From assembly GCF_001306055.1 (NCBI RefSeq), contig NZ_LGHJ01000016.1:30001-62000 (forward strand): DNA of 32,000 bases, read 5' to 3'. The position numbers and the translations under genes were made by a program. This document shows, piece by piece, positions 1-32,000 of the stretch; positions within the stretch are counted from its first letter, which is position 1; each line of letters starts with the position of its first letter. This stretch comes from Bellilinea caldifistulae (GTDB lineage: Bacteria > Chloroflexota > Anaerolineae > Anaerolineales > Anaerolineaceae). Below the pieces are notes generated by a model. The model ran no database searches, was not told the DNA's origin, and saw nothing but the letters and a program-made list of their open reading frames with translations.

Positions 1-341
1 GGGTCGGCTTCTTTGGGGCCAACCAGGTGATAGCGTTCGGGTTCGAAGCCATCTTCCTGAATGGTAACGTAATCCCCAATTCCGATTTCATTCAAATTCT
101 TTTCTACGTGGTCAATGATAATGACATTGGAAAGCAGCTGTTCCAATTCGCGAATGCGGCCTTCCAGAAAGCCCTGTTCTTCTTTGGCGGCGGTGTAATC
201 CGCATTTTCGGAAAGATCACCCTGTTCAATCGCTGCGCGCAGGCGCTTGGCAAGTTGCTCACGAGCGGGGCCTTTAAGGTATTCAAGTTCTTGTTTGAGG
301 CGATCTAAACCCTCTTGGGTCAGGTATGAAGCTTCAGCCAT
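1..341 (-). CDS. greA: Transcription elongation factor GreA (N-terminal part; the rest lies beyond the window edge)
   Basis: Absent from the ORF track because it runs off the window. The reverse complement from the ATG at 339-341 reads MAEASYLTQEGLDRLKQELEYLKGPAREQLAKRLRAAIEQGDLSENADYTAAKEEQGFLEGRIRELEQLLSNVIIID... This matches the GreA N-terminal coiled coil, including the GDLSENA-Y motif. An AGGAG lies about 10 nt upstream. Confidence 0.85.
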   Translation of the reverse strand, partial: MAEASYLTQEGLDRLKQELEYLKGPAREQLAKRLRAAIEQGDLSENADYTAAKEEQGFLEGRIRELEQLLSNVIIIDHVEKNLNEIGIGDYVTIQEDGFEPERYHLVGPKEAD

Positions 342-431
342 TCTAACCTACTCCTAACATTTACATTAACGGCAATAATGATACCATGTTTTTCTTGGAA
401 AAGGGATCGGTCGTGGAAAAATAATTGCCAA

Positions 432-1580
432 TTAGGGAAGAGTTTCGGCGTTAAATAATTTTCGATATTCCTCCGTGGCATAACGATCGGTCATACCGGC
501 AATATAATCACAAACCGTTCGATGAATGCCAAATTTTTCTATTCTTTTTTGGACATGGTGCGGCAAAATCGTTGGTTCTGAGCAATAGGCGTTGAAAAGC
601 TCGCTGATCAGGCGTTCTGCTTTGACTGCCATTCGTACCACACGATAATGACGGTAGAGATTCTTGTAAAGAAAATCCTTCAACTGGCGGTTGCGGCGGT
701 GAAAAGTTTCGCTGAAAGTAACCACGTTAAAATCCAATCTTTGGAGATCCTCAACGGATTGAACGCCGCTTTCTTTCAGATTTTGGCTGGTGGTCTCGAC
801 AATATCATCCACTTCTTTCCCGATCAGGCGACGGATGATGCGGTGACGGGTCAGATCGTCCAGACCATCACCCTGCCAGCCAATCGAAGATTTCATCACT
901 TGCCAGATTTCGATTTCCTCCAGCATTTCCTGAGTAATCATTCCAGAACGTAAGCCGTCATCCAGATCGTGGGCTGTGTAAGCCAGCTCGTCAGCAACGT
1001 TGGCAATTTGAGCCTCAATGTGCCCGCGTAATTCGGGGTTGAAATCGCGCGCATCGGTTTTATCATATTCGGTTTCGTGTTTGACAATACCTTCCAGTAC
1101 TTCCCAGGAGAGATTGAGACCAGGAAATTCGGGGTAACGTTGTTCCAGTTCGGTGACGATGCGCAGGGACTGTTTATTGTGCTCAAAGCCGCCGTGATCC
1201 TTCATTAGTCGTGCCAGAGCAATTTCTCCCGAATGGCCAAAAGGGGGATGACCTAAATCGTGAGCCAGGCAGATACTTTCTGTCAGGTCTTCATTTGCAC
1301 CCAATGCACGCGCCAGCGTCCTACCAATTTGAGCCACTTCAAGGGTATGGGTCAAGCGGGTGCGGTAGTAATCCCCTTCGTAATTAATGAAAACTTGAGT
1401 TTTATATTCTAATCGGCGGAAGGCGGTGGTATGCAAAATGCGGTCGCGGTCGCGTTGAAAAACGGTGCGGTAGGCCGGTTCATCTTCCGGGTAAAACCGG
1501 CCACGGGAATATTTGCTGCGACTGGCATATGGCGCCAATATTTTGTCTTCAATTTCTTCCAGCTCTTGGCGGGTGACCAT
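432..1580 (-). CDS. dgt: dGTPase-like dNTP triphosphohydrolase (HD domain)
   Basis: 382-aa ORF. It has the motifs FQRDRDRILHTTAFRRLEYKTQV, RLTHTLEVAQIGR and LAHDLGHPPFGH (HD superfamily, dGTPase type 2 signature). Confidence 0.88.
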   Translation of the reverse strand: MVTRQELEEIEDKILAPYASRSKYSRGRFYPEDEPAYRTVFQRDRDRILHTTAFRRLEYKTQVFINYEGDYYRTRLTHTLEVAQIGRTLARALGANEDLTESICLAHDLGHPPFGHSGEIALARLMKDHGGFEHNKQSLRIVTELEQRYPEFPGLNLSWEVLEGIVKHETEYDKTDARDFNPELRGHIEAQIANVADELAYTAHDLDDGLRSGMITQEMLEEIEIWQVMKSSIGWQGDGLDDLTRHRIIRRLIGKEVDDIVETTSQNLKESGVQSVEDLQRLDFNVVTFSETFHRRNRQLKDFLYKNLYRHYRVVRMAVKAERLISELFNAYCSEPTILPHHVQKRIEKFGIHRTVCDYIAGMTDRYATEEYRKLFNAETLP

Positions 1581-1595
1581 TGATAACCTCCTTTT

Positions 1596-2399
1596 TTACT
1601 CTTTAGTGAGCAGGGTACCGGTCGGAATGCCCGATAAAGCATCTTGTAGATTGCCGGGAGTCAGGCCGGAAAAAATCATCGCGCGTAATTGTGGATCAGT
1701 TTGAATCAATTCGAACATCAGGCGGACTTTTTCGACCATTCCACCGGTTACGTCTGGAGCTGCTGAACCCTGCAAGAGCGGCAAGATGCCATCTTTTTCG
1801 GCGAGGGTGATTTTGGGAAGAAGATGTGAACAGGTCGGAAAGTCTGCAAATACCCCTTCTTCAATGCCGCAGAGCAAAATCTCGGTAGGGGGTAGCGAAC
1901 CTGCGAGTGCCATGAACACATCTTCGGTGGAAAAAATCGTTCCCCCAATTCGTGAATCGAATACCACGTCACCGTTGACCAATGGAATAAAACCTGCCTG
2001 TATTGCGGAAACCAGTGGCTTTGAATTCCACTCGGCGAGGCGTTTGTTTTCTGCCTGGATAATTGCAGAGGGTGGAAAGGCAATAACCGGTAAACCCTTT
2101 TGACTGAAGATTTCGTAGACAATTTGATTCAGCCTACGCGCCTGGCGATATACCTCAAGAAATCCTCGCCACTCCTCAGGAGTTTGAACCCCATCTCGGG
2201 TTCGATATCGTTTGGCGGGGATATGGCCAAAAGAACCAGAACCGTGACCGATGATGAGCTGAATATTTTGTTGGTTTCGTATTGCCAAATGAATTTCTTC
2301 GGCTAACCTTTCGATAATTTCAGGAATAGCGGTTGCGGCACGATGTTTATCGGTAATCAGAGAACCACCCAGTTTCAGAAATATGCGCCTCATTTTCAT
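1596..2399 (-). CDS. ipk: Isopentenyl phosphate kinase (amino-acid-kinase fold)
   Basis: 267 aa. The N-terminus reads IFLKLGGSLITDK, followed by GHGSGSFGH. Length and motifs fit IPK of the alternative mevalonate pathway. Its start overlaps the mvk stop (ATGA at 2396-2399). Confidence 0.75.
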   Translation of the reverse strand: MKMRRIFLKLGGSLITDKHRAATAIPEIIERLAEEIHLAIRNQQNIQLIIGHGSGSFGHIPAKRYRTRDGVQTPEEWRGFLEVYRQARRLNQIVYEIFSQKGLPVIAFPPSAIIQAENKRLAEWNSKPLVSAIQAGFIPLVNGDVVFDSRIGGTIFSTEDVFMALAGSLPPTEILLCGIEEGVFADFPTCSHLLPKITLAEKDGILPLLQGSAAPDVTGGMVEKVRLMFELIQTDPQLRAMIFSGLTPGNLQDALSGIPTGTLLTKE

Positions 2400-3355
2400 C
2401 GTTCCTCGTTAATGGGGCGGAGTGTGGTTAACCAGGTGTGTAAAGCACCTTCTTTCAGCAGTTGCTGTGCAATCGAATCGGCTTCTTCTGGATGTACCAA
2501 TGCAACAATATTGCCGCCTCCGCCTCCGCCGGTTAATTTTGCACCGTATGCCCCGCATTGTAAAGCGGCTTTCACCAGTTTGTCCAATGCCGGGGAAGAA
2601 ACCCCAATTTCCCGAAGCAATTGATGATTTTTTTCCATTAAGGGCGGAAGTTGTTGCCAGCTACCTTGTTCGAGAATCTGGCGGGCCGATTCAACCAGAC
2701 AACCGATCTGATGAAACAACCCTTCATACTGCTGAGGATGTTGCTGCCAGCGCTGACGAACACCGGCAACCATTTCTGCTGTGGAGGGGGCCTCACCGGC
2801 ATTGGCAATCACCAGCGTGAGGGGTTCTTTGACGTGAATCAACTGGGGCTGATGGTTTCGCACATAATAAATAGGCATCTGGTAGGTAATCACCGTATTA
2901 TCAATTCCACTGGGGGTGCCATGAAAGGCTTTTTCAACCTCGAAAGCAATCCGATTGACTTGTTCGTTATCAAGCGGCAGGCCTAAAAATTGGGTGATAG
3001 CCCGAATCATGGCTACGCTGACCGCTGCACTGGATCCCATTCCCGCTCCGGCCGGCAAGGTGGAGTTGATGCGAATTTTCATTGCCGGCAAACGAGAGAT
3101 TTGGAGTGTTTGTTCAATTTGTTGAAATAAGGTGTTGAGGGGATGCTGTTCGGGCAGTTCAGCACGTGTAGCATGGAAGTTGACTGCCGGGGACTCGATC
3201 TCGATGCTGCCAGAAGGTTTAAGCGGGTTTGGCTGCACAATCACTTTGACAAAAACCCCGGTCACCGGCGCAGCGATGGCTGGTTGACCGTAAACGACGG
3301 CGTGCTCGCCAAACAAGATCACTTTTCCGGGGGCGGAGGCGGAAACAGCAGGCAT
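2396..3355 (-). CDS. mvk: Mevalonate kinase (GHMP kinase)
   Basis: 319 aa. GHMP motifs are present: APGKVILFGEHAVVYG, LPAGAGMGSSAA and KLTGGGGGGN. Confidence 0.88.
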   Translation of the reverse strand: MPAVSASAPGKVILFGEHAVVYGQPAIAAPVTGVFVKVIVQPNPLKPSGSIEIESPAVNFHATRAELPEQHPLNTLFQQIEQTLQISRLPAMKIRINSTLPAGAGMGSSAAVSVAMIRAITQFLGLPLDNEQVNRIAFEVEKAFHGTPSGIDNTVITYQMPIYYVRNHQPQLIHVKEPLTLVIANAGEAPSTAEMVAGVRQRWQQHPQQYEGLFHQIGCLVESARQILEQGSWQQLPPLMEKNHQLLREIGVSSPALDKLVKAALQCGAYGAKLTGGGGGGNIVALVHPEEADSIAQQLLKEGALHTWLTTLRPINEER

Positions 3356-3359
3356 GGTT

Positions 3360-4229
3360 TCAGTTTAAGTAAAACACAAACAAAACCGATAAACCCCACA
3401 GAAGAATCGTCGCCTGTAATGGTCTATCGGTGAGGACAATATCCTCAGGAGCCCCACCGGCTTGTTCTACCTGAATCAGATAAAGATAACGAAAGATGCC
3501 GTATATGACAAAAGGAATCGTCAACATCATACTGTGGTTATCCGGCAGGTTGGGCGCAGAAAATGTGTACAGACTGTAAGCCACAATGGTTGTACCGGAG
3601 ACAATGGTAATCAATTGATCCAGTAATGTCAGGTTATAGCCATCTAAAACACGGCGATGATTGTTCGCGTCATTTTGGAGTAACGTCAGTTCGGCGCGGC
3701 GTTTACCAAAACCGATGTAAAGCGCCAACAACGTGGTTACCACATATAACCAGGGTGAAAAACGTTCCACTTCGATCAGCGAAACCCCCGCTGCTACCCG
3801 GAGGACGAATCCAGCGGCGATGATCAAGACATCAATCAAGGGAATATGTTTTAGACGGGTAGAATACGCCAGATTGACCAGAAAATAAACGAAGGCAATC
3901 CAGCCGAATAGAGTTGAAAGCAAAAATGAAAGTGGAATTGTAATGACAATAATGCCAATTGCAGCCGCTGCGGCAACCGGAATCGGCAATTTTCCCGATG
4001 CAATCGGGCGGTTGCGTTTTTGAGGATGATTGCGGTCTGCTTCGGCATCGAGAATATCGTTGATGAGATAAACGCTGCTGGATATCAGACAAAATAGAAT
4101 CATACCCGCCAGCGATTTACTGACCGCTTCGGGATTGAGCAGTTTCTTATCAAAAACAACCGCAGCCAAAACGAAGACATTTTTGCTCCACTGGCGCGGT
4201 CGCATGCTCTTAATTAACGCAGAAAGCAT
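3360..4229 (-). CDS. UbiA-family prenyltransferase, decaprenyl-phosphate phosphoribosyltransferase (DPPR synthase)-like
   Basis: 289 aa and polytopic. It has MRPRQWSKNVFVLAA, VYLINDILDAEADRNHPQKRNRPIASG, GKRRAEL and GGAPEDIVLTDRPLQ. These closely parallel the motifs I recall for mycobacterial Rv3806c-type enzymes. The start is uncertain (ATG 4229 or the in-frame ATG 24 nt downstream). Confidence 0.75.
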   Translation of the reverse strand: MLSALIKSMRPRQWSKNVFVLAAVVFDKKLLNPEAVSKSLAGMILFCLISSSVYLINDILDAEADRNHPQKRNRPIASGKLPIPVAAAAAIGIIVITIPLSFLLSTLFGWIAFVYFLVNLAYSTRLKHIPLIDVLIIAAGFVLRVAAGVSLIEVERFSPWLYVVTTLLALYIGFGKRRAELTLLQNDANNHRRVLDGYNLTLLDQLITIVSGTTIVAYSLYTFSAPNLPDNHSMMLTIPFVIYGIFRYLYLIQVEQAGGAPEDIVLTDRPLQATILLWGLSVLFVFYLN

Positions 4230-4329
4230 ACCCCAATCATATCACAATGATCCAAAAGTATCCGCAATTTTTAAGAACTTTGAGTTGGAATTTGGTTCGG
4301 ATGGGGAAAGAGGGATAGAATATATCCGT

Positions 4330-5142
4330 ATGAAAAAGAGATTGGATGTGTGGCTGGTAGAGCAAGGTTTAGCAGAAAGCCGTAATCAGGCGCAGCGTTT
4401 GATTATGGCCGGTCAGGTTCGGGTAGGTGATACGATCGCACAAAAACCCGGACAGATGGTTGATCCCGAATTAGTTGTTGAAATTATCCAGCCTGCCCGT
4501 TTTGTTTCCAGAGGGGGAGAAAAGTTAGAAGCAGCTCTGGTGGAATTTGGATTGACCGACCTCAGCGGGAAAGTTTGTGTAGATGTGGGGGCTTCTACCG
4601 GTGGTTTTACAGATTGTCTGTTGCAGCACGGTGCAAGGCGAGTTTTTGCAGTGGATGTTGGATACGGGGTACTTCACTGGCGGCTGCGCCGGGATGAGCG
4701 GGTGGTTGTCATGGAAAGAACCAACGCGCGGTATTTGAAAGGATTTGAGGAAAAGATTGATCTGGTGACGATAGACGCTTCTTTTATTTCCTTAAAACTC
4801 TTATTGCCGGTTGTTCGGCAATGGTTTCGTGACAAAAAAGGTGATGTTGTTACCCTGATCAAGCCCCAATTCGAGGCGGGTCAAAAAGTGGCTGCCCGTG
4901 GTGAGGGTGTTATCCGTGATCCACGGGTTCATCGTCAGATATTGGAGGAGATGACCCAGTTCTGTCAGCAGGAGGGATGGGTCATTCGCGGCTTGATGTG
5001 TTCTCCCCTGATTGGTCCCAAAGGGAACATCGAGTTCTTAATGTGGTTATCTTTATCTGGAGAGGGATTGGATAATCCCATCTCGGTTATTGAGCAAATT
5101 ATCAACCAGTCGATTCAGTCCTTGAAAATATCGGATACGTAA
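4330..5142 (+). CDS. tlyA: TlyA-family rRNA 2'-O-methyltransferase (S4 domain plus FtsJ-like methyltransferase)
   Basis: The track ORF begins at 4135, but that extension overlaps the UbiA gene. The ATG at 4330 gives MKKRLDVWLVEQGLAESRNQAQRLIMAGQVRV (S4 domain) and then VDVGASTGGFTDCLLQHGA (SAM-binding site). The product is 270 aa. Confidence 0.85.
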   Translation: MKKRLDVWLVEQGLAESRNQAQRLIMAGQVRVGDTIAQKPGQMVDPELVVEIIQPARFVSRGGEKLEAALVEFGLTDLSGKVCVDVGASTGGFTDCLLQHGARRVFAVDVGYGVLHWRLRRDERVVVMERTNARYLKGFEEKIDLVTIDASFISLKLLLPVVRQWFRDKKGDVVTLIKPQFEAGQKVAARGEGVIRDPRVHRQILEEMTQFCQQEGWVIRGLMCSPLIGPKGNIEFLMWLSLSGEGLDNPISVIEQIINQSIQSLKISDT

Positions 5143-6323
5143 AAAGGTGCACTCTGGCACTCTTTAGAGGTGAAGTAACCCGATACAATGTTCCAGGTGA
5201 GTTCGCCCTCTTCTTTCCAGGCGCTTTCAATTGCGCGGGCAGTACAACCTGGGCCGGCATTATAATTTGCCATGGTAAATTTCCATAAATCTACGTAATC
5301 GGCTACCTGGCCTGCTTTTTTATTGGTGGTATTCTGGACAATTTGATTGATTTGACTGCAATTGGCTTTGACCACTTCGGCGAAAATTGGGATGCTGTTC
5401 AAGGCGCGCTGGCGGTTAACTCCTTGCGGACAGTCAGTACAGGTGGCATTGACCTGGCGTACCAACGCCCCGCGCAACAAAGCGCGAGCCGACTCGGGAA
5501 TTCCGAGGTACCCCTGATCGCAAGTTCTTGGATGGAGGATGAGCGGACAGAATTGGGCATAAAAATAAGGGCTGTATAATAAGAGAGCATCCGCGCCAGT
5601 GTCATTCAATTGGCCGAAGCCGCTTTCCAGAATGTCAATATAAATTGCTGGCCAGAACTGGCTTTCGATTGCAAAAATCTTTTTCAGCAAACGAGCCGGC
5701 ACGCCATGCTTGACGCCAGTTTCAAAAATCTTTGAATCGTATTGATTCTGCCACTCAATGATCACTGGCCGGGCAACTTCAACTCCGCATTGATTTGCGG
5801 TGGTTGCGGATTGCAATCCATTGTAAGGACATTGACTGGCATCCACAACCTTGTTCTGGATTAACATGGCTGCCAGATAGTAATAGTTGTACTCGGTGTA
5901 CAATTCCTCCACGCTGCGTGGATATTCCAATACCAATGGTAAATTGAGGGGGATCTCCGGTACCGACCAGATTTCGGCACAGGTAACAATTTCCGCTGGA
6001 GGGCGAGGTTCGAATTCTTCGAACGAGCCAGATGTGGGGGTAGGGGTAAAAGCAATTAGCGTGGCGGTTGGTGTAGCGGTTGGGTTAGTCTGACTCTGCG
6101 GTTGTTGTACAGCGAGGTTGGGTTCAGCATTTTGTAACGAAGCTGAATTGTTGGAAAGGGGTTGTTCTGTTTTCCGAAGTACGGGAAGGGGAAGATCGGT
6201 CGAAGCGACAACCGGGGTTTGCTGAACCTGATCAAGCTGATTTTTGAGGGGAACGATGTTGAAGACTAATCCGAGAATGACACCAACAAAAATTGCTGCA
6301 AAGACCGGTTTGAAGAATCTCAT
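5115..6323 (-). CDS. Membrane-anchored, Cys-rich lytic-transglycosylase (SLT)-like protein
   Basis: 402 aa. It has an N-terminal TM anchor (FAAIFVGVILGLVF) and a Pro/Thr/Gln-rich linker. SLT-like motifs are IFAIESQFWP (catalytic ES), GFGQL and ANYNAGPG. Ten Cys residues lie in the extracytoplasmic part. Confidence 0.6.
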   Translation of the reverse strand: MRFFKPVFAAIFVGVILGLVFNIVPLKNQLDQVQQTPVVASTDLPLPVLRKTEQPLSNNSASLQNAEPNLAVQQPQSQTNPTATPTATLIAFTPTPTSGSFEEFEPRPPAEIVTCAEIWSVPEIPLNLPLVLEYPRSVEELYTEYNYYYLAAMLIQNKVVDASQCPYNGLQSATTANQCGVEVARPVIIEWQNQYDSKIFETGVKHGVPARLLKKIFAIESQFWPAIYIDILESGFGQLNDTGADALLLYSPYFYAQFCPLILHPRTCDQGYLGIPESARALLRGALVRQVNATCTDCPQGVNRQRALNSIPIFAEVVKANCSQINQIVQNTTNKKAGQVADYVDLWKFTMANYNAGPGCTARAIESAWKEEGELTWNIVSGYFTSKECQSAPFYVSDIFKD

Positions 6324-6358
6324 GTTGGTACTTACCCCCGCGAATTAGATTTTTTCCC

Positions 6359-6631
6359 TTATTCGGTCTCTTCCTCATAAACATAAGCCCAACCAGAACC
6401 CTTGCACACGGGACAGCGATCATAAACATAGCCGTCTTTGCATAAACCACCACCGCCGCCGGAGCAAAAAGCGCATTTCTTGGGCTCCTGCGCTACCAAA
6501 ACGGTGCCAATACCATTGCAAACCGGGCATAATTCATAGATATTTCCATCCCGGCAGCGACCGCTCCCATTGCCACTACAAAATGCACAAGTCTCTGGTG
6601 CGTAATGAATGAACGGTTGAATTTTGGTCAT
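6359..6631 (-). CDS. Stand-alone DnaJ-CR-type zinc-finger miniprotein (4 x CxxCxGxG)
   Basis: 90 aa. It carries CAFCSGNG, CPVCNGIG, CAFCSGGG and CPVCKGSG, arranged as two 28-aa internal repeats. It is tightly packed between the HD-GYP and SLT-like genes. Confidence 0.7.
   Translation of the reverse strand: MTKIQPFIHYAPETCAFCSGNGSGRCRDGNIYELCPVCNGIGTVLVAQEPKKCAFCSGGGGGLCKDGYVYDRCPVCKGSGWAYVYEEETE
6392..6475 (-). repeat. Zinc-finger internal repeat 2 (CAFCSGGGGGLCKDGYVYDRCPVCKGSG)
   Basis: Intragenic duplication of repeat 1. All five Cys positions are conserved. Confidence 0.8.
6506..6589 (-). repeat. Zinc-finger internal repeat 1 (CAFCSGNGSGRCRDGNIYELCPVCNGIG)
   Basis: Aligns residue for residue with repeat 2. 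The period is 38 aa. Confidence 0.8.
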
Positions 6632-6645
6632 GGGGATTTAGAGGC

Positions 6646-8481
6646 TTATTTTTGAGGGCTGTTTGACTTTTCTTGGGTTGATTCTACCACGCCTTCGACA
6701 AAAGCTTCAACAACTTCGGGGGCAAATTGTTTTCCGGCCGATTCTTTTAAGTTTTCAAGGGCTTCTTCAGTGGTTACAGCCGTCCGATAGGGTAATTCAG
6801 CGGTCATAACCGTGAAGGCTTCCGCCACTGCAATGATGGAACTGGCGAGAGGAATGTCTTCCTTTTTGAGCTGATCGGGATAGCCTGTGCCGTCCCAATG
6901 TTCTTGATGGTGATAGATCCATGGCACAATCCGGTTGAAGACATTCATTTGTTTGACGATTTGTGCCCCATAATAGGGATGCATCTGAATCATCTTCCAT
7001 TCCTGAGAGGTAAGGGGTTTTACCTTTGTCAAGATGGTTTCGGGAATGGAAATTTTACCAATATCGTGTAGTAAAGCGGCAATTTCAAGAAATTCAAGGT
7101 CGCCACTCGACCAGGCCAGTTTCTTGCCAGTATCCACCGCCAGCCGGGCAACTTTCTCCGAATGGCCGATCATGTAACGATCGCGTTGGTCAATGGCGGC
7201 AACCAACACGCGCGCCAGCCCAATCAAGGGGGATAAACCGCCAACTCCCGGAATAATCGAAGGTGCCAACCCCTGGGTAAACCCGGAGCGGCGGCGTTCG
7301 CCGATTGCAACTTCCAGCTCGACGGTGTTTTCGTAGAAATTCAGGAAGTTTTCCACGCGCTCCAGCATGATCTTCAGGTTGTGATATTGTCCAGTTGACC
7401 AGAGCGCAGGGATTTGTTCGTACATTATGGTGGAAGAACGGGAAATTTCGGCTTGTGGAATAATCCTTTTACCGTAGGAAGAGAGCAGGTCGTGCAAAGC
7501 AATCAGGCGGGAAAACCGTTCACCGACCCGTTGAATTTGTTTAGAGAGGGTGGGATATTCGCGGATGGTTTCTTCGAGAGAGCGAATTCGGGCAAGCACC
7601 GTTTCTACGCTGGCGTTTTTCAAATCCTTCATCGTTAGGATCTCGGTGATGTGCTCGTTCCAAACTTTTTGAGCATCCTCCAGGGTAAGAACTTCGTTGC
7701 CATAAACAATGGGTTCGTCGTCCTTGCATTGATGCTCCACATAGCTCAAGGCTTTTTTGAGGGATTCATAAGCGGCTTCGATACGCTCTTGATTTTCTTT
7801 TTGACGAAGCTCTTCCTGTCTGCGCTGCTCCCGAATAATTTGCATGCGATTGTAAAAATCCATGCCTTTGGGGGCTTTTTGCAAGAGGGCGATTAAGTGT
7901 TCCTGTTGTTCGGATATTTTGACCCATTCTTGATGAAGGTCGCGTAATGTTTGCAAGTTTCGGAAGATAAGCGAACGTTTCTTCGTTCTTTCTTCAAGTT
8001 GGGGAATCTGATTAACAATCTGATCGTACACTTCCTGAATTTCTTCTTCAATGCGGGGTGCTTTATAAGTCAGGTTGGCAAAGGTCAACCGATATACCAT
8101 AAAGTGCTTTTCGATTTCCTTCATCCGTTGCTGTGTTCGAGCAGGAAAAGATCGAATTTCACGGCGAAGCCATTTCCATTCCTCAACCGTATCGGTGACT
8201 ACCTTTATGCGACGTTGTATCCAGTTCTGCTTTGGTGGGGCAGGCTCTGGGTTCACTTCGGCTACGGGAGTGGTCTTTTCGACGGTAATATTCTGTTCTG
8301 AAACCGTGCTTGCCCCTTCTTCAGACTTTTCGGATAGGCTTACCGATGAATCAATGGTATCCGTCTCAAGTTCGGGATGGTCAATTTCTAAAGATGATGA
8401 ATCGCTCACGGCGTCCCTCTGCAATTGCTCTCTGTCTGACTCTGGATGATCAGATAAATCTTGGTTGTGGAGGGTGTTCAT
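6646..8481 (-). CDS. HD-GYP domain protein (putative c-di-GMP phosphodiesterase) with a long N-terminal helical region
   Basis: 611 aa. The C-terminal part (about nt 6697-7224) has HSEKVARLA, LHDIGKISIP and HHQEHWDGTGYPD (the HD-GYP signature). The N-terminal ~420 aa start acidic and Ser-rich, then turn charged and heptad-like helical. An AAGGGGGA SD precedes the ATG. Confidence 0.85.
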   Translation of the reverse strand: MNTLHNQDLSDHPESDREQLQRDAVSDSSSLEIDHPELETDTIDSSVSLSEKSEEGASTVSEQNITVEKTTPVAEVNPEPAPPKQNWIQRRIKVVTDTVEEWKWLRREIRSFPARTQQRMKEIEKHFMVYRLTFANLTYKAPRIEEEIQEVYDQIVNQIPQLEERTKKRSLIFRNLQTLRDLHQEWVKISEQQEHLIALLQKAPKGMDFYNRMQIIREQRRQEELRQKENQERIEAAYESLKKALSYVEHQCKDDEPIVYGNEVLTLEDAQKVWNEHITEILTMKDLKNASVETVLARIRSLEETIREYPTLSKQIQRVGERFSRLIALHDLLSSYGKRIIPQAEISRSSTIMYEQIPALWSTGQYHNLKIMLERVENFLNFYENTVELEVAIGERRRSGFTQGLAPSIIPGVGGLSPLIGLARVLVAAIDQRDRYMIGHSEKVARLAVDTGKKLAWSSGDLEFLEIAALLHDIGKISIPETILTKVKPLTSQEWKMIQMHPYYGAQIVKQMNVFNRIVPWIYHHQEHWDGTGYPDQLKKEDIPLASSIIAVAEAFTVMTAELPYRTAVTTEEALENLKESAGKQFAPEVVEAFVEGVVESTQEKSNSPQK

Positions 8482-8498
8482 ATTGAGTCCCCCTTTTC

Positions 8499-8504
8499 AT
8501 TATA
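8499..8504 (-). promoter_or_regulatory. Candidate -10 hexamer (TATAAT) for the HD-GYP operon
   Basis: The minus strand reads GTGTATAATGAAAAGGGGGACTCAATATG. A perfect TATAAT sits 17 nt before the ATG at 8481, inside an AT-rich intergenic region. Confidence 0.4.
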
Positions 8505-8620
8505 CACAAATTTCGCCCAATACAATCCCTTGAATTTTGCTTCTTGAAATACATTTATTATTATAATTACTTTAACTCCAAAAATTGTTTATAATTTTCT
8601 TAAGTCTCAAATTCTACACA

Positions 8621-8649
8621 TTGTTTTCCGCCCGCTTTGTTTGTATAAT
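8621..8649 (+). promoter_or_regulatory. Candidate sigma70-type promoter (TTGTTT-N17-TATAAT) for the TadZ/CpaE-like gene
   Basis: A perfect TATAAT lies at 8644-8649, with a TTG-containing -35 at 17-nt spacing. A GGGGG SD lies 7 nt before the ATG at 8677. Confidence 0.4.
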
Positions 8650-8676
8650 GAGAAAAGATTATTACGGGGGTGCACT

Positions 8677-9987
8677 ATGGAGCAATTTCTGGAAGAAAAT
8701 AAAAATAACGGAACCGGTCGTCGGGAGGTGGGTATGCACAGTGATGTGGGTGCGATATCGGTGATACTGGTTGAAAATATTCCACAAATGATCAAGCATC
8801 TGCAAAAAACGATAGGCCTGATTGATGATATTGAGCTGGTCAATTCGTGTATGTCTGCGCAGGAAGCGATCGAGGCGATTCGCGATTTGAAACCGGAAGT
8901 GGCTCTGATCGAGTATAACCTGCCGGATATGAACGGTATCAATCTGACGGAGATTATCCGTAAAGAATTCCCGCAAACTCAGGTAGTGCTGATCTCCCAA
9001 GATAATTACACAGATATTGTTCTGCAAGCCATACGGACTGGCGCCTGTGACTTTATCACCCATGAGGTTTCCATCAAAGAGTTGTCGGATGTGCTTCACC
9101 GGGCAGCAGCACTGGCACACAGCGAACGACAAAAGATCAGTGCGCCAGTGCTTGGGCCGGGAGGAGCTGCCGCCACACCGATGGGTGGGAAGGGTGCCAA
9201 CGGTCAAGTGATCGCGGTTTACAGTCCAAAGGGAGGGGTCGGAACCACTACGATTGCAGCCAACCTGGCTCTGGCGTTGATGGACATTGATCACGAAGCC
9301 AGAGTTGTTCTGGTGGATGGTAGTATGCAGTTTGGCGATGTTCATTTATTTTTCAACGAATTGGGACAATTATCGGTTCTGGACCTGGTGCCGCGGATTT
9401 ATGATTTGGATTTACAACTCGTTGAAAGTGTCATGCTCTTAAACCGGGCAACAGGATTGTACATTTTGCCGGCACCACCTCGTCCCGAATTTGCCGAAAA
9501 AATCAGTGGTGAAAATTTCACCCGTATCCTTGAATTCCTGCGCCGCTACTACGATTACATTGTGGTGAATACCGACTCATTCATATCCGATCCGGTGCTG
9601 GCCGCTTTGGATGCGGCAGAAGTGGTGGTGCTGGTCACTTCGCAGCAGATTAATGCCATCCGCAACACCCGTCTGTTCCTGGATTTGTGGGATGCGTTTG
9701 GAATGTCGCGTGATCGGGTTGCGATGGTGGTTAATCGCTTCAATCCAGATAATCCGATTAGTGTCGAAAAAATCAGTGAGCGGCTTAAACATGCGGTGAC
9801 GGTAACCCTGCCGGATGATCCGGAGTTGACCCAAAAATCTGATGCACTGGGACAGCCCGTTTTGAGAGTCAACAAAAGTGCGGAATTATCGCAGGCGATT
9901 ATGACCCTGGGCGAAAATGTTCGCAAGAGAGGGATTGCCATTGAGCGGTCGGATGAGGTTCGCATGCGCCTGTTTTCAATTGCCTGA
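8677..9987 (+). CDS. TadZ/CpaE-like protein: degenerate receiver domain plus MinD/ParA-type P-loop ATPase
   Basis: The track ORF starts at TTG 8641, which overlaps the predicted -10. The ATG at 8677 has a GGGGG SD. The N-terminus has a CheY-like fold, but the acidic pocket is EN, the phospho-site is E (LIEYNLPDMNG) and K is replaced by H. The ATPase part has SPKGGVGTTTIAANLA (a deviant Walker A lacking the GK[ST] lysine, as I recall for TadZ/CpaE). Confidence 0.75.
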   Translation: MEQFLEENKNNGTGRREVGMHSDVGAISVILVENIPQMIKHLQKTIGLIDDIELVNSCMSAQEAIEAIRDLKPEVALIEYNLPDMNGINLTEIIRKEFPQTQVVLISQDNYTDIVLQAIRTGACDFITHEVSIKELSDVLHRAAALAHSERQKISAPVLGPGGAAATPMGGKGANGQVIAVYSPKGGVGTTTIAANLALALMDIDHEARVVLVDGSMQFGDVHLFFNELGQLSVLDLVPRIYDLDLQLVESVMLLNRATGLYILPAPPRPEFAEKISGENFTRILEFLRRYYDYIVVNTDSFISDPVLAALDAAEVVVLVTSQQINAIRNTRLFLDLWDAFGMSRDRVAMVVNRFNPDNPISVEKISERLKHAVTVTLPDDPELTQKSDALGQPVLRVNKSAELSQAIMTLGENVRKRGIAIERSDEVRMRLFSIA

Positions 9988-10011
9988 GATTCTAATATCG
10001 TCTGGTCTGGT

Positions 10012-10046
10012 ACAGAGCGCACCATGGTGGTGCGCTCTGTTACTTT
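10012..10046 (+). terminator. Intrinsic-terminator-like hairpin after the TadZ/CpaE-like gene
   Basis: A perfect 13-bp inverted repeat, ACAGAGCGCACCA (10012-10024) and TGGTGCGCTCTGT (10028-10040), is followed by TACTTTG. The T-tract is short, so this is not a textbook terminator. Confidence 0.5.
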
Positions 10047-10060
10047 GAGGGTAATTAGGG

Positions 10061-10066
10061 TATACT
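10061..10066 (+). promoter_or_regulatory. Candidate -10 (TATACT) immediately upstream of lepA
   Basis: TATACT ends 10 nt before the lepA ATG. No SD is visible in between, and no convincing -35 was found. Confidence 0.3.
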
Positions 10067-10076
10067 AACCTCGATT

Positions 10077-11879
10077 ATGGATAAGGAACACATCCGCAAT
10101 TTTTGCATCATTGCTCATATTGATCACGGAAAATCCACGCTGGCGGATCGGATGTTGCAATTGACCGGCACCATCTCAGACCGTGAGATGATGGACCAGG
10201 TCTTGGATTCGATGGATCTTGAACGAGAGAAGGGGGTAACCATCAAAGCCTCGGCTGTTCGGATGATCTATCAGGCTAAAAATGGTGAGTCATACGAACT
10301 TAACCTGATTGATACACCCGGGCATGTGGATTTCAGTTATGAAGTCAGCCGGGCTCTAATGGCTTGTGAGGGGGCCTTGTTGGTGGTGGATGCCACCCAG
10401 GGAATTGAAGCTCAAACGCTTGCCAATTTATATCTTGCCCTGGATGCTGATCTGGTGATCGTGCCGGTGATCAACAAGATAGATTTGCCTTCTGCGCGGG
10501 TGGATGAAGTAGCCGAAGATATCCACAATTTGCTGGGAATTGAACCGGAGAAAATTTTACGCATTTCAGCCAAAGAGGGGATTAATGTGGATCAAGTCCT
10601 TGAAACGGTCGTCAAGGAAATTCCACCACCTAAAGGCGACCTGGACGCCCCTTTGCAGGCGTTAATTTTCGATTCGCATTACGACTCGTATAAGGGGGTG
10701 GTGGCTTACGTGCGGGTCATGGATGGGAAAGTCAATCCCACGGATATGCTGCGGATGATGTCCACCAATGTGGACATCCGTCCGGTTGAGATCGGCGTTT
10801 TCTCACCGGATATGCGGCCGGTTAAGGAGCTGCAAGCAGGGGATGTGGGGTATATTGCCACCGGTTTGAAAACCGTTTCGGAATGCCGGGTGGGAGATAC
10901 CATAACCACCATTGTTCGGCCAGCCGAAAAACCATTGCCCGGCTTTCGGCATCCCAAGCCAATGGTCTTTGCCGGTATTTATCCGGTTGAAGGCGAAGAT
11001 TACGAAGACCTTAAGGAAGCACTGGAAAAACTTCAATTGAATGATGCCTCTCTGGTATTTGAGCCTGAAAAGTCACAAGCCTTGAATTTTGGTTTCCGCT
11101 GTGGCTTCCTTGGCCTGTTCCACATGGAGATCATTCAGGAACGATTGGAGCGTGAATACGATCTGGATATTGTCGTCACTGCGCCATCGGTTGAATATGA
11201 AGTTGTTTTGAACAGCGGCGAAGTGATACGCATCGATTCGCCGGCCCAATTACCCGATGAATCTCAGATTGCAGAAATCCGTGAGCCATGGATGATTTTA
11301 CAGATTATCACGCCAGTAGATTATTACGGCACCGTGATGGAATTGGTTAAGAAAAGACGCGGAATTTTTAAAGAACAGGAATACCCGGCTCCAACCCGGG
11401 TGCAATTGACATTTGAAATTCCCCTTTCGGAATTGATTGTGGATTTTTTTGACGAACTCAAATCGCGCACACGCGGCTATGCTTCCATGGATTATCACTT
11501 TGCCGATTACCGCCCTGGCAATTTGACCAAACTGGAAGTGCTGGTGGGGGGCGAACCGGTTGATGCGCTAGCAACCATTGTCCATCGTGACAATGCTTAT
11601 CATAAAGGACAGGCGCTGGTCAGCAAATTGAAAGAATTGATTCCCCGTCAATTGTTCGATGTGGCTATCCAGGCGTCTGCAAGCGGGCGGATTATCTCGC
11701 GGGCAAATGTCAAAGCCTTACGCAAAGACGTACTGGCAAAATGTTATGGCGGTGATATTACCCGCAAGAAGAAATTGCTTGAGAAACAAAAACGCGGTAA
11801 AAGGCGGATGAAAATGGTGGGGAATGTCGAAATTCCTCAGGAAGCCTTCATGGCCATTCTTCGCTTGGAGGAAGATTGA
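10077..11879 (+). CDS. lepA: Elongation factor 4 (LepA)
   Basis: 600 aa. It has [28 protein letters not shown] and NKID GTPase motifs. The characteristic LepA C-terminus is present ([22 protein letters not shown]). Confidence 0.95.
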
Positions 11880-12895
11880 ACCGTCAAACTAAAGGGACCA
11901 TAAAAAACGTCGGACGCTGGTTGCCCGGCGTGCTGATCAGTCTGATTGCCTTGTTTGTGGTTTTTCGGCTGGCTCAATGGGATGAATTGGGGCCGGCGAT
12001 TGCCAGAATACCCTTGCTTTTTATTCTGGCAGCAGTGCTCCTGACCCTGTTATTTTTGATGACGCGGGCAGTGGCATGGCGCGTCATTCTGGGCAATCAT
12101 GCCTCAGTCAGCCAGACTTTTTGGGCGATCAATCAGGGTTATCTTTTGAATAACCTGTTCCCTTTCCGGGCGGGTGAATTCGGAAGGGCTTTGCTGTTGG
12201 GGCAGGCTGCTCGCCTGCCGCCTGCCCGTGTGCTTTCCAGTATTGTGATTGAAAGGGCTTTCGATTTGGCAATTGCGGCGGGTTTGTTGCTGGCAACTTT
12301 ACCGCTGGCATTGGGTATGGCGTGGGCGCGTTCGGTTGCCATTTTGACTTTGGGATTGGTGATAGCCGGATTATTGATGTTGTTTCTCATGTCCCGCAAT
12401 CAGCAATGGGTTATTGGTCTGGTGGAAAAAATTGGGGCAAAATGGGGTTTTGTTCGCAGAGTAGTCGTTCCCCAATTAAATGCACTCATGCAAGGGTTAT
12501 CCACCTTGTCCGAACCGCGCCAGTTTCTTCTAAGCCTGTTTTGGATTGGGGTCTCGTGGGGAGTTGCCGTTTCCACTTATTACGTTTTCCTGCTGCCCAT
12601 TGATCCTCAAGCGCCATTCTGGTGGGGCATGTTCACCGATGCGGTTCTGGCAATGGGGATTGCCATCCCCTCGGCACCGGCTGCTTTGGGAACTTTTGAG
12701 GCTTCGATTGTTGGGGCATTGACGATTTTGGGGATTGATCAGACGGCTGCATTGGCGTATGCGATTACCCTTCACTTTATTCAATTCGTTGTTACCGGAA
12801 TTTTGGGTTTGATTGCCCTGGTTCGGCAGGGAAAATCGGTGGGAACATTTCTAAAGGATATTCAAGCCAAAGTCATCAATCCAACTTCATCCTGA
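11876..12895 (+). CDS. UPF0104 / lysyl-PG-synthase-TM-region-like ('flippase-like') polytopic membrane protein
   Basis: 339 aa with about 8 TM segments. It carries the [11 protein letters not shown] motif that I recall as typical of this family. The first in-frame ATG would delete TM1, so the TTG at 11876 (overlapping the lepA stop as TTGA) is the likely start. The exact start is uncertain. Confidence 0.65.
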
Positions 12896-12915
12896 AAATT
12901 GGAGGGAATGGTTTT

Positions 12916-13941
12916 ATGCCGAGAAATTACTTAATCACCGGTGGTGCAGGTTTTATCGGTTCGAATTATGTTGCCCGGCTGCTGCAAAGAGGCGAGCAGG
13001 TGATTGTGTATGATAACCTGTCACGCGCCGGTGCTGTCCGCAACCTGGCCTGGTTGAGAAAGACCTACGGTGAAAGCTCATTTCGGCTTGTTCAGGCAGA
13101 TGTTCGCGATTCTCAGTCACTTCAGGAAGTGGCCCAAGAGGCAGATGTGATTGTGCATCTAGCCGGTCAGGTCGCGGTCACCACTTCCGTCGTTGATCCA
13201 CGCACTGACTTTGAAATCAATGCAGCGGGAACTTTCAATATCTTGGAAGCGGCGCGGCTTTCGGGACGTGACCCAATTGTGATTTATGCATCAACCAACA
13301 AAGTGTATGGGGGGATGGAAGAGGTAAAAGTCAAGGAATTGGAAAGCCGTTATGCGTATGTGGATTATCCCTTTGGCATTCCAGAAACTTTTGGACTGGA
13401 TTTTCATTCCCCTTACGGTTGCTCGAAAGGGTGTGGTGACCAATACACTCGTGACTACGCCCGGATTTATGGCTTGCGGACGGTAGTCATGCGCCAATCC
13501 TGCATTTATGGCACCCGCCAGTTCGGAATTGAAGATCAGGGATGGGTGGCGTGGTTTGTCATCGCAGCGGTTAAACGGCTGCCCATTACAATCTATGGCG
13601 ATGGCAAGCAAGTGCGGGATATTCTTTTTGTTGAAGACTTGTGCGATGTCTATGACCTGGCGATTGAACACATTGATCTTGCGGCTGGTCAGGTCTTCAA
13701 TATCGGCGGCGGAGCCGATTTTACGATTTCCGTTTGGGAAGAATTTGGTCCATTGCTTGAAAAACTGCTCGGTGAAAGTATTCCCGTAAAAAGAGGGGAT
13801 TGGCGGCCGGGTGATCAGCGGGTTTTTATTTCCGATATACGCAAGGCGCAGGAAGTTCTGGGTTGGAAGCCAAAGGTGGGTGTCAAAGAAGGTATTCAGC
13901 GCCTTTTTGAGTGGGTGAAGACCAATCAGGATTTGTTTTAA
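12916..13941 (+). CDS. Extended SDR NDP-sugar epimerase, CDP-paratose 2-epimerase-like
   Basis: 341 aa. It has ITGGAGFIGSNY (Rossmann fold), DNLSRAG, HLAGQVAVTTS, STNKVYG and FHSPYGCSKGCGDQY (YxxxK). Collinear similarity runs throughout to the RfbE-type CDP-tyvelose/paratose epimerase as I recall it. A GGAGGG SD is present. Confidence 0.8.
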   Translation: MPRNYLITGGAGFIGSNYVARLLQRGEQVIVYDNLSRAGAVRNLAWLRKTYGESSFRLVQADVRDSQSLQEVAQEADVIVHLAGQVAVTTSVVDPRTDFEINAAGTFNILEAARLSGRDPIVIYASTNKVYGGMEEVKVKELESRYAYVDYPFGIPETFGLDFHSPYGCSKGCGDQYTRDYARIYGLRTVVMRQSCIYGTRQFGIEDQGWVAWFVIAAVKRLPITIYGDGKQVRDILFVEDLCDVYDLAIEHIDLAAGQVFNIGGGADFTISVWEEFGPLLEKLLGESIPVKRGDWRPGDQRVFISDIRKAQEVLGWKPKVGVKEGIQRLFEWVKTNQDLF

Positions 13942-13946
13942 GTCTT

Positions 13947-15116
13947 ATGCGTATTCTGATTATCCTGACTTATTACCGCCCTCATACCTCAGGGTTGACG
14001 ATTTACGCAGAAAGGTTGGCACAGGCTTTTGCCCGTCGGGGTCACACGGTAACGGTAATGACCTCACAGTATGATAAGTCGCTGCCGTTGGAAGAAATGG
14101 CTGGCGGAGTACGAATTGTGCGTGTGCCGGTTTTCATGCGGGTCAGTAAGGGAGTAATTATGCCTTCCTTTGGAGCAACCGCGAATCGGCTGGTGCGTGA
14201 ACATGATGTGATTCAACTGCACCTACCGCAGTTTGATGCTGCCGGAGTGGCTCTTCGCGGACGGTTATTAAGAAAACCTACCGTAATCACTTACCATTGT
14301 GATTTGAGAATGCCGCCGGGATTACTCAGTTGGGCAGCCAATCAGGCGGTATTGCTGATGAATGAACTGGCAGCCCAATTTACCCATCGAATTGTGACCT
14401 ACACCCAGGATTATGCAGAAAATTCGCCCTACCTGCGACGTTATTTGCACAAATTGAAGGTCATTCCTCCTCCCGTTGAATTGCCACGGGTGACTTCGGA
14501 GGCAGTTCGAGAATTCCGTCAGCGGACAAACCCGCAAGACCGTAAACCTGTGATTGGAATGGCCGCTCGCCTGGCAACCGAGAAAGGCGTGGAAGTGCTG
14601 GTTGAGGCACTGCCAAAGGTGCTGGAAGCCTATCCTCAAGCTCAGGTGCAATTTGCCGGCACTTACCAAAACATTGTGGGAGAAGAGGCGTATTATGCCA
14701 AAATCATGCCGCGCATTGCTCGTTTTCAGCAAATCGGAGCGTGGCAATTCCTTGGTAATCTCTCTCCTGATCAGATGGCTTGTTTTTACCCCAATTTGGA
14801 TGTGCTGGTTTTGCCGTCACTGAACTCAACCGAGGCTTTTGGGCTCGTCCAAATCGAAGCGATGATCAGTGGGACTCCCTCGATTGCTTCCAATTTACCG
14901 GGGGTTCGGCAGCCGGTCAAGATCCATGAGATGGGTAAAGTCGTTGAAATCGGTGACCCCCACAGTCTGGCAGAGGCATTGTTGGAAGTGCTGAGCAACC
15001 GGCAGGCGTTTATACGAGATCCTCAACCGATTCGCCAGCGCTATCTGCCGGATACAATTGCGCAAGAATACGAAAAATTATTCACCGAAATCCAACAAGA
15101 TCTTCGTAGATCCTGA
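13947..15116 (+). CDS. GT4-family (GT-B, retaining) glycosyltransferase
   Basis: The ATG at 13947 gives MRILIILTYYRPHTSGLTIY. An EX7E motif is present (EAFGLVQIEAMISGTP). The upstream extension in the track overlaps the epimerase gene. Confidence 0.8.
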   Translation: MRILIILTYYRPHTSGLTIYAERLAQAFARRGHTVTVMTSQYDKSLPLEEMAGGVRIVRVPVFMRVSKGVIMPSFGATANRLVREHDVIQLHLPQFDAAGVALRGRLLRKPTVITYHCDLRMPPGLLSWAANQAVLLMNELAAQFTHRIVTYTQDYAENSPYLRRYLHKLKVIPPPVELPRVTSEAVREFRQRTNPQDRKPVIGMAARLATEKGVEVLVEALPKVLEAYPQAQVQFAGTYQNIVGEEAYYAKIMPRIARFQQIGAWQFLGNLSPDQMACFYPNLDVLVLPSLNSTEAFGLVQIEAMISGTPSIASNLPGVRQPVKIHEMGKVVEIGDPHSLAEALLEVLSNRQAFIRDPQPIRQRYLPDTIAQEYEKLFTEIQQDLRRS

Positions 15117-15136
15117 TTTTTGAGGTTGAGAAGGCT

Positions 15137-15955
15137 TTGGAACAGACTTCATCCTTCGAAAAAGATTTTTTATGGCTCAATATCCGTGAATTGCCCTATT
15201 TTCGGGGGGTATTGCGTGCGGTTGAAGCCCGTTTCTACCAATCCATTGAATTGGTCGAACCGGTGCTCGATCTGGGTTGTGGAGACGGTCATTTTGCCTC
15301 AATTGCATTTGAAAAACCGCTCACCGTTGGTCTGGATCCGTGGTGGAAACCGGTCAAAGAAGCAGCAGAAAGGGGCACATACCGCCTCACATTAAGGGGC
15401 AGCGGTTCGACAATGCCCTTTGAAGATGAATCTTTCGCCAGTGTCGTCAGTAATTCAGTCCTGGAGCACATTCCCAATTTAATGCCCGTTCTGGAGGAAA
15501 CCGCGCGGGTTCTCAAACCGGGTGGATTGTTTGTGTTCTGTGTTCCCAATCATCGTTTCCTGGGAAGTCTTTCTATTGCCCAATTTTTGGATCGAACAGG
15601 CTTGAAAAGCGCAGCAAAGCGCTACCGGGGATTTTTCAACCGGATTTCTCGACATTACCATTGTGACGATTTTTCTACATGGAAGGACCGCCTGACCCGC
15701 ACCGGCTTTGAAGTGCTTCGCCATTGGGATTACTTTTCGCCGCGTGCTTTAGCCCTTCTGGAATGGGGGCATTATTTTGGTTTGCCTTCTTTGTTCAGCC
15801 GCTGGTTGTTCAAACGCTGGATTCTGGTCAGTCAGCCTTGGAATCTGGCAATCACTCGTTCGGTGTGCAAGTCGGTTTATCTGGAAACACCCCAACAAAA
15901 GGAGGGGGTTTACTCCTTTTATATTGCCCGAAAAATATCTAAACCAAACACCTGA
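15137..15955 (+). CDS. Class I SAM-dependent methyltransferase (Methyltransf_11-like)
   Basis: 272 aa. It has VLDLGCGDGHF (motif I), FASVVSNSVLEHI and LKPGGLFVF. A TTG start is inferred because there is no upstream in-frame ATG. Confidence 0.75.
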   Translation: MEQTSSFEKDFLWLNIRELPYFRGVLRAVEARFYQSIELVEPVLDLGCGDGHFASIAFEKPLTVGLDPWWKPVKEAAERGTYRLTLRGSGSTMPFEDESFASVVSNSVLEHIPNLMPVLEETARVLKPGGLFVFCVPNHRFLGSLSIAQFLDRTGLKSAAKRYRGFFNRISRHYHCDDFSTWKDRLTRTGFEVLRHWDYFSPRALALLEWGHYFGLPSLFSRWLFKRWILVSQPWNLAITRSVCKSVYLETPQQKEGVYSFYIARKISKPNT

Positions 15956-15967
15956 CATTCGAAGCGC

Positions 15968-15996
15968 TTGTCAGTAATCCGAGGCTGATGTAAGAT
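15968..15996 (+). promoter_or_regulatory. Candidate internal promoter (TTGTCA-N17-TAAGAT) ahead of the GT-C gene block
   Basis: It lies in the only sizeable gap (79 nt) in the lepA-to-cmk array. The -35 matches 5/6 and the -10 matches 4/6, keeping A2 and T6. Confidence 0.35.
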
Positions 15997-16034
15997 ATAC
16001 CATCGTAGTGATTAATTGATTCCTTCTCGCGACC

Positions 16035-18254
16035 ATGGACGAATCAAAAGAACCCACTGTATTGGATTATGTCAAAGCGTTATTGATGCCGTGGAAAGGT
16101 AAACCACCGGCGCTTTCAGCGAAACAACCGACGGCTGATCAATCCTTGGTTGAACCAAAAGAAGATCTGAGTACCTCTCCTGATATTACAACGCTGGAAA
16201 TGAAGGTAGAGGAAAAGGGCGAACCGGTGGTATTCCCCTCGTCGGCTGAGGAACGATTAAAACTGCCGATTGGGTGGCGGACCTTGCTGGCATTTGTCCT
16301 GGCAGTAATTGGGCAGTCTTTTCTGGAACCTCCCCGTCAGCAGGTCAGTGTTGCACTGATCTTTTATGGTCTGGCGGTTGTCGCTCTGATATTTGCAGTG
16401 ATTTCTAAAGAGTGGTTATTAGCGGAATACGCGGATCATACGGCTACTCCAATGGCGGTTACCGTAAATCGGAATCCGATTCTGCTTTCACTACCTTTGT
16501 TGCTGCTGGCCTTTATCTTTTTTAGTGGTAATCGTTTTACTACGCTTAACCTGACTCTCTGGCTGGCAGGCACAATATCACTTGTGGCCGGGTTTTACCT
16601 TCCCTCTCGAACCCGGTTAAGCCTCAAAAGCAAAATCCGCTCATTTTTCCTTGCTCCGCAAGTGATCATCCGAATCACACCCTGGAGTATTCTGGTTCTG
16701 CTGGCCATCGGGTTGGTGGTGTTCTTCCGTTTTTATCGGTTGAGTGAAGTGCCGGGCGAGATGTTCAGTGACCATGCCGAAAAATTGATGGATGTAGCGG
16801 ATGTGCTGCAAGGACAAACATCCATTTTCTTCCCACGAAACACTGGACGTGAAGCAATTCAAATGTATTTGACTGCGCTGATTGCAATTGTTGCAGGAAC
16901 AAAACTTTCCTTCATGAGTCTGAAAATTGGGACAGCCCTGGCGGGTGTCCTGACTCTCCCTTTTATTTACTTTTCAGGAAGGGAAATTGGCGGAAATCGG
17001 GTTGGATTGCTGGCGTTTGTGCTGGCAGGTGTTGCTTATTGGGCAAATGTGATTGCTCGAATTGGGCTGCGATTCCCGCTGTATCCATTATTCGCGGCTC
17101 CAACTCTTTACTTTCTGGTCAAGGGATTGAAATACCGCAGCCGAAATGACTTTATCTGGGCAGGAATTTTCCTTGGATTGGGACTGCATGGTTACAGCCC
17201 GGCGCGTCTTGTTCCCATGGTGGTTGTTGCGGCCGTCATAATTTATCTGATTCATCGTCAATCTGAGGGTAACCGCCGCGAAGCAGTAATTGCTCTCATT
17301 CTTCTGGCGATTACCTCTCTGGCCGTGTTTCTGCCTTTGCTGCGCTATGCGCTCAGCGATCCAGAAATGTTTGCCTATCGGGCGTTGACTCGACTGGGTG
17401 AAACCGAAACGGTTTATCCGGCCCCCGTTGGGATTGTTTTCCTGAATAACTTGTGGAAGTCCATGATCATGTTCTTCTACAAAAACGGCAACATCTGGGT
17501 TCATTCGATTCCTAATCGGCCGGCGCTGGATGTGATTAGTGCGGCTTTGTTTTTCCTTGGAAGTACATTGGTGGTCATTCGTTACATTCGTCAGCGTCAC
17601 TGGCTTGATTTGTTCTTACTGGTATCCATTCCATTGCTGATGATGCCCTCAATTCTCTCGCTGGCGTTTCCGGAAGAAAATCCCTCGCTAAACCGCAGCG
17701 GTGGGGCGATCATCCCTGTGTTCATTTTAGCGGCAGTGGGATTGGATGCCGTGATTCGGTCTATCGAGCGGCGTTACTCGAACGGTTATCAACGCATCAT
17801 CCCGCTTGGAGTAACCGCTTTATTGATATTTTTCATCAGTTCGGCGAATTACGATTTGGTGTTTCGGCAGTTTGATCGGCAGTTTATGGCCGGGGCATGG
17901 AACACTTCCCAAATTGGGGCGGTGATCCGAGGTTTCAGCGAAGCACAGGGTAACCCAGATACGGCTTATGTGGTACCTTACCCGCACTGGGTAGATACCC
18001 GCCTGGTGGGTATCAATGCCGGTTTTCCCCTGAAGGACTATGCGTTGTGGCCGGATCAATTTGAAACGACTTTGAGTGAGACACGGGCTAAATTGTTTGT
18101 GATTAATCCGCGTGATGAGGATGCCGTCCATAAGTTGCAGGAGCTGTACCCGACTGGGTGGTTGTATTTTTATGATGTGGAGTTAGAAGGAAAGGATTTT
18201 CTGCTTTATTTTGTACCCCCTGCCGGGACGGAAGATGGAACAGTGCAGCCATGA
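16035..18254 (+). CDS. GT-C fold, ArnT/PMT (GT39/GT83)-like polyprenyl-phosphate-sugar-dependent glycosyltransferase candidate
   Basis: 739 aa and polytopic. After an N-terminal extension (hydrophilic ~80 aa, then 3-4 extra TMs), the core shows FFRFYRLSEVPGEMFSDHAEK (first-loop acidic motif), a helix rich in small residues, and GLGLHGY. The C-terminus is a soluble domain of about 130 aa. Confidence 0.65.
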   Translation: MDESKEPTVLDYVKALLMPWKGKPPALSAKQPTADQSLVEPKEDLSTSPDITTLEMKVEEKGEPVVFPSSAEERLKLPIGWRTLLAFVLAVIGQSFLEPPRQQVSVALIFYGLAVVALIFAVISKEWLLAEYADHTATPMAVTVNRNPILLSLPLLLLAFIFFSGNRFTTLNLTLWLAGTISLVAGFYLPSRTRLSLKSKIRSFFLAPQVIIRITPWSILVLLAIGLVVFFRFYRLSEVPGEMFSDHAEKLMDVADVLQGQTSIFFPRNTGREAIQMYLTALIAIVAGTKLSFMSLKIGTALAGVLTLPFIYFSGREIGGNRVGLLAFVLAGVAYWANVIARIGLRFPLYPLFAAPTLYFLVKGLKYRSRNDFIWAGIFLGLGLHGYSPARLVPMVVVAAVIIYLIHRQSEGNRREAVIALILLAITSLAVFLPLLRYALSDPEMFAYRALTRLGETETVYPAPVGIVFLNNLWKSMIMFFYKNGNIWVHSIPNRPALDVISAALFFLGSTLVVIRYIRQRHWLDLFLLVSIPLLMMPSILSLAFPEENPSLNRSGGAIIPVFILAAVGLDAVIRSIERRYSNGYQRIIPLGVTALLIFFISSANYDLVFRQFDRQFMAGAWNTSQIGAVIRGFSEAQGNPDTAYVVPYPHWVDTRLVGINAGFPLKDYALWPDQFETTLSETRAKLFVINPRDEDAVHKLQELYPTGWLYFYDVELEGKDFLLYFVPPAGTEDGTVQP

Positions 18255-21200
18255 GTGAGGGTGTTTCCACCACGAAAAAAGTGCAAAGCCGGCTTTTTAT
18301 TGAGCCGATTCGTCTAAGCTGGCTTTTGGACATTTGCCTGCTTGGCGTTTTACTCGTTGGATTAATCCTCCGGTTTAATGGTTTGGAATGGGGGGAAGGA
18401 CAATATCTTCATCCAGATGAGCGATTTCTGGTGTGGGTTACGGCCGATTTGAAACCCGTTGATCGAGTGGGAGATTATTTTGATACGGCTCAATCCACCC
18501 TGAACCCTCACAATGTCGGTCATCGCTTTTTTGTTTACGGCACATTCCCGATTTTTCTAACCCGCTACCTGGCCGAATGGGCTTTTTCCAGTAACGGTTG
18601 GGAACAAATAATTGTGGTTGGCAGGAGTTTGAGCGCGCTGTTTGACCTGTTGACGGTGCTGTTGGTTTTTTTGATTGGGGAACGCCTTTGGGGAAAAGTC
18701 GCTGGGATTTTAGGGGCAACATTTTCTGCGCTGGCTGTGTTGCAAATTCAGCAGGCTCATTTTTATACGACAGATTCTTTTGCTACTTTTTTCTCAACGC
18801 TGGCGATCTATTTTGCCGTCCGCTTGGCGACCCTGACGGAAAAACCGGTAGAAGAGCAATCCTCCCGTAATTTGGTTGAAAAAATTGATGCTCGGGTGGT
18901 GTGGAATTGTGCCGTCTTTGGGGCGGCAGCAGGTCTGGCGGCCGCCTGTAAAATCCACGTTGGAGTTGTGGCATTAATCCTGCCGGGTGTTCTGTTGTGG
19001 GGGTATTTTAATCCGAGACGCGAAAACAGGTTTTTTACACCGATGGAGGTTTTGGGCGGTTTGCTGATCGGTGGGCTCAGCGCATTTGTGATCTTTCGGC
19101 TGTTCCAGCCATATGCTTTTCAGGGGCCGCAGGTTTGGAATGTCCTCCCAAATCCGCTGTGGGTGGAGAATCTGAAAAGTTTACTGGCACAAACCGGCGG
19201 TGATGTGGATTTTCCACCGGCATTGCAATGGGCGCGTCGTCCCATTACTTTTTCCTTTCAAAACATGGTGCTCTGGGGAATGGGACTCCCAATGGGCTTG
19301 TTGGCCTGGACAGGAATGATCTGGCTGGGTTGGCAGTTGATCAAGAACCGCTTCACCCATCCTTTTACTGCTGTTTGGGGGTGGACGGTCTTGTTCTTTA
19401 TCTGGCAGTCCTTGCAGGGCAATCCGACGATGCGTTATCAGCTGCCGATTTATCCAATTTTGGCATTGACCGCTGGCTGGACAATATTCGCTTTGTGGGA
19501 AAAAGCAAATCACGTTTACCGGAACAACCCGGTGAAAATCCGGCAAAGTCGTTGGGGGATCATTGGGCTAGGTCTGATTGTTATGGGGTTGACAGCCGGA
19601 TGGGCGGTTGCCTTTGATGGGATTTACACGCGCCCGGTGACGCGGGTTGAGGCATCACGCTGGATTTATCAAAACGTACCGGGAGCGGTGAACCTGACCA
19701 TTCGTATGGAAAACGAAGAGTATCATCAACCGCTGGCTTTTACTTCGCTGATGGTTCTACAGCGAGGTGAAGCAATCCATACCAGTTTTCGCGCTGCTCA
19801 AAGCGGGACGATAAGTGAAATTTACTTTGACAACATCCGCGACTTGACCCTCAATGATAATCCCAAGACATTGCTTGTCACGATTCAGGAAGCCGGAGAG
19901 GTCTATGCTGCCAAAGGCTCAGGTATGCTGATGCAAACCTTTGCGGAAAATCAGCCCCGTCCCCACAGGCTTGTTCTGGATTTTCCACTGGCAGTGGAGG
20001 CGGGTAAGCTGTACACGATTTCGGTTTGGTTTGAGGGGGCAGAAACAGCCCTCTCTTTGCAGGGTGGGGGTGCGGTACTGATCCGTAATGAGGAGGGTAC
20101 ATTCCGCCAGCTTTTGGTAGATTGGACGGAATCTGTCCGGTCAAACCGCCCTCTGGAAATCACTTTCCAGCCACTTCGATCCGGACTCTTGAACGAGATT
20201 GGATTTTACCGAATTGTGGATCGGACTGCATCGCAAGGGATGAAAACCTTTCGGATCGAGGTTTTTGACCGCAGTATTGCTGGGCAACCGCTCAGCAACG
20301 CAATTCTGACTGATGATTTTACGGCTGAAGGGCTGGATGCACGAGGAAAAAGCGTGAGTTTAGCACTAAATCCACCTTTGAAAGTGGAGGCGGGAAAAAC
20401 TTACACCATTCAAATGGATCTGGTGGAGGGGGAAGGAGAGATTGTCTTTTTCCCTGCTGCGGGTGTAAATGAAACGGTTTGGGACGACGGCTTACCTTTA
20501 CGCCTGGAAGGGTTTGACCCATATGGAGGGATTTATCCGCGTGATTTGACACTTGATTTATATGCCGATGATTCGGTGGAAAAGCGTGAGCAGATGATTG
20601 ATTTGCTCAACCGGGCGGATTATATCTATATCTCATCCAACCGGCAGTGGGGAACAACTACCCGATTACCTGAACGTTACCCGCTGACCACCGCTTACTA
20701 TCGCTACTTGCTGGGGTGTCCGGCGGAGAAAGACCTTTTATGGTGCTACCGGGTTGCCCAACCGGGCATGTTCAACGGTCAACTGGGTTTTGAACTGGTA
20801 GCCGTTTTTCAGTCCAACCCGAAATTGGGGGGAGTCGAAATCAACACCCAATTTGCAGAAGAGGCTTTCACGGTTTACGACCATCCCAAAGTGCTGATTT
20901 TCAAAAAAATTGAGGGATTTGATCCCCTTCAAACAGCGCGTCTTTTGAGAAGTGTGGATTTATCAGCAGTGATCCACGTCCTTCCCGGAAGGGCACCTTC
21001 TTACCCGGCCAACCTGATGCTGCCGGATCATCTGCTGGCATTACAGCGCAGCGGCGGGACCTGGGCTGAGTTATTTGACAGCAATGGTCTGCTGAACCGT
21101 TTTCCGATGTTGGGCTGGTTGATTTGGTATCTTGTCATCAGTGTAGTGGGGTGGATTGCCTATCCGATTTTGCGCGTAGCCATGAAGGGGTTGCCGGACC

Positions 21201-23551
21201 ATGGTTTTCCCCTTAGCAAGATTGCTGGCTTACTTTTCTTATCCTGGGGGGTATGGCTGATTGCGTCCCTGGGAGGCAGGTTTGAGCGTAGCACAATAAC
21301 AATCGTATTCTTGATTCTGCTGCTATTCAGTGGGTTGGCAACTTTCTGGCAGCGTAATGATTTAATTGAGGAATTTCGCGAGCGAAAAGCATATTATCTG
21401 CGGGTTGAAGGGATTGGGCTGGCATTTTTTATATTCTTCACTTTGATTCGGATTGGTAACCCGGATTTGTGGCATCCCGCCTTTGGCGGCGAGAAGCCGA
21501 TGGACTTTGCCTACTTTAACGCCATACTGAAAAGCACTGTTTTTCCCCCATACAATCCATGGTACAGTGGTGGATACATCAACTATTATTACTACGGATT
21601 TGTGCTGGCAGGGGTACCAACCAAATGGCTGGGAATTATCCCTTCAATAGCCTACAACCTGATCCTGCCGACGATGTTTGCTACCTTTGCCTTGGGCGCA
21701 TTCAGCGCGGGTTGGAACATTGCTGCTCATTTTCTCAAAGAGAGCAGACAATCCGATGAAGGGGTTGGGGGAAAGCGGTCTGTCTTTGGAAAACCGTTTT
21801 GGATGGGGCTTGGGTCCGCCATTGCAGCCTTGATTCTGGGCAATCTGGGCACTGCCAGGATGATCTGGCACGGTTTGATGCGCCTTGCGATGAGTGGTTC
21901 ATCACTGGAAGAGGCAAACTTTTTCTTGAAACTTTCCTGGACAATTCAGGGACTTTCTCGCTTTTTAGCCGGAGCGCGGCTGCCTTACAGCACAGGTGAC
22001 TGGTACTGGATTCCCAGCCGGGCATTGCCGGGTGAAGCCATTACGGAATTCCCGTTTTTTACATTCTTATATGCGGATCCCCACGCTCACCTGTTTGCGC
22101 TTCCCTTAACGATGTTGGCTCTGGGCTGGTGTCTTTCGGTGGTTTTTGGTCAATGGCGTTGGGGATTCAATCAGGTAAAAACTGTCCCAGCCTTTCTTCT
22201 TTCGCTACTGGTGGGCGGACTGGTCATTGGGGTTTTACGACCAACCAACACGTGGGATATGCCCACTTATCTGGGATTGGGGGTTTCTGCTCTGGTCTAC
22301 TCCGCCATTCGTTATGATAGCAGTTGGGATGCTTACCTGAAAGGTATTCCGGTTTGGTTAAAACGGTTGGCGGTTGGTCTGGGGGCCAGCTTGGTTTTGA
22401 CCGGGTTATCATTTCTCTTATTCCTGCCGTATTCGCAATGGTACGCGCAGGGTTATGGTAGTGTGCAACTATGGGAAGGAAGCCGCTCCCCGGTTGCTTC
22501 CTATCTGACCCATTGGGGTTTGTTTTTCTTTGTGATTGCCTCGTGGTTGGTATATGAAACCATCCACTGGATGGCGAACACTCCGCTCTCGTCGTTGCAA
22601 AAATTGCGTCCATGGCGGTTCTGGATTTTCAGTGGGCTGGGGATTTATCTGTTAGCCGTTGTTTTGTTAAATGTTTCTTTGAAAGTCGAAATTGCCTTTT
22701 ACCCGCTCACTATAGCAGTGTGGTGTTTGATTTTGCTGCTTCGACCTTATCAACCGGATGCCAAACGCGCTGTACTGTTTCTGATTGGTACAGGAGTCAC
22801 CCTGACGCTGATGGTGGAAGTTATCGTATTGGTGGGTGATATTGGCCGGATGAATACTGTGTTCAAGTTTTACTTGCAGGCCTGGAATTTGCTGGCCATC
22901 AGCGCGGCAGCGGCGACCGGCTGGTTGCTGCCAGCCATTGAGTCCCAATGGAAATCCGGCTGGAAGCCCGTCTGGCAGTTTGTACTGAGTGCTTTATTGG
23001 TTGCAGCGTTGTTATATCCGCTGATGGCGGGGGCAGCCAAGGTTCGCGATCGAATGAGCAGTATTGCTCCACATGGATTGGATGGGATGGCGTATATGCG
23101 TACAGCGGAGTATTCCGATCAGGGGCGCACGATGGATCTCAGTCAGGATTACCGCGCCATACGTTGGATGCAGGAGAATGTGAAAGGTTCGCCGGTGATT
23201 GTGGAAGCCAACACACCATTGTATCGGTGGGGATCGCGTTTTTCGATTTACACCGGGCTGCCAACCATCATCGGCTGGGACTGGCATCAACGCCAGCAAC
23301 GAGCAGCGGTGCAGAATGATTTTACCGTTCAAAACCGCATTCTGGATGTTGCCGAAATTTACAACAGTCTCTCGAAGGAGGTCGTCAGAGAACTTTTAGA
23401 CCGATACGCTGTACAATATATTATTGTGGGGCAGTTGGAACAGGCTTATTACGAGCCGGCAGGACTATCCAAATTCCCCCAATGGGATGGTGAACTTTGG
23501 AAAGAAGTTTACCGCGATATGGACACGGTGATTTATGAGGTAATCCCTTGA
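18251..23551 (+). CDS. Giant 1766-aa membrane protein: N-terminal GT-C-like module, duplicated beta-rich extracytoplasmic modules, and a C-terminal DUF2298/'Chlor_Arch_YYY' module
   Basis: The start overlaps the previous stop (ATGA). Residues 1-460 are multi-TM with YLHPDERF in the first loop. Residues ~461-950 are soluble and contain a tandem repeat. Residues ~952-1766 are collinear with the 856-aa ORF at 23917 (LPDHGF, EKPMDFAYFNAILKS, FPPYNPW, NYYYYG, EFPFFTFLYADPHAH, NTWDMPTYLGL, GRMNTVFKFYLQAW). Confidence 0.8.
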   Translation: MSEGVSTTKKVQSRLFIEPIRLSWLLDICLLGVLLVGLILRFNGLEWGEGQYLHPDERFLVWVTADLKPVDRVGDYFDTAQSTLNPHNVGHRFFVYGTFPIFLTRYLAEWAFSSNGWEQIIVVGRSLSALFDLLTVLLVFLIGERLWGKVAGILGATFSALAVLQIQQAHFYTTDSFATFFSTLAIYFAVRLATLTEKPVEEQSSRNLVEKIDARVVWNCAVFGAAAGLAAACKIHVGVVALILPGVLLWGYFNPRRENRFFTPMEVLGGLLIGGLSAFVIFRLFQPYAFQGPQVWNVLPNPLWVENLKSLLAQTGGDVDFPPALQWARRPITFSFQNMVLWGMGLPMGLLAWTGMIWLGWQLIKNRFTHPFTAVWGWTVLFFIWQSLQGNPTMRYQLPIYPILALTAGWTIFALWEKANHVYRNNPVKIRQSRWGIIGLGLIVMGLTAGWAVAFDGIYTRPVTRVEASRWIYQNVPGAVNLTIRMENEEYHQPLAFTSLMVLQRGEAIHTSFRAAQSGTISEIYFDNIRDLTLNDNPKTLLVTIQEAGEVYAAKGSGMLMQTFAENQPRPHRLVLDFPLAVEAGKLYTISVWFEGAETALSLQGGGAVLIRNEEGTFRQLLVDWTESVRSNRPLEITFQPLRSGLLNEIGFYRIVDRTASQGMKTFRIEVFDRSIAGQPLSNAILTDDFTAEGLDARGKSVSLALNPPLKVEAGKTYTIQMDLVEGEGEIVFFPAAGVNETVWDDGLPLRLEGFDPYGGIYPRDLTLDLYADDSVEKREQMIDLLNRADYIYISSNRQWGTTTRLPERYPLTTAYYRYLLGCPAEKDLLWCYRVAQPGMFNGQLGFELVAVFQSNPKLGGVEINTQFAEEAFTVYDHPKVLIFKKIEGFDPLQTARLLRSVDLSAVIHVLPGRAPSYPANLMLPDHLLALQRSGGTWAELFDSNGLLNRFPMLGWLIWYLVISVVGWIAYPILRVAMKGLPDHGFPLSKIAGLLFLSWGVWLIASLGGRFERSTITIVFLILLLFSGLATFWQRNDLIEEFRERKAYYLRVEGIGLAFFIFFTLIRIGNPDLWHPAFGGEKPMDFAYFNAILKSTVFPPYNPWYSGGYINYYYYGFVLAGVPTKWLGIIPSIAYNLILPTMFATFALGAFSAGWNIAAHFLKESRQSDEGVGGKRSVFGKPFWMGLGSAIAALILGNLGTARMIWHGLMRLAMSGSSLEEANFFLKLSWTIQGLSRFLAGARLPYSTGDWYWIPSRALPGEAITEFPFFTFLYADPHAHLFALPLTMLALGWCLSVVFGQWRWGFNQVKTVPAFLLSLLVGGLVIGVLRPTNTWDMPTYLGLGVSALVYSAIRYDSSWDAYLKGIPVWLKRLAVGLGASLVLTGLSFLLFLPYSQWYAQGYGSVQLWEGSRSPVASYLTHWGLFFFVIASWLVYETIHWMANTPLSSLQKLRPWRFWIFSGLGIYLLAVVLLNVSLKVEIAFYPLTIAVWCLILLLRPYQPDAKRAVLFLIGTGVTLTLMVEVIVLVGDIGRMNTVFKFYLQAWNLLAISAAAATGWLLPAIESQWKSGWKPVWQFVLSALLVAALLYPLMAGAAKVRDRMSSIAPHGLDGMAYMRTAEYSDQGRTMDLSQDYRAIRWMQENVKGSPVIVEANTPLYRWGSRFSIYTGLPTIIGWDWHQRQQRAAVQNDFTVQNRILDVAEIYNSLSKEVVRELLDRYAVQYIIVGQLEQAYYEPAGLSKFPQWDGELWKEVYRDMDTVIYEVIP
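19793..20065 (+). repeat. Intragenic protein repeat, module 1 (...SGTISEIYFDNIRD...DFPLAVEAGKLYTISVWFEG)
   Basis: Aligns with module 2. Both contain the nucleotide string GTGGAGGCGGG(T/A)AA, encoding VEAGK (19994 and 20384). Confidence 0.6.
20171..20455 (+). repeat. Intragenic protein repeat, module 2 (...SGLLNEIGFYRIVD...NPPLKVEAGKTYTIQMDLVEG)
   Basis: A diverged tandem copy of module 1. The period is about 130 aa. Confidence 0.6.
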
Positions 23552-23571
23552 ACACACAACAAACTTCCGAC

Positions 23572-23898
23572 ATGATTTATCACATTGCGGAACAAAAAGA
23601 GTGGCTAAAAGGTATCGAGTTGGGCTCATACCGGTCCGATTCTCTGAGGGTTGAAGGTTTCATCCATTGTTCTACGCGTGAACAGGTCATGGAAGTAGCC
23701 GAGAGATTATTCTCTGATCGGACGGATGTGGTTGTGTTGGAAATTGACCAGGAGTCCTTACCGGTAGAGGTCAGGTACGAAATCGCTCCAAATGGAAACG
23801 CTTATCCTCATGTATATGGAGAAATCCCGCTTGAAGCAATCCGGCGAGTTCTGGTTCTCGATTGGAAAAATCGCAGGTTGGAAGATTTATCTGCCTGA
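23572..23898 (+). CDS. DUF952 family protein
   Basis: The ATG at 23572 gives MIYHIAEQKEWL...EGFIHCST...YPHVYGEIPLEAI. Both the size (108 aa) and the motifs are as I recall for DUF952. The TTG at 23548 in the track is a less likely start. Confidence 0.7.
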   Translation: MIYHIAEQKEWLKGIELGSYRSDSLRVEGFIHCSTREQVMEVAERLFSDRTDVVVLEIDQESLPVEVRYEIAPNGNAYPHVYGEIPLEAIRRVLVLDWKNRRLEDLSA

Positions 23899-23916
23899 AC
23901 GGTTGGGGATGAAGCG

Positions 23917-26487
23917 ATGAGCCAAATTCTGATGACATTGATCTGGTATTTGATGGTTACGGCGGCGGGTTACTTAACGCTGCCTCTGGCTTTTCGCTTT
24001 CTGAAGTTTTTACCGGATCGCGGCTTTACCTTCAGCCGTTCGCTGGGATTGCTGCTGTGGGGATACATCTTTTGGCTGCTGACTACTTTTGGTCTGTTAC
24101 AAAACAATGCCGGAGGGGTTCTTTTCGGACTGATTTTGCTGGCGGGTGTGAGCGCCTTTTTCATGCGCGGAGGTTGGTTTGAGTTCAAGGACTGGTTCGG
24201 TACGCAGAGGCGGTTAATTTTAACGGCTGAAAGTCTGTTTTTGATTGCTTATCTTTCCTGGACGGTGGTAAGGGCTGCTAATCCCGAAATCATCTATACC
24301 GAGAAGCCGATGGAATTGGCCTTTATCAATGCTATCTTGCGCTCACCATCCTTTCCTCCCTTCGATCCATGGCTGGCAGGATATGCAATCTCCTATTATT
24401 ACTTTGGTTACGTTATTGTCGCGATGTTGATCCACCTGAGCGGGGTGCCCAGTTCGATTGGGTTCAATTTGGGGATTGCCATGTGGTTTGGGTTGACTGC
24501 ACTGGCTGCGTATGGGGTTTTGTTCAATCTATTGAGCGGTATCCTGTCTACGAATAAACCGGCGGAATCAAACCGAAAAGCGGTTGGCTGGGCGTTGTTG
24601 GCACCGCTGTTTATCCTGATTGTCAGCAATCTGTCCGGCCTGCTGGACATCCTGCATGCGCGGGGCATCTTCTGGCAGCGTAATCCACAAGGGGTTCTGG
24701 AATCATCCTTTTGGAAATGGCTGGGAATTCAGGAGTTTGACCAACCCCCGCCGGAACCGCTTTCGTGGACGCCCAAGCGTACTTACTGGTTGTGGTGGCG
24801 CGGCTCACGCGTATTGCAGGATTTTAACCTGCTCAATCAGCGCGAAGAAGTGATTGATGAATTTCCTTTCTTCTCCTATCTGCTGGCAGATATGCACCCG
24901 CATGTCCTGGGAATGCCGTTTGTCCTTTTGGCTGCCGGTTTAGCATTGAATTTTTACTTTTCTTTCAAAAAACAATCGCCCCCGGAACCTTCGGTTTTGA
25001 ACTGGCTCAAAGATCCACATATCTGGTTAAGCGCCTTGATTTTTGGCGGTCTTTCTTTTTTGAATACATGGGATTTTCCCATCTATCTGGGGTTGTTTGC
25101 AGGAGTATATGTCTTCTACCGTTATTTGCACAACGGGTGGGGGTGGCAGCGGGTTGGGGATTTTGTGTTTGTGGCAATAACGGTGGGAATTCTGGGAATT
25201 TTGCTGTATTTGCCGTTTTATTTGGGTTTTTCTTCGCAGGCAGGCGGTTTTCTGCCGAGCCTGATTTTTCACACCCGCGGGGTGCATTTCTGGGTCATGT
25301 TTGCGCCTTTGCTGTTACCCATTTTGTTCTGGCTGCTTCTTCAGGGTGGAGGTTACCTGCGGCCGGGGTTGCGCTGGGGTGTGCTGCTCGGATCCGCTAT
25401 TGTAGCGGCGGGTTGGATTTTGATGCTGATCGCCAGTAAGGTGATCGAACTGGCCGGATTAATTGGACAAACGTGGATGACTGCTGCTGACACCAATCTG
25501 GCAAGGATGGGGCAAACGCTGACCAGTTTGAGCGGCTTGTTTTTCATCAAACAGGGCGGATCGGGTACGGAATTGTTTCAGGCTGCTTTACTGCGGCGGA
25601 TTAGCGCCCCGGGTACGTGGCTCACATTGATGATTATTTTGATTTTCGTATTTGCCACGATTGTCACTTTGCGGCGTTTATATGGTTTTTCTCTGGCGTC
25701 AGAAAATGATCCTGTTCGGTCATTGCCGGAAGAAGATCAAAACCGGGGTTTTGTATTATTGTTGATTTTGCTGGGTGCGGGTTTGACTCTCGCACCGGAG
25801 TTTTTCTATTTACAGGATGATTTTGGCACCCGAATGAACACAATCTTCAAGTTCTATTTTCAGACATGGATTTTGTGGGGAATTGCGGCCGCCTATTCGA
25901 GTGCCATTCTTTTGCAGCGATTCCACGACGGACGGGGAGGGGTGGTAAAAATTGTCTGGGTGATCCTGATGGCATGTTCTTTGATTTATCCGGGGGTGAT
26001 GCTACCGGCCAAAACGGGGCTACTCCGCGGCCAGCCCGTTTCATTGACTCTGGATGGAAAAGCTTACTTACAGCGCGATGAACCGGATGAATGGCAGGCA
26101 TTCCAGTTTTTATGGGAGATGCCTTTGGGAAATGTAGTTGAAGCGGTCGGTCCACAATACAACCCTCAATTCGCAAGGGTTGCGACCCATGCCGGTCAAC
26201 CCGGTTTGTTGGGTTGGGAAGGCCACGAAATTCAGTGGCGGGGTACTGCCCGGGAGATGGGCTCACGCCGGGTAGATATTGAGACTCTCTATCAGACCAG
26301 CGATTGGTTGAGGGCTAGGGAAATTATCCAGCAATATGGCATCCGTTATATTTATATCGGGCCGGTAGAACGAAGTGCCTATCGTGTTTCCGAAAATAAG
26401 TTTTCGGCAAATTTGGGTTTGCTATTTGCTAATTCCAATGTGCGGATATACGAAGTGCCGGATGCACTGGTGGAAAAAACACCCTGA
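23917..26487 (+). CDS. DUF2298/'Chlor_Arch_YYY' polytopic membrane protein (single-module form)
   Basis: 856 aa. It has LPDRGF, EKPMELAFINAILRS, FPPFDPW, SYYYFG (24391-24408), EFPFFSYLLADMHPH, NTWDFPIYLGL and TRMNTIFKFYFQTW. The C-terminus is a soluble domain ending IRYIYIGPVERSAY...VRIYEV. It is a paralogue of the C-terminal half of the 1766-aa protein. Confidence 0.8.
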   Translation: MSQILMTLIWYLMVTAAGYLTLPLAFRFLKFLPDRGFTFSRSLGLLLWGYIFWLLTTFGLLQNNAGGVLFGLILLAGVSAFFMRGGWFEFKDWFGTQRRLILTAESLFLIAYLSWTVVRAANPEIIYTEKPMELAFINAILRSPSFPPFDPWLAGYAISYYYFGYVIVAMLIHLSGVPSSIGFNLGIAMWFGLTALAAYGVLFNLLSGILSTNKPAESNRKAVGWALLAPLFILIVSNLSGLLDILHARGIFWQRNPQGVLESSFWKWLGIQEFDQPPPEPLSWTPKRTYWLWWRGSRVLQDFNLLNQREEVIDEFPFFSYLLADMHPHVLGMPFVLLAAGLALNFYFSFKKQSPPEPSVLNWLKDPHIWLSALIFGGLSFLNTWDFPIYLGLFAGVYVFYRYLHNGWGWQRVGDFVFVAITVGILGILLYLPFYLGFSSQAGGFLPSLIFHTRGVHFWVMFAPLLLPILFWLLLQGGGYLRPGLRWGVLLGSAIVAAGWILMLIASKVIELAGLIGQTWMTAADTNLARMGQTLTSLSGLFFIKQGGSGTELFQAALLRRISAPGTWLTLMIILIFVFATIVTLRRLYGFSLASENDPVRSLPEEDQNRGFVLLLILLGAGLTLAPEFFYLQDDFGTRMNTIFKFYFQTWILWGIAAAYSSAILLQRFHDGRGGVVKIVWVILMACSLIYPGVMLPAKTGLLRGQPVSLTLDGKAYLQRDEPDEWQAFQFLWEMPLGNVVEAVGPQYNPQFARVATHAGQPGLLGWEGHEIQWRGTAREMGSRRVDIETLYQTSDWLRAREIIQQYGIRYIYIGPVERSAYRVSENKFSANLGLLFANSNVRIYEVPDALVEKTP

Positions 26488-26496
26488 GATGTCAAT

Positions 26497-28218
26497 ATGA
26501 TGAAAAAGAACTCATTTTCTCTAAATGGTGAAAAGGTTTTATATGGATTGATCTTGATCATTGGGCTTGCTTTACGATTAATTCAACTGGGCAAGCTGCC
26601 GCTCAGTGATGAAGAGGCCCGGCTGGCTTTGCAGGCGTTTGGGTTAGCCAGCGGTGAAAGTTCGCCATTTTTCAATCCGGACGGCGGTTATTTGATTACG
26701 ACGACTGGATTATTTTTTATCTTTTCTAAAAGTGAATTTCTGGCTCGCCTGATCCCGGCTTTGGCAGGAACGCTGATTTGCCTGATTCCGTTGGCATTTC
26801 AAAGACTTCTGGGAAGAAAAACGGCTTTGATTGCCGCGTTCGGGCTGGCATTGGACGGCGGCTGGCTTGCGGCTTCCCGGCAAGCCGGCAGTCACACCTG
26901 GGCAGTCTTGTTCTTATTGGCTGTAATTTGGGCTGTCTCCTCTCGGCGCTGGAAAATGGCAGGTATTTTTAGCGGTTTACTGTTACTGGGAGGGGTTGAG
27001 GTTTGGAAAGGTTTAATCCCTTTGGGGGTTGCTATTGGGGTTTATAATCTCTGGTTCAGGTGGGAAAGTTTTGCGTGGAACGACGTATGGCTATCGTTTA
27101 GGAATAATTGGAAAGAATTTCTGACTTGGGCGGTCGGGGCTTTGCTGGTTCTTGGGAGCTTGTTCTTAATCCTGCCGACCGGATGGAGCGCAATGGGAGG
27201 CGGTCTGATTTCTTATCTGCGTGGTTGGAACAACCCTTCCGGTGTTTCAGTGGGGATGATCTTAACAGCCATGCTGATTTATCAGCCGATCAGCACCCTG
27301 TTTGGTTTAATTGCTTCCCTCCGGCAGATCAAAAAATCTGTGAGTCTGGAACTCTTTTTGACGATTTGGAGTTTTTTTGCCCTGATTCATTGCTTCCTCT
27401 ATCCAGCGCGTGAAGTTCTGGATGTGTTATGGGTATCGCTTCCGCTTCTCGGTTTGGCGGCGCGACTTTTATCATCTCTGTTGCGTTTTAATTTTGATCA
27501 ACGCATTGCAGCACTGATATACGGGGTGGTGGTTTTGATATTTTTGATGTTTACTTCACAAAATATCATGCGCCTATTCAGCCCGGGGCGGGTGGCAGTC
27601 AATACTCAACCTGAAATCATTGCTATTCTGGCTGCTTTGTTGTTTGTGATCATTTCCGTTATTTTGATCGGGTGGGGATGGTCTACCCGTGTGGCTGGTT
27701 ATGGGGTCACATGGGGACTACTGGTATGGCTGATGCTCTTTTGGCTGTCTGGGAGCTTTCATGCAGCCGGTTTGGGCGAAAATCCGGAAACAAATCCCTT
27801 TCGACGGGGCTGGTTCATCAGCGAAGCGGATTTGCTAAAAGATACCATTGGTGATTTATCGGAACTGAATGTGCGCTCACGCACGGGATTGGATGTAATG
27901 GCGATTGGATTGGATCAACCGGCAATGCGCTGGTTCGCCAGAGAATTCACCAATTTTAAGTTTGAAAATACTTTTCAACCCCAAATTCAGAGTTCAATTG
28001 TTCTAACAGGATCATCGGAGGGGGTCGTTTTTGGGGAAAATTATCGTGGGCAAGATTTCCATTGGCAAGTACAGCCAATTTGGGATCTAATGACAGCCAA
28101 GGAATGGATGCAGTGGGCAATTTTCAAAATTGCTCCCCTGGAAAACAAGATGATCTTCTTATGGGCGAGAGAAAGTCTCTTCCCGGGTAGTGAAATTTCA
28201 AACGAGGTGCAACCTTGA
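26497..28218 (+). CDS. Polytopic membrane protein with a GT-C-like N-terminus (possible partner family of the YYY proteins)
   Basis: 573 aa. It has LYGLILIIGLALRLIQLGKLPLSDEEARLA (a TM then a DEE loop, as in ArnT/PMT-type enzymes), about 12 further TMs, and a C-terminal soluble domain of about 140 aa. Family assignment is tentative. Confidence 0.5.
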   Translation: MMKKNSFSLNGEKVLYGLILIIGLALRLIQLGKLPLSDEEARLALQAFGLASGESSPFFNPDGGYLITTTGLFFIFSKSEFLARLIPALAGTLICLIPLAFQRLLGRKTALIAAFGLALDGGWLAASRQAGSHTWAVLFLLAVIWAVSSRRWKMAGIFSGLLLLGGVEVWKGLIPLGVAIGVYNLWFRWESFAWNDVWLSFRNNWKEFLTWAVGALLVLGSLFLILPTGWSAMGGGLISYLRGWNNPSGVSVGMILTAMLIYQPISTLFGLIASLRQIKKSVSLELFLTIWSFFALIHCFLYPAREVLDVLWVSLPLLGLAARLLSSLLRFNFDQRIAALIYGVVVLIFLMFTSQNIMRLFSPGRVAVNTQPEIIAILAALLFVIISVILIGWGWSTRVAGYGVTWGLLVWLMLFWLSGSFHAAGLGENPETNPFRRGWFISEADLLKDTIGDLSELNVRSRTGLDVMAIGLDQPAMRWFAREFTNFKFENTFQPQIQSSIVLTGSSEGVVFGENYRGQDFHWQVQPIWDLMTAKEWMQWAIFKIAPLENKMIFLWARESLFPGSEISNEVQP

Positions 28219-28904
28219 CCATACCCAACAGCATTGCAATAGACGGGCCGGCATCGTCCGGTAAATCAACGATAGGGGTGAGGCTTGCCGAACGACTGGG
28301 ATATTTGTTTTTTGATACAGGAATAATGTACCGGGCAGTTACGCTGGCGGTTATTCGGGCAGGGATCGGCGTGGATGATGAAGAAGGGGTTACCCAACTG
28401 GCTCATCGCGTACACATTGATGTACGTCCCCCGACAGTTGCCGATGGGCGAAAAGAAGATGTGCTTTTGGATGGCGAGGATGTCACCTGGGCGATCCGCG
28501 AGCCGGAAGTTGAGAAAAGGGTTTCAAAGATTTCCGCTTATGCAGGGGTTCGGCGGGCAATGACCGAGCTGCAGCGACGGATTGGCAAACGAGGAAGAGT
28601 GGTGATGGTTGGCAGAGATATTGGCACAGTGGTCATGCCGGACGCCGATCTTAAGATTTTTCTAGATGCGTCTTTGGAAGAACGAGCAAGACGGCGTTTT
28701 CGAGAACTGATTCAACGAGGTGAAGCGGTCAGATTTGAAGATGTGCTTGCCGGTTTGAAACAGCGCGATCAAATTGATTCTTCCCGTGAGATTGCCCCTC
28801 TGAAGCCAGCGGACGATGCGGTCATCCTCAACACGGATGGATTGAGCGTTGAAGAGGTTTTGAAAAGGGTTTTTGAATTGTGCAAGGATTGTGGAGATGA
28901 CTGA
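28215..28904 (+). CDS. cmk: Cytidylate kinase
   Basis: 229 aa. It has IAIDGPASSGKSTIG (P-loop), FDTGIMYRA and GRDIGTVV. The TTG start overlaps the upstream stop (TTGA). Confidence 0.88.
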   Translation: MTIPNSIAIDGPASSGKSTIGVRLAERLGYLFFDTGIMYRAVTLAVIRAGIGVDDEEGVTQLAHRVHIDVRPPTVADGRKEDVLLDGEDVTWAIREPEVEKRVSKISAYAGVRRAMTELQRRIGKRGRVVMVGRDIGTVVMPDADLKIFLDASLEERARRRFRELIQRGEAVRFEDVLAGLKQRDQIDSSREIAPLKPADDAVILNTDGLSVEEVLKRVFELCKDCGDD

Positions 28905-30390
28905 AAATCATCAAGTGGAGCAGGAACTACGGGATACCCGTCATATCCTTAATCGCCTTCTGGCGGTTAGTCCCGCGGTGATTTATTCCACAACGCCATT
29001 CCCCCCATACCGGGTTCGGTATATCAGCGAAAATGTGACGATTGTTACCGGTTATTCGCCGGAGCAATTCATCGAAGATGCCGGTTTCTGGAAATCGAAG
29101 GTTCATCCTGAAGACCGTCCAATGGTTTTGGAGCAGTTGAATAAAATGCAACTGCTTGATTACATAGAAATGGAATACCGTTTTTTAGCAGCTGACGAAC
29201 AATATCATTATCTTCGCGAGGAAATTAAAATCCTGCGTGACGCCGAAGGACAACCCATTGAAGGAATCGGATATTTTATTGACATTACCCGCCAAAGGAA
29301 TTACGAGGAAGCCATCCGCCAAAGCGAAAATCTTTACAGAAGCCTGGCAGAAGCATCACGAGATTTGATCATTTTAATTTCCCGTGAAAAAACGATTGAG
29401 TACATCAATAGTTACGCGCGGCAGGCACTGGGATGGGGCGAATTCCAAACCCGATTGCCATCTTATAGTCATATTTTGAAATTGATCCCCGAAAGCCCAG
29501 TTCAACAAGTTTTTCAGACTCAACAGGCTGTTTACACCGAAAATTCAGCCGTTATTTCGAAGCGAAAAATTTGGCTTGGCACCTGGTTAGTGCCTATTTT
29601 CACCTCCCAAGACGAAGTTGAATTTGTGATGGCCGTTGCCAGAGACATAACGCGGCAGAGAGAGACAGAAGAGGAACTTCAGCGGGCATTAAAGGCAGAG
29701 CAGGAACTCAATTCATTACGCTACCGTTTTTTAACGATGACCACCCATGAATTTAAAACACCCATCAGTACAATCCTCTCCTCGATTGAGCTTCTGGAAA
29801 CTTACGGCGAACGTTGGAGTGCGGAAAAGCGGAGTGATCACATCAACCGCATTAAAGCCGCTGCTCAACGGCTCAATCAAATGTTGAGTGATGTGTTGGA
29901 GGTCAATCGGGTGGAAAGCAGCGCAGGATTGGAAGCCAGCGAGAAAGTGGATCTTCTTCAATTGTGCCATGATGTTATTAGCGAGATTCAGCAGGCAGAC
30001 CAGAATCAGCACCCGCTGGTATTCGTCCATACCGGCGAGTTGAGCCTTTTGAGGACCGAACCGCGCTCCTTGCGAAATATCATTTCAAATTTACTTTCCA
30101 ATGCAGTGAAGTACTCATATCCCGGTAATGAAGTGATGTTAGAACTGACCACCGCTCCAGATCATTTTTGGATCAAAGTACATGACCGAGGGATTGGGGT
30201 TCCGGAGAAGGATCGCGAAAATCTTTTTGAGCCGTTTTATCGTGGAGAAAATGTTAATTCTATTCCTGGCACAGGGCTTGGCTTGACCATTGTCAAGCGC
30301 TCGGTGGAAGCATTGGGGGGGGAAATTCACTATGAGGAAAAAGCCGAGGGTGGGTCTATATTCATTGTCCGCATTCCGGTAAGAACTTAA
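28897..30390 (+). CDS. Cytoplasmic PAS-PAS sensor histidine kinase
   Basis: The ATG at 28897 overlaps the cmk stop by 8 nt. Two PAS-like regions are present. The H-box is MTTHEFKTPIS, the N-box NLLSNAVKYS, G1 DRGIGV and G2 GTGLGLTIV. No TM segment is present. Confidence 0.85.
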   Translation: MTENHQVEQELRDTRHILNRLLAVSPAVIYSTTPFPPYRVRYISENVTIVTGYSPEQFIEDAGFWKSKVHPEDRPMVLEQLNKMQLLDYIEMEYRFLAADEQYHYLREEIKILRDAEGQPIEGIGYFIDITRQRNYEEAIRQSENLYRSLAEASRDLIILISREKTIEYINSYARQALGWGEFQTRLPSYSHILKLIPESPVQQVFQTQQAVYTENSAVISKRKIWLGTWLVPIFTSQDEVEFVMAVARDITRQRETEEELQRALKAEQELNSLRYRFLTMTTHEFKTPISTILSSIELLETYGERWSAEKRSDHINRIKAAAQRLNQMLSDVLEVNRVESSAGLEASEKVDLLQLCHDVISEIQQADQNQHPLVFVHTGELSLLRTEPRSLRNIISNLLSNAVKYSYPGNEVMLELTTAPDHFWIKVHDRGIGVPEKDRENLFEPFYRGENVNSIPGTGLGLTIVKRSVEALGGEIHYEEKAEGGSIFIVRIPVRT

Positions 30391-30410
30391 TCAGTGGAGA
30401 ATTACACGGG

Positions 30411-31511
30411 ATGAAAAAAATTCTTGTTATCGAAGACGAATCGGATATTCGCGAAAATATCATTGATCTGTTGAGCGAAGAGGGGTATCTGGCGGTTGGC
30501 GCCCAAGATGGAGAAGAGGGTATTCACAAAATCTGGCAGGAATTCCCTGATCTGGTTTTGTGCGATATCTTGATGCCGAAGGTGGATGGTTATGGGGTAT
30601 TGACGGTGGTCAGCAAGAGCCCATTCACATCTACGATACCGTTTATCTTTTTAACCGCAAAAACGCAGCGAGAAGATTTGAGAAAAGGGATGGTCTTAGG
30701 GGCAGACGACTACATCACCAAACCTTTTACCCGATTGGAACTGCTTCAAGCGATCGAAACCCGATTGTTGAAGCACGAACAGTTACGTCTGCAAGCTCAA
30801 CAAAAATTAATCGAATTGCGTACCAATATCAGTCTTTCCCTTCCCCATGAATTGTTGACCCCGCTTAGCGTCATTTTGGGATTTTCGGAATTTTTGATCA
30901 ATAATTTATCTGCTGAACCAGCCAATTTGCAAACCCTGGAAATTGTCAGTGATATTCATAATGCTGCCAAACGGTTGCTGCATTCCCTCCAAAAGTATTT
31001 ATTTTATGCAGAATTGGAGGTCATTTTGTCGGATGCAGAGAAAATCACCAGAGCAAGGCACTCCCGCTTTCAGATTAACCGATCAGAGGTTCTGGCAGCC
31101 ATTGCCGCAATTCCAGAAAGCGAAGAACGTCGTGAGGATTTTCGGATTGAGGTTGGCGAGGCTCTGGTTTGTATTTCTGAAAACTATTTCCATAAGTTAA
31201 TGGAAGAGCTGCTGGAAAATGCGATCAGATTTTCACCAGTTGGAAGTGTAATCAGTGTGCGTGGGGAAGTGCTTCGTGAGAAAGGCCTTTATAGAATTCA
31301 AATCATTGACCACGGGAGAGGGATGACTCCCGAACAAATAGCGGGGTTAGGCGGTTTTGTCCAAAAAGAAAGAAGGCTATATCCCTCTCAGCAAAGCGGT
31401 TTGGGACTTGAAGTTGTTAATCGAATATTGGATATTGTTCAAGGCTCCTTGAGCATTCAGAGTCAACCGGGCAGCTGGACGACAGTAGAGATCTTTTTAC
31501 GCTTGGGTTGA
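30411..31511 (+). CDS. Hybrid protein: N-terminal receiver (REC) plus HisKA/HATPase histidine kinase
   Basis: 366 aa. The REC domain is canonical (VIEDESD, LVLCDILMPKVDG, FLTAK, DDYITKPF). The H-box is LPHELLTPLS, the N-box LLENAIRFS, and further motifs are DHGRGM and GLGLEVV. Confidence 0.85.
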   Translation: MKKILVIEDESDIRENIIDLLSEEGYLAVGAQDGEEGIHKIWQEFPDLVLCDILMPKVDGYGVLTVVSKSPFTSTIPFIFLTAKTQREDLRKGMVLGADDYITKPFTRLELLQAIETRLLKHEQLRLQAQQKLIELRTNISLSLPHELLTPLSVILGFSEFLINNLSAEPANLQTLEIVSDIHNAAKRLLHSLQKYLFYAELEVILSDAEKITRARHSRFQINRSEVLAAIAAIPESEERREDFRIEVGEALVCISENYFHKLMEELLENAIRFSPVGSVISVRGEVLREKGLYRIQIIDHGRGMTPEQIAGLGGFVQKERRLYPSQQSGLGLEVVNRILDIVQGSLSIQSQPGSWTTVEIFLRLG

Positions 31512-31529
31512 AAAAGGGAGGACATGATC

Positions 31530-32000
31530 ATGTGTGACACCATGGTAGTTTTAGGAAATGCAACGGCGGATGGTTCGGTTTTGTTCGCCAAAAATTCCGA
31601 CCGTGAGCCGAACGAAGCACATGAGGTCATCCTGATCCCGGCAGCAGAACACCCCGCTGGTTCGAGAGTGAAGTGCACTTACATTGAAATTCCTCAGGTG
31701 AGTCACACCTACGCGGTGTTGTTAGCCAGGCCATTTTGGATATGGGGAGCTGAAATGGGGACAAATCAGCATGGAGTGGTTATTGGCAATGAAGCCGTAT
31801 TTACCCGGGTTCCTCATCCAAAAGAAAATGGATTGATCGGGATGGACTTTATCCGTCTGGCTCTGGAACGCAGCCGCACTGCGGAGGAGGCTTTATACTG
31901 TATCATCAGTTTATTAGAGGAATATGGCCAGGGTGGGAATTGTGGCTTTCGCCATCGAATGGTGTACCACAACAGTTTTATCCTGGCGGATGCCAGAGAG
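31530..32000 (+). CDS. Peptidase C69 family (Ntn-hydrolase dipeptidase), N-terminal part; continues beyond the window
   Basis: Absent from the track because there is no stop in the window. A GGGAGG SD lies 8 nt before the ATG at 31530. The product reads [33 protein letters not shown]..., with the nucleophile Cys at position 2 that is typical of C69 peptidases. Confidence 0.75.

Follow-up and report, generated by a model that had tools for sequence, protein, structure and literature searches.

A block of plus-strand genes in Bellilinea caldifistulae, a filamentous member of the Chloroflexota, encodes five GT-C-fold membrane modules, and from comparisons of sequences and structural models we consider it probable that this is the extracytoplasmic half of an Anaerolineae-wide operon for the assembly of a core envelope glycoconjugate. 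The 32,000-nucleotide stretch analysed (the window) carries four large ORFs of 739, 1766, 856 and 573 aa, all on the plus strand, whose lengths equal those of the public gene calls (B. caldifistulae DF967971.1) and whose stop and start codons overlap or nearly abut; the overlaps imply co-translation. Re-translation reproduced the ORFs, motifs and coordinates of the original prediction with the exception of the DUF952 ORF, which had been given as 108 aa and reads as 116 aa from a TTG start, matching the public call. The genes within the limits first proposed for the block (16035-28218) are real, but the functional unit is larger and begins at about 11876, some 4 kb upstream. The gene order is lepA, flippase-like, SDR, GT4, methyltransferase, ORF1, ORF2, (DUF952), ORF4, ORF5, cmk. 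The principal features are as follows.

11876..12895, plus strand: flippase-like membrane protein (LPG_synthase_TM / TIGR00374; PF03706 E 4.2e-40; TIGR00374 71.8 bits, cut-off 43.2)
12916..13941, plus strand: extended-SDR NAD-dependent sugar epimerase/dehydratase (PF16363, PF01370; E ~1e-51 to 1e-55)
13911..15116, plus strand: GT4 cytoplasmic glycosyltransferase, GT-B fold (PF00534, PF13439)
15137..15955, plus strand: class I SAM-dependent methyltransferase (PF08241, PF13489)
16035..18254, plus strand: ORF1, 739 aa, PMT_2/ArnT-like GT-C module (PF13231 40.7 bits, cut-off 26.1)
16767-16784, plus strand: ORF1 acidic motif SDHAEK (SDxAEK), after canonical TM1
18251-23551, plus strand: ORF2, 1766 aa, PMT/PMT_2-like N-module, extracytoplasmic region and YYY C-module in one frame
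18251..19615, plus strand: ORF2 N-module membrane core (ORF2-N), residues 1-455, PMT/PMT_2-like GT-C
18410-18427, plus strand: ORF2-N acidic motif HPDERF (HPDE), first outside loop
19616..21112, plus strand: ORF2 extracytoplasmic region, residues 456-954, free of hydrophobic segments
21113..23551, plus strand: ORF2 C-module (ORF2-C), Chlor_Arch_YYY/DUF2298 GT-C, in-frame fusion (TIGR03662 512.7 bits)
21491-21508 and 21581-21598, plus strand: ORF2-C motifs EKPMDF and NYYYYG, translated exactly
23548..23898, plus strand: DUF952 small cytoplasmic protein (PF06108 E 1.6e-27)
23917..26487, plus strand: ORF4, 856 aa, stand-alone YYY/DUF2298 GT-C protein (TIGR03662 501.7 bits)
24301-24318 and 24391-24408, plus strand: ORF4 motifs EKPMEL and SYYYFG, translated exactly
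26497..28218, plus strand: ORF5, 573 aa, GT-C-fold protein with a beta-rich C-terminal domain (AF2 pLDDT 87.9)
26605-26616, plus strand: ORF5 acidic motif SDEE (D38-x-E40), first outside loop

Fold, acidic motifs and membrane topology

HMM and structure comparisons placed every module in the GT-C fold rather than in a transporter fold, with ORF1, ORF2-N and ORF5 being PMT_2/ArnT-like and ORF2-C and ORF4 being paralogous YYY/DUF2298 modules. This evidence comes from AF2 models and Foldseek for ORF4 and ORF5, whose significant matches were all GT-C enzymes, from Pfam cut-offs for ORF1 and ORF2-N, and from TIGR03662 for ORF2-C. Scanned alone, ORF2 residues 1-455 scored 26.0 bits against PMT (cut-off 22.7) and 26.3 against PMT_2 (cut-off 26.1); homologues of this module, which contain PF02366/PF13231, bear the name 'phospholipid carrier-dependent glycosyltransferase', and hhalign aligned it with ORF1 at 82% probability. 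ORF1, ORF2-N and ORF5 share with the PMT/PMT_2/ArnT enzymes (GT39, GT83) both the D/E motif of EL1 and a C-terminal domain on the periplasmic side. The modules of the block differ from PMT in lacking a MIR domain, and ORF2-N departs from the whole group in its 500-aa outside region, its DUF4082 domain and its fusion to a second GT-C module. The DUF4082 domain, of beta-sandwich type, lies at ~20156-20431 (28.5 bits, cut-off 28.4), and the alpha/beta C-terminal part of the outside region is strongly kept, with conservation dense at residues 741-960; residues 456-954 are presumed, from sequence, to bind the acceptor.

In all five modules a conserved acidic motif sits in the loop that follows the canonical first GT-C helix, and each module ends in a soluble C-terminal domain (residues 607-739 in ORF1). 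The original placement of all five motifs in the first extracytoplasmic loop held for ORF2-N and ORF5 but not for ORF1 or the YYY modules, in which the motif follows about the fifth and the fourth hydrophobic helix, respectively; extra N-terminal helices (about four in ORF1) precede the canonical TM1/EL1. Conservation was assessed across 24-71 orthologues per module, and on these alignments the motifs are under selection: S245/D246/A248/E249/K250 of ORF1 (41 sequences), H54/P55/D56/E57 of ORF2-N, E1081/P/M/D1085 of ORF2-C, T128/E129/P/M/E133 of ORF4 and E40 of ORF5 are each conserved in at least 95% of sequences, D38 of ORF5 being merely the majority residue. By the local positive-inside rule the motifs face outward rather than to the cytoplasm, since they follow positively charged loops, such as the KR-rich loop before the helix that precedes SDxAEK in ORF1. 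The ORF2 fusion agrees: the 500-aa soluble region of ORF2-N leads into a YYY module, and with the stand-alone paralogue of that module being N-out, one coherent topology results.

The YYY modules and a possible role in protein glycosylation

The original assignment of both YYY modules to Chlor_Arch_YYY/DUF2298 was confirmed, as each scored far above the TIGR03662 cut-off of 300.25 bits, also matched PF10060 (E ~1e-109) and retained the YYYxG motif of full members. The ORF2-C and ORF4 families align with an hhalign probability of 100% and 29% amino acid identity; orthologues share 40-50%, indicating an old duplication with both copies retained. A 14-mer, GAGAAGCCGATGGA, had been highlighted as shared between the two genes. 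It is indeed identical and occurs at 21491 and 24301 only, but does not go beyond chance expectation; the genes share two further 15-mers at non-homologous positions, and we rejected the repeat as a special signal, as it reflects only the conserved EKPM codon run.

The ORF4 model (~16 TM helices; pLDDT 90.5, pTM 0.92) had CeDPY19 as its best Foldseek match (E 2e-6, probability 1.0), followed by Pmt4 and Pmt1, with global TM-scores to DPY19 of just 0.33/0.41. Its C-terminal domain (~700-856) matched the AfAglB-S2 C-domain (Foldseek probability 0.99), and the best PDB match of its sequence profile was 3vu0, the same protein (E 0.0088). In an hhalign comparison of YYY with STT3, IRYIYIG...ENKF fell on DVDYVLVIFGG...DDINKF in the DK-motif region (P 0.0016, probability 16%). 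By model and profile, there is a resemblance between the C-terminal domain of YYY and the core domain of AglB/STT3, and in the models the closest structural relatives of YYY are protein-modifying enzymes (DPY19, STT3/AglB-like C-domain) and not arabinosyltransferases. DPY19 (GT98) and STT3/AglB/PglB (GT66) likewise carry an acidic EL1 motif followed by an external helix.

These similarities, together with the membership of ORF1 and ORF2-N in the PMT/PMT_2 families, raise the possibility of protein glycosylation, in which the YYY enzymes would act like an oligosaccharyltransferase or DPY19 and the PMT-like modules as O-mannosyltransferases upon secreted, sheath or S-layer proteins. We regard this reading as possible though doubtful. 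No match to the STT3 or Dpy19 Pfam families was found, and relative to DPY19/STT3 the YYY modules show global TM-scores <0.5, three extra N-terminal helices and invariant motifs of their own: EKPM(D/E), YYYxG, DxHPH (ORF4 residues 325-329) and RxNxxxKxY (639-647). In place of the WWDYG motif of STT3/AglB/PglB, the YYY modules have GWxGH(E/Q)xQ(W/Q)R. In addition, PMT_2 also includes ArnT-type lipid and glycan transferases, ORF5 matches best the lipid A-modifying ArnT, and the presence of five modules alongside several methyltransferases points to a glycan built in multiple steps. In our reading a polysaccharide, linked to the wall or to a lipid, is a likelier acceptor than protein.

ORF5 and the Agl23 family

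The ORF5 model superposed best on ArnT (E 5.8e-8, TM 0.52-0.54), then on ALG12, ALG9, STT3, EmbB (E 5e-4), Pmt4 and PimE. The family is large (1665 representative clusters at E<=1e-30), and Pfam models found no match among 44 members. TIGRFAMs describes TIGR03663, the Agl23 family, as PMT-like at the N-terminus, i.e. GT-C-like, and its genes as adjoining TIGR03662 (YYY) genes. This is the sole NCBIfam model matched by ORF5 and all 44 members, each below the cut-off, with E-values down to 3e-15. In proteoliposomes, purified Haloarcula hispanica Agl23, from the archaeal dolichol pathway, translocated lipid-linked Man5GlcNAc2, and the protein also rescued yeast rft1-delta (PMC11182771); the activity reported is thus translocation rather than transfer. 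The GT-C fold also occurs in the non-transferase PIG-U, and with Agl23 as the nearest named family, one 'GT-C module' of the block may be no transferase.

ORF5, and conceivably other modules, could accordingly be viewed as an Agl23-like scramblase of polyprenyl-phosphate-linked sugars serving the neighbouring YYY enzymes. Its faster evolution (just 17 positions are at least 95% conserved) and its adjacency to ORF4 (62/68 loci), which fits the TIGR03662/TIGR03663 pairing, favour this. We nevertheless judge it unlikely. ORF5 reached 43.2 bits against a TIGR03663 cut-off of 126.25, one third of that required, over residues 16-146 alone, so that it is no Agl23 family member and the relationship covers only its N-terminal ~130 residues; moreover, the ArnT-like fold extends over the whole protein with its periplasmic domain, the invariant EL1 Glu E40 and the arginines R27 and R84 are retained, and the operon already has a dedicated flippase-like protein.

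Conservation across Anaerolineae

The 80 genome loci inspected were those of the closest relatives, all Anaerolineae. The gene order of the block recurred in ~90% of testable loci at 40-50% identity, with ORF2-C present in 60/64, ORF2-N in 54/56, ORF1 in 47/53, GT4 in 47/51 and ORF5 in 62/68. The predicted co-conservation is thus strong among these loci. The methyltransferase occurs in most of them, often joined at its position by additional FkbM or class I methyltransferases; the SDR gene is kept upstream of the GT4 gene, and the flippase-like gene, the first of the conserved block after lepA, is syntenic in loci reaching that far. The PMT-like/YYY fusion, found here and in hundreds of homologues, occurs in nearly all loci. 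The modules are split but adjacent in one locus (L162) and stand by themselves as a pair, in different surroundings, in a second (L161), and this series of fused, split-adjacent and stand-alone pairs supports, as Rosetta-stone evidence from sequence, a functional link.

In nearly every locus lepA and cmk flank the block, and synteny extends to tlyA and the MVA genes, which shows that regional gene order is generally stable in Anaerolineae; part of the synteny of a block lying between these housekeeping genes may be general genome conservation within one class. The genes might then be neighbours through such synteny only, serving separate pathways such as independent lipid or protein modifications, and the functionally unrelated DUF952 gene, homologous to hypothetical protein CC0527 (structure 2o0q) and present in just 37/74 loci, fits that view; we take DUF952, on this distribution, to be an optional passenger of the operon. 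Unrelated pathways are nonetheless very improbable given the coherent theme of the encoded functions (SDR, GT4, methyltransferases, five GT-C modules and a flippase-like protein), the overlapping start and stop codons, the union of PMT-like and YYY modules in one polypeptide and the recurrence of that pair away from the neighbourhood. The genes inserted in relatives' clusters are again glycan-tailoring ones (FkbM/class I methyltransferases, an extra YfhO-like GT-C, GNAT, acyltransferase).

Donor supply and comparison with Emb/Aft

Neither the window nor the clusters of relatives yielded a GT2-type polyprenyl-phosphate sugar synthase, which speaks against the envelope-glycoconjugate reading. 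One possible source of a polyprenyl-P-pentose donor, suggested by sequence, lies 12 kb from the block and shares an operon with genes for mevalonate kinase and isopentenyl-phosphate kinase.

3360..4229, minus strand: UbiA-family polyprenyl-phosphate phosphoribosyltransferase-like gene (NF008977, 'decaprenyl-phosphate phosphoribosyltransferase', 279.6 bits, cut-off 234)

This gene is divergent and <=10 kb from the cluster in 18/40 metagenome contigs >=9 kb (7 of the 18 being near-identical and Bellilinea-like) and in L162, and not in others; its link to the block is tentative. The mycobacterial Emb/Aft arabinosyltransferase system (GT53 and relatives, DPA donor pathway), to which the block had been compared, similarly relies on several GT-C enzymes that carry carbohydrate-binding-type domains on the outside and work one after another on a polymer of the wall, and the EmbB match of ORF5 and the UbiA gene, syntenic in many relatives, extend the likeness. 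The shared logic stands, but as analogy only, for no module matched the Arabinose_trans or AftA families, and the window contained no DprE1/DprE2 or DPPR phosphatase homologue.

Proposed function

The original reading, a block that would polymerise or attach an envelope glycan, is partly supported: the GT-C folds and the co-conservation hold, whereas the glycan role and with it the activity, donor and acceptor are what we infer. In the envelope-glycoconjugate model, the SDR (predicted to modify a sugar in the cytoplasm, and below the equivalog cut-offs of the RmlB and GalE models), the GT4 enzyme and the methyltransferase would produce, on the cytoplasmic face, either a lipid-linked primer or a modified sugar that is probably O-methylated. 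The TIGR00374 protein, a candidate translocator by family membership, and possibly ORF5 would move lipid-linked intermediates across the membrane. Outside, the GT-C modules would transfer polyprenyl-phosphate-carried sugars to a growing acceptor held by the soluble domains, with the EL1 Asp/Glu residues as catalytic or acceptor-activating groups and the two modules of ORF2, PMT-like and YYY, working as a coupled pair.

The literature consulted on DUF2298/TIGR03662 yielded nothing beyond incidental listings. The PMT-like/YYY fusion (~1600-1770 aa), the GT-C fold of YYY with DPY19 as its nearest structure, its AglB-like C-domain and the class-wide operon appear to be new relative to that literature.

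Conservation and extent of the gene cluster

The GT-C-like block consists of four large ORFs and one small DUF952 ORF, all of them co-directional:

16035-18254, + strand, ORF1 (739 aa), a PMT-like module
18251-23551, + strand, ORF2 (1766 aa), a PMT-like module (ORF2-N) fused in frame to a YYY module (ORF2-C)
23548-23898, + strand, DUF952 ORF
23917-26487, + strand, ORF4 (856 aa), a YYY module
26497-28218, + strand, ORF5 (573 aa)

Public gene calls of B. caldifistulae DF967971.1 agree in ORF lengths, and four-base overlaps occur at the ORF1/ORF2, ORF2/DUF952 and ORF5/cmk junctions. The window falls near 1.8 Mb of this record, and both ORF4 and ORF5 are matched at 100%. Scanning genomes with the YYY profile detected 591 relatives, and the best 80 of these 591 loci were compared with the window. 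All 80 are from Anaerolineae save two contigs with probably mis-binned labels. Analysis of these loci with all window proteins (tblastn) revealed a recurring order of lepA, flippase-like, SDR, GT4, (methyltransferase), (ORF1), ORF2-N fused to ORF2-C, (DUF952), ORF4, ORF5 and cmk, where genes in brackets are not always present. Among loci with enough flanking DNA, ORF2-C was present in 60/64, ORF2-N in 54/56, ORF1 in 47/53, GT4 in 47/51, ORF5 in 62/68, cmk in 61/66 and DUF952 in 37/74. Protein identities across loci are typically 40-50%, with ORF5 at 26-35%. For the best 80 of 591 loci, the recurring order and these counts bear out the expectation that the genes are co-conserved in related genomes.

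The limits originally drawn around the block require revision. Its four large ORFs stand as described; since the recurring order includes upstream genes, the unit begins approximately 4 kb farther upstream, at a TIGR00374 flippase-like gene (71.8 bits vs 43.2) followed by a sugar SDR, a GT4 glycosyltransferase and a SAM methyltransferase. In relatives, additional genes are inserted in the cluster (FkbM and class I methyltransferases, a YfhO-like GT-C, a GNAT protein and an acyltransferase). Those located between the GT4/methyltransferase genes and ORF1 are:

L025:979-2970, YfhO-like GT-C (664 aa)
L016:2091-2894, FkbM-family or class I methyltransferase
L045:2485-3291, FkbM-family or class I methyltransferase
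L057:2900-3610, FkbM-family or class I methyltransferase

These extra genes ahead of ORF1 hint at lineage-specific tailoring of the product, such as O-methylation.

The DUF952 gene and the stop codon of ORF2 overlap. The gene recurs between the two YYY genes, yet in only half of the loci (37 of 74); its protein is homologous to CC0527 (2o0q), which has a solved structure and is of unknown function. Promoter-like sites in the window were as frequent as in shuffled sequence, and the excess of terminator-like sites falls within T-rich membrane-protein coding sequence. The scan was uninformative except for one site:

15968-15996, promoter-like site, ahead of ORF1

An Rfam search of the window returned no RNA family. 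ARAGORN called a 97-nt 'tRNA-Gln(ttg)' at 18884-18980 (+), within ORF2, which is almost certainly a false positive as Rfam places no tRNA there.

After cmk come a PAS histidine kinase and a hybrid response-regulator/kinase (28873-31511). This pair has 74-88% identity in the two closest relatives (L001, L002) and 40-51% in L016, while L056 carries the hybrid kinase alone (40-51%). Most other loci lack the pair here, and a role of these kinases as dedicated cluster regulators is unlikely.

Identity of the YYY and PMT-like modules

Both modules predicted to belong to the YYY family proved to be clear members. Against TIGR03662 (cut-off 300.25 bits), ORF2 residues 955-1764 score 512.7 bits and ORF4 scores 501.7 bits; against PF10060 DUF2298 (cut-off 27.8), the scores are 369 bits for ORF2-C and 365 bits for ORF4. 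The defining YYYxG motif was located in each by translation:

21581-21598, + strand, NYYYYG (ORF2-C)
24391-24408, + strand, SYYYFG (ORF4)

Profile-profile comparison of ORF2-C with ORF4 gave 100% probability at 29% identity. In 60 homologues, ORF4 S159, Y160, Y161, Y162, G164 and Y165 are invariant. Further invariant positions of the family (D150/W152, D302, E315, D325-x-H327-P-H329, S440-QAGG and R639-x-N641...K645-x-Y647) are candidate donor or metal ligands. The 14-mer shared by the two YYY genes was considered as a trace of gene conversion or as a DNA element and was ruled out, because non-homologous matches are just as long. Databases label these proteins merely DUF2298 or 'hypothetical', and our literature searches found DUF2298 only in incidental listings and TIGR03662 not at all.

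The remaining modules are of the PMT type to differing degrees. ORF1 matches PMT_2 (PF13231) with 40.7 bits against a threshold of 26.1, while ORF2 residues 1-455 alone pass marginally (PMT, PF02366, 26.0 vs 22.7; PMT_2, 26.3 vs 26.1). The outside region of ORF2 just passes the DUF4082 threshold, and self-BLAST detected no internal repeat in this soluble region. Nearly 2000 homologues of the ORF2 N-half were found, mostly PMT/PMT_2 + DUF2298 fusions of 1600-1680 aa, some of which carry the name 'phospholipid carrier-dependent glycosyltransferase'. Profile-profile comparison weakly interlinked ORF1, ORF2-N and ORF5 (82%, 62% and 36% probability) and gave no link of this group to the YYY pair.

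In contig L162 the ORF2 fusion is split into adjoining genes of 962 and 840 aa inside a full cluster. Judged from this pattern of fusion and conservation, the PMT-like/YYY pair is the putative conserved functional core of the locus. At L161:10001-15322, in a 5.4-Mb genome, a gene for a PMT-type protein (1075 aa) stands next to one for a short DUF2298 protein (659 aa), with redox and cytochrome genes around them. This isolated pair lies outside the lepA-cmk cluster and represents a minimal form of the PMT-like/YYY pairing.

Fold and topology of the membrane modules

Direct sequence searches of the PDB with each protein and with the YYY and ORF5 family profiles gave nothing significant; only fold comparison gave matches. 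The AF2 model of ORF4 (pLDDT 90.5, pTM 0.92) significantly matched the C-mannosyltransferase DPY19 (E 2e-6, probability 1.0), with Pmt4 and Pmt1 next at high probability. Global TM-scores to DPY19 are modest (0.33/0.41), as expected for a protein that has three additional helices at its N-terminus and arranges its domains differently. The ORF5 model (pLDDT 87.9) matched ArnT best (Foldseek E 5.8e-8, TM 0.52-0.54), followed by ALG12, ALG9, STT3, EmbB, Pmt4, PIG-U, GPI-MT-I and PimE, all of the GT-C fold. This polytopic fold joins a conserved N-terminal helical module, which bears a long EL1, to a variable module. A transporter fold was a named alternative to it. Transporters appeared among the ORF5 model matches with insignificant scores only and the significant PDB matches are all GT-C, and therefore this alternative fails. 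The GT-C assignment is accordingly based on AF2/Foldseek for ORF4 and ORF5, on the PMT/PMT_2 HMMs for ORF1 and ORF2-N, and on homology to ORF4 for ORF2-C. The locus falls within a well-known enzyme class; for its five modules, a polyprenyl-phosphate sugar donor and transferase activity are putative. The GT-C clan includes non-catalytic members such as PIG-U (PMC7801869), and flippase-like proteins of this fold are known too.

The acidic motif of each module was found by translation exactly where the original prediction placed it. These motifs are at least 95% conserved (24-71 orthologues); E40 of ORF5 never varies, and D38 is found in the majority of sequences only. Every module has a Lys/Arg-rich loop ahead of the helix that leads into the acidic motif, which places the motif outside. 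Sidedness was taken from this local positive-inside evidence only, and whole-protein helix parity was left unused because the crude hydropathy TM predictor misses helices. The motifs are thereby predicted to face outside, and their catalytic role is putative. The claim that each lies in the first extracytoplasmic loop holds as to conservation and predicted sidedness; in ORF1 and the YYY modules the loop is instead the first of the GT-C core, after extra helices. For ORF1, hhalign aligns residues 216-603 to ORF2 residues 25-450. The ORF4 N-terminus is predicted outside, and in ORF2 the homologous YYY module directly follows the 500-residue non-hydrophobic region of the N-module, so one consistent topology fits both. 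The GT-C reading has withstood the tests of fold, motif sidedness and co-conservation proposed with it.

Possible relationship of the YYY C-terminal domain to oligosaccharyltransferases

The last ~160 residues of ORF4 resemble the C-terminal globular domain of A. fulgidus AglB-S2 (3vu0; Foldseek probability 0.99, TM 0.48). A profile of 33 YYY C-domains searched against the PDB gave 3vu0 as the top match (E 0.0088) and a second AglB domain, 3vgp, at E 0.15. When compared by hhalign with STT3 sequences taken from PDB alignments, the YYY segment '...IRYIYIGPVERSAYRVSENKF' pairs with the STT3 segment '...DVDYVLVIFGGLIGFGGDDINKF', the DK-motif region, with a P of 0.0016 and a probability of only 16%. 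By eye, a VRIY(E/K)V strand ends both families. Pfam searches of the 33 C-domains at E<=10 returned a single weak AglB_core-like match (1/33, E 0.056). These similarities suggest a probable distant homology to the oligosaccharyltransferase C-domain, outside GT66 itself. The WWDYG motif of STT3, AglB and PglB (GT66) is not conserved in YYY, where the same region holds a family-invariant GWxGH(E/Q)xQ(W/Q)R, and the STT3 HMM matches neither YYY module. The sole STT3-type match in the cluster is that of TIGR04154 (archaeo_STT3) to ORF2-N, at a sub-threshold 21.7 bits vs 450.

ORF5 and Agl23

An exhaustive profile search (E<=1e-30) placed ORF5 in a large family, with 1665 clusters at 50% identity, for which Pfam has no model. 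A word-indexed search found only 48 relatives, and the family therefore diverges fast. Pfam searches of 44 members (E<=0.1) gave no family match, PMT and PMT_2 included, and the four scattered single-member matches (E 0.013-0.086) are chance matches. All 44 members match TIGR03663 (Agl23, flippase activity-associated), every one well below the cut-off of 126.25 bits; ORF5 itself scores 43.2 bits over positions 4-136 only of the 435-position model. In Haloarcula hispanica, Agl23 is described as a putative hexose-P-dolichol flippase, and the purified protein moved lipid-linked Man5GlcNAc2 across the membrane in vitro (PMC11182771). The locus is relevant to the question of whether Agl23-type proteins act as transferases or as flippases.

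Possible donor pathway

The start of the window carries the following genes:

1596-4229, - strand, operon of a UbiA-family gene, mevalonate kinase and isopentenyl-phosphate kinase
432-1580, HD-domain phosphohydrolase, after this operon

The UbiA-family protein (279.6 bits vs 234) is over the NCBIfam equivalog cut-off for decaprenyl-phosphate phosphoribosyltransferase; mevalonate kinase matches TIGR00549 (277.7 bits) and isopentenyl-phosphate kinase matches NF040647 (163 bits). By these profile matches, the operon is predicted to join an alternative mevalonate pathway to a polyprenyl-phosphate pentose-type transferase. The mycobacterial homologue, Rv3806c, begins synthesis of decaprenyl-phospho-arabinose, the donor for the Emb/Aft GT-C enzymes.

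The UbiA gene lies 12 kb upstream of the GT-C block on the opposite strand, with a response-regulator/HD-GYP block set between the two in B. caldifistulae. This block (5115-9987, between tlyA and lepA) encodes a 402-aa protein with a weak SLT match, a 90-aa Zn-finger-like ORF, an HD-GYP protein and a response-regulator/ParA-like ATPase. The tlyA-lepA gap is far shorter in many related contigs (~0.05-1.4 kb; L088, L103, L126, L130, L162), which suggests a lineage-specific insertion. A metagenome scan with the UbiA protein found the GT-C cluster in divergent orientation within 10 kb in 18 of the 40 contigs that reach 9 kb; of these 18, 7 are near-identical to Bellilinea. The remaining contigs of this length had no such neighbourhood. 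In contigs with no extra block, the UbiA gene and the cluster are parted by tlyA and lepA only, as they are in L162. This arrangement is no more than suggestive of the UbiA gene as a donor-pathway partner of the cluster. The Emb/Aft arabinosyltransferases differ in having their own family matches and a complete DPA pathway (UbiA, phosphatase, DprE1/E2), whereas the window has the UbiA/DPPR-synthase-like gene only. No module matches the Arabinose_trans/AftA Pfam families, no DprE1/E2-type genes are in the window, and no GT2 polyprenyl-phosphate sugar synthase was found in the window or in the relatives' clusters.

Proposed function and significance

The most likely function of the locus, which we hold to be reasonably probable, would be to assemble a conserved envelope glycoconjugate, probably methylated, on the outside face, with polyprenyl-phosphate sugars as donors and the coupled PMT-like/YYY pair as the core of the system. 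A far more ambitious proposal, which we judge unlikely, is that YYY constitutes an unrecognised GT-C branch near oligosaccharyltransferase and DPY19. With an obligatory PMT-like partner, fused to it in ORF2, and the Agl23-like protein, this branch would then make a wall glycopolymer or a glycoprotein coat that is essential and shared across the class Anaerolineae. Its donors would be polyprenyl-phosphate sugars, perhaps including a polyprenyl-P-pentofuranose from the neighbouring DPPR-synthase homologue. If true, this would represent a Chloroflexota counterpart of mycobacterial arabinan assembly, partly common to Archaea.

General GT-C enzymology would be unaltered by such an activity unless the products prove unusual; what gives the locus its significance is chiefly that the Anaerolineae envelope is uncharacterised and the YYY family unstudied. 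The locus supplies DUF2298/TIGR03662 with a fold (GT-C, DPY19/STT3 nearest), candidate active-site motifs and an obligate PMT-like partner, and brings to light the large ORF5-type GT-C family. In digesters, sediments and wastewater, Anaerolineae rank with the most abundant filamentous bacteria, and to our knowledge their envelope chemistry has not been established. Loci for capsules or O-antigens are typically variable. This operon, by contrast, is conserved class-wide amid housekeeping genes, and it thus offers a concrete genetic entry point to a core component of the envelope.

Follow-up and report, generated by a model that had tools for sequence, protein, structure and literature searches.

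The question raised by this locus is whether one very long gene of Bellilinea caldifistulae genuinely encodes two different glycosyltransferase modules of the GT-C type in a single polypeptide and, if so, what such a protein might do. The open reading frame (ORF) starts with ATG, encodes 1766 aa according to the ORF listing and its translation, and occupies positions 18251–23551 of the window, i.e. the whole 32,000-nucleotide stretch of DNA that was analysed; it lies on the forward strand, as do all other features for which coordinates in the window are given below. In RefSeq the product is named 'DUF2298 domain-containing protein', and a literature search on DUF2298, PF10060, TIGR03662 and tandem or fused GT-C proteins returned passing mentions of DUF2298 in only two papers and no study of the family or of the architecture. 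On the basis of the predicted folds and of residue conservation, we consider it probable that the protein is a single chain of ~27 helices covalently linking two different GT-Cs, a putative extracytoplasmic glycosyltransferase with two active sites.

The frame is uninterrupted, with zero internal stop codons. The original prediction had correctly pointed out that the ATGA at 18251–18254 makes its start overlap the stop of the preceding gene for a 739-aa protein (16035–18254). At the 3' end, the stop codon overlaps the TTG start of a downstream DUF952 gene. The motifs quoted earlier are present in the translation: GEGQYLHPDERF corresponds to residues 48–59, FFVYGTFPIF to 93–102, GRSLSALFDLLTVLLVFLIGERL to 124–146, ADYIYISSN to 789–797 and FTVYDHPKVLIFKK to 873–886. 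An assembly artefact had been named as one finding that would undo the prediction; instead, GCA_001050215.2 (Bellilinea caldifistulae, contig DF967971.1) and an independent Logan assembly, that of run DRR198553, both encode the identical 1766-aa protein. In GCA_040756615.1 and SRR29635772, which represent a related Bellilinea-like lineage (the protein used for the contig look-up is identical in both), the ORF likewise has a length of exactly 1766 aa. The GCA_040756615.1 orthologue is 83% identical and retains the ATGA overlap; between the two copies 609 codons carry synonymous-only and 299 non-synonymous differences. The 1766-aa ORF is undisrupted, and purifying selection acts on its entire length, including the linker.

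The fusion is conserved. Its N-terminal module (module 1) matches 774 clusters (50% identity) at E ≤ 1e-30, many of them with proteins of 1570–1900 aa, and relatives are encoded in at least 590 stretches of species-level genomes. The best 80 loci all belong to Chloroflexota MAGs, whose labels are mostly Anaerolineae or a subgroup of that class; both modules are encoded in one frame in 72 of these 80, and a split between the modules was found in none (0/80). Fusion is the normal state of the gene across Anaerolineae and no peculiarity of the Bellilinea caldifistulae genome.

The original prediction had proposed looking for orthologues split into two genes as a Rosetta-stone argument for functional coupling; no genuine split was found. 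P0117 and P0070, in which an N-terminal half is followed by a separate DUF2298 gene, were rejected as splits because their junctions, when read, proved to be frameshifts. At locus L005 the frame shifts directly after KVLIFKK and no other gene is broken, and at locus L004 an epimerase gene is broken too. P0089 was likewise rejected, its contig containing several other broken genes, LepA among them. The notion that a missed frameshift or stop codon has artificially joined two adjacent genes draws on these shorter N-half-like products (P0089, P0117 and P0070) of long-read metagenome assemblies, but it is highly improbable and for practical purposes already refuted, as the reading frame of P0117 and P0070 carries on in another frame at the junction, two independent assemblies contain the ORF of the window in identical form and two related ones an ORF of 1766 aa, and one frame spans the junction in the 72 species-level loci mentioned above. 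Separate DUF2298 and PMT2/PA14 neighbours, of uncertain relationship to the fusion, appear in the appendix of PMC8756737 for another Chloroflexi genome.

Larger fusions were also encountered. P0326 (2434 aa; locus L088) combines a PMT-like module with two DUF2298 units in one protein, the second unit being fused where an 856-aa paralogue sits in the window, and in P0353 a PMT_2 protein resembling the upstream 739-aa one is fused to module 1 and DUF2298. These three-module fusions come from metagenome assemblies, and a single-base error could create one, since adjacent genes overlap by 4 nt.

The proposed three-part layout, with transmembrane (TM) helices to residue 460, a soluble region at residues 461–950 and TM helices again from residue 952, agrees with hydropathy and with the secondary structure of AF2 models. 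The models were made part by part, module 1 and module 2 separately, as had been suggested; both are confident and match GT-C enzymes. Counting by DSSP on these models gave ~27 helices in the whole protein, two of them only 14 residues long, which fits the more than 25 TM helices anticipated. The sidedness is model-derived too, because it follows from this count. With these helices, every invariant polar loop residue of the two modules is placed on the predicted outer side, and lysines and arginines number 19 in the short inner loops versus 9 in the same total length of outer loops. Searching the PDB by sequence, with either half or with a 77-sequence profile as the query, returned nothing meaningful. 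The GT-C assignment of both modules comes from their predicted folds, for which global TM-scores are low (0.2–0.56) and Foldseek matches with a probability of 1.00 are exclusively to GT-C proteins or parts thereof.

Module 1 (residues 1–460; 18251–19630) is predicted to be a PMT/ArnT-like GT-C membrane domain of ~11 TM helices with its N-terminus inside the cell. Its PMT/ArnT-like character, recognized earlier from the sequence, is supported by Pfam and by the matches of the AF2 model. When scanned alone, the module scored 26.0 bits with PMT (PF02366; cut-off 22.7) and 26.2 bits with PMT_2 (PF13231; cut-off 26.1), and its homologues carry PF02366 or PF13231; it is nevertheless a marginal Pfam member, since neither PMT nor PMT_2 was among the full-protein matches at E ≤ 0.01. 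The model (pLDDT 89.3, pTM 0.84) produced 29 Foldseek matches at E ≤ 1e-3; every one of these is a GT-C enzyme and has a probability of 1.00, AglB, STT3, Pmt4, ArnT, ALG9, Emb, AftD and PglB being represented; a match to PIG-U (7wld), a non-catalytic GT-C-fold subunit, had a probability of 0.99. Judged by its model, module 1 has the GT-C fold. Its putative catalytic acid pair is located in HPDERF (residues 54–59; 18410–18427), a string of the first outer loop. The two alignments that were inspected (77 and 100 sequences) show no variation at H54, P55, D56, E57 and R58, whereas F59 is invariant in the former and nearly so in the latter. D56 and E57 are the conserved acids of the long first outer loop following TM1, and short helices are modelled within this loop (residues 43–116). 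The other invariant residues of module 1 are D132, Q167, H170, D175, K234, R283, R330, R395 and Y396; D320 is invariant in the 77 sequences and nearly so in the 100.

Module 1 is followed by an outer alpha/beta domain encoded in two segments. The first (residues 461–479; 19631–19687) is the helix EASRWIYQNVPG, and the second (residues 741–890; 20471–20920) carries SWDDG, ADYIYISSNRQWG and FTVYDHPKVLIFKK and is the best-conserved part of the whole protein: its column conservation is 77%, and it is 94% identical to the orthologue of GCA_040756615.1. Between them lies a variable beta-sandwich insert (residues 480–740; 19688–20470), which scores 29.2 bits with DUF4082 (cut-off 28.4), shows a column conservation of only 22%, is missing from the 2434-aa relative and is possibly glycan-binding. 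It includes an extra beta unit (residues 553–679; 19907–20287) that is absent in at least 70% of homologues and to which most of the additional length relative to the usual 1600–1660 aa is due.

The two modules are connected by a conserved linker (residues 891–950; 20921–21100), in which G936 and W938 are invariant and F942 and N949 are invariant or nearly so; its residues 920–950 are confidently modelled against module 2. Three pre-core TM helices (residues 951–1034; 21101–21352) are predicted to bring the chain from the outside back inside. The core of module 2 (residues 1035–1599; 21353–23047) comprises ~13 predicted TM helices and corresponds to DUF2298, also designated Chlor_Arch_YYY. The second module had been claimed to be complete and collinear with the whole neighbouring 856-aa protein, and it is indeed a full-length unit: PF10060 scored 369.2 bits (cut-off 27.8; E 5e-110; profile positions 2–488 of 488) and TIGR03662 512.7 bits (cut-off 300.25; E 2e-153; positions 4–726 of 727). 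The description of TIGR03662 mentions multi-copy architectures. Residues 957–1355 align with residues 8–403 of the 856-aa protein (30% identity, E 3e-40) and residues 1523–1764 with its residues 628–847 (29% identity, E 1e-19); the corresponding profile comparison gave a probability of 100% (E 1.4e-53).

The AF2 model of module 2 (pLDDT 92.4, pTM 0.93) matched DPY19, STT3A/B and AftA with a Foldseek probability of 1.00 and E-values of 1e-6 to 5e-5, at low global TM-scores (0.25–0.39). It displays a predicted GT-C fold with conserved acids in the first outer loop (residues 1070–1116; 21458–21598), which reads NPDLWHPAFGGEKPMDF and ends in YYYYG. Within the fused family, D1072, H1075, E1081 and D1085 do not vary, and the YYYxG motif (Y1112, Y1113, Y1114 and G1116) is invariant even when the stand-alone paralogues are included. 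A candidate outer-face metal or phosphate site is provided by EFPFFTFLYADPHAH (residues 1266–1280; 22046–22090), in which E1266, D1276, H1278 and H1280 do not vary, whether the DUF2298 protein is fused or stand-alone; the same holds for E1053, R1067, E1081, N1333, D1336 and R1533.

Module 2 terminates in another outer alpha/beta domain (residues 1600–1766; 23048–23548), which matches the C-terminal globular domain of AglB-S2 (3vu0) with a Foldseek probability of 1.00 and a TM-score of 0.56 on the target. The supposed likeness between the end of the middle region and the C-terminal tail was weakly borne out: hhalign detected a collinear local match (E 1.3e-3, probability 18%), which emerged solely once the beta insert had been removed, and residues 741–890 alone gave nothing in a profile comparison with the C-terminal domain. 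In the AF2 models the order of secondary-structure elements is identical in the two domains.

Are the two halves independent enzyme-like modules, and are they different? Both have HMM membership and fold matches of their own, in agreement with the first of these claims. As for the second, profile–profile comparison of module 1 with module 2 was unconvincing (probability 17–20%), so we assign them to different GT-C families; an origin of the protein by tandem duplication was rejected for the same reason. The two active sites that had been postulated find a plausible location: on its predicted outer face, each module keeps invariant acidic and basic residues of its own, which makes it probable that both modules are active enzymes.

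The neighbouring genes had also been put forward for pairwise comparison. The 856-aa stand-alone DUF2298 paralogue encoded downstream (23917–26487) is clearly related, whereas BLASTP against the 739- and 573-aa proteins was not significant. By profile comparison, module 1 is distantly homologous to the upstream 739-aa PMT_2 protein (probability 78%, E 1.9e-5), and its profile showed no link to the 573-aa one. The latter (26497–28218) is a membrane protein with a weakly Agl23/TIGR03663-like N-terminus (43.2 bits, below the cut-off of 126.25) and a member of the conserved cluster. Conserved members of the cluster located upstream (11876–15955) are genes for a flippase-like TIGR00374 protein, an SDR sugar epimerase/dehydratase, a GT4 glycosyltransferase and a methyltransferase. 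Synteny of the cluster, from LepA to Cmk, is conserved across the contigs of relatives. Among the genes of the cluster, none for a polyprenyl-phosphate sugar synthase (GT2) was seen; ~14 kb away, inside the window, there is a decaprenyl-phosphate phosphoribosyltransferase-like gene, and no DprE-like epimerase genes were seen in the window.

These data can be arranged into a working model. The chain of module 1 would start inside the cell, cross the membrane 11 times and end in the outer alpha/beta domain with its variable beta-sandwich insert; the linker and the three extra helices would then return it to the inside before module 2, where the 13-helix DUF2298 ('YYY') core would be followed by an outer AglB-like alpha/beta domain. 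By analogy with GT-C enzymes, each module would take its sugar from a polyprenyl-phosphate carrier and catalysis would proceed on the outer face. The two transfers might be consecutive or cooperative and share one acceptor in the cell envelope, either glycan or protein. Partners would be the other GT-Cs of the LepA-to-Cmk cluster together with its cytoplasmic sugar-modifying, GT4, methyltransferase and flippase-like gene products. The fusion might represent a covalent version of GT-C dimers such as Pmt1–Pmt2, Pmt4 and EmbC, presuming that it operates in a dimer-like manner; entries for Pmt1–Pmt2, the Pmt4 homodimer and EmbC2 are among the Foldseek matches of module 1. The two-step 'prime and extend' action suggested originally is a conjecture.

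A different division of labour is conceivable, in which only one module, probably DUF2298, transfers sugar and the other binds, scrambles or flips the lipid-linked donor and passes it on, or serves as a non-catalytic scaffold. Non-catalytic GT-C folds do exist, as illustrated by PIG-U of the GPI transamidase; translocation of lipid-linked oligosaccharide by the archaeal GT-C-like protein Agl23 (TIGR03663) has been reported from work with proteoliposomes (PMC11182771), and the cluster contains both an Agl23-like and a flippase-like TIGR00374 protein. Nevertheless, the 1766-aa protein has no match to the TIGR03663 HMM, in module 1 or elsewhere, module 1 possesses the canonical acid pair D56/E57 as well as outward-facing lysine and arginine residues, (nearly) invariant in 100 sequences, and module 2 is conserved equally well. 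We therefore regard such a carrier-handling role as rather unlikely.

Somewhat better placed, albeit still the minority view, is the possibility that the protein is a protein-glycosylation machine, its oligosaccharyl- or mannosyltransferase-like modules acting on secreted or envelope proteins and not on a polysaccharide; it amounts to the two-site glycosyltransferase reading narrowed to a defined acceptor. Protein-modifying GT-Cs (AglB, STT3, Pmt4 and DPY19) top the Foldseek lists of both modules. The best structural matches of module 1 are STT3/AglB/PglB proteins of GT66 (5gmy and 7e9s; E about 2e-9), and the STT3 entries 9n9j and 6s7t are among the best of module 2. In these enzymes, too, a 13-helix core precedes an outer alpha/beta globular domain able to carry beta-rich insertions; the fusion differs from them in that sequence-level similarity is lacking, module 1 has ~11 helices, module 2 has three additional N-terminal ones and two such units are joined in one chain. 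The AglB globular domain resembled by the C-terminal domain of the fusion holds the acceptor-binding motif. The WWDYG motif itself is however absent: pattern searches yielded just VWDDG (residues 743–747) and GWDWHQ (1675–1680), and the strings W744-D745-D-G and G-W-D-W-H-Q recall it loosely. Furthermore, TIGR04154 (archaeo_STT3) scored 21.7 bits with a cut-off of 450, and there was no Pfam STT3 match. Nor was a MIR domain detected in any Pfam scan, of the full protein or of module 1 alone. Finally, the order of matches among GT-C folds cannot decide the acceptor, because the glycolipid and glycan enzymes ArnT, ALG9, Emb and Aft also reach a probability of 1.00.

Comparison with other GT-C systems places the two-site glycosyltransferase reading in context. 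Module 1 shares with PMTs (GT39) its ~11 helices and with PMT and ArnT (GT39 and GT83) the acid pair 'DE' in the first outer loop; its PDE-x-R-aromatic string presumably resembles the N-terminal motif of E. coli ArnT. On the other hand, its scores barely reach the Pfam cut-off, and a large alpha/beta and beta-sandwich outer domain is found in place of the MIR domain of eukaryotic and actinobacterial PMTs. PMTs work as dimers (6p25, Pmt1–Pmt2; 9i5k, Pmt4), whereas module 1 is covalently joined to an unrelated GT-C family and not paired with a paralogue. The mycobacterial arabinosyltransferases EmbA/EmbB/EmbC, AftA and AftD are likewise large, cell-wall-glycan GT-Cs with outer carbohydrate-binding beta domains, some of them dimeric, and match both modules with a Foldseek probability of 1.00, but they contain a single GT-C core per chain and the global TM-scores are low (0.2–0.35). 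The DPY19 C-mannosyltransferase is the top match of module 2 (7zlg; E 1.1e-6, probability 1.00), at TM-scores of 0.26–0.35 and 10–12% identity, and differs in having no AglB-like C-terminal domain. The closest relatives of module 2 are the DUF2298/TIGR03662 proteins, of which it is a full-length, high-scoring member and the 856-aa neighbour the stand-alone form; in the fusion this family, which has no assigned function or solved structure, forms the C-terminal half.

In the solved GT-C structures matched here, each chain contains a single catalytic membrane core, and several of these enzymes function as dimers. When two or, in some genomes, three different GT-C cores are naturally and conservedly fused, their stoichiometry and orientation are defined, which makes the fusion a good structural target for studying how GT-C partners cooperate. 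A more ambitious proposal, in our estimation doubtful, is that the LepA-to-Cmk cluster constitutes a new, class-wide extracytoplasmic glycosylation pathway, in which DUF2298 is a new glycosyltransferase family and a covalent AglB-like tandem (in some genomes with three units) channels a growing glycan or a protein acceptor from site to site; if true, no earlier example of a multi-site GT-C 'assembly line' would be known. Anaerolineae, filamentous bacteria that abound in anaerobic digesters and sediments, have a poorly known cell envelope chemistry. Bellilinea caldifistulae is a cultured species, and the prediction is therefore testable. Through the fusion, DUF2298, a large family without known function, gains functional partners, and the gene marks a conserved cluster for envelope-glycan synthesis or protein glycosylation in Anaerolineae.

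The 1766-aa protein encoded at 18251..23551 (+ strand) most likely links two different GT-C glycosyltransferases covalently, each combining a putative active site that faces outwards with an outer globular domain. According to the ORF listing of the window and the translation, its gene is uninterrupted, with an ATG start and 1766 codons, and all motif strings quoted in the original prediction were located in the translation where they had been placed. At the 5' end its start codon shares ATGA (18251-18254) with the TGA stop of the 739-aa gene before it, as had been noticed; at the 3' end its stop codon overlaps a small DUF952 gene, which starts with TTG at 23548. The same 1766-aa product is present in GCA_001050215.2 (Bellilinea caldifistulae, contig DF967971.1) and in an independent Logan assembly (run DRR198553), and ORFs of exactly 1766 aa in a matching context were found in GCA_040756615.1 and SRR29635772. 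The GCA_040756615.1 copy is 83% identical and retains the ATGA overlap; its codon differences comprise 609 synonymous-only and 299 amino-acid-changing ones. Conservation extends to all segments: the first and second membrane domains are 76% and 87% identical, the soluble parts 75% and 94%, the linker (residues 891-950) 82% and the C-terminal domain 94%. The frameshift or stop considered in the original prediction was thus not seen, and the identical ORF in an independent assembly, together with the orthologues of equal length, rules out an assembly artefact. The DUF952 gene (116 aa, 23548..23898, + strand) is wedged between the fusion gene and that of the 856-aa DUF2298 protein; it occurs in Bellilinea-like genomes (the window, L006 and L007) and is missing from the cluster in the related loci L003-L005 and L088.

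The second half of the protein (module 2, residues 951-1766) matches Pfam DUF2298 over residues 997-1548 (E 5e-110) and NCBIfam TIGR03662 'Chlor_Arch_YYY' over residues 955-1764 (E 2e-153), which by sequence makes it a bona fide member of both. The 856-aa neighbour represents both families as a full-length, stand-alone protein. It aligns to residues 957-1764 at 30% identity (E 3e-40), with a profile probability of 100%, and so bears out the predicted collinearity. AlphaFold2 models were built in two overlapping pieces, residues 1-950 and 900-1766, from alignments of 100 and 93 sequences. The model of residues 900-1766 (pLDDT 92.4, pTM 0.93) matches the solved structures of DPY19 (E 1e-6), STT3A, STT3B and AftA, and its C-terminal 167 residues match the C-terminal globular domain of AglB, 3vu0 (probability 1.00, TM-score 0.56 on the target).

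The membrane core of the first half (module 1, residues 1-460) is a marginal PMT/PMT_2 member devoid of a MIR domain. When the whole protein was scanned, these residues matched only archaeal STT3, faintly (NCBIfam); scanned alone, they narrowly passed the Pfam gathering cut-offs of PMT and PMT_2, domains carried by most homologues. Among solved structures, the model of residues 1-950 (pLDDT 89.3, pTM 0.84) has module 1 matching only GT-C enzymes at E <= 1e-3, all with probability 1.00: AglB (E 2e-9), STT3, Pmt4, ArnT, ALG9, EmbB/EmbC, AftD, PglB and AftA. An ArnT/PMT-like N-terminal module had been predicted, in agreement with these matches. By hhalign, module 1 is distantly akin to the PMT_2 protein of 739 aa encoded upstream (probability 78%, E 1.9e-5). 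The latter (16035..18254, + strand) has ~215 extra N-terminal residues with several transmembrane helices before its GT-C core, and its first outer loop reads PGEMF where module 1 has PDERF, so that the first acid of the pair is Gly. Profile comparison detected no relationship between modules 1 and 2; a tandem duplication is therefore rejected as the origin of the protein. Since global TM-scores to solved GT-C structures are low (0.2-0.56) and sequence searches, including profile searches, reach no solved structure from either module, both belong to remote GT-C families of which no structure has been solved.

The soluble middle region (residues 461-890) is composite. An alpha/beta domain (residues 461-479 and 741-890), the most conserved part of the protein, is interrupted at 480-740 by a poorly conserved beta-sandwich that barely passes the DUF4082 cut-off and includes an additional beta unit (residues 553-679) absent in at least 70% of homologues; the 2434-aa relative P0326 lacks the entire insert. 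Once the insert is taken out, a weak but collinear alignment of the alpha/beta domain with the C-terminal domain (residues 1600-1766) emerges (E 1.3e-3, probability 18%). The two domains have in common the strings A-x-RW-x-x-NV-x-G, ANE..W, GLP and YI-x-I and, in the models, an identical order of helices and strands. The proposed resemblance of the two 'tails' is thus probably correct, on modest evidence. Given this resemblance, each module appears in the models to have an AglB-like layout, in which a membrane core is followed by an outer globular domain. The middle domain contains W-D-D-G (residues 744-747; 20480..20491, + strand; W744 and D745 invariant) and the C-terminal domain G-W-D-W-H-Q (residues 1675-1680; 23273..23290, + strand), sequences with a loose likeness to WWDYG, the acceptor-binding motif of oligosaccharyltransferases.

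The models contain 27 helices, 11 in module 1 and 16 in module 2, in line with the more than 25 predicted. In the model-derived topology the N-terminus is inside and the middle region outside; helices 1-3 of module 2 bring the chain back inside, the fourth (1035-1069) acts as GT-C TM1 and is followed by a long outer loop, NPDLWHPAFGGEKPMDF...YYYYG, and the C-terminal domain lies outside. The three extra helices would thereby settle the topological conflict of joining two N-in enzymes. The stand-alone 856-aa paralogue begins exactly at the first of them, which fits this layout. Short inner loops contain 19 Lys+Arg versus 9 in outer loops of equal total length. We infer the sidedness of both modules from the models. 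On or near the predicted outer face, module 1 has invariant H54, P55, D56, E57, R58, Q167, H170, D175, K234, R283, R330, R395 and Y396, with D320 invariant in one alignment and nearly so in the other; module 2 has D1072, H1075, E1081, D1085, E1266, D1276, H1278, H1280, N1333, D1336 and R1533, a set largely common to stand-alone DUF2298 proteins. These positions agree with the two putative active sites of the original prediction, so that in the models the protein looks like two functional enzymes and not like one enzyme joined to a relic.

A word-indexed search seeded with residues 1-950 retrieved 1819 relatives. Of the top 120, most have a length of 1600-1661 aa and both PMT/PMT_2 and DUF2298 domains; their records, from Anaerolineae or Chloroflexota, bear the names 'DUF2298 domain-containing protein' or 'YYY domain-containing protein'. 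This list tops out at 46% identity, although the protein itself and its 75-83% identical orthologues sit in the same collection, so that its top is incomplete. An exhaustive HMMER search with residues 1-460 yielded 774 clusters (50% identity) at E <= 1e-30, many of 1570-1900 aa and a few of up to 2434 aa. With each species represented by one genome, relatives are encoded in at least 590 stretches. Every one of the best 80 comes from a Chloroflexota MAG, in most cases labelled Anaerolineae or a subgroup thereof, and most of them match essentially residues 20-1765. The motifs of the N-module, junction and C-module lie in one stop-free frame in 70 of these 80 loci, and a single long frame with a variant motif is found in two others; of the rest, seven are partial or cut by contig ends and one is broken near the N-terminus. 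Orthologues split into two genes, for which a survey had been proposed, did not turn up: none of the 80 best loci is split between the modules. Three seemingly stand-alone N-halves all came from long-read metagenome assemblies. In two, the frame runs on in another phase at the junction (in L005 directly after KVLIFKK), and other genes are broken in the contig of the third and in one of these two; the three are accordingly considered artefacts or pseudogenes. L003, L004 and L005 are long contigs of the metagenome assemblies ERZ25039603 and ERZ25039483 with frameshifted genes, several in L003 and L004 (LepA, epimerase and GT-C genes) and only the GT-C fusion in L005, yielding spurious 'stand-alone' domain proteins in protein databases.

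Larger products were also found. P0326 (2434 aa; 8001..15305 of L088, GCA_964407215.1) combines a PMT-like module with two DUF2298 modules and is followed by no separate DUF2298 gene, and P0353 (2315 aa) joins a 739-like PMT_2 module, module 1 and DUF2298. They could be genuine super-fusions, and would then be Rosetta-stone evidence for joint action of the GT-C proteins of the cluster; but where adjacent genes overlap, a single-base assembly error could mimic such a fusion.

The conserved gene order is LepA, flippase-like protein, SDR sugar enzyme, GT4, methyltransferase, PMT_2, fusion, DUF2298, 573-aa protein and Cmk. The 573-aa membrane protein (26497..28218, + strand) is a constant member; it has no Pfam match, and only its first ~130 residues are weakly TIGR03663/Agl23-like (43 bits versus a cut-off of 126). 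About 14 kb from the cluster lies a UbiA-family gene (3360..4229, - strand; NCBIfam decaprenyl-phosphate phosphoribosyltransferase, 279.6 bits versus a cut-off of 234) beside genes for mevalonate kinase and archaeal-type isopentenyl phosphate kinase (2396..3355 and 1596..2399, - strand). A polyprenyl-phosphate pentose donor from this locus would suit Emb/Aft-type GT-C enzymes.

Characterised GT-C enzymes work at the outer face of the membrane with sugars that they draw from a polyprenyl-phosphate carrier, and by analogy each module should do the same. All that we say of function is what we infer. Conservation of the fusion and of its linker, together with the larger fusions that take in neighbouring modules, argues that modules 1 and 2 would share an acceptor, acting on it in consecutive or cooperative steps; the protein would then be a fixed counterpart of the dimers found among the structural matches (Pmt1-Pmt2, Pmt4-Pmt4 and EmbC2). 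Lipid-linked intermediates may be supplied and translocated by the cytoplasmic sugar epimerase/dehydratase, GT4 and methyltransferase and by the flippase-like and Agl23-like membrane proteins. The 'prime and extend' scheme proposed earlier is a conjecture compatible with the data. Alternatively, one module might handle the lipid carrier instead of catalysing transfer, a reading prompted by the reported translocation of lipid-linked oligosaccharide by archaeal Agl23 (PMC11182771); however, a catalytic-type acid pair is conserved in module 1, and neither module qualifies as an Agl23 member. The enzymes at the top of the structural matches suggest another alternative, that the pair might glycosylate proteins, but the protein has no WWDYG motif, does not qualify under the STT3 HMM, and neither module classes as STT3, AglB or PglB.

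The protein family is already in databases under uninformative names, the 1766-aa Bellilinea orthologues being 'DUF2298 domain-containing protein' in RefSeq; in the literature, we found no study of DUF2298 or of a tandem GT-C architecture, DUF2298 being mentioned in just two papers and in passing in each. The covalent GT-C pair is therefore a conserved multi-core fusion, neither a new kind of enzyme nor unique to this genome. It makes GT-C cooperation testable on a defined protein and gives the large DUF2298 family a functional context, and its gene cluster may point to an unexplored envelope-glycosylation pathway in Anaerolineae.
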